A DNA stretch of 58,225 nucleotides from a virus (IMGVR_UViG_3300022074_000042:1-58225), one strand, 5' to 3'. Counted from the first letter of the stretch, positions 1 through 58,225 are shown. Program-made: numbers and translations. The notes: a model not told the origin generated them from the letters alone.

Positions 1-783
1 GGCTTATATTCAAAGCCTCCTGAAAAAACTCAAATATTTATAAATGATAAGAGGGATAAAATTTCACAAAATAATAATTTAAATGTAAACACACAAAAGA
101 ACATTATCGATATGGAACTTGAAAATACTCTAAATGAATTGAAGGATCTTCTAAATGAGAAGAAATTCTCAAAGGAAGCTGTCGCTTCCATGACTGATAC
201 CTTTGCTGATGCAATCCGTCAACGGGACGAACAGTACCGTAAGGATCTCGAAGCAGAGAGATTGGAAAAAGAAGATAAAATTAAAGAATACGAAGACCTT
301 AAAGCTTCTGTAAAGGCGCTTGAGGAAAAACTGGGAGACGCTAGCGAGCGTATTTCTGGTTATGAAAATGAGGAAAAAGCTCAAAAAGCTATTGCTTCAT
401 TTAACACTCGTATGGACCAAATTGACGAGAAATTCGAACTTGATGATCAAGATCGTGAGTTTCTCGCCTCTGAACTGAAAACTTTAGATGATGATGCTTC
501 TTACGAAGCTTTCGCTTCTAAGCTCGATGTTCTTTGGAAACATAAGAACAAAGAGGTCCAAGAAGAATTTAATTCTCAAATTCAAGCTCGTATTGATGAA
601 GAAGTAGCTAAAAAGCTCTCTACCGCTTCTGTTGAAGAAGTAAAAGTCGAAGAAGCTCTAGACGCTGCTGAACCTGTAGATGCAGAAGTTTCTAATGCAA
701 ATGAAGCTACAGCATCTCAAGAACCCTCTTTGCGGGATAAGTTTAAATCTGCTTTCTCTCGCGAAAACATTGAAATTTCTTAA
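1..783 (+). CDS. Prohead scaffold/core protein; probably the C-terminal part of a protease-scaffold gene with an internal start at 112
   Basis: Frame 1 is open from base 1 (GLYSKPPEKT...) through ATG 112 to the stop at 783. The product is an acidic coiled coil and lies directly upstream of the cement and major capsid genes. Confidence 0.7.
   Translation, partial: GLYSKPPEKTQIFINDKRDKISQNNNLNVNTQKNIIDMELENTLNELKDLLNEKKFSKEAVASMTDTFADAIRQRDEQYRKDLEAERLEKEDKIKEYEDLKASVKALEEKLGDASERISGYENEEKAQKAIASFNTRMDQIDEKFELDDQDREFLASELKTLDDDASYEAFASKLDVLWKHKNKEVQEEFNSQIQARIDEEVAKKLSTASVEEVKVEEALDAAEPVDAEVSNANEATASQEPSLRDKFKSAFSRENIEIS
61..91 (+). promoter_or_regulatory. Putative strong late promoter for the scaffold-capsid operon
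   Basis: ATTTCACAaaaTAATAATttAAaTGTAAACA matches the minus-strand element at 4851-4881 at 25 of 31 positions without gaps. Confidence 0.6.
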
Positions 784-801
784 TTTAAAACAAACAAAAT
801 T

Positions 802-1434
802 ATGGCATTACGTATTCTACCATTCAGACAATATTCTGATCATGACGTTGTGAACATGTATGCGCTCAAAGATGCGGATATTCTCACAAGCACTACTGAC
901 ACAGGCGCTGGCGATGCTGGCGTTTTCGTGAAAGTACACGACGGAAACTTCGATAACGATCCAGTAACCTACCAAACGAATACTTACTTAGGTAAGAATG
1001 ATTATCCGTTTCTTGGGACTGCTGATATGTATCCTGAAGTTAATCTCAAGATCACTACCTCTGCCTCTGGGAATGTTCCTTTGGGTATGACACTGTATCA
1101 AACTGCGAAAAACGATGAGAACGGCGAGAAGCTGCTCTACAATCCACAGAAACAAGAAGAACTGCAAGCGATGCTTCCAGGGCAAGCTGTTCCAGTTGTT
1201 ACTAAAGGAATTTTCACATTAGCAGCCGCTGCTTTTGATGGAACTACCGCTAGTTACGCTCCAGGAACTGCTATCATTGCTTCTAATAACAACGCTGGAA
1301 AAGTCACTGGTGCTGCTCGCGGCACTGCTAAAGCTTTCGGTCACGTTCTTGGAACAGGAACCCGCACAAGCGTTGGTCCTACCACTGATCAGTTTGTTGG
1401 TGATTACATCGTCGTTTCAATTGACTGCAACTAA
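802..1434 (+). CDS. Capsid decoration/cement protein
   Basis: 210 aa, Gly/Ala/Thr-rich and beta-type (GQAVPVVTKGIFTL), located between scaffold and major capsid genes. Confidence 0.55.
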   Translation: MALRILPFRQYSDHDVVNMYALKDADILTSTTDTGAGDAGVFVKVHDGNFDNDPVTYQTNTYLGKNDYPFLGTADMYPEVNLKITTSASGNVPLGMTLYQTAKNDENGEKLLYNPQKQEELQAMLPGQAVPVVTKGIFTLAAAAFDGTTASYAPGTAIIASNNNAGKVTGAARGTAKAFGHVLGTGTRTSVGPTTDQFVGDYIVVSIDCN

Positions 1435-1456
1435 TAAATAGAAAGGACTTTATAAC

Positions 1457-2623
1457 ATGAAAATTACTTTAAAAAGAACTCCAGAACAAGTCGAGCTTGT
1501 CAAAGCTATGGCTTCTCGTAACCGCTCTGTGGCATACGAGGCTCAAGTAGCACTTGCTGAATTCATCGGACCAGTTTTGGCCGAGGTTCTCAACAACGCT
1601 CCTACTGTGAGCAACCTTTTCAATTCGCTTCAATTTGATGCGGATGATAACCCAAGCATCCCGCTTGATCTTTACTACGACATCTCCGACGAAGATTACG
1701 TCAAGGTGTGGAGTCAGAGTCATGCAGGTGGTCTTCCAAGTAACCAAGTGCTCCCTACAGCTTCCGAGCTGAAGTTGGCCACTTACACTCTTGATGCCGC
1801 TGTTGACTTTGATCGCCGCTACGCAGCAAAGAGCCGCATGGATGTTGTTGGTAAGACCTTTACCCGTGTCGCACAAGAGATCCTTCTTAAGCAAGAGCGC
1901 ACTTCTGCTACTCTTCTTATGGCCTCACTTGCTGGCGCTTCGATTAGCTCTTCTCCTTTGTTCGAGAATAAGCAGATCTTCAGAACTGCTGTTGCAGACA
2001 GTGTTCTTATTGATGATTTCAATAAGCTCATGACTCTTGCGAAGCGTATTAACACTTCTTGGATTGGTGGAACTCCCACTACTCGTACTCGCGGTATCAC
2101 TGATATTGTTTGTTCTCCAGAAGTTGTTGGAAGTATCCGCGCTATGGCTTACAATCCTGTAAACACCAGTGCTGGCATAAAGACAACTGGTGGTGGTTCG
2201 GACACTTCAACCGAATCGGTTGTCGCTGCTCCTGAACAGCTCCGCAATGAGCTTTATCAGAACGCAGGTCTTGACAGCTTCATGGGTGTAAACATCTTAG
2301 AATTCAACGAGATGGGCAAAGGAGAGAAGTTTAACACTATCTTCGACACTGCCTCTGCCGCTGCAACCTATAAGACCTATGACGGTGCTAGAAACGCAGC
2401 GTTCGCAGGAGCAACTGACGAAATTATCGTTGGTGTTGATCGTACTCGCGATTCACTTATGCGTGTTGTTGCTACTGATCCAGATAGCAGCAGTGAGCTT
2501 AATCTTATCGCAGATGACCAGTATAGCGTTCGTCAGAACAAGATTGGTTACTACGGTCAGCTTGAAGAGGGACGAGTTGTTCTCGACAACCGTGTTCTCC
2601 TTGGACTTATTAAGGGAGGTTAA
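1457..2623 (+). CDS. Major capsid protein (HK97 fold)
   Basis: 388 aa, follows scaffold and cement, has an AAGGA SD and a strong terminator. The C-terminal IGYYGQLEEGRVVLDNR and the DIVCSPEVVGSIR segment are typical of HK97-fold capsid proteins. Confidence 0.8.
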   Translation: MKITLKRTPEQVELVKAMASRNRSVAYEAQVALAEFIGPVLAEVLNNAPTVSNLFNSLQFDADDNPSIPLDLYYDISDEDYVKVWSQSHAGGLPSNQVLPTASELKLATYTLDAAVDFDRRYAAKSRMDVVGKTFTRVAQEILLKQERTSATLLMASLAGASISSSPLFENKQIFRTAVADSVLIDDFNKLMTLAKRINTSWIGGTPTTRTRGITDIVCSPEVVGSIRAMAYNPVNTSAGIKTTGGGSDTSTESVVAAPEQLRNELYQNAGLDSFMGVNILEFNEMGKGEKFNTIFDTASAAATYKTYDGARNAAFAGATDEIIVGVDRTRDSLMRVVATDPDSSSELNLIADDQYSVRQNKIGYYGQLEEGRVVLDNRVLLGLIKGG

Positions 2624-2646
2624 TAACAACCCTTTCAATTATAAAG

Positions 2647-2677
2647 AAAGCCGTTCCTTCGGGAGCGGCTTTTTTTT
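2647..2677 (+). terminator. Rho-independent terminator after the capsid gene
   Basis: AAAGCCGTTCC-TTCG-GGAGCGGCTTTTTTTT: GC stem, cUUCGg tetraloop, U tract. Confidence 0.92.
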
Positions 2678-2692
2678 GTAATTTATTAATTA

Positions 2693-2704
2693 AGTGTATA
2701 TAAT
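2693..2704 (+). promoter_or_regulatory. AGTGTATA late-type motif overlapping a TATAAT box
   Basis: AGTGTATA at 2693-2700 lies 9 nt before ATG 2710. TTGTAA-17-TATAAT is also readable here. Confidence 0.45.
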
Positions 2705-2709
2705 ATTGT

Positions 2710-3159
2710 ATGGCTAAAAAGAAAACAGCTAAAAAGAAAGAAGCCCCTTTCAAAGAAGTAACTACGGGGCAAGAAAAACCTGCTAAAAAAGGTCTTCTGG
2801 AAGAATTAGAAGAACTTAGAGAAAATGGAGAGACTAGTACGGCTCGTTACAAAGAGGTTATGCAAGAAGTCGAGGTTATTTTTGGTACTGGAGAAACCAA
2901 CTCTTTTGGAACAAATGATATAGAAGTTCTTAAAGATAAGTTAAATAAAATGGGAAAAGCAGATCTGCAAGCTTTCTCTAGGAAAGTGGGAGTGAATCCT
3001 TACTATGATAAATCAGTTGTAAGAGATAATATTATTAAAGAATTTAATAGATATCAAAGCAGAGGTAATATTGCTACAGCGCCCCAACCAGTTCCAGCTA
3101 TGCAGCTAGACCCAAATAATCCAGAACATAAAGAACTTCTTGATTGGTTAAATAGTTAA
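2710..3159 (+). CDS. Hypothetical protein with a possible Rho-N/HeH-like helical domain
   Basis: 149 aa with a basic N-terminus. LNKMGKADLQAFSRKVGV...VRDNIIKEF resembles helix-extension-helix modules often found after capsid genes. Confidence 0.4.
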   Translation: MAKKKTAKKKEAPFKEVTTGQEKPAKKGLLEELEELRENGETSTARYKEVMQEVEVIFGTGETNSFGTNDIEVLKDKLNKMGKADLQAFSRKVGVNPYYDKSVVRDNIIKEFNRYQSRGNIATAPQPVPAMQLDPNNPEHKELLDWLNS

Positions 3160-3172
3160 AATACTAAAAGAT

Positions 3173-3180
3173 AGTGTAAT
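3173..3180 (+). promoter_or_regulatory. AGTGTAAT late promoter motif
   Basis: Intergenic, 7 nt upstream of ATG 3188; the motif recurs before many genes. Confidence 0.55.
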
Positions 3181-3187
3181 ACACTAT

Positions 3188-3673
3188 ATGCCGAACGTAT
3201 TAGAAGACCTTGCTTCAGGAATCGTTGTCACAGAGTTTGACGGTGACACAGGAATTGCCACTGTATCTAATGTAAGTGGTTGGTTGTTTGAAAATCTTGG
3301 ACAAGTCAATACCTATTTGTATACTAATTTCAGTGGAGCAGAAGCTTCAGGGACTTATGGTTTTATGGATATTGAGGCCCAAAGTGTATTAAAAGAACTA
3401 TACCTTTCTAATTACTACAATAAGCAAGCGAGAAACGCCCTTAGAGGCATTACAACGTCCACTGCTAGTGGAGACAACGTATTGTCTCTACGAGACGGAG
3501 AAAGCGCTGTTACGTTCGTTAATCGCAATGAGGTGTCAAAAGTATACAGAGGATTAGCCAACGACTGCATGGATAGAGTCACACAGCTATCTGCACAGTA
3601 TAATATATACCAAGCTCAACCTAGACAACTGGGTGGTATTGATGCCAGTGGAGTTGGCGTGACTTATATTTAA
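3188..3673 (+). CDS. Putative head-tail connector/adaptor
   Basis: 161 aa helical protein with a beta-hairpin (LSLRDGESAVTF) like gp6/gp15-type adaptors; positioned after the capsid genes. Confidence 0.5.
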   Translation: MPNVLEDLASGIVVTEFDGDTGIATVSNVSGWLFENLGQVNTYLYTNFSGAEASGTYGFMDIEAQSVLKELYLSNYYNKQARNALRGITTSTASGDNVLSLRDGESAVTFVNRNEVSKVYRGLANDCMDRVTQLSAQYNIYQAQPRQLGGIDASGVGVTYI

Positions 3674-3683
3674 TCTCTAAAGT

Positions 3684-3716
3684 AAAAAAGCCGCTCCCGA
3701 AGGAACGGCTTTTTTT
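3684..3716. terminator. Bidirectional terminator between convergent head and tail-tube transcripts
   Basis: AAAAAAGCCGCTCCCGAAGGAACGGCTTTTTTT has an A tract before and a T tract after the stem. It is an exact reverse-complement copy of the 2647 terminator. Confidence 0.92.
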
Positions 3717-3733
3717 AATTGGTTGAATAATTT

Positions 3734-4831
3734 TTAAACCGACACTGTTGATGCCCCACTCATGAATACTCCATGACTAGTGTCATTAGGACCACCAACA
3801 GAAGTGCTAAAGGTTAGATCTACACTCTTATTAGATCCAATTGATGAAGAGATAGACTCACTATCAAACGAGCAACCCTTTAAAGTGTAAAGAATTCCTG
3901 TTGCCCCACCATCAGTTTTAAGAGTTAGTGTAACATCTTTTTCCTGTTCATCATCTACGATGTCTGCCAAGTTTTGAGCAACTACTTCATTTACAATTGC
4001 TGATACACTAAGACTAGCAACGATTGGGAAATCAACACTACGAGCATAAGCAGATCTGCTCCCCAGACGCTCAAGAGTGCTTCGACTCATTGGAACACTA
4101 AGCGATGCGCTTTGAATATGCGCTCCCTCTGCATCATTGCCAATATCAACTAAAGTTTCACTTTCAAAATTACTAATTCCTATATTAATATTTCCTGGGC
4201 GAATAGCTGTAATAGTATTTCCTGTTTGTCCAGTAAGAGCGTTAGGTAGAGTGATATTATGATTAACAGCGTCTCCATTTACAGGGTCGATTGCTGGGCT
4301 TCCAATACTAGCAGTCGAAGAAAAAGAACGGATATTTAAAGCGTCAAAAGATACAGAAGCTGTAGGTATAGAACCAACAGCCATTTCTACAGAATAATCA
4401 GAAAGATAGCAGTTACCAACTCCAATTGCTGTGTTTGTAGCAGCAGCAGAAGATCTTGGTGGTAAATCTGCATCCGTTCCCTCTGGGGTGGTAAGGATGA
4501 TTAAGTTTCTTCCAGATCCATCAGCAAGGTGACCAGAGACAAAGCCTCCAGCAGTAGATGCTTGACCGCCAGTCGCTACGAAGAAACCTAACGCTCTTTC
4601 AGTAAACCCATCAGTTACATAGTAGCTGCAATCTGCATTCACAGTTGGAGCGTCTAGTTGAATACTGTCGAGTTTACCAAGCTGACCATACTGGTTGATA
4701 TCTTGGCGGTTAATTGAAAAACTATAGTTAGCGCTTTGTACACGCTCTAATTGTTTGTATCCATTCGCAAGGCTTGCGTCTTTGTTGATGAATAGTGCTT
4801 CTGATTGATAAATTACTCTGTTTCTGGCCAT
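3734..4831 (-). CDS. Major tail tube protein (two tandem tube domains)
   Basis: 365 aa, Ser/Gly/Ala-rich and beta-type, with its own strong promoter and terminator. Internal repeat VQSANYSFSINRQDINQYG / IQSASLSVPMSRSTLERLG. Confidence 0.7.
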   Translation of the reverse strand: MARNRVIYQSEALFINKDASLANGYKQLERVQSANYSFSINRQDINQYGQLGKLDSIQLDAPTVNADCSYYVTDGFTERALGFFVATGGQASTAGGFVSGHLADGSGRNLIILTTPEGTDADLPPRSSAAATNTAIGVGNCYLSDYSVEMAVGSIPTASVSFDALNIRSFSSTASIGSPAIDPVNGDAVNHNITLPNALTGQTGNTITAIRPGNINIGISNFESETLVDIGNDAEGAHIQSASLSVPMSRSTLERLGSRSAYARSVDFPIVASLSVSAIVNEVVAQNLADIVDDEQEKDVTLTLKTDGGATGILYTLKGCSFDSESISSSIGSNKSVDLTFSTSVGGPNDTSHGVFMSGASTVSV

Positions 4832-4850
4832 AATTAAAGATTCTTTCTTT

Positions 4851-4881
4851 TGTTTACAGTTTTATTATTAAAATGTGAAAT
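4851..4881 (-). promoter_or_regulatory. Putative strong late promoter for the tail tube gene
   Basis: Minus strand ATTTCACAtttTAATAATaaAAcTGTAAACA, near-identical to 61-91. Confidence 0.6.
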
Positions 4882-5729
4882 TATTGGAATCTAAATCTGT
4901 GTTGATCTATATCGAAATCAATAAATCCGATATAAAGCTCATTAGCTAATTCTCTTCTTGTTCTATCGCTAAGTTTAGATGTTCTTACTTTATTAATATA
5001 AAAATTAATTTGTCCTGTATGATCGTCCGTTGTTCCTGTGTAGCTGTAAGTGTTTCCTTTTAGATCACCTAGTTCTGTTGTGGGGTAATCTGCCATAGGG
5101 ATTGGAGTTATTGTTTCATCTATAGAGTCCATAAAAATAGATAAAACCCCATCTAACTGGTAAGTGTCTTCGGCTATGACTACAGCTTTAGCTTGGACTT
5201 TTGTTTCTTGCATACCGCCGAATGCATAAGGCTCATTCTCTGATTGAGAGGTAGATAAAAATATAGCTGGAACAACATCATCATATGGCTCTATGTAAGT
5301 AAGTGGGCCTGAAGGTAGCCTAGAGTTTATGGAATATTTGTTTTCCACTATTAGATCGTCCTCTGTGTCATTTGTTAAATAAACACTAAAATCTTTTACC
5401 GCAAATTCTCCTGTTATATTGGAGTCTGTCACAGAATTATTGATTAAAGCTCTTCCATTATCAAAATCTAGGACAACTCCGTCACTTCTACCAGAGAATG
5501 ATCCATTAATAAAAACTCCAGAAGGGATAGTAGCGCCTGTTATGGATGAGTCTGTAACCCATTGTTTATAGGGGCTTCCATAAGCTTTGTAGTCGGAATC
5601 CAATCTAGAATCGTCGTAATAAAAAAATTGACCAGTAGTATTGGTGTAAGCTTCTCCGTGTTTAAGAAGAAAATTATCAAACCACAAAAAGAAAGATGTA
5701 GTTAATTTATGTTGGAATTGTTCTTTCAT
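4881..5729 (-). CDS. Putative tail terminator/neck protein
   Basis: 282 aa immediately upstream of the tail tube gene. PAIFLST and C-terminal IGFIDFDI strands resemble tail-completion proteins. Confidence 0.5.
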   Translation of the reverse strand: MKEQFQHKLTTSFFLWFDNFLLKHGEAYTNTTGQFFYYDDSRLDSDYKAYGSPYKQWVTDSSITGATIPSGVFINGSFSGRSDGVVLDFDNGRALINNSVTDSNITGEFAVKDFSVYLTNDTEDDLIVENKYSINSRLPSGPLTYIEPYDDVVPAIFLSTSQSENEPYAFGGMQETKVQAKAVVIAEDTYQLDGVLSIFMDSIDETITPIPMADYPTTELGDLKGNTYSYTGTTDDHTGQINFYINKVRTSKLSDRTRRELANELYIGFIDFDIDQHRFRFQ

Positions 5730-6313
5730 TTTAACTCTTCAAATCTTTTTTTATACTTATTTATAAAACTAGAGATATACGGTCTATTCTGGAACCTGCC
5801 CCCTCTCACTTTGTTTACACGCGATTGGACCGCTGCTCCCGATCTACCCCCTTCTTTCCTTAATAAATACCCTAATCCTGATAAACCCCTCTCTATTCCT
5901 TGCGCCCAACTCCTCCCTGTAGCCCAAGGTAAAGGGGTTATGGCAAAAATTTCTTCAGCAGTAGGCAAGAAGACGTTAAAGCTAACACCTATTTGATTTC
6001 CTTTTTTTAGTTCTTTATTATAAATAAAGTTTACATTTTCTAAAGAATTTAGTATTGGCGCTATTGGTTGATCTCCTTGATCAAAGCCTATAAAAGCAAA
6101 CAAGTTACTGATTCCCCCCAATGTACCGCTTATGTTTGTGGATGTAGGGCCAGCCATAATTTCCATAGTAACAGGATCACTCAAAAACTCTTTTATCATT
6201 TCCTGTTTTATTTTTTTAAATTTATGTCTAATTATTTTTTCGGCATCTTTTCTAAGCTGTTTTGGAGCCTGTCTTTGTATTACTTGCCGAACATCTAGTG
6301 GTATTTTAGACAT
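5726..6313 (-). CDS. Putative neck protein (HK97 gp10-like position)
   Basis: Basic protein ending NRPYISSFINKY. Start moved to ATG 6313 (MSKIPLDV), 1 nt after the upstream stop, rather than 6388. Confidence 0.5.
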   Translation of the reverse strand: MSKIPLDVRQVIQRQAPKQLRKDAEKIIRHKFKKIKQEMIKEFLSDPVTMEIMAGPTSTNISGTLGGISNLFAFIGFDQGDQPIAPILNSLENVNFIYNKELKKGNQIGVSFNVFLPTAEEIFAITPLPWATGRSWAQGIERGLSGLGYLLRKEGGRSGAAVQSRVNKVRGGRFQNRPYISSFINKYKKRFEELK

Positions 6314-6314
6314 A

Positions 6315-6782
6315 TTAATCAGTAGGGCTAAGTGTAAAAGTATAAAATTGATTTGATGTAAAACCCCGTGGTTGACCATCGCTTTCAATTATAAATTTTT
6401 GCCCATCGAATTCCACTCTACGAGCTTCGCTTAAATAATTATATCCATCTTCTTTGACTGTAATTTCTACAGTCCCAGCAGGAACAACTACTTTGTTTTG
6501 AGAGCCAGCTTGTTGGGATGGGCCGTCATCAGTTAAGTAAGAGCTGTCCATATCTTTGTAATATATTCTAGCAGTAAAACTTTGAGAAACTTCTGTGTAT
6601 TCTACAGAGCTGTTCGAGCCAGTATTAGTTCTTCTATACAATGAGTTCCATGAAGAGTTAGAAGCTATTAAGGTTTTTTTAGCATTTTTATAAACAGTAA
6701 TAGTCCTTGCAAAAGTGTTGTGCAAGGTATCTGCTAAATTTCTAACTTTTGATATTTGATCGTCTGATAAAAAACCTGCCAT
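6315..6782 (-). CDS. Putative head-closure (head-tail adaptor) protein
   Basis: 155 aa beta-rich protein (RTITVYK...ARRVEFDGQKFII) resembling SPP1 gp16-type stoppers; first gene of the neck block. Confidence 0.5.
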   Translation of the reverse strand: MAGFLSDDQISKVRNLADTLHNTFARTITVYKNAKKTLIASNSSWNSLYRRTNTGSNSSVEYTEVSQSFTARIYYKDMDSSYLTDDGPSQQAGSQNKVVVPAGTVEITVKEDGYNYLSEARRVEFDGQKFIIESDGQPRGFTSNQFYTFTLSPTD

Positions 6783-6783
6783 G

Positions 6784-6811
6784 TTGATTTTTACACTTTT
6801 ATTCCTATAAT
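6784..6811 (+). promoter_or_regulatory. sigma70-like promoter TTGATT-16-TATAAT
   Basis: Divergent from and overlapping the neck promoter; upstream of ATG 6828. Confidence 0.55.
6790..6797 (-). promoter_or_regulatory. AGTGTAAA late promoter motif for the neck operon
   Basis: On the minus strand, 7 nt upstream of ATG 6782. Confidence 0.55.
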
Positions 6812-6827
6812 AAGATAGGATTAAGGC

Positions 6828-7115
6828 ATGGACGCAAAAAAAAGTTTAAATAAAAGGGCTGAATATGAAATTTCTAGCCTTTTTAAAGAAATGCTTTCTT
6901 TATTAGAGGACATGAAGGCTGATCATGATTTTCATTATGAAAAACTCTATGAGAATATCCCGAAGGAGCATCATAATGTCATAAATACAGCTAATCATTT
7001 TACTCCTCAAAAAGTCAATTGGATCAGAAAAAGAATTCTAGATCAAGGCAACGAATCTATTAGAAATTTGTATTCTGAATTAGATAATTATACAGTAAGT
7101 TTTACATTTAAATAA
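6828..7115 (+). CDS. Hypothetical protein
   Basis: 95-aa ORF with an AGGA SD-like element; fills the gap before the chaperone genes. Confidence 0.7.
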   Translation: MDAKKSLNKRAEYEISSLFKEMLSLLEDMKADHDFHYEKLYENIPKEHHNVINTANHFTPQKVNWIRKRILDQGNESIRNLYSELDNYTVSFTFK

Positions 7116-7126
7116 AGAAAAAGGTT

Positions 7127-7882
7127 ATGGCATTCAAAGAATTATATTCATTCTCTATAGATGAGGAGAAAGAAGTCGAAAAGAAAAGCACTCGCAAGAA
7201 TAAAAAAACTGGCGAAGAGACAACTATTACTAAGAAAGTAAAAGAGAAGTCTCCTGTTCAGATTAAATTAAAAAGACCTTCTAGGAGAGAGCTAGAGGAA
7301 GCGGAACTAGAATATTCCGTAGAAATGAGCCGTTGTGTTAAGAAGGGAATTCTCACAAAAGCTATGCTTTACAAGAAGTATAGCGACACTGGAGGCGTTT
7401 GGAGCGAAGACGATGCAGAAGATTACGGAAAACTTTATAAAGAAATCTTTGATATCCAAAATGAATATGTCCGATTGGAAAGTGTAGACAAAAAGACTGA
7501 TAAGCAAAAAGAAAAACTCGAATCTTTAAAAGAAGATCTCGCTAAAACTAAAAGAAAAATAGTAGACGCTGAAAGTTCGATGCAGTCACTTTTTGATCAT
7601 ACTGCTGATACAAAAGCTCAAAATAGACTACTCTTATGGTATACTATTATGTTGACTCATATTCAAAGAGAGGATGATGAAGAGCCTATCGCTTATTTCA
7701 AAGGGGAAGAATTCGATGAAAAAATGGAAGACTATTATTCTAAAGAAGATGAAGCTTCAGATTTTTATGGAGCCGTTATCAAGAAAGTAACAACTGTCTT
7801 AGCTTTTTGGTTTTTCAACCAAGCTTCCACTCCTAAAGAATTTAACAAACTTATAGAAGATCTTGAAAAAGGTAAACTTTGA
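7127..7882 (+). CDS. Putative tail assembly chaperone 1
   Basis: 251-aa charged helical protein (IKLKRPSRRELEEAE), two genes upstream of the tape measure. Confidence 0.5.
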   Translation: MAFKELYSFSIDEEKEVEKKSTRKNKKTGEETTITKKVKEKSPVQIKLKRPSRRELEEAELEYSVEMSRCVKKGILTKAMLYKKYSDTGGVWSEDDAEDYGKLYKEIFDIQNEYVRLESVDKKTDKQKEKLESLKEDLAKTKRKIVDAESSMQSLFDHTADTKAQNRLLLWYTIMLTHIQREDDEEPIAYFKGEEFDEKMEDYYSKEDEASDFYGAVIKKVTTVLAFWFFNQASTPKEFNKLIEDLEKGKL

Positions 7883-8862
7883 AGGAAGAGTTTTACATCT
7901 CTCTTGTAGGTGAAGCTTTTGATGGTTATACCAAAGCCTCATTTGAAGAGAAAGCTGTATACATAAAGCATGTAAGCATAAGAGATCAAAGATATCTCCA
8001 TAATTATTATGAAAAATACAGAGAAATTGCTCTCTGTAAAGGATTACCATCAGAGGAATATCAATTACAATATGTTAGAGATGAAGGCATTTGGAACGAT
8101 TCTGATGAATTAGCTATAGAAAACTTAAAATTTGAGATTAAAAATCTCAAACAAACAGCTAGAGCTGTATTCCTACAATCTCAAAAAGAAGACTTTTTAA
8201 ACCAAGTAGGAGAAAAGTCTAAGGAGCTAATCGCTCTGCAAGAGAAAAGGAAAGAAATTGTAGGCCAAACAGCAGAGACTTATGCTGAAATTAGAAGCGG
8301 TGATGAAATATTAAGATTTTTATTGTTTAAAAATAAAGAATTAACAGATCATTTATATTCTGAAGAAGAGTTTGGCGAGTTAGAGTCTTGGCAAATTTTA
8401 AAATTGAGCGAAATCCACAGAGAGGTTCAAAAAAGATTAACTGACTCTACGATACAAAAAGCGGTTTTAAGGCCATTTTTTAGCATGTATCTTTCTTTGT
8501 GCGAAGATGTCAATGGTTTCTATGGTAAGCCGATAACCGAGTTAACTATATATCAATTAAGAGTGGTTCTTTTTGGAAGGATGTTCCATAACATATTCCA
8601 ATATACTGAAAACATCCCAGATCATATTAAGGATGACCCTGAAAAACTGCTGTCTTATTCAGAGTCTCAAAGAAATGGTGACAAGAATTCTGGTGGTATA
8701 AAAGACGATGCAGATGCCTCTGCTGTTTTTGGAGCGACAAGAGAAGATATGCAGAATCTAAAAGCTCAAAAGGGAAATGTCTCCTTATCTGAAGAGGCAA
8801 AAAAGGCTGGTGGCAAGTTAGATATGAAACAAATGATGCGATTAGCTGGGCATGATGTGTAA
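7879..8862 (+). CDS. Putative tail assembly chaperone 2
   Basis: 327-aa helical protein with a TTG start overlapping the upstream TGA. FYGKPITELTIYQL resembles gpT-like segments; directly before the tape measure. Confidence 0.45.
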   Translation: MKEEFYISLVGEAFDGYTKASFEEKAVYIKHVSIRDQRYLHNYYEKYREIALCKGLPSEEYQLQYVRDEGIWNDSDELAIENLKFEIKNLKQTARAVFLQSQKEDFLNQVGEKSKELIALQEKRKEIVGQTAETYAEIRSGDEILRFLLFKNKELTDHLYSEEEFGELESWQILKLSEIHREVQKRLTDSTIQKAVLRPFFSMYLSLCEDVNGFYGKPITELTIYQLRVVLFGRMFHNIFQYTENIPDHIKDDPEKLLSYSESQRNGDKNSGGIKDDADASAVFGATREDMQNLKAQKGNVSLSEEAKKAGGKLDMKQMMRLAGHDV

Positions 8863-8875
8863 ATATTTGTGTAAT
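8856..8875 (+). promoter_or_regulatory. Tandem TGTGTAA late motifs upstream of the tape measure gene
   Basis: TGTGTAAA at 8856-8863 and TGTGTAAT at 8868-8875. Confidence 0.5.
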
Positions 8876-8895
8876 TAAAGTAAAGGTTCACGGAT

Positions 8896-11800
8896 ATGCC
8901 ATTACAATTACCAGCAGAATTTATAGGATTAGAGAAAAGCGCTGAAATTGCCGCTAAAAGAGCTGGCAGAAAATTACAGATAAATTTAGGCGCAAACGCG
9001 AAGAGCGTTGAGGGGCTTTCGCAACCTTTAGGAAGGATTACTGGTAAGGCAGACCAGTTTACCAAGTCTATGGAGGCAGCTAATGCCCGTGTGTTGGCAT
9101 TTGGAGCTTCAGTGGGTGTGCTTTCGGCAGTTCAAAGAGGTTTCGCGGATTTAGTAAGAACAACTATCGAAGTAGAAAAATCTCTTGCTAGTATTAATTC
9201 CATTCTGGGAACCACTAACAAAGAATTAAATAACTTTAAGGGGACTATTTTTGATGTAGCTCGAAATACAGAGCAATCATTTGAAACAGTGGCGAACGCT
9301 GCTTTAGAATTAAGCCGACAAGGTTTAAAAGCAGAAGAAGTTACAAAAAGATTAAATGACTCTTTAGTTTTAAGTCGTTTGTCTGGGTTGGGCGCTGCTG
9401 AAGCGGTCGCTGGTTTAACATCAGCTATTAACTCTTTCAATTCTACTGGGATTACTAGTGCAGAAGTTCTTAATAAATTATCTGCTGCCGCTGTTTCGGC
9501 TGCTGTTTCAGAAAAAGATCTGATCGAAGGTATTAAGCGATCTGGTTCTGTTGCTATTCAGGCTGGTGTATCTTTTGATGAGTTGGTCGGTGTTATTACA
9601 GCCGTCCAAGAAAGAACCGCCCGAGGAGGAGCTGTTATAGGTAACTCCTTTAAAACAATTTTTACTCGTATTCAAAGTCTCGACAAGCTTGAGACGATGC
9701 AAAATCTTGGCGTTGAAGTTACTGATGCATCAGGACAAGTTTTAAGTGCGACCAAATTAATTCAAAATTTAGGAAAGACTTTAGAGACTTTACCTGACGC
9801 TAAAAGGTTGCAGATTGCAGAGAATCTAGTAGGTAAATTCCAGATCGCTCCTTTCTTAGCTATTCTTGAAGATTATAATAGAGAAACTTCTACAGCTATT
9901 AAGGTAACTGAAATTGCTGGTAAAGCCACCAATGAAGCTTACAGTCGTAATATAGCTTTAAATCAAACTTTATCTGCCGTCCTTAATGAGACTACTATTA
10001 ATTTAAAAGAGTTAGCTAACACTTTAGGAGAAATTGGTGTCACAGATAATTTAAAAAGTATTCTAGACTTTTTTAGTAATATTTTTGGTAAAGTGAATGA
10101 ACTGCTTGGGGACGGAGAAGAGACAGGATCTGATTTCGCCAAAGGAATAGTAAAAGGTATAGGAGGTGTCATTGCTGGACCTGGGTTAGCTATCTTTGGA
10201 GCTATCATTCTAAAGCTTACTGCGGATTTAGCGAAGTTCGGTATTGGTTCTTTAAAAACTTTCTTTGGTCTTAATACAGCAGCAAAACAGCAAGCTACTC
10301 TACAAGGACAAATAGCATCCACTCTTTTAAGCAATAAAGGCGTACAAGATGCAATACTAAAAATAGAGAACTCACAAGTAAGTGCTGAACAAAAAAAAGC
10401 ACAACAGACAAAATTTTTTACGACTGCTCTTAATGAGCAACTCGGTATCATGCAAAAAATGCAAGGTATAGCGACTAGAGTAGCTCCTGGAGTTATGCGT
10501 GGGACTAGAGGAGGTCGAGGAGCTGGAGGTTACATACCTAACTTTAATGCAATTGTCGGTTATGGATCAGAACAATCTGATATAAATCGCGGTGTAGGTG
10601 GAGCGCCTAAATCCGCTAAACCTGTTACTATACCAAACTTTAATTTTGGCGGCGGTCAAAAGGGAACGATGGTGGCAAACAACAGCGAGTATATGGTTCC
10701 TAATTTTGCTGGAACTGGAGGATCTGCTATATTTAACCAAGATATGGTTGCTTCAATGGGTCTTCCTGCTGGAGCGAGAAAGATAGGGGCTGCTGGAGGA
10801 TACATACCTAACTTTGCTAAAGTAGTAAAAACTGATGCTGCTGGTATGATTGTGCCGCAAAGACGGCCTGGGCAGACAAGGGGTCAGGGAACTTTTGGAA
10901 AAGGAAAAAATGCTGTCACTTATAATTTTCCAATTTTTGGTATTGATGCAGCAGGAGAAAAAGCCCGAGAAGAAAAAGATCTAAAAAGAGTAGTCGGAAA
11001 ATTTGCTATAGGTTTAGCGAATAGAGAAGCCTTGTCGATGACTGGAGGTAGACCGAAAGCAGAAAAAAAACAGACACTTTCAAACCAAGGATCGATAGGT
11101 AGTTTATCTGGGGCTATTTTTGATACAGCATTAAGTGGTATAATAAAAAGTAAAGATTTTGATTTTGGTGAAACAGCTACGTTTGATTATGTAGGTGCAT
11201 CTGCGATTAATAGTATCGGAGATATATCTCCAGCTTTAAAGAAAACTAATATTAAATTTTTAGATGCGAAAATAGGAGATAACTCTGGCACTAGAAATAG
11301 CATGGCTAAGAAAATATTTAGTTATTTTGGTGCTTCTGCTACTGGTAAATCAATTAGTGGAAAAGGGATAAAAGAGTTGCAGAACGCTAGCGGAGGCAAA
11401 GGACAAAAAGAAATTTTGGGTAAGCTAAATATGGGGAGATTAAAAGCAGCTTCTGGTTACATTCCAAATTTTGCTTCACCTCTCGAAGACGCTATAGGAA
11501 GAGAAAAAGCCGCAGGTCTTCCAATCAATCAAATAAGAATAAATCAAGATCCAACATTAAGAAATTCTGGAAACCCAATGGGTCTTGCTGTAACTAATAC
11601 TCGCGATGAGCCTACTGGAGCTATACCAAACTTCGCTAGAAGATCTACAGAATTAGGTTTTGGTAAAAATCCGACATCTAAAATTAGAAGACAAGGTAGT
11701 TTCGGTGCTTTTGATAAATCAACAATTCAAGCTCAAAAGGATTATACAAAATCTCTTAAAGATTCTACTAATCAAAGTAATCAAAATGTAAAAGGTCAAA

Positions 11801-14800
11801 GGGATATGTTAGGTGGAATCTTCGCCGCCCAAATAGCTATGTCTGCTTTGACAGGAGCGACTTCAGGAGCAACAGAAGGGTTTAGCCTTTTCGCGAATAG
11901 ATTAACTAAAGGTTTATCTGGAGTCACAACAGCAGCTTTTGCAGGTAGTGCTTTAAAAAGCTTTGGAGATTCTATGACAAACGCTCAAGGAAAAGTAAGT
12001 GGATTCGGAAAAGCGCTTGGTGTGGCAGGTATAGTTGGAGCTGCGCTTGGAGCTACTGTATCGATGTTAGATGCTTTTAAGAAAATGGGCGAAGATTCCT
12101 CTGGAATTACAAAAGCTAATAATTTAGCACTGGCAAAAATGGCAGACGCTGCGAATAATGCAGCTATTTCTTTAAATACTTTGACAGAGGTTCAAAAAGT
12201 CGAAATAAATGAGGCGCTGCGTGAAGCATTCGGAGGAGATACTGGCACTCTTGGTTCAGTTGGGGTCGCAGCAGCAGGAATGTTCAGTTTTGGAGCTAAA
12301 GAGTTTGGTCACGGAGATTTATTTACTCAAGCAGAAATAGAAAACCAAGCTGCTGGTACAGTTCAAGTAACTCAAACTGAACAAGCAACAATAGCAAAAA
12401 ACGCAGCACAAGCTGTCGCTGCTATGATTCAAAACGACGGAATAAGTATAGAAGATGCTATTGCAAGAGTCGCCTCAATTGTGAGAGAAGAAGCTGGTAG
12501 AAGTCTTACCGAAGGAAAAGCTGATGAAGATTTTACAGGTAAAGAAGGCGGTTCTGGTCTTGAGGAAGGAGCATTAATCGCTAACCAGAAAGAAGTTGCT
12601 GCTATCAATGATAGATTATTAGGTGTTTTCGAAAAACAAAATAAAGAAAAAAAAGAAGCTATAGAAGCAGAATTAAAAGCAAAACAAGCAGCCGATGAGA
12701 AGTTAAAAGCGCAACGATTTGCTGATAGGATAGCTTCTAGTGCTGCGAAAGAAAGAATTAGAATGGCCGTTGAGCTTGCTAAACTTAACGAATCGGCTTT
12801 AGATAAAGCTAAAAACGATTTGGCTTTCAAAAAAGCTTCCGAAGGTTTAAGTGATTCAGAGATAGCAAGAGAACAAGCTAAAATTAAAGTATTGGAAGCT
12901 CAAAATGAATCAAGACAAAATACTTTAAGTAATGTGACGAAATTAGTTGATCTTACTGGTGAGCTTACAACTAGGACTGACTCCGTGGTAAATTTAGAAA
13001 AATTAATAGAACGATCTTCTAGAGATGGAGTAATAAGTGAAGGAGAAAGACAAAGTATACTCAAAGCTACCAATAAAGTATTAGAGGAAAACACTTCAGA
13101 AAATAATGATCAATTAATTAAAATTAGAAATAATATAGGATTAAGCGAAAAACAATTAAACATACAATTAAAAAGATTAGAAAACGAGAAAAAAATTACT
13201 GCCGAACTATTGAGACAAGAAGAAATAGAATTTGGTGAATCTTCTGACTTAGATTTAATAGAAACAAAGAAATCTAATGAAGTTTTAGATCCTTTATTAA
13301 GGAAACAAGCTCGAATCCAAAATAGAATAACAAATAGAGGTTTAGGTTTACAAACTGGATTCTCGCAAGAGCAAATAGCTCTACAAAATGCTAATGATAA
13401 TATAGAATTAGCTGGCGTTACAAATCAAATAGCACAGCGCAAGCTGTTCGAATCGGCTCGCGATGAAGCGGCTACTCAATTTGGTTCCTTATTCGAAAGA
13501 CAGGGATTAGCTGATGGGCGAAAAGGAAGCACTGAAGCTAGGCGTTTTTTCGATGATAACAATATAAACACTGTAAAGAAACTATTAGAATTTTTTGATT
13601 CTAAAGACCTTGACGAATTCAAAGGTATAAACAAAAAGTTTTTTGCTAGCCTAGAAGAAGGAGGAAGAGCGGATGTAATTGAAAAATTAAAAATAGATCT
13701 ACAACAAAACCAGCAAGCCACAACTGAAAATGCAAAGGCTGCGTTAGCTTCAGCTAACGCAACAAGAGCAAACACAGATGCTGTTAAAGGTTTACCTGAC
13801 ACTCGATTCTTACTACAAGATCGAGCTAAAGCTTTAAGAGATTCTAGAGTAGGTAACTTATTAGAATCGCAGTTGTCTACTGATGCAGCTACTAGGTTTA
13901 AAGGAGGATTAGCAGACAGGAACTATAAAGAAAGATCTAAGCTTATGAAAGATGGGGATGTCGAGGGTTTACGACTTCTTAATGAAGAAGAGGAATTTTC
14001 AGGTCAGATAATAGACGCATCAGCTCAATTTGCCCAAAACATAGGGCAAGCGATGACAGACGCTATCGCTAAAGGAGAAAGTTTGGGTGGTTTATTGAGA
14101 AGTGCTGCTGCGGATTTCTTCGATACTTTATCTCAAGCCTTAATGCAAAAGGCTGTAAATAGTATGATCGGAGAAGGAGCGGGATCAGGAGGAGGATTTT
14201 TGGGTAGCATATTGGGTTTTGGTGGTTTTGAATTCAAAAATTCTGGAGGTAAAGTTAATGGAGGATCTGGAGTTAGAGATGATGTTCCAGCTCTTTTGAC
14301 TGGTGGAGAGTTTGTCATGAAAAAAGGAGCTGTTCAAAAATATGGAGCAGGTTTCATGTCGGCTCTTAACGAAGGGCAAATACCCATGATGAATCGAGGG
14401 GGTTTGTTTACCCCAGGAACTTATGGTCAAGGAGAAATGAAGGGTAAGAAAAATCTTTTAGATTTTGCGACTCAATCTTTCACAACTGGAGCTTTTGATT
14501 CTGTTTCTGGTGGGGCTGGATTCGCATCTGTTGCGCTAGAGCCTCAAAGCGCAGCCCTTACGATGTTTGGACGTAGGAACAGCCCACAGTTTGCACAAGA
14601 GCAAGCAAGCAAAAGGTCAGCATTTGGATTATATGTTCAACAGGTAAACAAAGAAAAGCAAATGCGAGAGCAAGAGAAGCAAGCTAACAAAGCTTTGCTA
14701 GGTTCTATAGCATCCTTCGCTATATCCTTTGGTTTGAATGAAATGTTTAGTGGTGGTAAAACAGCAGACTTATCTAATATAGGGGGCGGTTCACCAAATT

Positions 14801-15312
14801 TAGGATCACATGGTAGGAGCGCTACAGATCGACCTGTTGGAATGCAACCTTATACTTTGAACAATGCTCTCCCTAATCCCAATCTTAATTTAGCATCTAA
14901 TCCAGATGGCACATTCACTATGTTACCCCAACTTAGAAGAGCTACAGGAGGATCTATACCTTATGCAGCGGGAGTAGATACTGTTCCTGCCATGTTATCA
15001 GGAGGAGAGTTTGTTATGAACGCAGCAGCGACCCAAAAGATAGGTAAGGGTGCATTATCCTCTATGAATTCTGGTGGTGGTGCTGAAAATGGAGGAGCTG
15101 TCATAAACAAGCTCGATGAATTAATTTCTGTTTCTGATAACCAAGGAGAAACTGTAATTAACATCACTGTAAATTCAGATGGAACATCTAGTGAAAATGG
15201 AAACGCAGATGAAGAAAATACAAATCTTGCAGGAAGAATAAGAGATGTTGTCAAACAAGTTATTGATGATGAAAAGAGACTAGGAGGATCTTTAAGACAA
15301 GCTAAAGCATAA
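8896..15312 (+). CDS. Tail tape measure protein
   Basis: 2138 aa with an N-terminal TP901-type TMP core (ELSRQGL, GGAVIGNSFKTIFTRI), Ala/Gly-rich hydrophobic stretches, coiled coils and C-terminal DDVPALLTGGEFVM motifs. Confidence 0.92.
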   Translation: MPLQLPAEFIGLEKSAEIAAKRAGRKLQINLGANAKSVEGLSQPLGRITGKADQFTKSMEAANARVLAFGASVGVLSAVQRGFADLVRTTIEVEKSLASINSILGTTNKELNNFKGTIFDVARNTEQSFETVANAALELSRQGLKAEEVTKRLNDSLVLSRLSGLGAAEAVAGLTSAINSFNSTGITSAEVLNKLSAAAVSAAVSEKDLIEGIKRSGSVAIQAGVSFDELVGVITAVQERTARGGAVIGNSFKTIFTRIQSLDKLETMQNLGVEVTDASGQVLSATKLIQNLGKTLETLPDAKRLQIAENLVGKFQIAPFLAILEDYNRETSTAIKVTEIAGKATNEAYSRNIALNQTLSAVLNETTINLKELANTLGEIGVTDNLKSILDFFSNIFGKVNELLGDGEETGSDFAKGIVKGIGGVIAGPGLAIFGAIILKLTADLAKFGIGSLKTFFGLNTAAKQQATLQGQIASTLLSNKGVQDAILKIENSQVSAEQKKAQQTKFFTTALNEQLGIMQKMQGIATRVAPGVMRGTRGGRGAGGYIPNFNAIVGYGSEQSDINRGVGGAPKSAKPVTIPNFNFGGGQKGTMVANNSEYMVPNFAGTGGSAIFNQDMVASMGLPAGARKIGAAGGYIPNFAKVVKTDAAGMIVPQRRPGQTRGQGTFGKGKNAVTYNFPIFGIDAAGEKAREEKDLKRVVGKFAIGLANREALSMTGGRPKAEKKQTLSNQGSIGSLSGAIFDTALSGIIKSKDFDFGETATFDYVGASAINSIGDISPALKKTNIKFLDAKIGDNSGTRNSMAKKIFSYFGASATGKSISGKGIKELQNASGGKGQKEILGKLNMGRLKAASGYIPNFASPLEDAIGREKAAGLPINQIRINQDPTLRNSGNPMGLAVTNTRDEPTGAIPNFARRSTELGFGKNPTSKIRRQGSFGAFDKSTIQAQKDYTKSLKDSTNQSNQNVKGQRDMLGGIFAAQIAMSALTGATSGATEGFSLFANRLTKGLSGVTTAAFAGSALKSFGDSMTNAQGKVSGFGKALGVAGIVGAALGATVSMLDAFKKMGEDSSGITKANNLALAKMADAANNAAISLNTLTEVQKVEINEALREAFGGDTGTLGSVGVAAAGMFSFGAKEFGHGDLFTQAEIENQAAGTVQVTQTEQATIAKNAAQAVAAMIQNDGISIEDAIARVASIVREEAGRSLTEGKADEDFTGKEGGSGLEEGALIANQKEVAAINDRLLGVFEKQNKEKKEAIEAELKAKQAADEKLKAQRFADRIASSAAKERIRMAVELAKLNESALDKAKNDLAFKKASEGLSDSEIAREQAKIKVLEAQNESRQNTLSNVTKLVDLTGELTTRTDSVVNLEKLIERSSRDGVISEGERQSILKATNKVLEENTSENNDQLIKIRNNIGLSEKQLNIQLKRLENEKKITAELLRQEEIEFGESSDLDLIETKKSNEVLDPLLRKQARIQNRITNRGLGLQTGFSQEQIALQNANDNIELAGVTNQIAQRKLFESARDEAATQFGSLFERQGLADGRKGSTEARRFFDDNNINTVKKLLEFFDSKDLDEFKGINKKFFASLEEGGRADVIEKLKIDLQQNQQATTENAKAALASANATRANTDAVKGLPDTRFLLQDRAKALRDSRVGNLLESQLSTDAATRFKGGLADRNYKERSKLMKDGDVEGLRLLNEEEEFSGQIIDASAQFAQNIGQAMTDAIAKGESLGGLLRSAAADFFDTLSQALMQKAVNSMIGEGAGSGGGFLGSILGFGGFEFKNSGGKVNGGSGVRDDVPALLTGGEFVMKKGAVQKYGAGFMSALNEGQIPMMNRGGLFTPGTYGQGEMKGKKNLLDFATQSFTTGAFDSVSGGAGFASVALEPQSAALTMFGRRNSPQFAQEQASKRSAFGLYVQQVNKEKQMREQEKQANKALLGSIASFAISFGLNEMFSGGKTADLSNIGGGSPNLGSHGRSATDRPVGMQPYTLNNALPNPNLNLASNPDGTFTMLPQLRRATGGSIPYAAGVDTVPAMLSGGEFVMNAAATQKIGKGALSSMNSGGGAENGGAVINKLDELISVSDNQGETVINITVNSDGTSSENGNADEENTNLAGRIRDVVKQVIDDEKRLGGSLRQAKA
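10522..10815 (+). repeat. 24-bp direct repeat encoding AGGYIPNF within the tape measure gene
   Basis: GCTGGAGG(T/A)TACATACCTAACTTT at 10522-10545 and 10792-10815, one mismatch. Confidence 0.85.
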
Positions 15313-16130
15313 TGTATGACACAACTTTAAATTACGACTGCCACTTCTTTATATCAGGAGTGGATGGAAGTCCATCACCGAGAGAGCTTTCGGGCATAGA
15401 AAGTCTTGATATAGGGTATTCGAATAGCAGTAACGTTTTAGCTCCTTTAGGATCAATCCGTGGTTTAACAACAGTAGGCGGCGCTACAAATCAAACGGTT
15501 TCTTTTTCTAGAAATCTGATTTATGAAGACCCTATTTTAGATTTTACAGGCGCATCTGAAGTTATGAAAGGAAGTTTTAATTATAATAATAATGCTTCTT
15601 ATGGGTTTACTGATGGATATTTATCTTCTTATTCCGTCAATTGTGCTGTCGGAGCTATTCCTAAAGTTAACACATCATTTACTGTTTATGATGAAATGAA
15701 AAGTGGTGTAAACGCTAGTGGGACAATAATTGGTTTTGAAACTCCTATTTACATACCAAGCCAAGGATCTATAACTGCAACCTGTGATAATAGCACAAGT
15801 AATAGAGTTATTGGTTTTGATTATTCTTTAACTGTAAATAAAAAACCTTATTATAGTATTGGTTCTGAAACTCCAACAGAGGTTAAACATATAAATCCAA
15901 TTCAATATTCTGCTTCAGTTCAAATGGAAGTAGACGATATATTTTTACAAAGCGGTTTTGATTTTTTAAATACAAGAGAAAATAAAAGTGTTTCTTTTTC
16001 TATTAAGGGTAAAAATGGTAACACTTTACAAAATCTAACAATACCTAATGCATCTCTTGTTTCTGAACAATTGACATCTAGCTCTGATGGGGCAGTTCGT
16101 TTAACACTTAACTATATAGGAAGCCAATGA
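15312..16130 (+). CDS. Tail-tip protein, tail-tube paralog
   Basis: GYLSSYSVNCAVGAIPKVNTSF aligns with CYLSDYSVEMAVGSIPTASVSF of 3734-4831; directly after the TMP gene. Confidence 0.6.
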   Translation: MYDTTLNYDCHFFISGVDGSPSPRELSGIESLDIGYSNSSNVLAPLGSIRGLTTVGGATNQTVSFSRNLIYEDPILDFTGASEVMKGSFNYNNNASYGFTDGYLSSYSVNCAVGAIPKVNTSFTVYDEMKSGVNASGTIIGFETPIYIPSQGSITATCDNSTSNRVIGFDYSLTVNKKPYYSIGSETPTEVKHINPIQYSASVQMEVDDIFLQSGFDFLNTRENKSVSFSIKGKNGNTLQNLTIPNASLVSEQLTSSSDGAVRLTLNYIGSQ

Positions 16131-17083
16131 GCGAAAGTTTATTTTATAATAGAGACAACAATATCTCTGGAATTAGCGTTCCTTCTACTATTCGCTTGTT
16201 AAATCTTACTCCTGTTTATGGATCGCAAGTTAACTTCGAAGCTACTAATCATAGTTATAATACTGATGATTTTTATTACAATTTAGTTCCTTATTCAGTA
16301 AATAGTTTAACTGCTCAATTTAATGTAAGGTATGATGTAAATGAAACTAATGCTCAAAGATTAGCTGTATTTTTTGAAAATCAATCGGGTGTAGAAGATA
16401 TTCCTTTCACTCCTGATTCTTCAAATATATATAAAACAGTAACAGGTTTTTGTAATAATTATGCTATTAATTTTGTTAATAATCAACACTATGAAGTAGC
16501 ATCGACTATAAGCGTAGATCATGCTCCTACTTTATTAAAGTGGTCAGGTATGGGCTGCTTTGCTAACTTGGATTTTAATGGTTGGACACCTAGTTCGACT
16601 TATAAAGAATATAACGTTATATATTCGGGAATAAATCAAAATAAATTAGATAATTTTTACTATTGCACTGGAGATCATACTTCCACTGAAGCCAATAGTC
16701 CTACAGGAACAAATTCAATGTGGAGTCAAAAATTCTTTTTTGAACCAGACATCGGGACACAAAATAATGTAGTTATAAAAGCAGATGTTCTTGAGTATAA
16801 AAATTCATTTAAACAAAGGATAAAAACAAATGACAACATCTCTACTTTTGATATCAGTTATACTTTTAGTAATATTTCTGATTCCCAAACCAAAAGCATG
16901 ATTCACTTTTTAGAAAACAAAGGTGGTTACAGAAGATTTGAACACCAAATACCTTCTGTTTACAACAGACCAAAAGTTTACTATTGTCCGAAATGGACGC
17001 ACACTTGGAACTATGTCAATTCTAATACATTGACCGTGGATTTTGTAGAAGACCCTTTGGGTGTAATTCCAACAGGAACATAA
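16127..17083 (+). CDS. Distal/minor tail protein (two lambda gpM-like domains with a central CBM-like insert)
   Basis: Repeated motif NAQRLAVFFENQSG / QTKSMIHFLENKGG; C-terminal KVYYCPKWTHTW...VDFVE; central WTPSSTY...YYCTGDHTS...W. Confidence 0.6.
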   Translation: MSESLFYNRDNNISGISVPSTIRLLNLTPVYGSQVNFEATNHSYNTDDFYYNLVPYSVNSLTAQFNVRYDVNETNAQRLAVFFENQSGVEDIPFTPDSSNIYKTVTGFCNNYAINFVNNQHYEVASTISVDHAPTLLKWSGMGCFANLDFNGWTPSSTYKEYNVIYSGINQNKLDNFYYCTGDHTSTEANSPTGTNSMWSQKFFFEPDIGTQNNVVIKADVLEYKNSFKQRIKTNDNISTFDISYTFSNISDSQTKSMIHFLENKGGYRRFEHQIPSVYNRPKVYYCPKWTHTWNYVNSNTLTVDFVEDPLGVIPTGT

Positions 17084-17084
17084 A

Positions 17085-18179
17085 ATGAGTAGAGGAGTAT
17101 CAATAAAAAGCCCAAACGCTGCTGTATTTGTACAAAACGGACCATCTTTTTCTGAATTGAATTTAGATGTTGTTTTGTATAAACTGGTTCAGAATTTTAG
17201 TTATTCCGTTAGTTTTCCTAGACAAGAATTAAAACAATTAGGCACTCAAGATTTATCTCTAAAAGAGATGACACAACAGCCTGATGTGCAGTTGAATTTC
17301 ACTTATATACCAGAACTTTCTTTTGGAAATGAAAATCATGGCAACTTTAAAAGTGCTGCATTAGGAACTTCAACATATCGAAATATGTTTTCAGGTGTTT
17401 CTGAAAGAGCGACAAACTTTTATGTAGTTAACACTCCTGAAACTGGGAATATTGATGCTTTTGATTCTATTAAATTTAACGAAGATCCTTTCGATTTAAC
17501 AGGATTTGATTGTATGGCTTTCGGTAATTGTTTTCCTGTTTCTTATAGTTTGTCTTATGGGATAGGAACATTGCCTTCTGTGTCTACTAGTTATATTTGT
17601 TCTAATATGGTTTTCGAGCACTTGACAGGAACTTCTATGGAAATGCCCTCTATTAATTTAACTGGAGGAAATAACGATAATGTCGGAAGGTCTTTATTTC
17701 AAATTGATCCGCAAACAAACAGCGATAGAAATCCCCCGATAATTAATCCTACAGATCCTCAAAGCAGCGTTACTTTGCAAAATTTGCAAGTAGGAGGACA
17801 ACGCTTATCTGGTATACATTTTATACAAGCTGTAGATATGCAAGTCTCACTGCCTAGAGTTTCATCATATGGATTAGGTAATGATTTTGCTTATAACAGA
17901 AAAGCTCAATTCCCAGCTCAAGGAACTTTTTCAGTTTCTTCTTTAGTCTCGGGATTTGATGAGGGTTTTGTAACAGGCGTTTTAAGCGATGACAGAAAAT
18001 ATGACTTTGAGTTAGTATTGGCTTCTGGAGACAAAAAAATGATATATGAAATCCAAGAAGCTAAACTGGACTCTTATAATTATGGAATGCCCATAAACGA
18101 TAAAATGACTTTTGACGCAAGTTTTAGTTTCACAGTCACAGAAGAGAAAGGGTTAAGGTTTAGCGGAAGCACTTATTAA
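17085..18179 (+). CDS. Tail-tube paralog (tail-tip or tube-initiator protein)
   Basis: 364 aa and collinear with 3734-4831: VQNFSYSVSFPRQELKQLG, GNCFPVSYSLSYGIGTLPSVS, IQAVDMQVSLPRVSSYGLG. Confidence 0.65.
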   Translation: MSRGVSIKSPNAAVFVQNGPSFSELNLDVVLYKLVQNFSYSVSFPRQELKQLGTQDLSLKEMTQQPDVQLNFTYIPELSFGNENHGNFKSAALGTSTYRNMFSGVSERATNFYVVNTPETGNIDAFDSIKFNEDPFDLTGFDCMAFGNCFPVSYSLSYGIGTLPSVSTSYICSNMVFEHLTGTSMEMPSINLTGGNNDNVGRSLFQIDPQTNSDRNPPIINPTDPQSSVTLQNLQVGGQRLSGIHFIQAVDMQVSLPRVSSYGLGNDFAYNRKAQFPAQGTFSVSSLVSGFDEGFVTGVLSDDRKYDFELVLASGDKKMIYEIQEAKLDSYNYGMPINDKMTFDASFSFTVTEEKGLRFSGSTY

Positions 18180-18565
18180 TCGTAATCGATTTTAATATTT
18201 TTGCTTTCGTAACCTTTTTCTTTAATTCTGTTCGGATGTTCTGCGCCTTTACGTTCCTTTTTGTAATTATCGTAGAACTTTTCCTTTACTGGATCTAAGC
18301 CCCCAGATTTTTCTGCTCTCTTCGCACTCAATTCAGCAGACAGGTCCATCATATCGCCTATAGTGCCTTTTTTGTTGTGAGTAGCGTCAATGTATTGTTG
18401 ATTATTAAAAGGGTCTATAGAGCTATCTATGGATGCGTGGGGGACGGTCCAAACCCTCCCCCACTCTACACCAAATTCGTCTATATATATGTGTTCATCA
18501 TTCATCCTTTGAAACACCTCGCGGTGTTCATCTGTATCAGGATGTTTATAAACATATAAAGACAT
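18176..18565 (-). CDS. FmdB-like regulatory protein lacking the zinc-ribbon cysteines
   Basis: MSLYVYKHPDTDEHREVFQRMND follows the FmdB pattern MPxYxYxCxxC..FEv.q.m.d. Confidence 0.5.
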   Translation of the reverse strand: MSLYVYKHPDTDEHREVFQRMNDEHIYIDEFGVEWGRVWTVPHASIDSSIDPFNNQQYIDATHNKKGTIGDMMDLSAELSAKRAEKSGGLDPVKEKFYDNYKKERKGAEHPNRIKEKGYESKNIKIDYD

Positions 18566-18879
18566 TATTTTATATCTATTTTTTTTGCCTTCGCAATTGC
18601 CTTTTTAGGTAGAGTTATTTTTAAAAGACCATTCTTCAATAAAGCAGAGATGTGGTCCTCTGCCACTAAATCATATAAGAACAACTGGTATGATTTTTGT
18701 CTTTCTTCAGTTTTAGCATCTACCGTTAGGATATTATCTGTTACTTTAATATCTATGTCTTTCTTACAGAATCCAGCTAATTCGAACTCTGCCGCATAGA
18801 CATCTCCCGAGTCTTTAACTGGGTGAGTTTTAGTAGTTTTGCTAATATCGTTAAGAATGTTGTTAATTAATGTATTCAT
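18565..18879 (-). CDS. Small heat shock protein (Hsp20/alpha-crystallin)
   Basis: ELAGFCKKDIDIKVTDNILTV, ISALLKNGLLKITLPK and C-terminal IDI motif. Confidence 0.88.
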   Translation of the reverse strand: MNTLINNILNDISKTTKTHPVKDSGDVYAAEFELAGFCKKDIDIKVTDNILTVDAKTEERQKSYQLFLYDLVAEDHISALLKNGLLKITLPKKAIAKAKKIDIK

Positions 18880-18891
18880 AGTTATTTATTT

Positions 18892-18907
18892 AACATTTAT
18901 TATGCCA
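18892..18907 (-). promoter_or_regulatory. Degenerate sigma54-like (-24/-12) element before hsp20
   Basis: TGGCATAATAAATGTT gives GG-N10-GT rather than the canonical GC. Confidence 0.25.
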
Positions 18908-18909
18908 TT

Positions 18910-19992
18910 CTATTCTTCCCCAAAAACAAGGGATAAAATAGCTTCAGTAGTTTTCTTATACGTCATATTGTCCCCCATTTTGACACCCTCTGTGTTAACC
19001 TGTCCTACTTTAGATTCAGCTTTTTCCATAGCGGAGACAGCTTCATCTTCAGACCATGTATAAAAAACACCATTGTTGAAATCATTTTGTTTAGTAAAAA
19101 ATACTCCGTCTTCACACGGTGTTGTTCCAGATGATTCAATCAAGATTGAGTTTTCTTCAGTAGCCCAATCTTTGTGAGATGTTTCATTTAAAACCACACT
19201 CCACTTACCTAAACAAGTAGCATTGAAAGCTGGTATGTTCCAACCTTCTCCTCCAGATAAACCTGTGAGGTCAATATCTATAGCATTTAAAAACTCATTT
19301 ACTTCAGAATTCTTAGCTAATCTTGGAATGATGTTTAGATTGTTGTAGTTTACCCCTTGTGTGACATCATTCCAAACTCCTTGCATTTGTTCTTGATTCA
19401 AAAAGGGATTGTTTACACAACAGGAAAGTTGATACTTGGGATCGTTACCATACTTTTTTAACCAAGTTTGTATAATTTTTTTAGTATGTTTTCTGTTCTC
19501 ATATTTACCCATGAGACCAAAATGTATGACATCTTTTAGATATTCTCTCCCAGTGATATGAAAATCTTCATCAAAACCAAGAGGGATAAATTTAGTATTT
19601 GCAAGACCTTTGTCTTTAAAAAGATTTTCAGCATATTTAGAAGAAAAGATAATAGTGTCTTGAAGACCAGCTATCTTGATTTCTAATTCTGTAGGTTCGC
19701 TACATTCATAAAATGAAAACAAATGTTGATCTTTAGTCTTTCTGTTTTCAGAACCATTTAAATGCCATAATTTAAAGGTGGGTGTTAATTTTGAAATTAA
19801 TCTCCATCTGTTGTTTACAGCATCTTCAATATATTTTTTAAGATCATCATTTACATCAAAAGCAGATAAATCTGGGTCACCTGTTGGAAAGATGCCCAGA
19901 TTTACTTCTAGCTTATGAAGCTCTCTGATAATGTTAAAACTAACATTACCAAAGCTCAAACTATTTAAGGGAGCTTCTAATATTAAATTCAT
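18910..19992 (-). CDS. Glycosyltransferase, GT4 (GT-B)
   Basis: IPLGFD, GKYENRK, SGGEGWNIPAFNATCLGK. Confidence 0.8.
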   Translation of the reverse strand: MNLILEAPLNSLSFGNVSFNIIRELHKLEVNLGIFPTGDPDLSAFDVNDDLKKYIEDAVNNRWRLISKLTPTFKLWHLNGSENRKTKDQHLFSFYECSEPTELEIKIAGLQDTIIFSSKYAENLFKDKGLANTKFIPLGFDEDFHITGREYLKDVIHFGLMGKYENRKHTKKIIQTWLKKYGNDPKYQLSCCVNNPFLNQEQMQGVWNDVTQGVNYNNLNIIPRLAKNSEVNEFLNAIDIDLTGLSGGEGWNIPAFNATCLGKWSVVLNETSHKDWATEENSILIESSGTTPCEDGVFFTKQNDFNNGVFYTWSEDEAVSAMEKAESKVGQVNTEGVKMGDNMTYKKTTEAILSLVFGEE

Positions 19993-20360
19993 TAAAATGG
20001 AACATCGTCACCTTGAACATCTTTAGAGCCTCCGTCTCCGTCTCCCTCTCCCTCGGACTTTTTAGAACTCAAAAACTGAAGATCTTTTCCACGAACAAAG
20101 TATTTACTGAATTTTTTACCATCCTTTTCCCAAGATGACATGCAGAGTTCTCCATTCACAATAAACTCTCTACCTTTTGACAAGTATTTTTCAGCAATCT
20201 CTGCTGTCTTGTCCCAATATTCAACATCTACGAAACACTTAGTTTTTGCATTAGATGTGGAGATACCAGCTCTTAGGCTGACTACTTTTTTACCATTATT
20301 GGTGGTTCTTACTTCTGGGTCTTTAACCAGATATGCTGCGGCTGTAATAGAATTATACAT
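19992..20360 (-). CDS. ssb: Single-stranded DNA-binding protein
   Basis: LVKDPEVRTT, WDKTAE, YLSKG, WEKDG and an acidic DDVPF tail. Confidence 0.93.
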   Translation of the reverse strand: MYNSITAAAYLVKDPEVRTTNNGKKVVSLRAGISTSNAKTKCFVDVEYWDKTAEIAEKYLSKGREFIVNGELCMSSWEKDGKKFSKYFVRGKDLQFLSSKKSEGEGDGDGGSKDVQGDDVPF

Positions 20361-20964
20361 AATTTGCTTCTTTTTTTACTTTGTTAATAAATTTGTTGTG
20401 AATATTGATACACCCTTGGATGCTTAAGTCAAGATTTTCTGCTATAGATCTCCAAGGGGTGAGTTTATTATTAGCCGATCCATAACGCATGTCAACTATT
20501 TTTTTAACTCTTTCGTCTTCTTCGCTTTCCAAACACTTTTCAAACACATCTAAAGCCTCTTCTTTGTTGATATCTCCTATAAAAGAATCACAACTAGGCT
20601 CTATGTAAGTATTCTCATCGTCGATAAAATATTCCCTATTTTTCTTCTTCTTGTTCAATGCGTTAAGACATTTCCACTTAGTTTGGTTGGCCAAATGAGT
20701 AGAAAATTTAGTATTCCTCGAAGGATCGTAGTTCAAAGCAGAATCGTAGATTGTCATTTCTTTATCCTCGACAATTAAATTTTTATCCAAGACACATTGA
20801 GGACTCGACATGAAATGGTTCACCATCGTGTGAAATATTCCAGAATGTCGATCTACCAGAGCTATAAGGCTTTCCTGATCGGCATTATCGTCTTGTATTT
20901 TAGAAATTAGTGTCAGATCGCTTTCCACTGAACCAATTCTATCATCTGTATTTCCTTTTTCCAC
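20353..20964 (-). CDS. Phage RNA polymerase sigma factor (sigma70 regions 2 and 4)
   Basis: SDLTLI...ALVDRH, YDPSRNTKFSTHL (region 2) and MRYG...TPWRSIAENLDLS (region 4 HTH). Alternative GTG start at 20928. Confidence 0.85.
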   Translation of the reverse strand: MEKGNTDDRIGSVESDLTLISKIQDDNADQESLIALVDRHSGIFHTMVNHFMSSPQCVLDKNLIVEDKEMTIYDSALNYDPSRNTKFSTHLANQTKWKCLNALNKKKKNREYFIDDENTYIEPSCDSFIGDINKEEALDVFEKCLESEEDERVKKIVDMRYGSANNKLTPWRSIAENLDLSIQGCINIHNKFINKVKKEANYV

Positions 20965-21085
20965 AGAAATTAAAAAAATCTGATTATATTTTATAATATA
21001 TTTATAAAACGTATACGATACAGTATAACGTTTACTTTACCTATAACGTAATAGGTAAGAATTACGTTTATCCCGTTTCACGGTT
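20965..21085. repeat. AT-rich tract, four regularly spaced ACGT-core repeats and hairpins (candidate origin or structured leader)
   Basis: ACGT at 21009, 21028, 21046 and 21064 (spacing 19/18/18). Perfect inverted repeat TTACCTAT/ATAGGTAA at 21037-21058. Nearly pure A/T at 20965-21008. Confidence 0.6.
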
Positions 21086-21113
21086 ATTATACTTCTTCTT
21101 AATTGTTTGTCAA
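21086..21113 (-). promoter_or_regulatory. Consensus sigma70 promoter TTGACA-16-TATAAT driving the sigma-ssb-GT4-hsp20 operon
   Basis: Perfect hexamers on the minus strand, with a long A/T tract (UP-like) upstream. Confidence 0.85.
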
Positions 21114-21167
21114 CAAAAAAAATTTTTTACGAAATGTTGTATTTGAGCTTGCCTTCGATCAGGACTA

Positions 21168-21175
21168 AGTGTAAA
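21168..21175 (+). promoter_or_regulatory. AGTGTAAA motif before nrdB (TTGCCT-17-TAAAAT also readable)
   Basis: 11 nt upstream of ATG 21187. Confidence 0.5.
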
Positions 21176-21186
21176 ATCTTGTAACC

Positions 21187-22158
21187 ATGATTTTTGAAGA
21201 ACAAGTATCGAGGAAGCCCGATCATTACCCTTGGGCGCAGGAGTTTATTGAGGCAATGCACAACGGTTTTTGGACCGATAAGGAATTCAGTTTTAGTAGT
21301 GATGTTCAAGATTTTAACGTGAATTTATCACCAGATGAAAAAGAAATGGTAATTAGAACCCTGTCTGCCATTGGTCAGATCGAAGTAGCTGTCAAAAAAT
21401 TCTGGAGCAAACTCGGGGACAATTTACCACACCCGAGTTTAACCGACTTGGGATATGTTATGGCTAATATTGAAGTTATCCATAATAATGCTTATGAAAG
21501 ACTGTTGAAGGTTTTGGGGTTAGAAGATATTTTTGAGAAAAACTTGGAGCTTGATTTTATTGAGGGGAGAGTTAAATATCTCCGTAAGTATAACCACAAA
21601 TTTTACAAAGATTCAAAGAAACAGTATGTTTATTCTATCATTCTGTTTACCCTGTTTGTAGAAAATGTATCTTTGTTTAGTCAGTTTTACATCATCAATT
21701 GGTTCAACCGCTACCGCAATGTGTTGAAGGATACTGGCCAGCAAGTGAAATACACTCGTAATGAAGAGAATATTCACGCTCTTGCTGGTATTAAAATCAT
21801 TAACACTATTCGCAGTGAGCATCCTGAACTTTTTGATGATGAGTTAGAAGAAAGAATTGCTAGTGAAGCTAAAGCTGCTTTTGTAGCAGAAAGCCAAATT
21901 GTTGATTGGATGATTAATGGCTTTAATGAGAAAGGATTGAATGCTGATATTCTTAAAGAGTTTATAAAAAATAGAATTAATGACTCTTTGGAAAAAATTG
22001 GTTTTCATTCGGCGTTTGATGTTGACACTTCATTGTTGGAAGATACAATGTGGTTCGAAGAAGAATTGATGGGCAATAATGCCACTGATTTTTTCCACTC
22101 AAGACCAGTGGAATATTCAAAAAATTCTCAAACATTTGACGCTGACGATCTTTTCTAA
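21187..22158 (+). CDS. nrdB: Ribonucleotide reductase beta subunit (NrdBi, class Id-like)
   Basis: Ferritin-like ligand motifs QIEVAVK, EVIHNNAY, VENVSLFSQF, EENIH, and C-terminal DFFHSRPVEY. Confidence 0.93.
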   Translation: MIFEEQVSRKPDHYPWAQEFIEAMHNGFWTDKEFSFSSDVQDFNVNLSPDEKEMVIRTLSAIGQIEVAVKKFWSKLGDNLPHPSLTDLGYVMANIEVIHNNAYERLLKVLGLEDIFEKNLELDFIEGRVKYLRKYNHKFYKDSKKQYVYSIILFTLFVENVSLFSQFYIINWFNRYRNVLKDTGQQVKYTRNEENIHALAGIKIINTIRSEHPELFDDELEERIASEAKAAFVAESQIVDWMINGFNEKGLNADILKEFIKNRINDSLEKIGFHSAFDVDTSLLEDTMWFEEELMGNNATDFFHSRPVEYSKNSQTFDADDLF

Positions 22159-23804
22159 TGAAAAAATATAAATGGCTTAACAAGGATGCCCGTGACTTCT
22201 TAAAAAGAGGTTATCTCCAAACTGGAGAAACTGCTGAAAAGAGAGGTGAAGATATTGCAATATCTGCTGAAAAATCTCTTAAGATAAAAGGTTTTGCGGA
22301 TAAATTTGAGGATTACCTTTCTAGAGGTTTTTATTCTTTATCTAGTCCTATTTGGGCTAACTTTGGAAGAGAGAGGGGATTACCTATATCTTGTAATGGG
22401 GTGTATATTGAAGACCGCATGGATGCTATCCTTGACAAGCAAGCTGAAGTCGGTATGCAAACCAAACATGGGTCAGGAACATCAGCTTATTTTGGAGACT
22501 TAAGATCTAGGGGCGCAGATATTTCTGCTGGGGGAACATCCAGTGGTCCTATTCACTTCATGGAGCTTTTCGATAAAGTTACATCTGTTGTTTCTCAAAG
22601 TAATGTCCGAAGAGGATCTTTTGCTGCTTACCTACCGATAGACCATCCTGATATTTCTGAATTTCTTAGGATTAGATCAGAGGGTAACGCTATCCAAGAA
22701 ATGTCATTTGCTGTCTGTATCACTGACGAGTGGATGAGGTCTATGATTGAAGGAGATAGGAAAAAACGTTCCACTTGGGCTAACGTAGTCAAAAAAAGAT
22801 TCGAAACTGGTTACCCTTATATTTTCTTTACAGATACTGCAAACGTCAATGCTCCCAAACCTTACAAAGATAAAAAACTTAAAATTCACGCCTCTAATCT
22901 TTGCAGCGAAATATTCTTGCACTCATCTGAAGAGGAGTCTTTTGTTTGTTGTCTATCCTCACTAAACTTACTGAAGTGGGATGAAATTGTAGAGACTGAT
23001 GCTGTAGAAACTTTAACTTACTTTTTAGATGCAGTTATGGAGGAGTATATCCAAAAAACCAAGGATATCCCCTTCATGAAAGCTTCTCACAATTTTGCAA
23101 AAAAACAAAGAGCTTTAGGATTGGGTGTTTTAGGTTGGCATTCTTATCTGCAATCAAAAATGATTTCTTTCGAAAGCATGGACGCTAAGTTTTTAAATTC
23201 TGAAATTCATAAAACTATTTCACAAAAATGCGACAAAGCTACAAAAGAATTAGCTGTTTTATTTGGGGAGCCAGAACATCTGGAGGGATATGGGCAAAGA
23301 AACATGACAACAATGGCTATAGCTCCTACGACCTCTAGTTCATTTATTTTAGGACAAGTTTCCCCTTCTATAGAACCCTTAAACAGTAACTATTTTACAA
23401 AGGATTTAGCTAAAGGTAAGTTCACATACAAGAACCCTTACCTAGAATCCTTGTTAGAAGAGAAGAAAAAGAACACCCAGACTACTTGGAAATCTATCCT
23501 TATCAAAGGAGGCTCTGTCCAGCATCTAGATTTTCTTTCAGATGAAGAGAAAGCTGTATTTAAAACTTTTGGAGAAATCTCTCAAAAAGAAGTTGTGATT
23601 CAAGCAGCCCAAAGACAAAAATTTATTGATCAAGGACAAAGCTTAAATGTTATGGTATCTCCAAAATGCCCACCGAAACAGGCTAGTGAATTGCTTATAT
23701 TCGGTTGGGAACAGGGCGTAAAAAGCTTTTATTATCAAAGGAGTGCAAATCCTAGTCAAGAATTAGCAAGATCTATACTAAATTGCTCTTCTTGTGAGGG
23801 ATAA
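22158..23804 (+). CDS. nrdA: Ribonucleotide reductase alpha subunit, short and without an ATP cone
   Basis: PISC, RRGSFAAYL, SNLCSEI, AIAPTTSSS, DQGQSLN, KSFYY and C-terminal CSSCEG. Confidence 0.95.
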   Translation: MKKYKWLNKDARDFLKRGYLQTGETAEKRGEDIAISAEKSLKIKGFADKFEDYLSRGFYSLSSPIWANFGRERGLPISCNGVYIEDRMDAILDKQAEVGMQTKHGSGTSAYFGDLRSRGADISAGGTSSGPIHFMELFDKVTSVVSQSNVRRGSFAAYLPIDHPDISEFLRIRSEGNAIQEMSFAVCITDEWMRSMIEGDRKKRSTWANVVKKRFETGYPYIFFTDTANVNAPKPYKDKKLKIHASNLCSEIFLHSSEEESFVCCLSSLNLLKWDEIVETDAVETLTYFLDAVMEEYIQKTKDIPFMKASHNFAKKQRALGLGVLGWHSYLQSKMISFESMDAKFLNSEIHKTISQKCDKATKELAVLFGEPEHLEGYGQRNMTTMAIAPTTSSSFILGQVSPSIEPLNSNYFTKDLAKGKFTYKNPYLESLLEEKKKNTQTTWKSILIKGGSVQHLDFLSDEEKAVFKTFGEISQKEVVIQAAQRQKFIDQGQSLNVMVSPKCPPKQASELLIFGWEQGVKSFYYQRSANPSQELARSILNCSSCEG

Positions 23805-23825
23805 TATTCATTTTTAATATTTAAA

Positions 23826-23833
23826 AGTGTAAT
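23826..23833 (+). promoter_or_regulatory. AGTGTAAT late promoter motif
   Basis: Intergenic, before ATG 23843. ATTCAT lies 22 nt upstream of TGTAA, the same offset as TTTCAC in the 61-91 element. Confidence 0.55.
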
Positions 23834-23842
23834 AAATTCTTG

Positions 23843-24823
23843 ATGGAATACGACTTTTCAGACCAAGCAAAAAACTTTTTAGAAAGCCAGAGCGCTAAAC
23901 GTAAAGGTCCACGCAGTTCTGCTCAAACTCCCGCAAAACCCTCGGAGCGTAAAAAGGGATCTAAAAAGAACCCTAAAGGTTCCGCAGGTGGAGACAAAAA
24001 AGCTCCATCTATTACTTTTTCTGAAAAAGTTATTACTGCCCTCAAGAATAAAGTCAAAGAACATAACGAGAAATATTCTAAAAAAGTCACTCTTGGCCAA
24101 CTTAAAAAGGTATACAGGAGAGGTTCGGGTGCGTTTTCTAGCAGTCACCGTCCTGGAAAAAGTAGAGGTCAGTGGTCTATGGCTCGCGTAAATACATTTT
24201 TAAAAATGGTGCGTGGAGGTAAAGTAAAAGAATCTTATAGAGCTGCTGATGGCGACATTGCTAGAGGAAGTGAAGATTACTACAACGAGGAACATGGAGA
24301 GGGTTATGTTGACTACAATGAATTAGATTTTGGTCTTGCTAAAATAGATCTCTTAAAAGCTGGTGCTACCGAAGAAGAGATGAATCAAGAGATAGAAGAT
24401 TTAGACTACTCTGAAGCAGAAAAAAAAACTTTAAATAAACCTTTTCGATTACCTTCTGGTTCCAAAAAGAAATTTGGAGTTTATGTAAAAAACCCCAAAG
24501 GTAATATAGTCATGGTAAAGTTTGGTGATCCTAATATGGAAATCAAGCGAGACGATCCCGCTAGACGCAGAAATTTCAGAGCGCGTCATAAATGTGACTC
24601 AAACCCAGGACCGAAACATAAGGCTAGATATTGGTCTTGCAGATTTTGGAGTAAAAAGCCAGTTAGCAAAATGACTTCTAGTGAAGCTTTGGCTTGGGAT
24701 GATGAAGAAGTATTAAGCGAATGGGGTTGGGATGATTCTGAATTCGAGGAATATCATGATTTTTTAGATGCTTATCCATTTCTTAACGAGGTCAAGATAT
24801 CTGTTGAAGAAGAAGGTTTATAG
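23843..24823 (+). CDS. Mosaic basic/acidic phage protein, probably head-associated
   Basis: Two basic modules (LKKVYRRGSGAFSSSHRP...WSMARVN and KKFGVYVK...VKFGDPNMEIKRDDPARRRNFRARHKC) separated by acidic linkers; preceded by the late motif. Confidence 0.45.
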   Translation: MEYDFSDQAKNFLESQSAKRKGPRSSAQTPAKPSERKKGSKKNPKGSAGGDKKAPSITFSEKVITALKNKVKEHNEKYSKKVTLGQLKKVYRRGSGAFSSSHRPGKSRGQWSMARVNTFLKMVRGGKVKESYRAADGDIARGSEDYYNEEHGEGYVDYNELDFGLAKIDLLKAGATEEEMNQEIEDLDYSEAEKKTLNKPFRLPSGSKKKFGVYVKNPKGNIVMVKFGDPNMEIKRDDPARRRNFRARHKCDSNPGPKHKARYWSCRFWSKKPVSKMTSSEALAWDDEEVLSEWGWDDSEFEEYHDFLDAYPFLNEVKISVEEEGL

Positions 24824-24831
24824 GATATAAT
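24804..24831 (+). promoter_or_regulatory. sigma70-like promoter TTGAAG-16-TATAAT at the head of the glycan island
   Basis: Hexamers at 24804-24809 and 24826-24831; ATG 24843 follows. Confidence 0.6.
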
Positions 24832-24842
24832 CATGCATTTGC

Positions 24843-25691
24843 ATGAGAGTATTATTTATATCTGACTTCACACTCGAACAAAGACAAGGTGGCGCTCAAG
24901 TAAGCAATAAATTGCTTATAGATAAAGGCAAAGAGTTGGGTCTTGATATAAAAGAACATCATCACAACTCATCAGTTACTGATTTCCTATCGTCTTATGA
25001 TTTAGTGGTTAATTCTAATTTAGAAGCTATTAGTAAAATAACTCCTCCAAAAATACCTTTGATTATTAAATCTCCTAATTCTGTTAGGTTGGAGCATGAC
25101 TCTTGTAGTTATTTAGACAATGACACAAGAAAGCTTTTGTTTTCTAAATCTAAAAAGAATTTTTTTTTAAGTAATTATCATTACAATTATTTTAAACATT
25201 TGTATGGGGATTACTTTCACAATGTAGAAATTGTCTACGACCCTATCGACACTTCTAAGTTTAAAAAATCGGACCATGAAAAAACATATGATGTGGTTTA
25301 TTGTGGTTACTTACATCCACTTAAAGGTTTAAACAACTTACTTCGGTTCGCGAAGCAACATACAGATAGGCAAATTGATATTTTTGGATGGGGAGAACTT
25401 TCTCCTCAAGAAACTTTTAAAGGTTATGATAATATTAAGTTTAATGGTGAGGTAAAATATGAAGAAATTCCTTCGATATTCCAATCAGCGAAAGCTATTT
25501 TTCATCAACCTATAGTAAATGAACCATTTTGCAGAATGGTAGGCGAGGCGATTTTATGCGGTGTGGAGGAAATTATAGGTGACAAATCAAAAATAGGAGC
25601 CTACATTGAATTCAATGATGTTGGTTATGAAAACTTTAGAGACGGCTGCGAAAACGCTCCATCTATATTTTGGGAAAGGGCTTTAAAATGA
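24843..25691 (+). CDS. Glycosyltransferase, GT4
   Basis: GGAQ, PIDTSKF, GYLHPLKG, EPFCRMVGEAILCG. Confidence 0.85.
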   Translation: MRVLFISDFTLEQRQGGAQVSNKLLIDKGKELGLDIKEHHHNSSVTDFLSSYDLVVNSNLEAISKITPPKIPLIIKSPNSVRLEHDSCSYLDNDTRKLLFSKSKKNFFLSNYHYNYFKHLYGDYFHNVEIVYDPIDTSKFKKSDHEKTYDVVYCGYLHPLKGLNNLLRFAKQHTDRQIDIFGWGELSPQETFKGYDNIKFNGEVKYEEIPSIFQSAKAIFHQPIVNEPFCRMVGEAILCGVEEIIGDKSKIGAYIEFNDVGYENFRDGCENAPSIFWERALK

Positions 25692-26533
25692 ATTTTGTTT
25701 GTGGAACTTATTTTAAGCATCAATGCGGCTTACAGTTAACGGATTATAAAAATGCCAGAGATTCTGTTTTTGTTAATTTCCAAAATGAATATTTAGACAA
25801 CAATCTTGTATTTTGCAAACCCGAATATCTAAGTTTATTAAATACTTATTTAAAAATAGGTTCTGTGAAAATCCCTGATGTATTTGATCTAGTTACCCAT
25901 AATTCTGACATTAATTTTGGCGCTCAAGAGATTGATTATGTATTAGATTTATTCCCAAATATTAATAATTGGTATACTCAAAACTTAACGTTTAATCATC
26001 CTCAATTAAAGCCTATTCCTATAGGAATCGCTAATCCTAAATGGTCTCATGGTAATCAACCAAGGTTTCTTGAGATTATGGAGGAGAATCAAGATAAGCA
26101 GAATAAAGTCTATGTTAATTTTAATGTCTCTACCAATCCTCCAGCCAGACATGATTGTTTAAATAAAATATCAGATCAATACCGTCCTCAAAATAAAAAA
26201 AATTATCCCAATGCGGCCTCGATACAAGATCATGACGATTTTGTGGAATCCACTCAAAAAGATTATTTAAGAAGTATAGCTAAATCTTACTTCACAGTTT
26301 CTCCTGTGGGTAATGGTTTAGATTGTCATAAAACTTGGGAAGCCATCTATATGAAAAGTGTTCCTATCGTCACTAGATGGCATGGGGTAGAAAAGTTTAA
26401 AGAAATGGGAATACCTATTCTAATCATAGACGATTGGTCTGAATTAAAAGACTTAGATCTTTCAGAAGACAATTATAAAAACATATGGGGAGATTTTAAT
26501 GTAAATTCTCTTAATTTTAATTTATTTAAATAA
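25688..26533 (+). CDS. Exostosin/GT47-like glycosyltransferase
   Basis: THNSD, PIPIGIAN, FTVSPVGNGLDCHKTWEAIYMKSVPIV. Start taken at the ATG overlapping the upstream stop. Confidence 0.65.
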   Translation: MNFVCGTYFKHQCGLQLTDYKNARDSVFVNFQNEYLDNNLVFCKPEYLSLLNTYLKIGSVKIPDVFDLVTHNSDINFGAQEIDYVLDLFPNINNWYTQNLTFNHPQLKPIPIGIANPKWSHGNQPRFLEIMEENQDKQNKVYVNFNVSTNPPARHDCLNKISDQYRPQNKKNYPNAASIQDHDDFVESTQKDYLRSIAKSYFTVSPVGNGLDCHKTWEAIYMKSVPIVTRWHGVEKFKEMGIPILIIDDWSELKDLDLSEDNYKNIWGDFNVNSLNFNLFK

Positions 26534-27168
26534 TGAAAAGTAGAAGCAGAGAATCGCACGATAATACTATGTATAATTTGCATGGTTTAGAATTTTGGGA
26601 AAAACATAACAAAGAACATATTGACCAAGCTTTTGATAATGAAGAGTTAAAAGTAGGCCGACTTTTGGAAAAAAATCCATCCATAAGAAAAAATGCGATA
26701 GATATAGGAAGCGGTGGAGGATGGATGAGTAAAAAACTTTCTAGTATTTTTGAAAATGTTTATAGCATAGAGCCTTCTTCAAAAGCTGTTAGCTTATGTA
26801 AAAGCTTATATGATTTACCGAACATTAAATGGATAGAGGGCTATGCGGAGGATATTTTAAAAAATGAAGAAATGCCCAAAGAAAATGTTTTTATTAATAC
26901 CTGCTCTGTTTTTATGCATATAGATGATAAAGATTTAATTCCTACTCTTGAGTATATTAACGAAAACTTTACTAACAGTATTTTTAGCTTTCAAGAATTT
27001 TGGTCTGAAGATATACCTTTTAACCAGCCCTTAACGAACTGTAGGACTAAAGCTTGGTGGCAATCTAATTTAAGTAATTGGGATCTAGATTTTCATGGCC
27101 CTAGTATGGCTGAACATGGAGATATGTATAAAAACTTTTTTAAAGGAATTCACGGACGTAAAAAATGA
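26533..27168 (+). CDS. Class I SAM-dependent methyltransferase
   Basis: AIDIGSGGG motif I, SIEPS, and SVFMHI. Confidence 0.85.
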   Translation: MKSRSRESHDNTMYNLHGLEFWEKHNKEHIDQAFDNEELKVGRLLEKNPSIRKNAIDIGSGGGWMSKKLSSIFENVYSIEPSSKAVSLCKSLYDLPNIKWIEGYAEDILKNEEMPKENVFINTCSVFMHIDDKDLIPTLEYINENFTNSIFSFQEFWSEDIPFNQPLTNCRTKAWWQSNLSNWDLDFHGPSMAEHGDMYKNFFKGIHGRKK

Positions 27169-27902
27169 AAAAAAAAGTTACTTATATTCTAAATACTTGG
27201 CAGCGTCCTCATACTCTTAAGGATCAAGTAGACGCAATTTCTAATCAAACAACAAAATGTGATGAGCTTATGATCTGGCAGAATAAACCAGAAAAAGCAG
27301 AGGATTCATTCATTATCCGAGACGATGAGGGATCTTTAAAAGTTTCTCATAACAATTATAATTATGGAGTTTGGGCTAGATTTGCTTTCGCTTTAAATGC
27401 TAAATCTGATTATATTTGCTTATTAGATGATGACACAATCCCAGGAAGTAAATGGACAGAAAATTGCATTGAAAACATTGAAAAAGAAAACGGCTTATAT
27501 GGAACGGTCGGAGTTGTTTTTGATGATACCAAATATCAATCATTTGAAAGATTTGGGTGGCCGAATCCAAACGAAGAAAAAAAACAAGTTGACATCGTGG
27601 GTCACTCTTGGTTTTTCCATAGGGATCTTTTAAGCGCTTTTTGGAGAGAAACTGGTCCTCCATTAAATAATATCTGTGGAGAGGATGTGCATTTTTCATA
27701 TTCTATACAGAAATATTTAGGATTAAACACTTATGTCCCGCCTCATCCAAAAGAAGATTTAGATCTTTGGGGAAGCAAACCTAAAGAGGCTATGCAATAC
27801 GGTGTTGATAAAAATGCTATTTCAGTCAACTCTAATGGAATTGATTTTGGTTTATCTTTAGATCACTACTATAAAAAAGGATTCAAATTATTGAGGTTGT
27901 AA
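27165..27902 (+). CDS. Glycosyltransferase, GT-A (GT2-like)
   Basis: ILNTWQRP, ICLLDDD (DxD), GEDVHFS. Confidence 0.8.
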   Translation: MKKKVTYILNTWQRPHTLKDQVDAISNQTTKCDELMIWQNKPEKAEDSFIIRDDEGSLKVSHNNYNYGVWARFAFALNAKSDYICLLDDDTIPGSKWTENCIENIEKENGLYGTVGVVFDDTKYQSFERFGWPNPNEEKKQVDIVGHSWFFHRDLLSAFWRETGPPLNNICGEDVHFSYSIQKYLGLNTYVPPHPKEDLDLWGSKPKEAMQYGVDKNAISVNSNGIDFGLSLDHYYKKGFKLLRL

Positions 27903-28888
27903 TGAAAATATTAATTTGTTTTGGAACAAGACCAGAGTGGTTAAAGGTAAAACCCTTGTTGAAAACTTTAGATAATTATCAGCTTTTATTTACTGGGCAA
28001 CATGTTGATCTTTTAAAAGACGTATGCACGGATTATAAAATAAAAATAAATCAAAATAAAAATAGACTAGATCAACTAGTCAGTGACTGTTTGTTACAAT
28101 TCCCAGAAGGTGATTTTGATTCTGTCTTAATTCAAGGAGATACAGCTTCTGCTTTTGCTTGTTCTGTGGCGGCTTTTCATAGAAAGAAAAAAATTTACTA
28201 TTTAGAAGCTGGTCTTAGAAGCTATAACCTTGAACATCCATATCCAGAGGAGGGGTATAGACAAATGATTTCAAGAATTTCTGATCTAAACTTATGCCCA
28301 ACTTCTTTATCTAAAGGTAATTTATTTAATGAACTAGCAAACGGCGATTGTCATGTGGTTGGTAATACAGTTTTAGATAACCTTTTACCCTACAAGGAAA
28401 AATGTGAATATGGCAATAAAGTCTTAGTAACTCTACATAGAAGAGAAAATCATGAACAAATGAGCGAATGGTTTAAAGCTGTTAATGATTTAGCTAAACA
28501 AAACAGCGAATTAGAATTTATATTACCTTTACATCCAAGTCCAAATGTGCAGCAGCACAAACACTTGTTAAACCACATAAACGTCTTAGATCCACTTCCT
28601 CATTCGATGTTGTTAGATATTTTAGTAAAATCAAAACTTGTAATTAGTGATAGCGGAGGTTTACAAGAAGAGGCTAGTTTCTTTAATAAAAAAGTCATAG
28701 TTTGTAGGCAGACAACTGAAAGGCCAGAAGGTAAAAACTCTGGGCATTTAATCATGTGCCAGTCACCTAAAGAATTATGTGGAATATTTTATAATTTAGA
28801 AGATAATTACAAAATCGAAGAGAAATGCCCTTACGGAGACGGCGAGTCTTCAATAAAGGTAAAAAAAATACTTGATGAAAAACTTTAG
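27902..28888 (+). CDS. wecB: UDP-GlcNAc 2-epimerase (non-hydrolysing)
   Basis: GTRPE, TGQH, QGDT, EAGLRS, PEE, HRREN, DSGGLQEEA, TERPE, PYGDG. Confidence 0.93.
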   Translation: MKILICFGTRPEWLKVKPLLKTLDNYQLLFTGQHVDLLKDVCTDYKIKINQNKNRLDQLVSDCLLQFPEGDFDSVLIQGDTASAFACSVAAFHRKKKIYYLEAGLRSYNLEHPYPEEGYRQMISRISDLNLCPTSLSKGNLFNELANGDCHVVGNTVLDNLLPYKEKCEYGNKVLVTLHRRENHEQMSEWFKAVNDLAKQNSELEFILPLHPSPNVQQHKHLLNHINVLDPLPHSMLLDILVKSKLVISDSGGLQEEASFFNKKVIVCRQTTERPEGKNSGHLIMCQSPKELCGIFYNLEDNYKIEEKCPYGDGESSIKVKKILDEKL

Positions 28889-29576
28889 ACAAGATTTTAT
28901 TAATTTAACTGAAAAGCTTAGAGGAAAAGAAAAGTTTTCTTTTTCTAAATATGCTGATGGTGAATATAAAATTTTAAGGAATGAGGCTATAACTAATTGT
29001 GACAATTGGACTTTTTCTCCTGACTTGCATCGAAAAGAACAATCTCTTCTTTTAGAATCTTTTCAATACGACCACGATGATTACATTGTTGGAATAAGTT
29101 GTCCATGCTGTCAGCCTATGGAGCATGTTCAGTGGATGAGAGATACTGTAAAAACAAAAAATGTAACTTGGGCTAATTTATTTGTTAATAGCAATTATCC
29201 ATATTTTGAAAAAGACCTTATCCCTATTTTTAATGATTGGGGCGAAGATGTTTTTCTTTTTGCTAATGAAAACGGCATCTCTAAACAAATGCCATTTAAA
29301 ATCAAAAAATACTTCCCGCTCAATATGAAAGCTTGGCAAGAGCCTTTTCTTTCTCATTGGATAAATCTAGGTATGCAAAAAGCTAAAGAATCTGAAGGAG
29401 CTTTATTTCTATTTGCAGGTGGGCCACTCGGTAACATTTTAAGTTATAAACTTCACAAAGCTAATCCTTTTAATACTTACATAGATATTGGTTCTACAAT
29501 TAGTCCTTGGGTAGTTGGTAAAAATAGAGACTATCATTTTGGAGGGAAGACATCACAACAAACTTGTATTTGGTAA
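28875..29576 (+). CDS. GT-D fold (DUF1792-like) glycosyltransferase
   Basis: SKYADGE (cf. RFGDGE), AGGPLGNIL and IDIGS motifs. Confidence 0.6.
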   Translation: MKNFRQDFINLTEKLRGKEKFSFSKYADGEYKILRNEAITNCDNWTFSPDLHRKEQSLLLESFQYDHDDYIVGISCPCCQPMEHVQWMRDTVKTKNVTWANLFVNSNYPYFEKDLIPIFNDWGEDVFLFANENGISKQMPFKIKKYFPLNMKAWQEPFLSHWINLGMQKAKESEGALFLFAGGPLGNILSYKLHKANPFNTYIDIGSTISPWVVGKNRDYHFGGKTSQQTCIW

Positions 29577-30271
29577 TGGATAACTTTAAAAATATAGTTT
29601 ACTCACATTCAGAATATTTCGATATTTTAGATATTTTTTTAGAACAACAAAAAAAGTTTGGAATAGAAAATATATTAGTATTCTCTGACAAAAAATTCAA
29701 CGATGAAAATGAGCATATCATTTACAATGAAAATGATGTTTATAGCGAAAGATTAAAAAAATCTTTAGAGAAAGTAAAAGAAGATATTATTTTATATCAA
29801 CATGAAGATATGTTTTTATACAAAAAACCGAATATAAATAAGGTTAAAAAATACATAAACATATTAAAAGACTCAAATTATTCGTTTATTAGACTCTGCA
29901 AAACAGGAGATTGTATTTTATCAAAATCCAATCTATTATCTTCCTTGTGGGAAGTAGATCCAACTTCAAAAGATTTCTTTGCACTACAACCAACAATATG
30001 GAAAAGAAAAAGTTTAATATCTTTTCTAGAAAAATCTAATAAATGTAGTGGGTGGGATTTAGAATTAAATTCTGGTAAAATTAATTCATCAATAAGAGGA
30101 CTTTTACACTATGATGGCGAAGAAGCTAGGGGTGGTCATTTCAATTCTTGCGTTTGGCCTTATGTAGCTACAGCTATAGTAAAAGGTGGATGGAATTTTA
30201 GAGAATACTCGACTGAATTAAGCAGGATAAAAAAGATAAAAAAAAGTAAAAGACAACATGCCGTTTGGTAA
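29576..30271 (+). CDS. Putative GT-A glycosyltransferase
   Basis: YSERL, ILYQHEDMFL, LQPTIWKR, WDLE, IVKGGW; lies within the glycan cluster. Confidence 0.5.
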   Translation: MDNFKNIVYSHSEYFDILDIFLEQQKKFGIENILVFSDKKFNDENEHIIYNENDVYSERLKKSLEKVKEDIILYQHEDMFLYKKPNINKVKKYINILKDSNYSFIRLCKTGDCILSKSNLLSSLWEVDPTSKDFFALQPTIWKRKSLISFLEKSNKCSGWDLELNSGKINSSIRGLLHYDGEEARGGHFNSCVWPYVATAIVKGGWNFREYSTELSRIKKIKKSKRQHAVW

Positions 30272-30277
30272 ATTTTT

Positions 30278-31780
30278 ATGAAAATATTAGGTTTTAGCGC
30301 TGGCTCACACGATTCTAGTTATGCCATCTTTGAAGATGGTCGTTTAGTAATACACGAAGAATTAGAGAGGATAACTAGAGTAAAAGAAACAGAAGAAGAT
30401 GTATTGCAATATTTAGAAGAGTCAGGGGTAGACCTTGATGAGTTTGACTACATTGTTACATACCCACACGGGAACCCTATAGGTTACTCACAGACTTACT
30501 TAAATATACAACGTAAAAACCCATCTAAATGTGTAGAGATTGGTCATCATTTAGCTCATGCAGCTAATGCTTTTTATAATAGCAAGTATGATGACTCATT
30601 AGTTGTAACGATAGATGGAGGGGGTTGGGACAATGGAAGACCTGGATGTCTAACGTCATGGCAAGCTGATAAAGATAGTATTAAAAATTTAGATTATAGA
30701 ATGTCTCCAAATTTAGGTGGGTTTTGGCAAGATTGCACAAGAGAGATTTTTGGATTAAGCGGTGGTGGACCTCCATATGGGTGTCAGGCTGGAACCGTTA
30801 TGGCTATGTCATGTATGGCTAATGAATCTGAAACACCAGAAAGACCCTACAGTCAATATGCGGGTTGTTCTGATCAAAGAAAATATAATTTAGCACAAGG
30901 TATTCAAGATGTTACGGAGAATATTGTAAAAGAATATATACAGAAAAATCTAGGAGAAAACACCAACTTGTGTTTAGCTGGCGGTGTCGTTCTCAATTGT
31001 GTATTAACTGGCAAGATTAAATCTTGGTTTCCTCAAATTAAAAATATTTTTATACCACCTGTTCCTTATGATGCAGGTTTAGCTATTGGGTGTGTACAAT
31101 ACTTTTTGAAAGAACATTTGAAAAAGGATTTGATAATTGATCAATTATTTGACTCTCCATATTTAGGAGCGTCTTATGGCGATGAACACATTAATAATGC
31201 TTTATTAGAGTTTGCAGATAAAATTGAAACTGTTGAATGCTCTGATTTAGATGTAGCAAAATTATTGACAGAAAAAAATATTATATCTGTTTATGGAGGT
31301 AAAAGCGAGTCGGGTAGAAGAGCTTTAGGCAATAGGTCTATATTAGCAGATCCTAGACACGAAGATATGAAGGATATTATTAACCAAAAAGTCAAACACA
31401 GGCAAAGCTTTAGACCTTTTGCTCCATCTATATTACGAGAGCATGTAGCTGATTGGTTTGTAGAAGATATAGATAGCCCCTATATGAGTTTTGCTATACC
31501 ATTTAAAAAAGGAAAAGCCAAATTAGTTCCTGCTGTTGTCCACTTGGACGGCACGGGTAGACTACAAACTGTAACACAGTCATCTAATAATTGGTATTAC
31601 AATTTTATAAAGACATTTAGCTCGTTAACTGATGTCCCAATTATTCTAAATACTAGCTTTAATGATAGAGAGCCTATTGTTGAAACACCAAGTGATGCGA
31701 TCAAAACTTTTTTAAAAACAGATATAGATTTTCTTTACTTTAGAGAAAAAAATTGTTTAGTTAAAAAAAATATTCAATAA
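30278..31780 (+). CDS. O-carbamoyltransferase (NodU/CmcH/TobZ family)
   Basis: HDSS, ELERITRVK, HHLAHA, DGGG, LAGGVVLNC, DAGLAIG, RALGNRSILADPR, RPFAP, NTSFN. Confidence 0.93.
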   Translation: MKILGFSAGSHDSSYAIFEDGRLVIHEELERITRVKETEEDVLQYLEESGVDLDEFDYIVTYPHGNPIGYSQTYLNIQRKNPSKCVEIGHHLAHAANAFYNSKYDDSLVVTIDGGGWDNGRPGCLTSWQADKDSIKNLDYRMSPNLGGFWQDCTREIFGLSGGGPPYGCQAGTVMAMSCMANESETPERPYSQYAGCSDQRKYNLAQGIQDVTENIVKEYIQKNLGENTNLCLAGGVVLNCVLTGKIKSWFPQIKNIFIPPVPYDAGLAIGCVQYFLKEHLKKDLIIDQLFDSPYLGASYGDEHINNALLEFADKIETVECSDLDVAKLLTEKNIISVYGGKSESGRRALGNRSILADPRHEDMKDIINQKVKHRQSFRPFAPSILREHVADWFVEDIDSPYMSFAIPFKKGKAKLVPAVVHLDGTGRLQTVTQSSNNWYYNFIKTFSSLTDVPIILNTSFNDREPIVETPSDAIKTFLKTDIDFLYFREKNCLVKKNIQ

Positions 31781-31781
31781 T

Positions 31782-32591
31782 ATGAAAACTGCTATTTGTT
31801 TACATGGTCTAGCTAGAGGAAGCTCTACGCCAGCATACGGTGCATATAAGGAAAAGTTCGCCACGCTTTTAAGCAAGATAGGTGATGCTGATGTTTTTAT
31901 CCACTCTTGGGATACTGACATTTCCGAAGAGTTGGTCGAAATATTTAACCCAATTTCGTATAAAATTGAAAATCAAAAAGACTTTGCTGAAGAACTTGAT
32001 AGGCTTAAAGATATAAACAATTCTCATAACACAGGAGAAATTCAATATAACTTATTTAATATGTTAAGTTTCTTGTATTCACGGAAGCGTTCAGTTGACT
32101 TAAAAAGGCAATATGAAATTGAAAATAATATTAAATATGATTGTGTTCTTATTTCTAGGTTTGATGTAGGTTTTCATAATTCAGGTCTTAACAAAACAAG
32201 CCACTTAAATTTTAATTTAAATTTAGATATGGAAAAAGTCTACCAAGCATACTGGGATCAACTAAACGCTGGATCATCTGATCATTGGTATTACAGTAAT
32301 TCAGAAAATATAGACATCATTTCAACCATATATGATAAAGTATTTGAGTATCTACAACCAAACAGCGACTATACATATTTATGTAAGACTGGATGGCCAA
32401 TTAGTAATAAACATGATAAATTTTCTAATGAGTTACTAAAAGAAGATCGATCTAGTGATTTAGCTATTTATGTTTCTGATGATACGGTCCTTGTAAATCC
32501 TCACTGCTTGTATAAATATCACCTTATGATTAATAATTTATGGGAAAATAATCAATCTATATTTTTAAATAAAAACTTGTGGCATGACTAG
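31782..32591 (+). CDS. Putative glycosyltransferase-like protein
   Basis: KTAICLHGLAR, DVFIHSW, YDCVLISRFD pattern seen in glycan-cluster proteins. Confidence 0.45.
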   Translation: MKTAICLHGLARGSSTPAYGAYKEKFATLLSKIGDADVFIHSWDTDISEELVEIFNPISYKIENQKDFAEELDRLKDINNSHNTGEIQYNLFNMLSFLYSRKRSVDLKRQYEIENNIKYDCVLISRFDVGFHNSGLNKTSHLNFNLNLDMEKVYQAYWDQLNAGSSDHWYYSNSENIDIISTIYDKVFEYLQPNSDYTYLCKTGWPISNKHDKFSNELLKEDRSSDLAIYVSDDTVLVNPHCLYKYHLMINNLWENNQSIFLNKNLWHD

Positions 32592-32603
32592 CTTAGTAAT
32601 AAT

Positions 32604-33122
32604 ATGATAAAATTATTAATATTAGATGTCGATGGAGTTTTAACTGATGGCACAAAACTTTATTCGGAAAACGGACTCGGTAAAATGAAATCGTTTTGCG
32701 ATAAAGATTTTACAGCGATCAAAAGAATAAAAGCTTCTGGAGTTAAAGTGTGTTTCCTTAGTGGAGATGAAAATGTAAATAGAGCTATAGCTGAAAATAG
32801 GAATATTGATTTTCACTTCGCGAGAGGCAAAAACAAAAAAGATTTTTTGGAGAAGTTTTGTATGATTTACGATTGTCTTGCAGATGATATTTGTTTCGTT
32901 GGTGATGATTTATTCGATGTGGATTTATTAAAAAATGTAAAATATTCTTTCTGCCCTACAGATTCTTGCGAAGAGGTTAAAGATTCCTGTATACATGTAT
33001 TATCTAGTAAAGGTGGCCATAATTTAATTATGGAACTCCATGATTATTTATTATCTAATGACTTAATTAAAAAAGCAGACTTACAATCTGTTATGGATCT
33101 TGATGCAGCAGAAAAATTTTAA
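32604..33122 (+). CDS. KdsC/YrbI-like HAD phosphatase
   Basis: LILDVDGVLTDG, LSG, K, FVGDDLFD, SKGG. Confidence 0.85.
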   Translation: MIKLLILDVDGVLTDGTKLYSENGLGKMKSFCDKDFTAIKRIKASGVKVCFLSGDENVNRAIAENRNIDFHFARGKNKKDFLEKFCMIYDCLADDICFVGDDLFDVDLLKNVKYSFCPTDSCEEVKDSCIHVLSSKGGHNLIMELHDYLLSNDLIKKADLQSVMDLDAAEKF

Positions 33123-33807
33123 TCTTGGTTTATTTGGCAGGAAGTATTTAGATACAGTAGTTTATTTAAATACTTTAAAGTCGGGCGAAACCAATATTGC
33201 TTTGAAAGTTGATAAAACTGTTGGCGGCATTTTTAATATTTTAAAGGCTAATATTCCATCGGTTATATCTTACTGCTATCAAGACAGTGAAGTAGAAGCA
33301 TTTATTATCAGTGAGTCTGATAGTTCGACAAGAAGCTCTATTATTCACTCTTTTCGTAATTCTGAAAAACCTAAAATAAAAGAGGATTTATTAGATTGGT
33401 TACATATTGCATATGTAGATGACTTGTCTCAACCTGAAATATTAAATAATTTAAAAACAAAAATAAGTTTAGATTTTTGCACAATTAAAGAAAGAGAAAA
33501 TTATCTCCATTTAATTAAAAAATCATCATTAGTTTTCGATTCTAGAGAAAGGAAAGCTTTATATAGCGACCTTAATTTTAAAACACCTTTAATATTACAC
33601 GATAAACACGGCTGCGAATGCATAATTCAAGGTAAAGTCGTGAGTGAGGGTTTCACCGATCCACAGGAAAATATTCATGTCAATGGAGCTGGCGATATTT
33701 TCGCTGGAATATTTATTTCTAAATACTATAATTCTACACTAGACGATGCTATAAAATTAACTCCAAAAGAGACAACCAAATACCTTATTAAAAAAAATGA
33801 AATATAA
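33103..33807 (+). CDS. PfkB/ribokinase-family sugar kinase (compact)
   Basis: C-terminal VNGAGDIFAG signature, N-terminal GG, WLHIAY. Confidence 0.75.
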   Translation: MQQKNFNLGLFGRKYLDTVVYLNTLKSGETNIALKVDKTVGGIFNILKANIPSVISYCYQDSEVEAFIISESDSSTRSSIIHSFRNSEKPKIKEDLLDWLHIAYVDDLSQPEILNNLKTKISLDFCTIKERENYLHLIKKSSLVFDSRERKALYSDLNFKTPLILHDKHGCECIIQGKVVSEGFTDPQENIHVNGAGDIFAGIFISKYYNSTLDDAIKLTPKETTKYLIKKNEI

Positions 33808-34945
33808 TTTACTTTTACCCATAGCTGGTAAGGCTCAAAGGTTTGTTGATCAAGGTTATACAATGCCCAAGCCTTTAATTATGGCTAAAACAAAACAAGT
33901 TATTGATTGGGCTATGGAGTCTATCGATACAAAAGATTGTAATTTGATTTTTGCTGTAAGGCTTGAACATATAAATAATTTTTCTATAGATGAGATTTTA
34001 AAGCAAAAGTTTGGAGAAAGTGTAAAAATTGTAGTTATTGATCACGATACAGATGGCTCTGTTTCGACATGTTTGTTAGCCAAAGAGTATATTGATAATG
34101 ATATCCCCTTAATTATTTATACCCCAGATGTTTATTTCCAAAACAAATTTGATCCTGATGATATAAATGAAAATTTAGATGGCCTTTTGCTTACTTTTAA
34201 AGCTAATAGCCCAGCTCACAGTTATGTAGCTACAGACGAAAATGGATACGCGACTAAAACGGTAGAAAAACAAGTAATTAGTTCAGATGCGGCTGTTGGT
34301 GTTTATTATTTTAAAAAAGGTAGATATTTTGTTGAATATGCTGAAGAGCTTGTGCGGAAAGACATTAGAACGAAAGATGAGTTTTATATCTGCCCCATGT
34401 ATAATTTGCTGATTAGAGATGGTCGGAGCGTTAGTATTAAGCAGGTTGAAAAAATGCATGTGCTAGGCACTCCAGAAGAATTAGAATTTTTTGTTGATAA
34501 GGTTGCTTACAAATTTGGTGAAAAACCTGTAGGTCTTTGCTGTGATCACTCTGGCTATCAAAGGAAGCAAGATGCTAAAACCGTCTTGGAGTCTTTAGGT
34601 ATTGAATACGTTGATTTTGGATGCCATGTAGAGAAAGATGTAGACTATAATGCTTATGTGAACCAAGCGGTAGAATCCTTAAATAACAAAACTTGTGATT
34701 TTATTTTAGGTTTTTGCAGAACTGGTCAAGGTGTTAATATTTTAGCAAATGATAAAAAAGAAGTAAGGGCTGCATTGATTTTTGACGAATATACAGCGGA
34801 AATGTCTCGCAGACATAATTGTGCCAACTTTTTTTCTATACCTTCTAAGTATACATCCATTTCTTCTCTTAAAGATATTATAAATACATTAGTAAGTTCA
34901 TCTTTTGATGGGGGTAGACATATGACTAGAGTAAGCAAAAAATGA
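33797..34945 (+). CDS. Sugar-phosphate nucleotidyltransferase fused to ribose-5-phosphate isomerase B
   Basis: N-terminal PIAGKAQRF...PKPLI, EKQVIS, GVYYF, LGTPEEL. C-terminal (from about 34522) CDHSG, DFG, FCRTGQG, AN, RRHNCAN, FDGGRH. Confidence 0.88.
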   Translation: MKYNLLLPIAGKAQRFVDQGYTMPKPLIMAKTKQVIDWAMESIDTKDCNLIFAVRLEHINNFSIDEILKQKFGESVKIVVIDHDTDGSVSTCLLAKEYIDNDIPLIIYTPDVYFQNKFDPDDINENLDGLLLTFKANSPAHSYVATDENGYATKTVEKQVISSDAAVGVYYFKKGRYFVEYAEELVRKDIRTKDEFYICPMYNLLIRDGRSVSIKQVEKMHVLGTPEELEFFVDKVAYKFGEKPVGLCCDHSGYQRKQDAKTVLESLGIEYVDFGCHVEKDVDYNAYVNQAVESLNNKTCDFILGFCRTGQGVNILANDKKEVRAALIFDEYTAEMSRRHNCANFFSIPSKYTSISSLKDIINTLVSSSFDGGRHMTRVSKK

Positions 34946-35355
34946 TCTTAATATCTCACAGAGGAAATCTAGAAGGGCCATCTAATTTAGAAAATCACCC
35001 CGACCAGATCCAAAAGGTTTTGCGGTTAGGCTTTGATTGTGAAATAGATTTGTGGAGAGAAGACAGTAAATGGTATCTTGGTCATGATCATCCAGAGTAT
35101 GAAGTTGATGTAAATTTTTTTTGCAAACCAAAATTGTGGATTCACGCAAAAAACTTATCTGCATTAAATTGTATACCGAGATATTTAAATTTTTTTTGGC
35201 ATCAAGAAGATGATTTCTCTTTAACATCCAAACACTTTATATGGACTCACCCAAACAAACCTGTTTCGGAAAAATCCGTTATTGTAGATAACACAAAAAA
35301 CTGGAAAGAAAAAAACTACAAATCTTTCGGGGTTTGTTCTGATTGGATTTTATGA
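34942..35355 (+). CDS. Minimal GDPD/PLC-like phosphodiesterase
   Basis: ISHRGN, EN, EIDLW, LGHD, WIHAKN, GVCSD. Confidence 0.7.
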   Translation: MILISHRGNLEGPSNLENHPDQIQKVLRLGFDCEIDLWREDSKWYLGHDHPEYEVDVNFFCKPKLWIHAKNLSALNCIPRYLNFFWHQEDDFSLTSKHFIWTHPNKPVSEKSVIVDNTKNWKEKNYKSFGVCSDWIL

Positions 35356-36401
35356 AAAAAATTATTATTACAGGAGTTACAGGTCAAGATGGTAGCCTTA
35401 TGGCTGATTATCTTTTGAAACATACAGAGCATACAATTATTGGAGGCGCTAGGAGACTTAGTGTAAAAAACCACAAAAACATCGAACACCTAGAAGATAA
35501 CGACAGATTCTTTCTTATTGATTTAGATGTTTCAGACCCTCAAAACACAGAAAGAGTTATATCTGAACACAAGCCTGACTATTTTATAAATTTTGCAGCA
35601 AACTCTTTTGTCGGAACTAGTTGGAAAATGCCGACTCAACATATGGAGACAAATGCTATGGCTGTTTTGCACCAATTAGAAGCTATTCGCAGACACGCTC
35701 CCAATTGCCGATATTACAACGCTGGCAGCTCTGAAGAGTTTGGCGATATTGTAGAGTCTCCACAAACAGAAGAACACCCTTTGCGCCCTAGAAGCCCGTA
35801 TGGGGCTGCTAAATGCTCCGCTAGGCATTTGGTCAAAGTTTATAGAGATTCATACGATATTTATGCCGTCCAAGGGTTTTTGTTCAACCATGAAGGAGTA
35901 AGAAGAGGGGAAGAGTTTGTGACTCGCAAAATTACAAAAAATGTCGCCAGAATTCTTGTAGAATTTGAATTAGGTAAAGAAATTGAACCTTTACAATTAG
36001 GTAATGTAGATTCAAAAAGAGACTGGAGTGATGCTGAAGATTTTGTTCAAGGTGTCTGGTTGATGTTGAACCAAGATAGGAAAGATCCAAAAGAATATGT
36101 TTTATCTTCCAATGAGACTCACACTATTAGAGAGTTTGTGGAAGAGGCTTTTAATTTTGCTGGATTTCACAGAAGCCAATGCAAATGGAAGGGTGAAGGG
36201 TTGGAAGAAAAGTATTTTCACGGATCTGATCTTCTTGTAGAGATCAACAAAGATTTTTACAGACCAGCAGAGGTTGATTTGTTATGGGGAGACTCTACTA
36301 GAGCTAGAGAAGAGTTGGGTTGGGAGCCAAAAACTAATTTTTTTCAGCTTGTGAAAAAAATGATTGACCGAGATGTGGCGGCAGTTTACCCTTACCCGTG
36401 A
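35352..36401 (+). CDS. gmd: GDP-mannose 4,6-dehydratase
   Basis: ITGVTGQDG, AANSFV, SSEEFG, PRSPYGAAK, FNHE, FVTRKIT, RDW, RPAEVDLL. Confidence 0.93.
   Translation: MKKIIITGVTGQDGSLMADYLLKHTEHTIIGGARRLSVKNHKNIEHLEDNDRFFLIDLDVSDPQNTERVISEHKPDYFINFAANSFVGTSWKMPTQHMETNAMAVLHQLEAIRRHAPNCRYYNAGSSEEFGDIVESPQTEEHPLRPRSPYGAAKCSARHLVKVYRDSYDIYAVQGFLFNHEGVRRGEEFVTRKITKNVARILVEFELGKEIEPLQLGNVDSKRDWSDAEDFVQGVWLMLNQDRKDPKEYVLSSNETHTIREFVEEAFNFAGFHRSQCKWKGEGLEEKYFHGSDLLVEINKDFYRPAEVDLLWGDSTRAREELGWEPKTNFFQLVKKMIDRDVAAVYPYP
36364..36392 (+). promoter_or_regulatory. sigma70-like promoter TTGACC-17-TACCCT at the head of the replication operon
   Basis: The GTG start at 36398 lies 5 nt after the -10 box. Confidence 0.45.
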
Positions 36402-36745
36402 GCAAAAAAAAGGGTCCGAATAAAAGAGAAATCTTATTTAGATTATTAGACGTTCCCGATAAAGGAAGAAGACCTTTCTTTGCTAGGGAAATGAAAATGC
36501 TCAACGATCTTTGTGATCGTTACTCGCAGGATTTCATGGCTATTGTCTACTTCGATAAGAAGTTCGACTCTTTAGCTTATCTTGTCAGCGACAAGCTGAA
36601 AGAAACTCTTGACGAAAAATTCAGAGCTTTCAATTTTAAGGTTGACTTATCCAAGTATAAGACCTATGATATAGGCGATAAGTCGGGGCAAGATAGCAAT
36701 GTGCTTCGTAAAACTAAAACAATAAAAGACTTTTTAAATGAGTGA
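36398..36745 (+). CDS. Hypothetical protein
   Basis: 115-aa ORF overlapping both neighbouring genes. Confidence 0.65.
   Translation: MSKKKGPNKREILFRLLDVPDKGRRPFFAREMKMLNDLCDRYSQDFMAIVYFDKKFDSLAYLVSDKLKETLDEKFRAFNFKVDLSKYKTYDIGDKSGQDSNVLRKTKTIKDFLNE
36642..36670 (+). promoter_or_regulatory. Possible internal sigma70 promoter TTGACT-17-TATGAT upstream of the recombinase
   Basis: Near-consensus hexamers about 68 nt before ATG 36738. Confidence 0.4.
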
Positions 36746-37850
36746 TAACATAGAACCAGCAAATATCCTTGGTAATTTTTTAAAAGCAAACAAGGACGAT
36801 CATTTTAATTTCGAAGATACGGTGGAATACAAAGTTTCTAGCGGTTCCCTACAGTTAGATTACCATCTTGCTGGGGGCTTTGGTCCTGGGTTGCATCGAT
36901 TCACGGGAGTTAACGAAGGTGGCAAAACCTCTGAATCTTTGCAGGTTATGAAGAACTTTTTAACTAGTGTAGATAAATCTAGAGGTGTGTATATCAAAGC
37001 GGAAGGAAGGTTAGGTCCAGAAGTTAAAGAAAGATCTGGGGTTAAATTTGTTTTTTCTCCAGAAGAGTGGGTGGATGGAACTTGTTTTGTTTTCGAGAGT
37101 AATGTTTACGAAGCGGCTATGACTCTAATCAGACAGTTGATTACCAATAATGACGATAAGATTAAATATTGCTTTATCCTAGATTCTGTAGATGGTTTAA
37201 TTAAGAAGGACGATTTAGCGAAAGGTTTTGAAGAGAGTAGCAAGGTAGCAGGTGGTGCGGTAATTGCTTCTGATTTTTGCAAAAAAACTAGCACTGCGTT
37301 AGGTAAAAGGGGACACATGGCTATTTTCATCAGTCAAGTCAGAGCGGATATCAAACTAGATCCTTATTCAAAAGCGCCTGTCCGTCAGACTACAGCTACA
37401 GGAGGTAATGCGTTATTGCACTTCGCTAACAATATTATGGAGTTTGAACCTAGATTTAAGGGCGATTTGATTTTGAAAAATCCAACTGTAAAAACTATAG
37501 ACTCTAAAAAAAATCCAATCATTGGACACCAAGCTAAAGTGACGATTAAAAAATCCGCTCACGAAAATACGAACATGACTATCTCTTATCCTATAAAATA
37601 TGGACGTATTAATGGCACATCTATTTGGGTAGAAAAAGAAGTCGTAGACTTACTATATGCTTGGGAGTTTATGCAGAAGAAAGGAGCTTGGATTAAACCC
37701 ACAGAAGATTTTTTAGATTTGCTAAAAGAAAACAAATTTGACTTTCCAGAAAAAATACAAGGAGATAATAATTTATTTAAAACTATCGAAGACAACAAAG
37801 ACTTGTGTGAATTTCTGATCAACTATTTCAAAGAACAAATTGTAGCATGA
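36738..37850 (+). CDS. recA: RecA/UvsX-like recombinase
   Basis: VSSGSLQLD, Walker A GVNEGGKT, Walker B FILDSV, FISQVR, TGGNALLHFA. Confidence 0.88.
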   Translation: MSDNIEPANILGNFLKANKDDHFNFEDTVEYKVSSGSLQLDYHLAGGFGPGLHRFTGVNEGGKTSESLQVMKNFLTSVDKSRGVYIKAEGRLGPEVKERSGVKFVFSPEEWVDGTCFVFESNVYEAAMTLIRQLITNNDDKIKYCFILDSVDGLIKKDDLAKGFEESSKVAGGAVIASDFCKKTSTALGKRGHMAIFISQVRADIKLDPYSKAPVRQTTATGGNALLHFANNIMEFEPRFKGDLILKNPTVKTIDSKKNPIIGHQAKVTIKKSAHENTNMTISYPIKYGRINGTSIWVEKEVVDLLYAWEFMQKKGAWIKPTEDFLDLLKENKFDFPEKIQGDNNLFKTIEDNKDLCEFLINYFKEQIVA

Positions 37851-38254
37851 AATTTGTTGACCGATACGGCAAAGAAAGAAACCTTAAAAATGCAAAGAAA
37901 TATTTAATTGATTGGGAAAAACCTAGCAGAAGTAAATTTCAAACTACTGTAAAAAAATTCTTGTATAAATACTGGAAAAATGACATTGTTTTTGAAGAGT
38001 TCCGTGTGGTTGGCAGCAGATTAACTTTAGACTTTTACAACGCTAATAAAAAAATAGCCGTAGAAGTTCAGGGAGCGCAACACACAAAATTTGTTAAGTT
38101 TTTCCACAAAAACCATTTTAAATATGCTGATCAACTTAAAAGAGATGAGCATAAATTAAACTTTTGCAAGGCTAATGAAATTCAGCTAGCAGAAATTTAT
38201 CCCAAAGACGAAATCCAAGCTTCTTTATTTACCGATCAAGACATTTATTTATGA
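37847..38254 (+). CDS. PD-(D/E)xK endonuclease (Vsr/DUF559-like)
   Basis: EEF...LDFY...AVEVQGAQH...RDEHK. Confidence 0.75.
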   Translation: MKFVDRYGKERNLKNAKKYLIDWEKPSRSKFQTTVKKFLYKYWKNDIVFEEFRVVGSRLTLDFYNANKKIAVEVQGAQHTKFVKFFHKNHFKYADQLKRDEHKLNFCKANEIQLAEIYPKDEIQASLFTDQDIYL

Positions 38255-38493
38255 ATTTACCAGAAGGCAGTGACGATAAGGAATTTTGTATTCCTACAGA
38301 GATGGTTGATAAGCTCTACGAGCTTTCGGGTGGGGCTGACAAGTATAAAGGTGTTATCATGGCTGTTTCTTCTGAAAATGGGAAGCCGCTTATTTATTGC
38401 AAATTTGATTGTGGTATGACAGAATTTGCTTTAACAAAAGCTTTGGAAAATCATTTCCAACATGCATCTAACGAAATAATAGAAGAGGATTAA
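38251..38493 (+). CDS. Hypothetical protein
   Basis: 80 aa, coupled on both sides (ATGA and TAATG overlaps). Confidence 0.65.
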   Translation: MNLPEGSDDKEFCIPTEMVDKLYELSGGADKYKGVIMAVSSENGKPLIYCKFDCGMTEFALTKALENHFQHASNEIIEED

Positions 38494-40010
38494 TGATATA
38501 CAATTTTGAACTAGAAAAACAGTTATTAGCTGGTTTGCTTAAAGAGCCAGAAAGCCTTGCGGAGATTTCTAATTTCATTAGTAATTCAGATTTCTACTCT
38601 AAACAAAGCTCTTTGCATTCTGCGATCTTTAGAATCATAAAACAAGCTATCGATGCGGGTGATGAAATTGATGAGATTATAATCGCGCAAAGAGTAAATG
38701 AGGTTGGATTATCTTTTGAGGACAACCTCAATCCTTCTGATTATATTAAGTCTTTGTCTTTGAGGAAAGTCCCCAAAGGTAATATCTTAAAGACAGCCAA
38801 AGAACTTAAAAAGTATACAATAAGAAGAGAAATACTAGATTCTTCTCAAGAGATAGCTAAGAAGATGAAGAACATAGCTCCAGAATCTTCTTATAGAGAT
38901 ATCATAGAGGTAGCTGACAATGTTTATAATTCTCGAATTAATCTTTACGAGATAGGAAACGACACCCCAGAGAACATTTACGAGGAAATGGAAGCTCTTG
39001 TCGAAGAGCGTGGAAATAATCCCGTTACTGAATTTGGCATGATGGGTCCACATGGAAAGATAAATGATATTTATGGCTCTCTTTTAAGAGCTGGTAATAT
39101 TACAGTTATTGTGGCTCGTTCTGGTGTCGGTAAGACACAGTTTTGTATGGATTACTCTACCAAAGTCAGCTTGAAGTATGATGTCCCTGTTCTGCACTTC
39201 GACAATGGAGAGATGAGTAAAGAGGAACTGATCATGAGACAATGCGCTGCTCTATCTGGAGTGCCTATGCATTTACTGGAAAATGGTAAATGGAGGCAAG
39301 CTGGACAGGATGTGGTAGATAAAGTCAGAGCTGTCTGGCCTAGAGTTAAAAACCTAAAATTCTACTATTACAATGTCGGAGGAATGGATGTAGACTCTAT
39401 GGTCAATACTCTAAAGAGATTTTATTATTCGAAAGTTGGCAGGGGTAACCAAATGGTATTTTCTTTCGATTATATCAAAACAACGTCTGAAAATAATGGC
39501 AATAAATCAGAATGGCAAGTCGTTGGAGAAATGGTCGATAAATTTAAGAAGTGCGTCCAAAAAGAAATCTTACATGACGGCAACCCTGTTATCCCTATGA
39601 TTACATCAGTTCAATCCAACAGATATGGTATAACAACCAACAGGACTTCTCAAAATATAGTCGATGATGAATCTATTGTTTCTCTATCAGATAGGATTAC
39701 TCAATTCTGCTCTCATATGTTCATTCTTCGCAGTAAAACTACAGACGAAGTAGAGATGGAAGGCGGGAGATTTGGAACACATAAACTTATTAATGTAAAA
39801 GCCCGACACTTAGGAAGCGATATTGCTGGAGCAGTAGAGCCTGTAAGCATTGGCGATTCTTTGAGAAAAAATGCTATTAATTTAGATTTTAATAATTTTA
39901 ATATCACAGAGAGAGGAGATCTTAGGGATATAGCAAGAGTTTTAAATGGAGAGGAAGATTTAGACAGTGATGGAATCCAAGAAACAATCCCAGACTTCGA
40001 TCAATTCTGA
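38493..40010 (+). CDS. dnaB: Replicative DnaB-like helicase
   Basis: DnaB N-domain (LEKQLLAGLL...DFY), ARSGVGKT, EMS, FDYIK, QSNR. Confidence 0.92.
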   Translation: MIYNFELEKQLLAGLLKEPESLAEISNFISNSDFYSKQSSLHSAIFRIIKQAIDAGDEIDEIIIAQRVNEVGLSFEDNLNPSDYIKSLSLRKVPKGNILKTAKELKKYTIRREILDSSQEIAKKMKNIAPESSYRDIIEVADNVYNSRINLYEIGNDTPENIYEEMEALVEERGNNPVTEFGMMGPHGKINDIYGSLLRAGNITVIVARSGVGKTQFCMDYSTKVSLKYDVPVLHFDNGEMSKEELIMRQCAALSGVPMHLLENGKWRQAGQDVVDKVRAVWPRVKNLKFYYYNVGGMDVDSMVNTLKRFYYSKVGRGNQMVFSFDYIKTTSENNGNKSEWQVVGEMVDKFKKCVQKEILHDGNPVIPMITSVQSNRYGITTNRTSQNIVDDESIVSLSDRITQFCSHMFILRSKTTDEVEMEGGRFGTHKLINVKARHLGSDIAGAVEPVSIGDSLRKNAINLDFNNFNITERGDLRDIARVLNGEEDLDSDGIQETIPDFDQF

Positions 40011-41037
40011 AGAATTTCAAGGAATTCTGGAATCAATAGGTTACAGTCTAATAGATTGTGGCGATCATTGGAGAACCCAAGCTCTTTATAGAGATGGAGA
40101 CAACAACACTGCTGTTAAAATATATAAGAACACTGGTGTTTGGATGGACTTTGTTGAAAACAAAGGGTGCAAACCTTTTGAAGCTTTAATCAGACTTACT
40201 CTTAAAGATAATAAACAGACAGAGGAAATTCTATCAAACTCTTCTACAGATAACGTAACTGTTTATCAACCCAAAGAAAAAATTGAAATGGAAAAAATTT
40301 ACGATGACTCTCACTTAGAGAGATTATTCCCAAATTATAACTTCTATAGCAAAAGAAAAATTTCCGAAGAAACTCAAAAAGCTTTTCAGGTAGGTTTAGC
40401 GGGGGTGGGAAAGATGTATAGAAGAATGGTCTTCCCTGTTTATAATGAACACCAACAAATCATTGGATTTTCAGGAAGAAAAGTTGATGACCATAATGAT
40501 TTCCCTAAATGGAAACATATTGGGAAGCGCAATAATTGGGTTTACCCAGCTTTCAATAAAATGACGGGGGTAGAGGAAGAAATAAATTTAAAAGAAGAAA
40601 TAATTTTAGTAGAAAGTATAGGTGATGCATTGGCTCTTTACGAACAAAACATTAGGAATGTTCTTGTCATTTTTGGTTTATCTGTTAATAATAACATTAT
40701 TAATTACCTTAGTAGTAGGCGTATTAATCGGATATATATTTCAACAAATAACGATAACAACAGTGGGGAAAATAGAGGGTTTATTGCGGCCTTAAAAAGT
40801 TTTTTGAAATTATCTACCTACTTCGATTTAAGCTCTTTAAGTGTAAAATTCCCACCAAAGCCGTATAATGATTTCGGTGATGCTCATCTAGAGGGATGTG
40901 ACATTAAGAAATATTGGAATGAAAAATCAATAGATCAAAATGCACAACTAAAATTTATTTGCGATTTTGTTAAAAACAATTCTTCTAGCTTCACTAAAAA
41001 AGAAGTAAAAACTGCTCTATTACTTAGTGATGACTGA
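39970..41037 (+). CDS. dnaG: DNA primase (DnaG-like Toprim)
   Basis: RMVFPV...IIGFSGR, PKW, ILVESIGDAL, NDFGD; follows the helicase. Confidence 0.85.
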   Translation: MESKKQSQTSINSEEFQGILESIGYSLIDCGDHWRTQALYRDGDNNTAVKIYKNTGVWMDFVENKGCKPFEALIRLTLKDNKQTEEILSNSSTDNVTVYQPKEKIEMEKIYDDSHLERLFPNYNFYSKRKISEETQKAFQVGLAGVGKMYRRMVFPVYNEHQQIIGFSGRKVDDHNDFPKWKHIGKRNNWVYPAFNKMTGVEEEINLKEEIILVESIGDALALYEQNIRNVLVIFGLSVNNNIINYLSSRRINRIYISTNNDNNSGENRGFIAALKSFLKLSTYFDLSSLSVKFPPKPYNDFGDAHLEGCDIKKYWNEKSIDQNAQLKFICDFVKNNSSSFTKKEVKTALLLSDD

Positions 41038-42055
41038 ACCTCAAACACCTCTATCGGCTAGTCGGATTAAGACGGCGCAGTCTTGTTCTTGGTTATACTG
41101 GTCGAAGTATAAACTCCATCTTCCAGAAAAAGGAAATGATGGAGCTAGAAGAGGTTCGATATGTCACCTTGTTTTTGAAGTTCTAGGGGTTAAAAAAAGA
41201 AAAAAATATTTTAATAAAATAATTAAAACTGAAGATGTTTTTTCTGTCCCCTCTATAAAAAGACTTATCCTTAAACATGCTGTAAAGGAAGGTGTCGATG
41301 ACAAAGAAAATGTAGATCTAATGAAGGACATGATCTTCAATGGGTTATCTTATGATTTCTTTGGCGGTGATTTATCTAAACCAACAGAGGAATATTCTGA
41401 AAAAGATTTCGACATAATCAAGAATGAGGGGGATATCAGTTATAAAGTAAGAGGCTTTATTGATAAACTTTTTTTATACAAAAAAGAAAAATTTGCTCTT
41501 ATCAGAGACTTTAAAACAAGTAAAGACGTATTCAAAGGCAAAGATCAAACAGATAATTTGCAAGATTTGATGTATAGTCTAGCTGTCAAAAAGCTTTTCC
41601 CAAAATACTCAAACAGAGTTAGTGAATTTTTATTTCTAAAGTTTGACTTAGATCCTAACGCTTCTAAATCTGGTGTTGTTAGGATGAAGCCTTTAGACCC
41701 TGACGAATTAGAGGGCTTTGAGTTGCAGCTCACAGAGATTCAAAAATATCTTGATAACTTTTCAGAAAGAGATGCTAGATATAATTTCGCAGCGCATCAA
41801 GGCTTTCCCAAAGATAGCTCTTTCAGTGGAAAACTTCTTTGTGGATTTGCAACGCGCAAAGGAGAGTTAAAAAAGGACGGCACTCCTAAATGGCATTGCC
41901 CAATGAAATTTGATTTTTTCTATTACGAAGTTTATGACAATAAAGGTCAGTTTAAGAAATCTTATTTTGAAGAAGAGTTTTCCGAGGATTTGATACCTGA
42001 AGGCGGTTCTTTTGAGCTTCGATATTATCAGGGTTGTCCCGCACATTCTTCTTGA
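41030..42055 (+). CDS. PD-(D/E)xK exonuclease (RecB/AddB/Cas4-like)
   Basis: LSASRI...C, GSICH, RGFIDKL, IRDFKTSK, QDLMY, and C-terminal cysteines (possible Fe-S staple). Confidence 0.85.
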   Translation: MTEPQTPLSASRIKTAQSCSWLYWSKYKLHLPEKGNDGARRGSICHLVFEVLGVKKRKKYFNKIIKTEDVFSVPSIKRLILKHAVKEGVDDKENVDLMKDMIFNGLSYDFFGGDLSKPTEEYSEKDFDIIKNEGDISYKVRGFIDKLFLYKKEKFALIRDFKTSKDVFKGKDQTDNLQDLMYSLAVKKLFPKYSNRVSEFLFLKFDLDPNASKSGVVRMKPLDPDELEGFELQLTEIQKYLDNFSERDARYNFAAHQGFPKDSSFSGKLLCGFATRKGELKKDGTPKWHCPMKFDFFYYEVYDNKGQFKKSYFEEEFSEDLIPEGGSFELRYYQGCPAHSS

Positions 42056-42079
42056 CTTCATGGTTTAATTTGGTATCTT
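42052..42079 (+). promoter_or_regulatory. sigma70-like promoter TTGACT-16-TATCTT (extended -10), leaderless
   Basis: ATG 42086 lies 6 nt after the -10 box. Confidence 0.65.
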
Positions 42080-42085
42080 ACGTTA

Positions 42086-42823
42086 ATGATACCTGTATTC
42101 AAGTCCACTTACTCTATCGGGAAGAGCATTCTAACTCTCGATGAAGACGAGATTGAAGGCGGTCCCGATAGCATCTTCACCATATGCGAAGAAAACGACA
42201 TTAAATCTTTAGTCTTAGTAGAAGACTCTATGACGGGATTTGTAACCGCTCACAATAGATGTAAAGATAAAGATATTGATCTTGTTTTTGGACTTAGGTT
42301 GACTTGTTGTAACGACACAAAAGAAGATGACAATTCAGACCATAAGATCGTAGTGTTCGCTAATGATGATGTTGGATGTAAACTGCTTTACAAGATTTAT
42401 TCTCATGCTCATACAGGTAATGGTAAGGTAGATTTTGCATTTCTTAATTCTGTTTGGAATGATAGTGTCGAATTAATTATCCCTTTTTATGATTCATTTA
42501 TCTTTAATAATAATTTTCACTTAAGGAAATGCGTTCCTGATTTTGCTAAGATAACACCTACGTTTTGGGTAGAAGAAAACAATCTTCCATTCGATGAGTT
42601 ACTAAAAGAGAAAGTTATTGCATTCTCTACTAGAATCGATAGACCCGCTAAGAAAGTAAAAAGTATTTTCTACAAGAATAAGAGGGACGTAGAAGCTTTG
42701 CAAACATACAAAATTATTTGTAACAGAAACTTTGGGAGACCTGCCACTTTAAGCTCTCCTAATCTAAATCACTTTGGCAGCAATGAATTCTGTTTTGAAT
42801 CTTACTTAGAAAAACAAAAATGA
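42086..42823 (+). CDS. Stand-alone PHP domain of DNA polymerase III alpha
   Basis: FKSTYSIGKSIL, LVEDSMTGF, VFGLRL, VVFANDDVGCKLLYKIYS match the DnaE N-terminus; the His metal ligands are degenerate. Confidence 0.8.
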   Translation: MIPVFKSTYSIGKSILTLDEDEIEGGPDSIFTICEENDIKSLVLVEDSMTGFVTAHNRCKDKDIDLVFGLRLTCCNDTKEDDNSDHKIVVFANDDVGCKLLYKIYSHAHTGNGKVDFAFLNSVWNDSVELIIPFYDSFIFNNNFHLRKCVPDFAKITPTFWVEENNLPFDELLKEKVIAFSTRIDRPAKKVKSIFYKNKRDVEALQTYKIICNRNFGRPATLSSPNLNHFGSNEFCFESYLEKQK

Positions 42824-43452
42824 ACGAATCACTACTTAGATTTAACAAAAAGCAAAGATATGTGGTCTTTGATACTGAAACAGAGGGTTTGAACTTGATT
42901 ACTTCTCGACCTTGGCAAGTCGCTTGGATGGTCGTAGAAGGAGACAGTGTAATTGAGAAAAATGATCTGTTTATTGAGTGGCCTGACTTGGAGGTTTCAG
43001 AGGGTGCTGCTAAAATCACAGGTTTTACAGAAAAGGAATACAACAAAAGATGTGAACCCCCTAAACAAGTCTGGGATAAATTTTCTAAAGAATTATATAA
43101 TCCTGAAAACTTGATAATAGGGCAGAACCTTTTAGGTTTTGATGTTTATATGGTTAATATTTGGAGAAGGCTTATGAATTTACGTGCAGATTATTCTTTT
43201 ATACCTAGAATTTTAGACACTAAGGCTTTAGCCACAGCTATAGCTAAAGAAATGCCTGTAGTTAAAGATGATTTTATTGGCTGGCAATACAGGTTGTTAA
43301 ATTACAGAGAAAGAGGTTTAAAAACATCTCAAGCCACTTTATTGAAGAAATATAATATTGACCATGACCCTAAGAGGCTGCATGATGCTCTATACGATAT
43401 TGAGATGAACTTTAAAGTATTCCGTAAACAATTATTCGATCTTGAGATATGA
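42820..43452 (+). CDS. dnaQ: DEDDh 3'-5' exonuclease (Pol III epsilon-like)
   Basis: VFDTETEGL, GQNLLGFD, LDT, HDALYD. Confidence 0.88.
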   Translation: MNESLLRFNKKQRYVVFDTETEGLNLITSRPWQVAWMVVEGDSVIEKNDLFIEWPDLEVSEGAAKITGFTEKEYNKRCEPPKQVWDKFSKELYNPENLIIGQNLLGFDVYMVNIWRRLMNLRADYSFIPRILDTKALATAIAKEMPVVKDDFIGWQYRLLNYRERGLKTSQATLLKKYNIDHDPKRLHDALYDIEMNFKVFRKQLFDLEI

Positions 43453-46004
43453 GTTCTAGCACATTTAAAGGGTATGATACCCCATTTCCAGTTGGGGTGA
43501 AACTCCCAGAAATCAAAATACAAAAAAAATATTATGACGAGGTTTCTTGTAAAGACCTGGGAGACAACTTTAAATTCTTAAGGAAGCTTTGCTTTGCGCG
43601 TCTTAAAGAGAAAGGAATTCATGAGTTTGAAAACGCTCAAGTTTATTACGATAGATTAAAAGAAGAGTTAACGATTTTTGATGAACTTGGTTTTGTGGAT
43701 TACATTCTTTTGAATTGGGATATTATTAACTTCTGTAAAGAAAACGATATTCCGACAGGAGCAGGTAGAGGTAGTGCGGCAGGTTCCTTGGTTCTCTATG
43801 TCATAGGAGTTACCAATATCGATCCTATTGAATACGATCTATTCTTTGAGAGGTTCGTCTCAAAAAGCAGGGCTAAGAAGATCGAGCATAATGGAGAAGT
43901 ATTTTTAGATGGTAGTTTATTGGCTGACGTAGATAACGATATTTCCTACGATAGAAGGGCAGAGGTTATTAAATACATCGAAGATAAGTATGAAGGTAAG
44001 ACATCAAAAATTCTCACCTTAAATACTCTTAGTGGTAAGCTTTGCATGAAAGAGTGTGGTAAGATTATAGCTGAACTTTCTGAAATGGAGGTTAATCAAA
44101 TAAGTGATACAATCCCTAAACATTTTGGCATCGTAGCTAAATTAGATACAGCATATCAAGAGAGCGAGTCTTTCAAATCTTACGCTGATAAACATCCTAA
44201 AGTATTTAATATAGCTAAAAAATTACAAGGATTGAATAAAAATACTGGAGTCCATCCTTCTGGGATTTCTATTTCATATTATGATTTAGATGGGATTATG
44301 CCACTTCAGAAAACTAATGATGATTCTTTAATTTCTGGTTACGATATGAATGACGTAGCTAGCCTTAGTGTCAAATTTGACATTCTAGGTCTAAGAACTC
44401 TTTCTGTTGTCCATGATGTTTGCAAGCAAGTGGGCATAAACGCTTCGGACATAGATATTAACCATGAAACTATTTATGCTGCTTTATCCTGTCTCCGATC
44501 ACCTCAAGGTCTTTTCCAGATAGAAGCAGAAACAAACTTCAAAGTTTGCAAGCTAATAGCTCCTCAAAATCTAGAGCAATTGTCTGCCGTGGTAGCTATA
44601 GCAAGACCTGGAGCTTTAGATTTCAAGGATAATTATGCTACTTATGTAAGAACTGGGGATTTCCAGTCTGTTCATGAATTCTTTGATGATATTTTGAGCT
44701 ATACTGGTGGTATTCCGCTCTATCAAGAGCAACTTATGAAGATGGCTGTAAAGGTTGGCTTCACTCTAGACGAAGCTGAACAACTAAGAAGAATTGTTGG
44801 CAAAAAGAAAGTCGATCAAATGCCAGCTTGGAAGGCCAAGATTGAGGAAAAAATTATTTCCAACAAATTAGATAGTGCTATTGGTGATGTTCTTTGGAGA
44901 GTCGCGGAGGATTCTGCTAATTACTCATTTAACAAATCTCACTCTATCAGTTACGCTCACTTGGCTGCTATAACTGTTTACTTAAAATTTACATACCCAC
45001 AAGAGTTCTTTTTGAGCTTATTAAAGTTTGCTAAATTTGAACCTAACTCTCATGAGGAAATAGCTAAAATCTCTCAAGAGCTTTCTCATTTCGATATTAA
45101 GCTTTTACCACCAGATTTAAATAAGTCTGATATCGACTTTAAGATAGAGGGTAAAAATATTAGGTATGGATTAAATTCTATTAAAGGCGTATCCACTAAA
45201 GTTTTACAATCTTTGCTTGATTTTAGAGAGGAGTCTTTCTCTAATAAATATGAAATATTCTTGTCTGCAAAACAAGCAGGTTTGAATATAGGAACTTTAT
45301 CAGCTTTAGTTCAAGCGGGTTTACTAGATTCTTTTGTCAAAAGCAATCGTCCTAGATTAGTCTTAGAGGCTCAAACATTTAATATTTTAACAGATAGAGA
45401 AAAGAGAAATTTTGTAGCCCTTGGGGAGAGAGATGATTATGACATAATTAACTCCATTCATAATGCTAAAAAGGGAGATATCGTTGGAGATGATAACAGA
45501 AAGCTCTTTTCAGAGAAAAGATTCAATACATTTCGTAAAAAATATCAGCCATATAAAGATATTTACGAGATGAACAAAGAGCATATAAAATACGCTAATT
45601 GGTTTTTCGAAGAGAAATTGTTGGGCTATAGTTATTCTCACAATATTAGAGAAGTGTTTAGTTATGAAGACGATTTTAATTCCGCAGACGATGTTAAGGA
45701 GCTTGGAGACCGTGCTAATGTAAAATTTGTAGGTGTTTTGACTGATATTATGCGTAGAACTAGCAGAAATGGCAATAAATATGCCCGTTTAACTATGCAG
45801 GACGAAGGGGGAGTTCTAGAAGGTTTATTTTTAGATGGTAGTAGAGATGCTAGACTGACAAATTATTTAGATTCTGGAAAAAAATTACCCAAAAAGTCAG
45901 ATGTCGTGATAATATATGGCTCTAAGGGAGATGATATTGTTTTCATCGACAAGATTTTTCCCCTAAAAGACAAAATCTACATGAAGTTATCTGAACTTAA
46001 ATAG
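43449..46004 (+). CDS. dnaE: DNA polymerase III alpha catalytic subunit lacking the PHP domain
   Basis: GAGRGSAAGSLV, LFFERF, DVDND, GVHPSG, KFDILGL, YQEQLM, YSFNKSH and a C-terminal OB fold. Confidence 0.95.
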   Translation: MSSSTFKGYDTPFPVGVKLPEIKIQKKYYDEVSCKDLGDNFKFLRKLCFARLKEKGIHEFENAQVYYDRLKEELTIFDELGFVDYILLNWDIINFCKENDIPTGAGRGSAAGSLVLYVIGVTNIDPIEYDLFFERFVSKSRAKKIEHNGEVFLDGSLLADVDNDISYDRRAEVIKYIEDKYEGKTSKILTLNTLSGKLCMKECGKIIAELSEMEVNQISDTIPKHFGIVAKLDTAYQESESFKSYADKHPKVFNIAKKLQGLNKNTGVHPSGISISYYDLDGIMPLQKTNDDSLISGYDMNDVASLSVKFDILGLRTLSVVHDVCKQVGINASDIDINHETIYAALSCLRSPQGLFQIEAETNFKVCKLIAPQNLEQLSAVVAIARPGALDFKDNYATYVRTGDFQSVHEFFDDILSYTGGIPLYQEQLMKMAVKVGFTLDEAEQLRRIVGKKKVDQMPAWKAKIEEKIISNKLDSAIGDVLWRVAEDSANYSFNKSHSISYAHLAAITVYLKFTYPQEFFLSLLKFAKFEPNSHEEIAKISQELSHFDIKLLPPDLNKSDIDFKIEGKNIRYGLNSIKGVSTKVLQSLLDFREESFSNKYEIFLSAKQAGLNIGTLSALVQAGLLDSFVKSNRPRLVLEAQTFNILTDREKRNFVALGERDDYDIINSIHNAKKGDIVGDDNRKLFSEKRFNTFRKKYQPYKDIYEMNKEHIKYANWFFEEKLLGYSYSHNIREVFSYEDDFNSADDVKELGDRANVKFVGVLTDIMRRTSRNGNKYARLTMQDEGGVLEGLFLDGSRDARLTNYLDSGKKLPKKSDVVIIYGSKGDDIVFIDKIFPLKDKIYMKLSELK

Positions 46005-46010
46005 TGTAAA
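46003..46010 (+). promoter_or_regulatory. AGTGTAAA late motif before the Clp ATPase gene
   Basis: 5 nt upstream of ATG 46016. Confidence 0.5.
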
Positions 46011-46015
46011 GAATT

Positions 46016-48478
46016 ATGATGGGTCTAACCGATTTCAATTTAACACCCAAAGCAAAAAAGGGACTTAAGGATTCGCAAAAATTTGCAGAAGCTAATGGAC
46101 ATACTCTAGTAACAACAGCTCACCTAGTTTATGGTTGTATGATGAATATATCTGACAGTTGCGCTGTCAGGTTGAAATCTCATGATTTGCACGTAGTAGG
46201 CAAGAAATTTATTAAGCTGTTTAAAAAATACGCAGCTCAAAATAAAGAATATTTTCAAGCTTCTAAAGGCCAAGGAGGTTGGCATGAAGATGTAAATGAA
46301 ATTATATTTTTTGCTAGAGATTTTTCAGATAACTTTGATAGTTACTTTATAGGAATTGAACATATTCTTTATACCATTTTAGACATGGAGGGTCATTTCA
46401 TAGAATATATGAAGAGTAATGGTATCGATACTATACATGCCAAAGATATTATCGAAACGTATATTCTTGAGACAAGTATTCCTCCTACAGATCAAATAAA
46501 GAACGCATTGACTGACTCTGGGAGATTAGACATAGAAGGTAAAATGAAAGCTCGCAGTAAAAACGAACTTTCAGAGGATTCATTATCTAATTTAACAAAA
46601 TATTGTATTAACTTAAACGAAAAATTTGTTACGGAAAAAACCTCTCTTATCTCTGGCAGAGATCGTGAGATACATGAATTAGTAGAGATTTTATCTAAAA
46701 AGAATAAAAGTAATGCTATCTTAGTCGGAGATGCAGGTGTAGGTAAAACTGCTATAGTAGAGGGTCTGGTGCAAAAAATAATTAACCAAGAAAGCCCCCC
46801 TCACATGTCTTTAATGCAGATTTATTCTGTTGATATAAGCGCTATGGTAGCTGGCACAAAGTATAGGGGAGAGTTTGAGGAAAGATTTAAATCTCTCATC
46901 GCAGAAGTGGAGAAAGACTCTGGTATCATTTTGTTTTTTGACGAAATACATACAATAATAGGAGCGGGGAATTCTGAAGGTGCAGTCGATGCTTCTAATA
47001 TGCTCAAGCCAGCTTTAGCGAGAGGAGATATTAAATGTATTGGGGCTACGACCTCTCAAGAATATAAAAAATTCTTTGAGAAAGATACTGCGATGAAAAG
47101 AAGGTTTGATAAAATCTTTATTGAAGAACCTTCTAAAAAAGACACTAAAGACATTGTGATGAAAACGTTGCCTTATTACGAGGATTTTCATCATGTTAAG
47201 TATAAAGAGTCGGACGTAGATACTATTATTGATTTATGCGATAAGTTTCTAAGCAACAAAAAATTCCCAGATAAAGCGTTCGATATAATTGATCAATTAG
47301 GAGCGAGAACAAAAATAAAATACAATGAAGTCCCTTCTACTGTTGAGGAAGTAAGAACATCATTTTGCGAATTTTTAATGGGGACTACAGAGGATGAAAA
47401 GCTAGATGAAGAAAAATTTACCTCGATGCTAAAAAACTATCTGCAAGTTATGGCTCGATATGCAGAAAAAAAAGGTAGAAAGCAGAATATAAGACAAAAA
47501 GACATCCTTTCTGTTTTCGAAGAAAAGACGGGGTTATCTCCTAAAACAATAGCTAAAAACACTTCTTCTTTTACCAAATTCTACAACCAGATGAACTCTG
47601 AAGTTTTTGGTCAAGAGAAGAACATAAAAGTCATACATAACGCATTAGCATGTGTCAAAGCTGGCTTAAACGACCCTAAAAAGCCATTAAGTAACTTTTT
47701 GTTTATTGGTTCTACAAGTGTAGGCAAGACATTTACAGCTAAGAAAATAGCAAAATATTTCTTTGGTAACGAAAAATCATTTTTGCAGCTAAATATGAGT
47801 GAGTATCAAGATAAAACAGGTATCTCTAAACTCATGGGTGCTAACGCTGGCTATGTAGGATACGAAGAAGGTGGTCTACTAACTGAATACGTTAGAAATA
47901 ATCCTAACTGTGTTGTTTTGTTTGATGAGGTAGAGAAATGTGAGCCAAAAGTCTTAGATATCTTATTGCAAATACTAGACGAAGGGTATATCACAGACAA
48001 CCTTAATAGACGGATAGACTTGAGTAAAACTATAGTAGTTATGACTTCTAATGTGGGGTATAAAGAGAAAACCAAAAGAAGCATGGGCTTCTCTCCACAA
48101 ACAGAAAATGAAGATGAAATCTATAAAAACTCTCTCAAAAAATATTTTAGACCTGAATTGTTGGCTAGAGTAGATGAGGTTTTAGTTTTTAACGAGCTAG
48201 GAGAATCCGAGTTGCTTAAGATTATTAGAGCTGAATTATCAGCTATAGAAGACAGACTCTCTGAAAGAAACATTGAAATCTGTATAAATAAAAGCGTGGA
48301 AAAACACATCTTAAACGAAATTAAAATGCAAAAAAATCACGCTAGACAAATAAAAAATGCAGTAAAAGCTATTGTGCAGGTTCCTATTTCGAACTACATA
48401 GTAAAAAACAGAAATGTGGATAAAATTTCCATAAAAGTAGTTGACAAATCGCTAGAATTCTCTAAGATAGCTACATGA
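46016..48478 (+). CDS. ClpA/ClpC-type AAA+ ATPase
   Basis: Clp N-domain repeats, GDAGVGKT, GTKYRGEFEER, FFDEIH, PDKAFD, GSTSVGKT, GYVGYEEGG, LFDEVEK, SMGF loop, FRPELLARVD. Confidence 0.93.
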   Translation: MMGLTDFNLTPKAKKGLKDSQKFAEANGHTLVTTAHLVYGCMMNISDSCAVRLKSHDLHVVGKKFIKLFKKYAAQNKEYFQASKGQGGWHEDVNEIIFFARDFSDNFDSYFIGIEHILYTILDMEGHFIEYMKSNGIDTIHAKDIIETYILETSIPPTDQIKNALTDSGRLDIEGKMKARSKNELSEDSLSNLTKYCINLNEKFVTEKTSLISGRDREIHELVEILSKKNKSNAILVGDAGVGKTAIVEGLVQKIINQESPPHMSLMQIYSVDISAMVAGTKYRGEFEERFKSLIAEVEKDSGIILFFDEIHTIIGAGNSEGAVDASNMLKPALARGDIKCIGATTSQEYKKFFEKDTAMKRRFDKIFIEEPSKKDTKDIVMKTLPYYEDFHHVKYKESDVDTIIDLCDKFLSNKKFPDKAFDIIDQLGARTKIKYNEVPSTVEEVRTSFCEFLMGTTEDEKLDEEKFTSMLKNYLQVMARYAEKKGRKQNIRQKDILSVFEEKTGLSPKTIAKNTSSFTKFYNQMNSEVFGQEKNIKVIHNALACVKAGLNDPKKPLSNFLFIGSTSVGKTFTAKKIAKYFFGNEKSFLQLNMSEYQDKTGISKLMGANAGYVGYEEGGLLTEYVRNNPNCVVLFDEVEKCEPKVLDILLQILDEGYITDNLNRRIDLSKTIVVMTSNVGYKEKTKRSMGFSPQTENEDEIYKNSLKKYFRPELLARVDEVLVFNELGESELLKIIRAELSAIEDRLSERNIEICINKSVEKHILNEIKMQKNHARQIKNAVKAIVQVPISNYIVKNRNVDKISIKVVDKSLEFSKIAT
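48441..48468 (+). promoter_or_regulatory. sigma70 promoter TTGACA-16-TAAGAT, leaderless
   Basis: ATG 48475 lies 6 nt after the -10 box. Confidence 0.7.
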
Positions 48479-48699
48479 AGAAAGTCAACATGCGAGTAAT
48501 GAAAGCTATCCGTGATTCCAAAGGACGTTTCTTTGGTCTCTACACGAAGCAGGGTGAATCACTCAACGCCCAACTTGAATCAGAAACAGATCAAACAATT
48601 GTGGTTTATGATCGCAATTTTAATCGTACCCGCCGCTTTTCTAAAGCCAGTATTTCTGGGGTTCGAATCGCAAAAAAGAATTTTGGTAAGGTCTTCTAG
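48475..48699 (+). CDS. Small basic hypothetical protein
   Basis: 74 aa with its own promoter and terminator; codon usage resembles highly expressed genes. Confidence 0.7.
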   Translation: MKKVNMRVMKAIRDSKGRFFGLYTKQGESLNAQLESETDQTIVVYDRNFNRTRRFSKASISGVRIAKKNFGKVF

Positions 48700-48717
48700 T
48701 CTTGCTGGATATATGGT

Positions 48718-48733
48718 CATCTAATATTAGATG
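48718..48733. repeat. Perfect 16-bp palindrome CATCTAATATTAGATG
   Basis: Self-complementary and intergenic. Confidence 0.8.
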
Positions 48734-48746
48734 GTTTGCTCATGTG

Positions 48747-48780
48747 GAAGCCCCCTCTTGAAAAAGAGGGGGTTTCTTTT
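48747..48780 (+). terminator. Rho-independent terminator overlapping a TTGAAA-16-TATTAT promoter
   Basis: GAAGCCCCCTCT-TGAAAA-AGAGGGGGTTTC-TTTT. Confidence 0.8.
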
Positions 48781-48790
48781 ATTATAGTCG

Positions 48791-49855
48791 ATGAAGCTTT
48801 CTTCCCTCTTTAAAGGCAAAGTTTATGCTTTCCCACAAACTCAAAATCAAGAACAAGATTTAACTTTTGCGGGTAAAGTAATAGAAAAAGTAGATCCCAA
48901 ATTAGATATAGCTAACATTTCTTTGGGTAAAATTAATGATAATTATGATGTTTTCACGATAACAGATACAAATCAGAAAAATTATAAATTAAAAATATCT
49001 TTGGATGATTCTGATGGTATCTTAAAAAAAGAAGCTTCTGTTGTAAAAAACAGTAAGTCAAAAACTGTGCCTAAGTTTAAAAGTTACGGTGAAATTAAAA
49101 TAGGAGAAAATATTTCTTATTTACTTACAATTATCCCACCTTATGAAAGCGTCAGAGATTACGGAAGATCATGCCTAATTGAGAATATGGATTTATTTTT
49201 CCGTAATTACTTTGATTTCCAATGTACTAAATCCGTTCGGCCTACATATAAGACTTCATTAGATAAGTTTTTTAATAATTTAGACCCTCAAAACTATTTA
49301 CCAAAAGATTCTCTCCGAGCATTTGAGAGTTATACAGATTATTCTTTGTGCCGAGAATTTATGATCGAATTAAAAGAAGAGACGTATGGATTGACCCAAA
49401 AAATACACCTTCCTTATAATTTTAAATGTCACGGCAATCTCTCTTTAGATAATATATTTTTTGATAAAAAAATGTTTTATTTTGATGGGTTTCAGTCTGT
49501 ATACATGGGCCATCCATTCATTGATTTAGTTGATTTCTTTTTAGAAGTAGGATTACCTGAAGAAGACCAATACCGAATCTTGTCTCAATTTTGTGCAGTG
49601 GGAGAATTACCTGAAGAAAGAGGTTATTTTAAAGCTCTATATGAAATTCAACTTAGAAAAAAATTGGGAGATTTAATCTCTAATTACATAAAAGAAATTT
49701 ATATTTACGATTCATATCGTTACGATAATATTTTGAATATAGCAGATGTTTTTTCCCATTGTTACGAGAGGTTCTGTAAAGTAGAAATTTTCAATAAAAA
49801 CAGAGATTTTATCATGAAAACTATCTGTGAGCCTATTTTTGGTGTAAAAGCTTAA
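48791..49855 (+). CDS. APH/choline-kinase-like protein, probably a pseudokinase
   Basis: YKLKI, LKKE, CHGNLSLDNI (HGD changed to HGN), FDGF, GHPFIDL. Confidence 0.65.
   Translation: MKLSSLFKGKVYAFPQTQNQEQDLTFAGKVIEKVDPKLDIANISLGKINDNYDVFTITDTNQKNYKLKISLDDSDGILKKEASVVKNSKSKTVPKFKSYGEIKIGENISYLLTIIPPYESVRDYGRSCLIENMDLFFRNYFDFQCTKSVRPTYKTSLDKFFNNLDPQNYLPKDSLRAFESYTDYSLCREFMIELKEETYGLTQKIHLPYNFKCHGNLSLDNIFFDKKMFYFDGFQSVYMGHPFIDLVDFFLEVGLPEEDQYRILSQFCAVGELPEERGYFKALYEIQLRKKLGDLISNYIKEIYIYDSYRYDNILNIADVFSHCYERFCKVEIFNKNRDFIMKTICEPIFGVKA
49841..49848 (+). promoter_or_regulatory. GGTGTAAA late motif
   Basis: 9 nt upstream of ATG 49858. Confidence 0.45.
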
Positions 49856-49857
49856 GT

Positions 49858-50382
49858 ATGCCACTACCATCACCTAGAGACGGAGAAAAGAAGTCTAAGT
49901 TTATGAGTCGCTGCATGGTCGATCTCACAGCTAAAGACGAATTTAAGGACGTTAAACAAAGAGCTGCTGTTTGTGCTTCTCAATTTGATAAAGCTGAAAG
50001 TAAAGCTTCTGTTGTCGTGCAAAATCCTTGGGATGAGACTGATGTATTTTATTATTTCTCCAAGTCTAGCCCACAAGAAATGGATCATTATTTTGATACA
50101 AAAGAAAAAGCTTTAGAAGATGCTAAAAAACTAGGTTTGAAGGGCTTCCATACTCACAAAAATGATGACGGGAAAACTATGTATATGGCTGGCCCTGATC
50201 ATGAGTCGTTTATGAAACGACATAATGAAATTCTTAAAAAGAAAGATGAATCTGATAGTAGTCTTTGGGAAAATATCAGAAAGAAAAGGGAAAGAATTAA
50301 AAGCGGATCTGGTGAAAAGATGCGTAAAAAGGGAGATAAAGGCGCTCCTACTCCCGATCAAATTAAAAAAGCTAAAAATTAA
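49858..50382 (+). CDS. Mosaic small-domain phage protein, probably head-associated
   Basis: Three short modules: MPLPSPRDGEKKSKFMSRCM, GLKGFHTH...YMAG, LWENIRKKRERIKSGSGEKMRKKG. Confidence 0.45.
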   Translation: MPLPSPRDGEKKSKFMSRCMVDLTAKDEFKDVKQRAAVCASQFDKAESKASVVVQNPWDETDVFYYFSKSSPQEMDHYFDTKEKALEDAKKLGLKGFHTHKNDDGKTMYMAGPDHESFMKRHNEILKKKDESDSSLWENIRKKRERIKSGSGEKMRKKGDKGAPTPDQIKKAKN

Positions 50383-50388
50383 TTTATG

Positions 50389-50416
50389 TAGAAAAAAAGC
50401 CCTAGTTGCTTAATAT
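50389..50416 (+). promoter_or_regulatory. sigma70-like promoter TAGAAA-16-TAATAT, leaderless
   Basis: ATG 50422 lies 5 nt after the -10 box. Confidence 0.45.
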
Positions 50417-50421
50417 TCTAC

Positions 50422-50904
50422 ATGATTGTTCAGTATTATAAACCTAATTCTAGTAATAAAGGTTGTGCTTTTAGTTTCGATATTGGAGCTAATAACAAGA
50501 ATCAAGAACCATGTGTTTATATCCGTGCTGTGAAACAGTATTCTTGGAATGATAAGACACGGACAGGTTCATTTTCTGAAAACGCTAAAGACCCAGATAA
50601 GTCTATTTCTATCAAATTGAACGAAAACGAAATTGGTGGATTTATTCATGCTATAGAAAAGTATACTGAATTTTCAGCCTTTCACTCTTACGAAGATAAT
50701 AAAACTTCTATCTCGTTCAAACCTTATCAAAAAAGGGATGGAACTTCTGCTTTCTCATTCGGGGTTACAAGAAATTCAGCTAATAAGTTTGGCATTGGAG
50801 TTGAGATGTCAGAAGCTTATAATCTTTTAGAATTCTGTAAATTTTATCTCCAAGAGCTTTATATACATCGCTTGACTAAAAATAATAATTTGCGGGATAA
50901 ATGA
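50422..50904 (+). CDS. Hypothetical protein, possibly a Whirly/PC4-like ssDNA-binding fold
   Basis: Two beta-sheet-plus-helix repeats (KGCAFSF...SIKLNENEIGGF and SAFSFGV...GIGVEMSEAYNL). Confidence 0.35.
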   Translation: MIVQYYKPNSSNKGCAFSFDIGANNKNQEPCVYIRAVKQYSWNDKTRTGSFSENAKDPDKSISIKLNENEIGGFIHAIEKYTEFSAFHSYEDNKTSISFKPYQKRDGTSAFSFGVTRNSANKFGIGVEMSEAYNLLEFCKFYLQELYIHRLTKNNNLRDK

Positions 50905-52793
50905 GCAAAAAAAAGACTGTTTTAATACATTCTAATTTTTGTCGAGCTTATACAGGTTTCGGTAAAAATAAAAAAAATATTCTTCGCTACCTATATAATA
51001 CAGGGAAGTATAATATTGTAGAGCTAGCTAACGGAGTTCAATGGGACGATCCTACTACAAAGCTTTTGCCTTGGGAATGCCGAGGGTCTGGCTTACCACC
51101 TAACGAATTACAGGGGTTAAGTGCTGAAGATCAAAGAGCTGAAGGTTATGGGCGCAAATTAGTAGATAAAGCTATTAAAGAGTTCAAACCAGATGTTTAT
51201 ATAGGCATGGAAGACATTTGGGCTTTCAATTCGTTTCATACGAAGCCTTGGTGGAATAAAATCAATACAATGATTTGGACTACACTGGATAGTCTTCCGA
51301 TTTTGCCCCAAGCTATTGAATATGCTCCTAAAATCAAAAATTATTATGTTTGGGCTTCTTTCGCAGAGACAGCGATGAAAGAGATGGGGTATAACCATGT
51401 AAAAACTTTAAGAGGATCTTTAGACACTAGTAAATTTTTTAGATTGAGCGATGAAAAGAGATCTTCTTTAAGAAAGTCTAATAATTTATCTGATGAGTTT
51501 ATTGTCGGATTTGTATTTAGAAACCAATTAAGAAAGAGCGTTCCCAATATGCTCGAAGGTTTTAAATTATTTAAAGAAAAAGAGCCAAAAGCAAAATTGC
51601 TACTACACACACACTGGTCTGAAGGTTGGGATATCCCTAGACTGATTAAAGAAAAAGGCATCAATCCAGAAGATGTTCTTACTACTTATATTTGCAATAA
51701 ATGCGGAGTGTATCATATATCTCCTTTCAGGGGGCAAGAACTTACATGTGCTTCTTGTGGCACACAAAAATCTGTGAACACAACTAACACAGGTAGGGGG
51801 GTAAGTGATTCTCAATTAAACGAAATCTACAATTTGATGGATGTATACTGCCATCCTTTTACAAGTGGTGGCCAAGAGATTCCGATCCAAGAAGCTAAAC
51901 TCACAGAGATGATTACTTTAGTAACTAATTATTCTTGTGGAGAAGATAGCTGTTCAGAAGAGTCTGGGGGCATTCCTTTAGAGTGGAGTGAGTATAGAGA
52001 ACCTGGGACTCAATTTATTAAAGCGTCTACTTCTGCGGATGATATAGCTAAAAAGCTAGAGTTAGTTCGAGATATGGAGCAGGAGAAGAGAGTGGCTATG
52101 GAGAAAAAATCTAGACGGTGGGTTGTAGATAATTTCAGTGTCGAAGTAATCGGCGAACAGCTCGAAGAGATAATTGATGAAATGCCTCCTATAGATTATG
52201 ATTTTGATTCTAAAGGTATGGATTATAACCCTAATTATCAACCTAGAAACAACTACACCTCTCAAGAAGAGTTTATAATTGATATTTATAAAAATATTTT
52301 ATGCGATGATGTTGACGAAAATTCCCAAGGTTTTAAACACTGGATGACTCAACTAAGATCTGGCAAAAGTGCAACTGAAGTAGTCGATTACTTTAAAAAA
52401 GTAGCTACACAAGAAACTCAAAAGCTAAAAACTCCTTCTTTGGAAGAATTGCTATCTAAAGAAGGGGACGGCAAAAGAATAGCTGTAGTCATACCCCAGA
52501 GTGAGGTGGATGTCTTATTGGTTAATTCTTTATTGAAAAACCTGAAGTCACAATATAAAGGGCATAACATTTATATTTTCACCAAACCTGAATGCTACTC
52601 TTATATTGATGACAACCCAGCTATTTATAAATTACTTCCTTACAATCCTGTGGTAGAAAACTCGTTAGTAATGGAGGGTGTTTCTGATCACGAAGGTTAT
52701 TTCGATATGGTGTTTTATCCACATTCTACTACCCAAAAAAATATATCTTATATCCATAATGGGTTAGATAAACATGAATTCTCACTAAAATAA
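50901..52793 (+). CDS. Multidomain GT4 glycosyltransferase with Zn-ribbon insert, DUF4214-like module and GT9-like C-terminus
   Basis: TGFG, RNQLRK, CNKC...CASC, GGQEIPIQEA, FIIDIYKNILCDDVDENSQGFKHW, DVLLVNSLLKNLK...NPAI. Confidence 0.75.
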   Translation: MSKKKTVLIHSNFCRAYTGFGKNKKNILRYLYNTGKYNIVELANGVQWDDPTTKLLPWECRGSGLPPNELQGLSAEDQRAEGYGRKLVDKAIKEFKPDVYIGMEDIWAFNSFHTKPWWNKINTMIWTTLDSLPILPQAIEYAPKIKNYYVWASFAETAMKEMGYNHVKTLRGSLDTSKFFRLSDEKRSSLRKSNNLSDEFIVGFVFRNQLRKSVPNMLEGFKLFKEKEPKAKLLLHTHWSEGWDIPRLIKEKGINPEDVLTTYICNKCGVYHISPFRGQELTCASCGTQKSVNTTNTGRGVSDSQLNEIYNLMDVYCHPFTSGGQEIPIQEAKLTEMITLVTNYSCGEDSCSEESGGIPLEWSEYREPGTQFIKASTSADDIAKKLELVRDMEQEKRVAMEKKSRRWVVDNFSVEVIGEQLEEIIDEMPPIDYDFDSKGMDYNPNYQPRNNYTSQEEFIIDIYKNILCDDVDENSQGFKHWMTQLRSGKSATEVVDYFKKVATQETQKLKTPSLEELLSKEGDGKRIAVVIPQSEVDVLLVNSLLKNLKSQYKGHNIYIFTKPECYSYIDDNPAIYKLLPYNPVVENSLVMEGVSDHEGYFDMVFYPHSTTQKNISYIHNGLDKHEFSLK

Positions 52794-53935
52794 TGGCTCA
52801 TTTAATAGAAGAATACGCAAAAAGTTTAGGCGTTAAAATAAGTAGTCCTGTCGTAAAAGACCACTACTTTCCTATTTGTTTTGATAAGTATATCACTATT
52901 CATCAAGCTTCTAATGTTTCTTCAAAAACTTACTCTCACTACGATATAGTAGTCCGTCTATTAAAACCTTTTTTAGAACGCGCAAAAATTAAAGTTATAC
53001 AGTTGGGGGGTTCCAAAAAAATAGAAGGGGTAGACGCTGCTTTAAATATTTCTTTTAAACAGCAGTCTTTTATTTTATCTAAATCTTTAGTTCATTTGGG
53101 GTGCGATAGCGCTTTAGCCCAGCTATCTAGCTCTAAAAAAATACCTACAGTCACTTTATTCGGTAATGTTTTCGCTGCTAATGCAAAACCTGCTTTTTCT
53201 GATGAGTCAATAAATGTGGCACTAGAGCCTAAATGGGATAAAAAACCATGTTTTAGTATCGAAGATCCGAAAAAACAAATCGACAATATAAAACCTGAAG
53301 TTGTTGCTCAATCTGTTTTAAATTTTCTTGAAATAGAAAAAGAAGATATTAGATTTAACACTAAATATGTAGGTTCATCATTCCAAAATCCTGTCGTAGA
53401 AGTTATTCCAACTTCTTTCGCCCCTCTAAAGTTAAAATCTGGGCAAGAATTAATGATTCGCGCTGATTATGCTTTCGATGAGGATTGTTTTATGAAGTAT
53501 TGCTCTTCATACCCTGTCACTATTTTTGCAAACAGTTTGATCCAACCTCATGGACTGCAAAAAATAGCAAAAAATGTAAATAAATTTTATTTATTTTTAG
53601 ATGAGACTTGGGATTCTATTCCAGAAAACTATTTTGAAATACTAAAAAACATGGATATTGACTTCTCTATAATAGTCAAAAAAGAAGAGGAATTAAGCAG
53701 TATAAGGAATAAATATTTTGATATTCCTGTAATACCTTATCTGAATGATAAAAAAGCTCCTTGTGAGATTGGTGAGGATTCTAGGTTCATGTCTTCCTTG
53801 AGGCTTATCGAGGGAGGTAAAGAATATTTAAGTTACGCTCACTGGAAAAAAGGTCTTGACAGCAATAATAAAGTGCTTGATACTCCTGAATATTGGAGAG
53901 AATCAGACCATTTTTATATTTATGAGCGCGACTAA
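52793..53935 (+). CDS. GT9 (heptosyltransferase-like) glycosyltransferase
   Basis: YITIH...KTY, VIQLGG, HLGCDSALAQLSSSKKIPTVTLFG. Confidence 0.7.
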   Translation: MAHLIEEYAKSLGVKISSPVVKDHYFPICFDKYITIHQASNVSSKTYSHYDIVVRLLKPFLERAKIKVIQLGGSKKIEGVDAALNISFKQQSFILSKSLVHLGCDSALAQLSSSKKIPTVTLFGNVFAANAKPAFSDESINVALEPKWDKKPCFSIEDPKKQIDNIKPEVVAQSVLNFLEIEKEDIRFNTKYVGSSFQNPVVEVIPTSFAPLKLKSGQELMIRADYAFDEDCFMKYCSSYPVTIFANSLIQPHGLQKIAKNVNKFYLFLDETWDSIPENYFEILKNMDIDFSIIVKKEEELSSIRNKYFDIPVIPYLNDKKAPCEIGEDSRFMSSLRLIEGGKEYLSYAHWKKGLDSNNKVLDTPEYWRESDHFYIYERD

Positions 53936-54701
53936 AACAGCAAAAAAGAAAACAGCAAAGAAATTCTATGGACCAGATGCGTATCAACGCAACGAGCATG
54001 GTTTATTAGAGAATGTGGATTATGTATTCAACGAGGATGGATCTGTTGATTGGAGGGCGATGATTAAGCCAGAGTTCTTGTATCCCAACAAAGGTTGGTT
54101 CGATGCACGAAATAAGCCATTACCCACATCGACAGAGGGCTTAGATGATAAGCAACTCCTAATTATGCTTGGAGGTATTAAGGAACTTGCCAAGATGCGT
54201 GGATACTACAAAGTAGCCTTTAAAACAGAGAATATCGCAGAAGGATATGTCACTGCTAAATGCACTATACAGTGGATCAACAACTACGAATCAGCGGTTT
54301 GCGGAGTCTCTTACTCTGACGTAGCTAATGCAACCCTAGCAAACACAGACGCTTTTTGCGCTAAGTTTCTAGAAACTATTGCTTGTAATAGAGCTTTTGT
54401 CCGTTGTGTTCGCAATTATCTTAACATCCACATCGTTGGAGCAGATGAGATTGACAAGTCACAAGGGGCAGGTCAAGCAGTTGAGGCAGATGCTATAGCT
54501 ACCCCTGTTACTCCTGTAGAGCTTCTTATGAAGACGTTAAGAGAAAAGCATGGAGTAGATTCATTTGAGTCATGCAAAGATGTTTTGCGCGACTTATGGA
54601 AGAGTGAAAAATATAGAAACGAAGAAGCTAAGACATGGAGTTCTTTTTCTGATATCCCAGCTAAAGAAGCCAGAAAGCTTATCGTCGCTTTGAATAAATG
54701 A
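53922..54701 (+). CDS. Rad52/Sak-like single-strand annealing protein
   Basis: LGGIKELA, VTAKCTI, ETIACNRAFVRCVRNYLNI...DEI. Start taken at ATG 53922. Confidence 0.5.
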   Translation: MSATKTAKKKTAKKFYGPDAYQRNEHGLLENVDYVFNEDGSVDWRAMIKPEFLYPNKGWFDARNKPLPTSTEGLDDKQLLIMLGGIKELAKMRGYYKVAFKTENIAEGYVTAKCTIQWINNYESAVCGVSYSDVANATLANTDAFCAKFLETIACNRAFVRCVRNYLNIHIVGADEIDKSQGAGQAVEADAIATPVTPVELLMKTLREKHGVDSFESCKDVLRDLWKSEKYRNEEAKTWSSFSDIPAKEARKLIVALNK

Positions 54702-55156
54702 TCAAGAGGATACTAGACCCTCAAGAATTTAAAGTTCTTTTGGATGACATTTTCCCTCTATTTGATATGGAGAATAAAAAACAAGGTCACGCTCTACTAA
54801 AACACAATAAAGAGTATATTTTTAATGCTTTTGGTGATAAATCTATCTTGGCTTGGGATTTCTTTGTTTGGGCTAATTATAATAGCCAAGGAAAATTCGA
54901 TGCTGTAATTGCATTTTTGAATAATAAAAACGAGAAATTTGGAGAAGAAATTTTTGCGGAATATATTTGGCTTTCTAAAAATCCAAAGATGGGTCAAAAG
55001 CTTTTGGGGACTGCTATGAAGTTCGCTAGAGAAAAAGAGTTTAAATATGTGATGATGAGTTGCGTAGAAGCTCATCCCAAATCCCGCAAAGTAGCTAAAT
55101 TCTACGAAAAAATGGGATTTATTAAAGATTCCGAAACATACATTGCTAAATTATGA
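54698..55156 (+). CDS. GNAT family acetyltransferase
   Basis: GQKLL...A...KFYEKMGF acetyl-CoA motifs. Confidence 0.75.
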   Translation: MIKRILDPQEFKVLLDDIFPLFDMENKKQGHALLKHNKEYIFNAFGDKSILAWDFFVWANYNSQGKFDAVIAFLNNKNEKFGEEIFAEYIWLSKNPKMGQKLLGTAMKFAREKEFKYVMMSCVEAHPKSRKVAKFYEKMGFIKDSETYIAKL

Positions 55157-55365
55157 ACCAAAGAGTTGCTAAAAGACTTAGAAAAATCAGTAATCCTGTT
55201 GACACAGTTTCTAAAAGGGTATATCGTCGATTGAAGAAACAATATACCCAATTACCACATCATGCAAAAAGAGATTTCCTCGACCTCCTCGAAACCACAT
55301 TCAACGAAATCGGAAAAGTCAGCTTGGACGCAGAACAAAGTGGGGTCGTTTTGGATAAAGAATAA
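55153..55365 (+). CDS. Small basic hypothetical protein
   Basis: ATGA overlap with the GNAT stop; MNQRVAKRLRK...RVYRRLKKQY. Confidence 0.55.
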   Translation: MNQRVAKRLRKISNPVDTVSKRVYRRLKKQYTQLPHHAKRDFLDLLETTFNEIGKVSLDAEQSGVVLDKE

Positions 55366-55495
55366 GGACAACGGTAGACAGTATCTCTCGGGAGAAATAG
55401 TCGTAGATGGGAAAAAAATCCCATGCCTAATCTTTAAAAACGATTACCAAGAAGGTAATACGCCTCATTTCCATATTTACTCTTTAGGAGAGTAA
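55262..55495 (+). CDS. DUF736-like small protein
   Basis: KVGSFWIK...GRQYLSG...IFKN...PHFHIY pattern; start uncertain. Confidence 0.55.
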   Translation: MQKEISSTSSKPHSTKSEKSAWTQNKVGSFWIKNKDNGRQYLSGEIVVDGKKIPCLIFKNDYQEGNTPHFHIYSLGE

Positions 55496-55500
55496 TTTAA

Positions 55501-55917
55501 TTATACTGGAGCTTCTCCAGTCGGAGGTGGTGGTGGAGGAGTATCAGCCCAAGTTCTTAAAGCTGGAACGGCTGCAATAATAGCATCCATCGCTGCTTTG
55601 ACTTCTGGGACTTCATCTACACACTGCCAAAAAGGTTTTCTTCCGTTCACACGGCTAGGGACATTAATATATTCGACTCCCTCATTATCGGAAGTTACAA
55701 GAACTTTTTCATTAGATCCGTCATAAGGCAGCATTTCAATATTAAGGCTTCCTCCATTTGGATCTTCTGTAGAGGTGTTTGGTGCGTAAATATTAATACT
55801 ACGAAGCCAAACAGAATCAAAAGTTTCTTCTGGTCTGGCTGGAACTACAAAAGGTTCATCTCTTGGGATAGGGTCTCCTACTCCCAAATCTTCAATTGGT
55901 GTATCGTCAGTTGGCAT
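55501..55917 (-). CDS. Hypothetical acidic protein with a polyproline tail
   Basis: 138 aa; AGTGTAAT motif upstream at 55956-55963. Confidence 0.65.
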   Translation of the reverse strand: MPTDDTPIEDLGVGDPIPRDEPFVVPARPEETFDSVWLRSINIYAPNTSTEDPNGGSLNIEMLPYDGSNEKVLVTSDNEGVEYINVPSRVNGRKPFWQCVDEVPEVKAAMDAIIAAVPALRTWADTPPPPPPTGEAPV

Positions 55918-55956
55918 ATTAATAATATTGTTAAATTTTAATTTATCTATTTTTTA

Positions 55957-56649
55957 TTACACTAAAAATGATTTTAAGTGACCTACTCTCATTTTTGGGG
56001 CCACTAAAGGCTTAATTTTTGTTTCCTCATAGCAATTACGACAAAAACTGACATCTTCGAAGCTAAGATCTTTTACATCGAACTTCTCTCCTTTTTTGAC
56101 GGGATTGTTACATTTTTCAATGAAAGCGTCCCTTAAAGGGTAATAAGGATATTCCATTTGTTCATAAATAGATCTATGGACTTTGGTAAATCCAAAGCCA
56201 CACCAATCTACTTGCACTAATTTATTTCCCTCTTCTTTTGCTGTTTTTGTAAGCCAATCTACTGAAGTAAATGGCATATGCAGGTTTTCTCTAAAAAAAT
56301 CTTCATCCCAGTTGCCTACCATCGCGTTGTCACTATAATCAGACCTATACCAGCCAGTAACAAATTTCTTGTCTTTTGGTATGCTCATCATATATTCTAT
56401 TTTTTCGATAGTAAATTCGACATCGGAGTCGATCCAGAACAACCATTCTGCATCTGGTGGGGATGTATCTGCAAATCCACCCCCTCCTGTAGCTAAATAA
56501 TTACGAGCGAAGTTTAAAAATAGACCATTAGAAGTAAAAATTTGAGCATTATTCCTCTCACACCAAGACTGTAATTCTAAATATTGAGGAAATAATTTGC
56601 CTTGTATGCCTCTATGATCAATTGGGATTAGAAAAACACAATTTAACAT
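55957..56649 (-). CDS. Glycosyltransferase, GT-A (GT2-like)
   Basis: ARNYLA, LFWIDSD, GFGF, EDVSFC, VGHLK. Confidence 0.8.
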   Translation of the reverse strand: MLNCVFLIPIDHRGIQGKLFPQYLELQSWCERNNAQIFTSNGLFLNFARNYLATGGGGFADTSPPDAEWLFWIDSDVEFTIEKIEYMMSIPKDKKFVTGWYRSDYSDNAMVGNWDEDFFRENLHMPFTSVDWLTKTAKEEGNKLVQVDWCGFGFTKVHRSIYEQMEYPYYPLRDAFIEKCNNPVKKGEKFDVKDLSFEDVSFCRNCYEETKIKPLVAPKMRVGHLKSFLV

Positions 56650-56683
56650 GTATTATTATATAGATTTTAATAAAATTTAAAGT

Positions 56684-56893
56684 ATGAAAAAAATTGAATT
56701 CACCGAAGAAGAAATCCAAGTCACTATTCAACTCATTGATATCGCTATTAAATCTGGCGGTCTCAATGTAGCAGAAGCTGGAGCTGTCCTCGCTAAAAAA
56801 TTAGGTTCTCATTTGCAACAGGCATCCCCTGAACAGCCAAAAGAGTTCGCTGATGAGGCTACTGATTTCGAGGTTGTCGAAGACAAAGATTAA
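56684..56893 (+). CDS. Hypothetical protein
   Basis: 69-aa ORF filling the gap between convergent and divergent neighbours. Confidence 0.6.
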   Translation: MKKIEFTEEEIQVTIQLIDIAIKSGGLNVAEAGAVLAKKLGSHLQQASPEQPKEFADEATDFEVVEDKD

Positions 56894-58225
56894 TTAGCAT
56901 GTTCTGGAGCTAGAATTTCTATTTCCAGTTTATCTATATCCTTACGTTCTCCGTAAATTACATAAAAGTAATTCAGAGGTTCTTCTGTATTTGAACCTAT
57001 AGTTACCTCTCCATCATCTGCTATTGATTCAACATAAAGGTCTTGATTTGGACCTATGGCTGTAATATCTACAGTCATCGAATCAATATGGACTAGACCA
57101 ATCCAGTAATCAGGCATCTCAAGTATACTTGAGGTGCTTTTTCCTCTGAAATACACACCATTTTCTGGACCCTCGATACACGCATGGAGTAGCTGCTTAC
57201 CCTCTTTTGTCGGGTGTTTTATTAAGAAACTCTTGGATGAGCCTACAATAGAACCGCCAACTTGGAGCGTATAAGAAGCGCTTGTTACTCCTATACCAAC
57301 GTTACCTTGAATAATAGCTCCGTTAGATGGGGCAGTGTTTCCGACATAGCTCGCTCCGATAGCTATTCCTCCAGATACGTCTAGCTTGTTAGCTGGATTA
57401 TTTGTGCCTATACCAACATTACCGTCTTGTTCTATAGTAAATCTTTCTCCACCAGTGGCACTATTGATATGTTCATAAATCCTAAAGGAACCCCTGCCAC
57501 CACTACTTCTATTAGCTCCTATACTCCATCCATAGTTAGTAACTGTGCTTGTAGCGAAGGAGATACCTTGCCATCCAGTATTATCAACTGTATTAGTAGA
57601 TTCTAGTCGTATTTGACTAGAAGCCCATTGTGCAGCCACACCCATCGGTGCTATTGTGTTAATGCTACCTCCGACGGTCAGCTTTTGAGATGGACTTGCT
57701 GTCCCTATACCAACTTTATTATTTATAACCGTCCCACCTGAATTAACACCAAGTAAGATATCATAACCTGTTCCTCCATCATTACGTATTCTTAAATCAT
57801 TACCAGCGTGGTTGAATTTCCACAAGTTACTATTATCACTGCGACCAAGCTCTAATGATTCGTCGTTACCATTTGTTGATTCAAATTTAGCAGTTCCTTG
57901 ATATACATGAAGTTCCTGTTCTGGACCAGTTGTTCCTATACCAACGTTGCCGCCTGTGAAATATCCTCCACCTTGGAACCTTCCTGCACCAGCAGATACG
58001 ATTGTTCCATTATCATAAATTACAGTATTATTATTACCACTGGAATTTTGTAAAAGAAAAGCGGTGCTTCCATTACTGGTAGAGGCTTTTATGTTTAGCC
58101 TCCCTTGTGGACTAGTTGTTCCTATGCCAACGTTTCCTGTAGGTTGAAAAATTAAATCAGCGGTAGCGTTGATTCTTAAATCAATACCATCTGTAGTTAT
58201 AGTGCCTCTAGATGTCTCACTCCCA
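56890..58225 (-). CDS. Tail fibre/spike with C-terminal intramolecular chaperone (5' end outside the window)
   Basis: I read the frame as open from 57825 to the window end. It has five (G)NVGIGT-type repeats and C-terminal SKSFLIKHPTK...LHACIEGPENGVYFRG...VIYGERKD. Confidence 0.8.
   Translation of the reverse strand, partial: GSETSRGTITTDGIDLRINATADLIFQPTGNVGIGTTSPQGRLNIKASTSNGSTAFLLQNSSGNNNTVIYDNGTIVSAGAGRFQGGGYFTGGNVGIGTTGPEQELHVYQGTAKFESTNGNDESLELGRSDNSNLWKFNHAGNDLRIRNDGGTGYDILLGVNSGGTVINNKVGIGTASPSQKLTVGGSINTIAPMGVAAQWASSQIRLESTNTVDNTGWQGISFATSTVTNYGWSIGANRSSGGRGSFRIYEHINSATGGERFTIEQDGNVGIGTNNPANKLDVSGGIAIGASYVGNTAPSNGAIIQGNVGIGVTSASYTLQVGGSIVGSSKSFLIKHPTKEGKQLLHACIEGPENGVYFRGKSTSSILEMPDYWIGLVHIDSMTVDITAIGPNQDLYVESIADDGEVTIGSNTEEPLNYFYVIYGERKDIDKLEIEILAPEHAN

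Follow-up and report, generated by a model that had tools for sequence, protein, structure and literature searches.

A four-gene cassette of marine phages built around a nucleotidyltransferase-RpiB fusion: a candidate sugar-nucleotide pathway

The cassette and its probable function

Four overlapping genes of an uncultured marine phage, at positions 32604-35355 on the + strand of IMGVR_UViG_3300022074_000042:1-58225 (the 58,225-nucleotide stretch analysed here, referred to as the window), are on balance considered to form a phage-borne sugar-nucleotide pathway, in which an isomerase, a 1-kinase, a terminal phosphatase and a nucleotidyltransferase would together yield an NDP-sugar. The domain identities, the conserved catalytic residues, the gene order and the co-conservation are direct observations, from which we infer how the reactions follow one another, what they act on and what they yield. 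The features of the cassette are as follows:

32604..33122, + strand: gene A, 172 aa, KdsC-like HAD-IIIA phosphatase (Pfam Hydrolase, TIGR01670), proposed terminal-phosphate phosphatase
33100-33807, + strand: gene B ORF, 235 aa, short ribokinase/PfkB-fold kinase
33103..33807, + strand: gene B from its likelier start, proposed sugar-phosphate 1-kinase (AF2 model fold, invariant motifs)
33797-34945, + strand: gene C ORF, 382 aa, nucleotidyltransferase-RpiB fusion
33797..34516, + strand: N-terminal domain of gene C, about residues 1-240, GT-A-type sugar-phosphate nucleotidyltransferase (rmlA_long, PDB 4evw)
34529..34945, + strand: C-terminal domain of gene C, residues 245-382, RpiB/LacAB-family sugar-phosphate isomerase (PF02502, TIGR00689)
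34942..35355, + strand: gene D, 137 aa, minimal GDPD-fold protein that retains its catalytic residues (AF2 model, VIA-wide)

Every junction among the four genes reads as an overlap, of 20 nt between A and B, 11 nt between B and C, and 4 nt between C and D (a shared ATGA); the first value assumes that gene B starts at ATG 33103, a start suggested by the homologue P0001 and likelier than the TTG at 33100 which opens the ORF. The preliminary description of four coupled, overlapping genes is thus borne out, and its domain assignments (HAD phosphatase, PfkB kinase, nucleotidyltransferase-RpiB and mini-GDPD) are all upheld by profile or structure matches. The enzyme classes of the RpiB, PfkB-fold, KdsC-like HAD-IIIA and nucleotidyltransferase parts are secure.

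The nucleotidyltransferase-RpiB fusion

The C-terminal domain of gene C (residues 245-381) matches LacAB_rpiB PF02502 over positions 1-137 of the 138 in the model (6.7e-34, 117.2 bits, cutoff 24.7), passes TIGR00689 (106.8 bits, cutoff 88.3), and aligns end to end with Clostridium thermocellum RpiB (3he8), with the same motifs. The CDHSG, CRTGQG, RRHN and FDGGRH motifs, from which a complete RpiB domain had been proposed, are present; the motifs, like D250, H251, C307, T309, H340, N341, R374, H375 and R378, are invariant in 23/23 homologues aligned. By analogy with the E. coli and C. thermocellum structures, these are presumed to supply the catalytic Asp-His, the Cys acting as base, the Thr, the His-Asn and the phosphate-binding GGRHxxR. 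The domain therefore resembles the ribose-5-phosphate/allose-6-phosphate isomerases RpiB/AlsB (PF02502; 3he8, 1o1x, 1nn4) over its full length and in its Asp-His, Cys-x-Thr, His-Asn and GGRHxxR motifs; however, it differs in being always fused to a nucleotidyltransferase, in falling below the rpiB equivalog TIGR01120 (92.9 bits, cutoff 138.65), so that it is not classed as ribose-5-phosphate isomerase B proper, and in two family-specific invariant residues, R308 and C342, which adjoin catalytic residues and take the place of G and D/N in five solved RpiBs. The missed equivalog cutoff and these two residues suggest that its substrate may differ from ribose or ribulose 5-phosphate.

The N-terminal domain is recognized by the NCBIfam model rmlA_long (2.4e-10, residues 6-219) and, over the 228 residues 5-232, by PDB 4evw, a 'nucleoside-diphosphate-sugar pyrophosphorylase' (7.8e-16). 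Pfam gave no match to it at E 0.01 and no curated equivalog was reached, including any heptose-transferase among the NCBIfam models; among the matches listed, PF00483 is precomputed on 21/120 homologues. The two domains are conserved together, with 77% mean column identity. No such fusion turned up when 185,579 prokaryote species genomes were scanned by pattern, and literature searches agree with the earlier statement that the fusion belongs to no described pathway, as neither the enzyme set nor the fused enzyme occurs in any paper they found.

The kinase, the phosphatase and the mini-GDPD

Gene B has no Pfam match at threshold (PfkB PF00294, 11.8 bits vs 25.8) and none among the NCBIfam models searched; its class is seen in the fold of its AF2 model (pLDDT 95.1). 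Foldseek matched the model to ketohexokinase and ribokinase at E about 1e-11, and VIA gave Z 20.5 to 8ome_A (rmsd 2.9, 226 aligned) and Z 19.8 to 1rk2_B, the best 50 matches being all ribokinase-family kinases at Z 20.5-17.8 with ~225/235 residues aligned. In 38 sequences of the family G42, G43, N46 and N195-G196-x-G198-D199 are invariant (GG..N and NGAGD), GG being the sugar-binding motif and GAGD the catalytic motif of the ribokinase fold; R78, R132, R149 and R151 are invariant in the same sequences and would fit an anionic, phosphorylated substrate. A 289-aa relative in locus L022 passes Pfam PfkB (2.5e-17, 63.6 bits), the homologue in phage SynMITS9220M01 scores 25.4 bits, and a separate PfkB protein of S-SM2 scores 63.9 bits. 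For the long forms of B the nearest, though weak, matches are ribose-1-phosphate kinases and ribokinase.

Gene A passes Pfam PF00702 Hydrolase (E 3.6e-8, 34.5 bits, cutoff 26.4), and its translation keeps both motifs typical of HAD superfamily phosphatases: the DxDx(T/V) nucleophile motif, as DVDGV at residues 8-12, and the C-terminal acidic GDD motif, within VGDDLFD. Its best NCBIfam match is KdsC/YrbI TIGR01670 (1.3e-23), where 83.7 bits fall below the cutoff of 106.95, and it is not placed in the KdsC/YrbI Kdo-8-phosphate phosphatase subfamily for this reason; the scores against the KDN-9-P phosphatase model (3.7e-23, 82.4 bits, cutoff 180) and KdsC PRK09484 (72.7 bits, cutoff 208) are also below cutoff.

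Gene D has no Pfam or NCBIfam match even at E 10, and its profile reaches the GDPD 7e0v only over 53 residues (residues 2-54, E 1e-3), hence it is not counted as a member of the GDPD sequence family. Its AF2 model (pLDDT 97.6) nevertheless matches GDPD-type barrels VIA-wide at Z 10.4-7.8, the closest being 1vd6_A (Z 10.4, rmsd 3.4, 132 aligned), and 20 of the 22 best matches are GDPD or phospholipase D. The GDPD superfamily is defined by a barrel with His-Arg, Glu-x-Asp and His catalytic or metal residues; in 33 sequences H6, R7, E34, D36, H48, H68 and K70 are invariant, the first five of which align to 7e0v. Gene D is thus like 1vd6, 1o1z and 7e0v in barrel topology, with about 131/137 residues aligned, and in the placement of the H-R, E-x-D and H motifs, but it has about 60% of the usual length, lacks a Pfam match, carries a His in place of the third acidic ligand of GDPDs, and is found in glycan islands, where it may be fused to DUF7796, WavE, GT61 or methyltransferase domains. 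It is fused to DUF7796 domains in P0244, P0248, P0249 and P0345 and adjoins DUF7796 in SynMITS9220M01 and phage B23, tracking the nucleotidyltransferase family generally and DUF7796/WavE-type transferases more than the RpiB cassette as such. Gene D appears to be an active phosphodiesterase of the same system; the processing of a phosphodiester intermediate, as suggested earlier, is a guess.

Conservation among viruses and the surrounding glycan island

The preliminary description called for a synteny search for such fusions, and the genes prove to be co-conserved as a block, in two cultured cyanophages as well as in viral contigs numbering in the dozens. The cassette occurs in 56 IMG/VR viral loci, with the full fusion in 49; the fusion is immediately preceded by the kinase in 47/47 testable loci, a HAD phosphatase lies within 3 kb upstream in 45/47, and the mini-GDPD is present in 48/49 loci with the full fusion. 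This co-conservation is far beyond chance. The cultured cyanophages Bellamy and SynMITS9220M01 share the HAD-kinase-fusion triplet, and the cyanophage cassettes sit among GT11/GT25 LPS-type genes. Each of the 49 complete viral RpiB copies found forms an in-frame fusion with the nucleotidyltransferase and lies in a glycan island with the kinase and phosphatase, and among 19 matching Synechococcus phage records the RpiB part occurs only in fused form (3 records, 2 phages).

Paralogous cassettes that have no RpiB (S-CAM9, B23, L018, L052) carry the same nucleotidyltransferase family fused to a beta-phosphoglucomutase-type HAD_2 domain, so that this nucleotidyltransferase has a phosphatase or mutase step immediately ahead of it in another, independent gene arrangement. 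Pentulose-phosphate enzymes recur beside related cassettes: the one in S-SM2 includes an AraD-like class II aldolase, split transketolase genes directly follow the fusion in L022, and P0251 has a D-Rpe junction (an Rpe fragment).

Three neighbouring genes of the window also bear on the function of the cassette:

29564..30271, + strand: protein of unknown family, 235 aa, probable transferase subunit, co-conserved upstream of the cassette
31782..32591, + strand: DUF7796-like protein, 269 aa, probable transferase using the cassette product (Pfam DUF7796 1.7e-4, below cutoff)
35352..36401, + strand: GDP-mannose 4,6-dehydratase (GMD) family SDR, coupled to gene D (PF16363 7.1e-104)

The protein encoded at 29564..30271 has no Pfam, NCBIfam or PHROG match, and its atlas neighbours are viral hypothetical proteins only; in many related loci, tblastn places a homologue immediately upstream of the HAD gene. 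The DUF7796-like gene is also co-conserved upstream of the HAD gene, and in L022 both proteins have counterparts within one 528-aa ORF. On the other side, the GMD-family ORF opens with TTG at 35343 and would share ATGA with gene D if started at ATG 35352; it scores 321 bits against TIGR01472, below the cutoff of 415. An SDR directly follows D in 22/48 loci, with 21 to 83% identity to the window GMD, and this gene probably marks the island boundary instead of belonging to the cassette core. The island further contains GT4, GT2, a methyltransferase, a carbamoyltransferase and a UDP-GlcNAc 2-epimerase, and related islands also carry sulfotransferases. The GT9 enzyme that had been expected as a user of the product was not found by Pfam among the 57 ORFs scanned in the window, which covers about half of the genome (Glyco_transf_9, E 0.001), nor was SIS/GmhA in the same scan; a GT-D user was not confirmed, the one weak hint (E 0.045) lying at 28872-29576.

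Proposed pathway

The four genes and the two upstream transferase-like genes would make up one sugar-nucleotide cassette. The RpiB domain of C may draw on the host pentose-phosphate pool, converting a ketose phosphate and an aldose phosphate into each other, after which the PfkB-fold kinase B would phosphorylate position 1 as well, to give a sugar 1,n-bisphosphate; the KdsC-like phosphatase A would then remove the terminal phosphate to leave a sugar 1-phosphate, which the nucleotidyltransferase domain of C could couple with an NMP to form the NDP-sugar. Kinase and phosphatase would in this way replace a phosphomutase, as in the ADP/GDP-heptose and phage UDP-arabinofuranose routes, and the donor would be used by the co-conserved DUF7796-like and 29564..30271 transferases of the phage glycan island. 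A pentose is the preferred product, D-ribofuranose or a sugar closely related to it being the first choice, on account of the likeness of the long B forms to ribose-1-phosphate kinase and ribokinase and of the AraD-like aldolase, transketolase and Rpe neighbours; as weak matches or neighbourhood arguments, these are hints only.

Several observations count against this scheme. The PfkB kinases nearest to gene B in fold phosphorylate ribose O5 or ketofuranose O1, not the anomeric hydroxyl, and gene A is less like GmhB than like the KdsC and KDN-9-P phosphatases, which are known to act on sugar acids. A ribose route would have no obvious need for its own isomerase, since every host has plentiful ribose 5-phosphate; a GMD-family dehydratase, an enzyme that requires a GDP-hexose or GDP-heptose, is coupled in translation to D; and D itself is left without a role.

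Relation to known sugar-activation systems

The ADP-L-glycero-beta-D-manno-heptose and GDP-D-glycero-alpha-D-manno-heptose routes use GmhA, GmhB, and either HldE, HldA with HldC, or HddA with HddC, that is, an isomerase, an anomeric kinase (of the PfkB class in HldE), a HAD-IIIA phosphatase and a nucleotidyltransferase, with two non-consecutive steps fused in HldE. The cassette would have the same four enzyme steps and likewise one fusion joining two non-consecutive steps; however, its isomerase is RpiB and not SIS, its nucleotidyltransferase is GT-A-like rather than HldC-type and fused to the isomerase instead of the kinase, no GT9 was found in the window, and the heptose equivalog models are all unreached. 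It thus lacks, as far as the window shows, the SIS GmhA, HldE/HldA, GmhB, HldC/HddC and GT9 marks of an ADP/GDP-heptose pathway, and matches of its relatives to heptose models are marginal (L029 kinase to rfaE_dom_I, 0.0016; L022 phosphatase to GmhB, 0.0033). The CMP-Kdo pathway (KdsD, KdsA, KdsC, KdsB) also combines a pentose-phosphate isomerase, a KdsC-type phosphatase and a nucleotidyltransferase, and KdsC/YrbI is the best model for gene A; in contrast, the cassette has a kinase in place of Kdo-8-P synthase, a phosphatase below the KdsC cutoff, and a nucleotidyltransferase that is not CTP_transf_3.

Phage UDP-D-arabinofuranose (PMC13326640) is made by an isomerase, the AfhE kinase/uridylyltransferase and the AfhF HAD phosphatase, in systems that include RB69 gp55, gp52:53 and gp51, DLP3 gp83, gp82 and gp81, and HY126 AfhE/AfhF. 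The likeness is as follows: the route is phage-encoded and draws on a pentose-phosphate intermediate, it passes from an isomerase through a 1-kinase giving a 1,5-bisphosphate to a HAD phosphatase and a GT-A-type nucleotidyltransferase, and two non-consecutive steps lie on one polypeptide (PMC13326640). The two differ in that its isomerase is SIS-type (arabinose-5-P) whereas here it is RpiB and is the fused partner, its kinase is aminoglycoside/choline-kinase-like and nucleotidyltransferase-fused whereas here a separate PfkB protein is found, its phosphatase is GmhB-like rather than KdsC-like, its product goes onto DNA, and no mini-GDPD is described there (PMC13326640). With neither an SIS isomerase nor an APH-like kinase fusion, the cassette differs from an Afh-type system, and RB69 is absent among the 45 phage records matching the window fusion. 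The four-step logic put forward in the preliminary description is retained as the most economical reading, with UDP-arabinofuranose as a second, phage precedent; the heptose product is not favoured, as no GT9 was found in the window and the kinase and phosphatase miss the HldE/GmhB models.

Alternative explanations

A product other than a pentose would follow if the four steps led to an NDP-heptose, or to a GDP-hexose, for instance GDP-mannose made from fructose-6-P with no phosphomannomutase, from which GMD would make a 6-deoxy sugar. GMD-family enzymes act on GDP-mannose and GDP-heptose and the HldE domain I kinase is of the PfkB class, both of which are counted in favour of this explanation, as are the overlap of the GMD-family gene with the end of D, the close GMD (53-83% identity) after D in the nearer relatives of the window, and the weak rfaE_dom_I match of the L029 kinase (E 0.0016). 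It is nonetheless unlikely: sedoheptulose-7-P and fructose-6-P have a C3 configuration opposite to that of known RpiB substrates, GT9 and SIS/GmhA were not found in the window, the window kinase has no NCBIfam match, and the GmhB match is marginal (0.0033) and confined to L022. GMD is also not a constant partner, since 26/48 loci have no SDR after D and in many others it is only 21-27% identical to GMD. It is likewise doubtful that the nucleotidyltransferase activates a non-anomeric phosphate, as for CDP-ribitol, CDP-glycerol or CDP-6-fructose, with RpiB supplying a pentose or pentulose 5-phosphate, a DUF7796/WavE-like phosphotransferase installing a phosphodiester-linked unit and the mini-GDPD trimming or editing it. 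This would suit the GDPD catalytic site kept in gene D, whose fused or adjacent partners are DUF7796, WavE and GT61 transferases and not precursor enzymes, the weak IspD matches of nucleotidyltransferase paralogues, an RXYLT1_C-like gene in the window (human RXYLT1 xylosylates ribitol phosphate), and a JGI record calling a truncated cluster member 'choline kinase'. It would, however, leave the kinase and HAD phosphatase roleless despite their being the most constant neighbours of the fusion (47/47 and 45/47), the nucleotidyltransferase lies closer to the sugar-1-phosphate enzymes of PF00483 than it does to IspD, and the cassette has no constant reductase.

The NDP-sugar might instead serve DNA hypermodification with glycosylated bases, like the RB69 arabinose module, and not a protein or envelope glycan, which is considered very unlikely. 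The island comes after ribonucleotide reductase and stops two genes short of a UvsX/RecA-like gene, and the four-step logic is that of the phage arabinose route (PMC13326640); against this, Pfam finds no ThyA-like hydroxylase/hydroxymethylase and no DNA arabinosyltransferase in the window (about 52% of the genome), the island holds many glycan-tailoring genes, with sulfotransferases in relatives, and the cyanophage cassette has GT11/GT25 LPS-type surroundings. That the RpiB domain merely boosts ribose-5-P for nucleotide synthesis, with unrelated neighbours, is likewise very improbable. Such a role was proposed where K01808 (RpiB) was found enriched in marine viral metagenomes, on cyanophage scaffolds (Enav et al. 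2014, PMC4022391), rpi is named among virus-encoded pentose-phosphate genes (Hurwitz et al. 2013, PMC4053976), and the window island adjoins ribonucleotide reductase genes. It is opposed by the fusion of all 49 complete viral copies found inside glycan islands with kinase and phosphatase, by the solely fused RpiB part of the matching Synechococcus phages, by the joint conservation of both domains, and by the departure of the domain from canonical RpiB beside the catalytic Cys.

Implications

The marine viral "rpiB" that has been published as a pentose-phosphate auxiliary gene may in fact be this glycan enzyme.

Identity of the four gene products

The four open reading frames of the preliminary description were borne out at their positions, and what had been observed of them was confirmed in full apart from the mention of a GT9 glycosyltransferase, which was not found in Pfam scans of the window ORFs. 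The genes are as follows:

32604..33122, +, gene A, KdsC-like HAD phosphatase
33103..33807, +, gene B, PfkB-fold kinase
33797..34945, +, gene C, nucleotidyltransferase-RpiB fusion
34942..35355, +, gene D, mini-GDPD of 137 aa

Successive junctions from A to D overlap by 20, 11 and 4 bases, and D overlaps the following GMD-family gene (35352..36401, +) by 4 bases, assuming internal ATGs. Gene A encodes a HAD phosphatase whose top models are KdsC/YrbI and KDN-9-P phosphatase, each under its cutoff. In gene C, the N-terminal nucleotidyltransferase domain is recognized by rmlA_long (2.4e-10) and PDB 4evw (7.8e-16), and the RpiB domain is complete (PF02502 6.7e-34; TIGR00689 above cutoff); the RpiB motifs picked out earlier from the sequence (CDHSG, CRTGQG, RRHN and FDGGRH) are invariant across all 23 aligned homologues and align with the same motifs in solved RpiBs.

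Gene B has no Pfam match of its own; longer forms at other loci pass Pfam PfkB (2.5e-17), and GG..N and NGAGD are kept across the family. Its AlphaFold model, built from 38 homologues (pLDDT 95), superposes on ketohexokinase, ribokinase, nucleoside kinases and sulfofructose kinase over ~225 of 235 residues with Z of 20.5-17.8, and Foldseek E is ~1e-11. Gene D likewise has no Pfam match, and its model (pLDDT 97.6) aligns near full length with GDPD barrels (best Z 10.4, rmsd 3.4, 132 aligned). With Foldseek alone only weak GDPD rows were obtained (best E 1.9e-3); the wide VIA search gave a clearer match, GDPD or phospholipase D making up 20 of the 22 top structural rows. The invariant residues H6-R7, E34-x-D36 and H48 align with a solved GDPD. 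Comparison of B and D with PDB sequences by phmmer returned nothing significant, and a PHROGs search returned unnamed families only.

Genomic setting

The window is an entire IMG/VR virus record (58,225 bases; rated ~52% complete), and its identity as a tailed phage is seen in Pfam matches to a 2138-aa tape-measure protein and a minor tail protein. Pfam also recognizes both ribonucleotide reductase subunits, SSB, a RecA/UvsX-like protein, DnaB and primase, along with a PD-(D/E)XK nuclease, a DNA polymerase III alpha subunit and a ClpB-like ATPase. Genes A-D lie in a glycan island (~24843-36401, all on the + strand) with the reductase genes on one side and the RecA-like gene on the other. It encodes, in order, a GT4, an RXYLT1_C-like protein, a methyltransferase, a GT2 and a UDP-GlcNAc 2-epimerase, followed by two unknown-family proteins, a NodU-type carbamoyltransferase, a DUF7796-like protein, genes A-D and the GMD-family gene. 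Further features of the window are:

25670-26533, +, RXYLT1 C-terminal domain protein (7.5e-10)
30278-31780, +, NodU/CmcH-type carbamoyltransferase, inside the island (Carbam_trans_C 8.8e-62)
50901-52793, +, second glycosyltransferase, 630 aa, outside and distant from the island (GT1-type domain and DUF4214)
43449-46004, +, DNA polymerase III alpha subunit (Pfam)
46016-48478, +, ClpB/Hsp104-type AAA+ (Pfam)
18565-18879, -, Hsp20 (Pfam)

Human RXYLT1 is a ribitol-phosphate xylosyltransferase. The carbamoyltransferase implies a carbamoylated sugar; a homologue is close to the cassette in another fetched locus, L030, too. The ClpB/Hsp104-type protein is the full two-ring form (AAA_2 2.5e-53, ClpB_D2-small) and adjoins the DNA polymerase III alpha subunit; together with the Hsp20 small heat-shock protein, this is a chaperone load unusual in a phage.

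Spread and co-conservation

The cassette is a real, widely conserved phage gene set. At E 0.001 the fusion family comprises 1163 homologous clusters (90% identity) among 3963 candidates; the best 120 of these are 65-90% identical across at least 90% of the fusion length, and all 120 carry PF02502, with PF00483 also present on 21. Cluster look-up of 10 fusion homologues named no function beyond 'RpiB/LacA/LacB family'. Among 56 loci fetched from IMG/VR, the full-length fusion is present in 49, the remaining 7 ending at a contig edge. A B-family ORF is directly upstream of the fusion in all 47 loci whose upstream DNA spans 800 bases or more, a count that combines 42 above the overlap threshold with five seen below it (L016, L029, L040, L046 and L055); at L009 and L010 this ORF lies 817 bases from the fusion, not abutting it. 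In 45 of the 47 a HAD gene lies no more than 3 kb upstream; L009 and L010 lack it. Gene D is found in 48 of the 49 full-fusion loci, the exception being L020, with only 2,062 bases downstream; D abuts the fusion in 7 loci and is otherwise 1.2-7.3 kb off, at times upstream of the HAD gene.

The HAD-kinase-fusion triplet is also present, at ~50% identity, in the cultured Synechococcus phages SynMITS9220M01 and Bellamy, where it is annotated 'phosphatase', 'hypothetical protein' and 'phosphatase'; at the DNA level, cultured phages yielded no more than one match, of 163 bases. Pattern scans of GTDB covering 185,579 prokaryote species, one genome each, found no fusion; the alignment-based patterns returned three bacterial loci, one nucleotidyltransferase-only and two RpiB-only, and a single-protein pattern scan of GTDB genomes gave no match. 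Because only two peptide patterns were used, absence from prokaryotes, or 'virus-restricted', is a statement bounded by those patterns.

The mini-GDPD family and its ties to transferases

The D family numbers 2863 representatives (50% identity) at E 0.001 and 1099 at 1e-30, mostly stand-alone proteins of ~150 aa, and has no Pfam or NCBIfam model. D tracks the nucleotidyltransferase family: among cultured phages it occurs in 17 records, every one from a Synechococcus phage, and these are all included in the 19 Synechococcus phage records with a nucleotidyltransferase-domain match. Among the 22 long D-family proteins scanned for fused domains, DUF7796 was present on four, methyltransferase domains on two, and WavE, GT61, a RuBisCO-large N-terminal domain, an Rpe fragment and a weak sulfotransferase domain on one each, with nothing recognizable on 11; none of the 22 is a GDPD-KdsC fusion. 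SynMITS9220M01 and phage B23 likewise have D beside DUF7796-like genes. In the window, a DUF7796-like gene (31782..32591, +) and the gene for a 235-aa protein, g29564 (29564..30271, +), are just upstream of A and co-conserved there, forming a single ORF in locus L022; an Atlas search with g29564 returned viral hypothetical proteins only.

Related architectures

Where it occurs without RpiB, the nucleotidyltransferase family is seen with a beta-phosphoglucomutase-type HAD_2 domain joined to its N terminus, doubled (Bellamy, S-SM2), or stand-alone (locus L033 and a Lachnospiraceae MAG, L004). Features of these relatives and of related cassettes are:

L003 (S-CAM9) 5344-6726, HAD_2-nucleotidyltransferase fusion
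L065 (B23) 4631-6004, HAD_2-nucleotidyltransferase fusion
L018 15049-16476, HAD_2-nucleotidyltransferase fusion
L052 14095-15507, HAD_2-nucleotidyltransferase fusion
L004 6188-10529, two WavE proteins, one of them 1122 aa long with three WavE domains, directly after the nucleotidyltransferase
L064 (S-SM2) 6693-7004 and 8334-8663, SSM2_207 and SSM2_210, ~105 aa each, annotated 'phosphoheptose isomerase'
L022 7633-7986 and 9155-10268, extra genes in a related cassette
L049 9143-9772, extra gene
L037 9149-9922, extra gene
L055 2602-3198, extra gene
L044 4900-5676, extra gene

The HAD_2 fusions, annotated 'nucleoside-diphosphate-sugar pyrophosphorylase' or 'glucose-1-phosphate thymidylyltransferase', are an independent case of a phosphatase or mutase step beside this nucleotidyltransferase; a mini-GDPD gene directly follows the fusion in B23 and L018. 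The L004 nucleotidyltransferase is 41% identical, with an ABC-2 exporter upstream and an APH-like kinase downstream, and the WavE-nucleotidyltransferase set may represent the donor-transferase pairing in a bacterium. A homologue search with this protein returned thousands of proteins, unnamed or generically named. Additional genes in related cassettes include a SnoaL-like gene separating kinase from fusion, split transketolase genes immediately after the fusion, and Sulfotransfer_2 genes abutting it with an APS-kinase-like gene nearby; the Sulfotransfer_2 and APS-kinase-like genes suggest sulfated glycans. The gene names of the S-SM2 record look unreliable: SSM2_207 and SSM2_210 gave no SIS match, one having a weak HAD_PNKP match and the other nothing, and SSM2_211, annotated 'putative nucleotidyltransferase', matches Cupin_2.

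Proposed pathway and the sugar it may serve

In the best-supported scheme, the steps would run from isomerase to 1-kinase, terminal phosphatase and nucleotidyltransferase, with kinase and phosphatase taking the place of a mutase. Heptose pathways run the same isomerase/kinase/phosphatase/nucleotidyltransferase logic. So does the phage UDP-arabinofuranose route (RB69, DLP3, HY126), with an isomerase, the AfhE kinase/uridylyltransferase and the AfhF HAD phosphatase (PMC13326640; see also PMC6024577). Unlike both the heptose and the UDP-arabinofuranose precedents, the cassette draws its isomerase from another family and fuses its nucleotidyltransferase to a different partner; it is therefore an independent assembly of the same logic and belongs to neither.

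The textbook reaction of RpiB hints that the cassette sugar is a pentose, but the domain here falls below the rpiB equivalog cutoff and has an invariant Arg and Cys beside the catalytic residues, at positions that are Gly and Asp/Asn in five solved RpiBs. The best matches of the long kinases, weak ones, are ribose-1-phosphate kinases and ribokinase, and pentulose-phosphate enzymes are present in sister cassettes, whereas the phosphatase is KdsC-like and D in the window is coupled to a GMD-family gene; only 22 of 48 loci have an SDR next after D, often a distant one. The heptose product also allowed for in the preliminary description gained no positive support in this analysis. A nonulosonic or Kdo-type route, prompted by the KdsC-like phosphatase and the UDP-GlcNAc 2-epimerase, was rejected, no NeuB/KdsA-type synthase being present in the island by Pfam.

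A joint reading, rather improbable in our estimation, would have the cassette make an unprecedented NDP-pentofuranose donor, with D a dedicated phosphodiesterase and marine viral 'rpiB' a glycan enzyme known to date almost exclusively from viruses. The first-candidate product would be NDP-D-ribofuranose, formed by way of ribulose-5-P, ribose-5-P, ribose-1,5-bisphosphate and ribose-1-phosphate. Labile 1,2-cis NDP-furanoses of this sort break down to a sugar 1,2-cyclic phosphate, and the mini-GDPD would then be a novel type of small phosphodiesterase specific to this chemistry that either opens that ring again or edits a phosphodiester made by the DUF7796 transferase, sometimes D's fusion partner.

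Significance

The cassette is a new version of a known pathway logic and is absent from the literature found, no paper describing it or the fusion having been retrieved from work on RpiB, nucleotidyltransferases, phages and cyanophages, or auxiliary metabolic genes. According to Enav et al. 2014, RpiB is enriched in marine viromes and located on cyanophage scaffolds, cyanobacteria have rpiA and not rpiB, and the viral gene is read as an aid to nucleotide synthesis (PMC4022391); rpi is listed likewise by Hurwitz et al. 2013 (PMC4053976). The results obtained here suggest that for the copies fetched, at any rate, this viral rpiB forms one half of a glycan enzyme. If the proposed reading of the cassette is right, the published view that rpiB serves viruses as a pentose-phosphate/dNTP auxiliary gene (PMC4022391, PMC4053976) would need revision, and phages would have a third, independently assembled isomerase/kinase/phosphatase/nucleotidyltransferase route to an activated sugar, possibly a donor new to science. 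The fusion and mini-GDPD families are both large, and abundant ocean phages, two cultured cyanophages among them, have both in their glycan islands; the same reading, if true, would give the first functional handle on DUF7796/WavE-type transferases.
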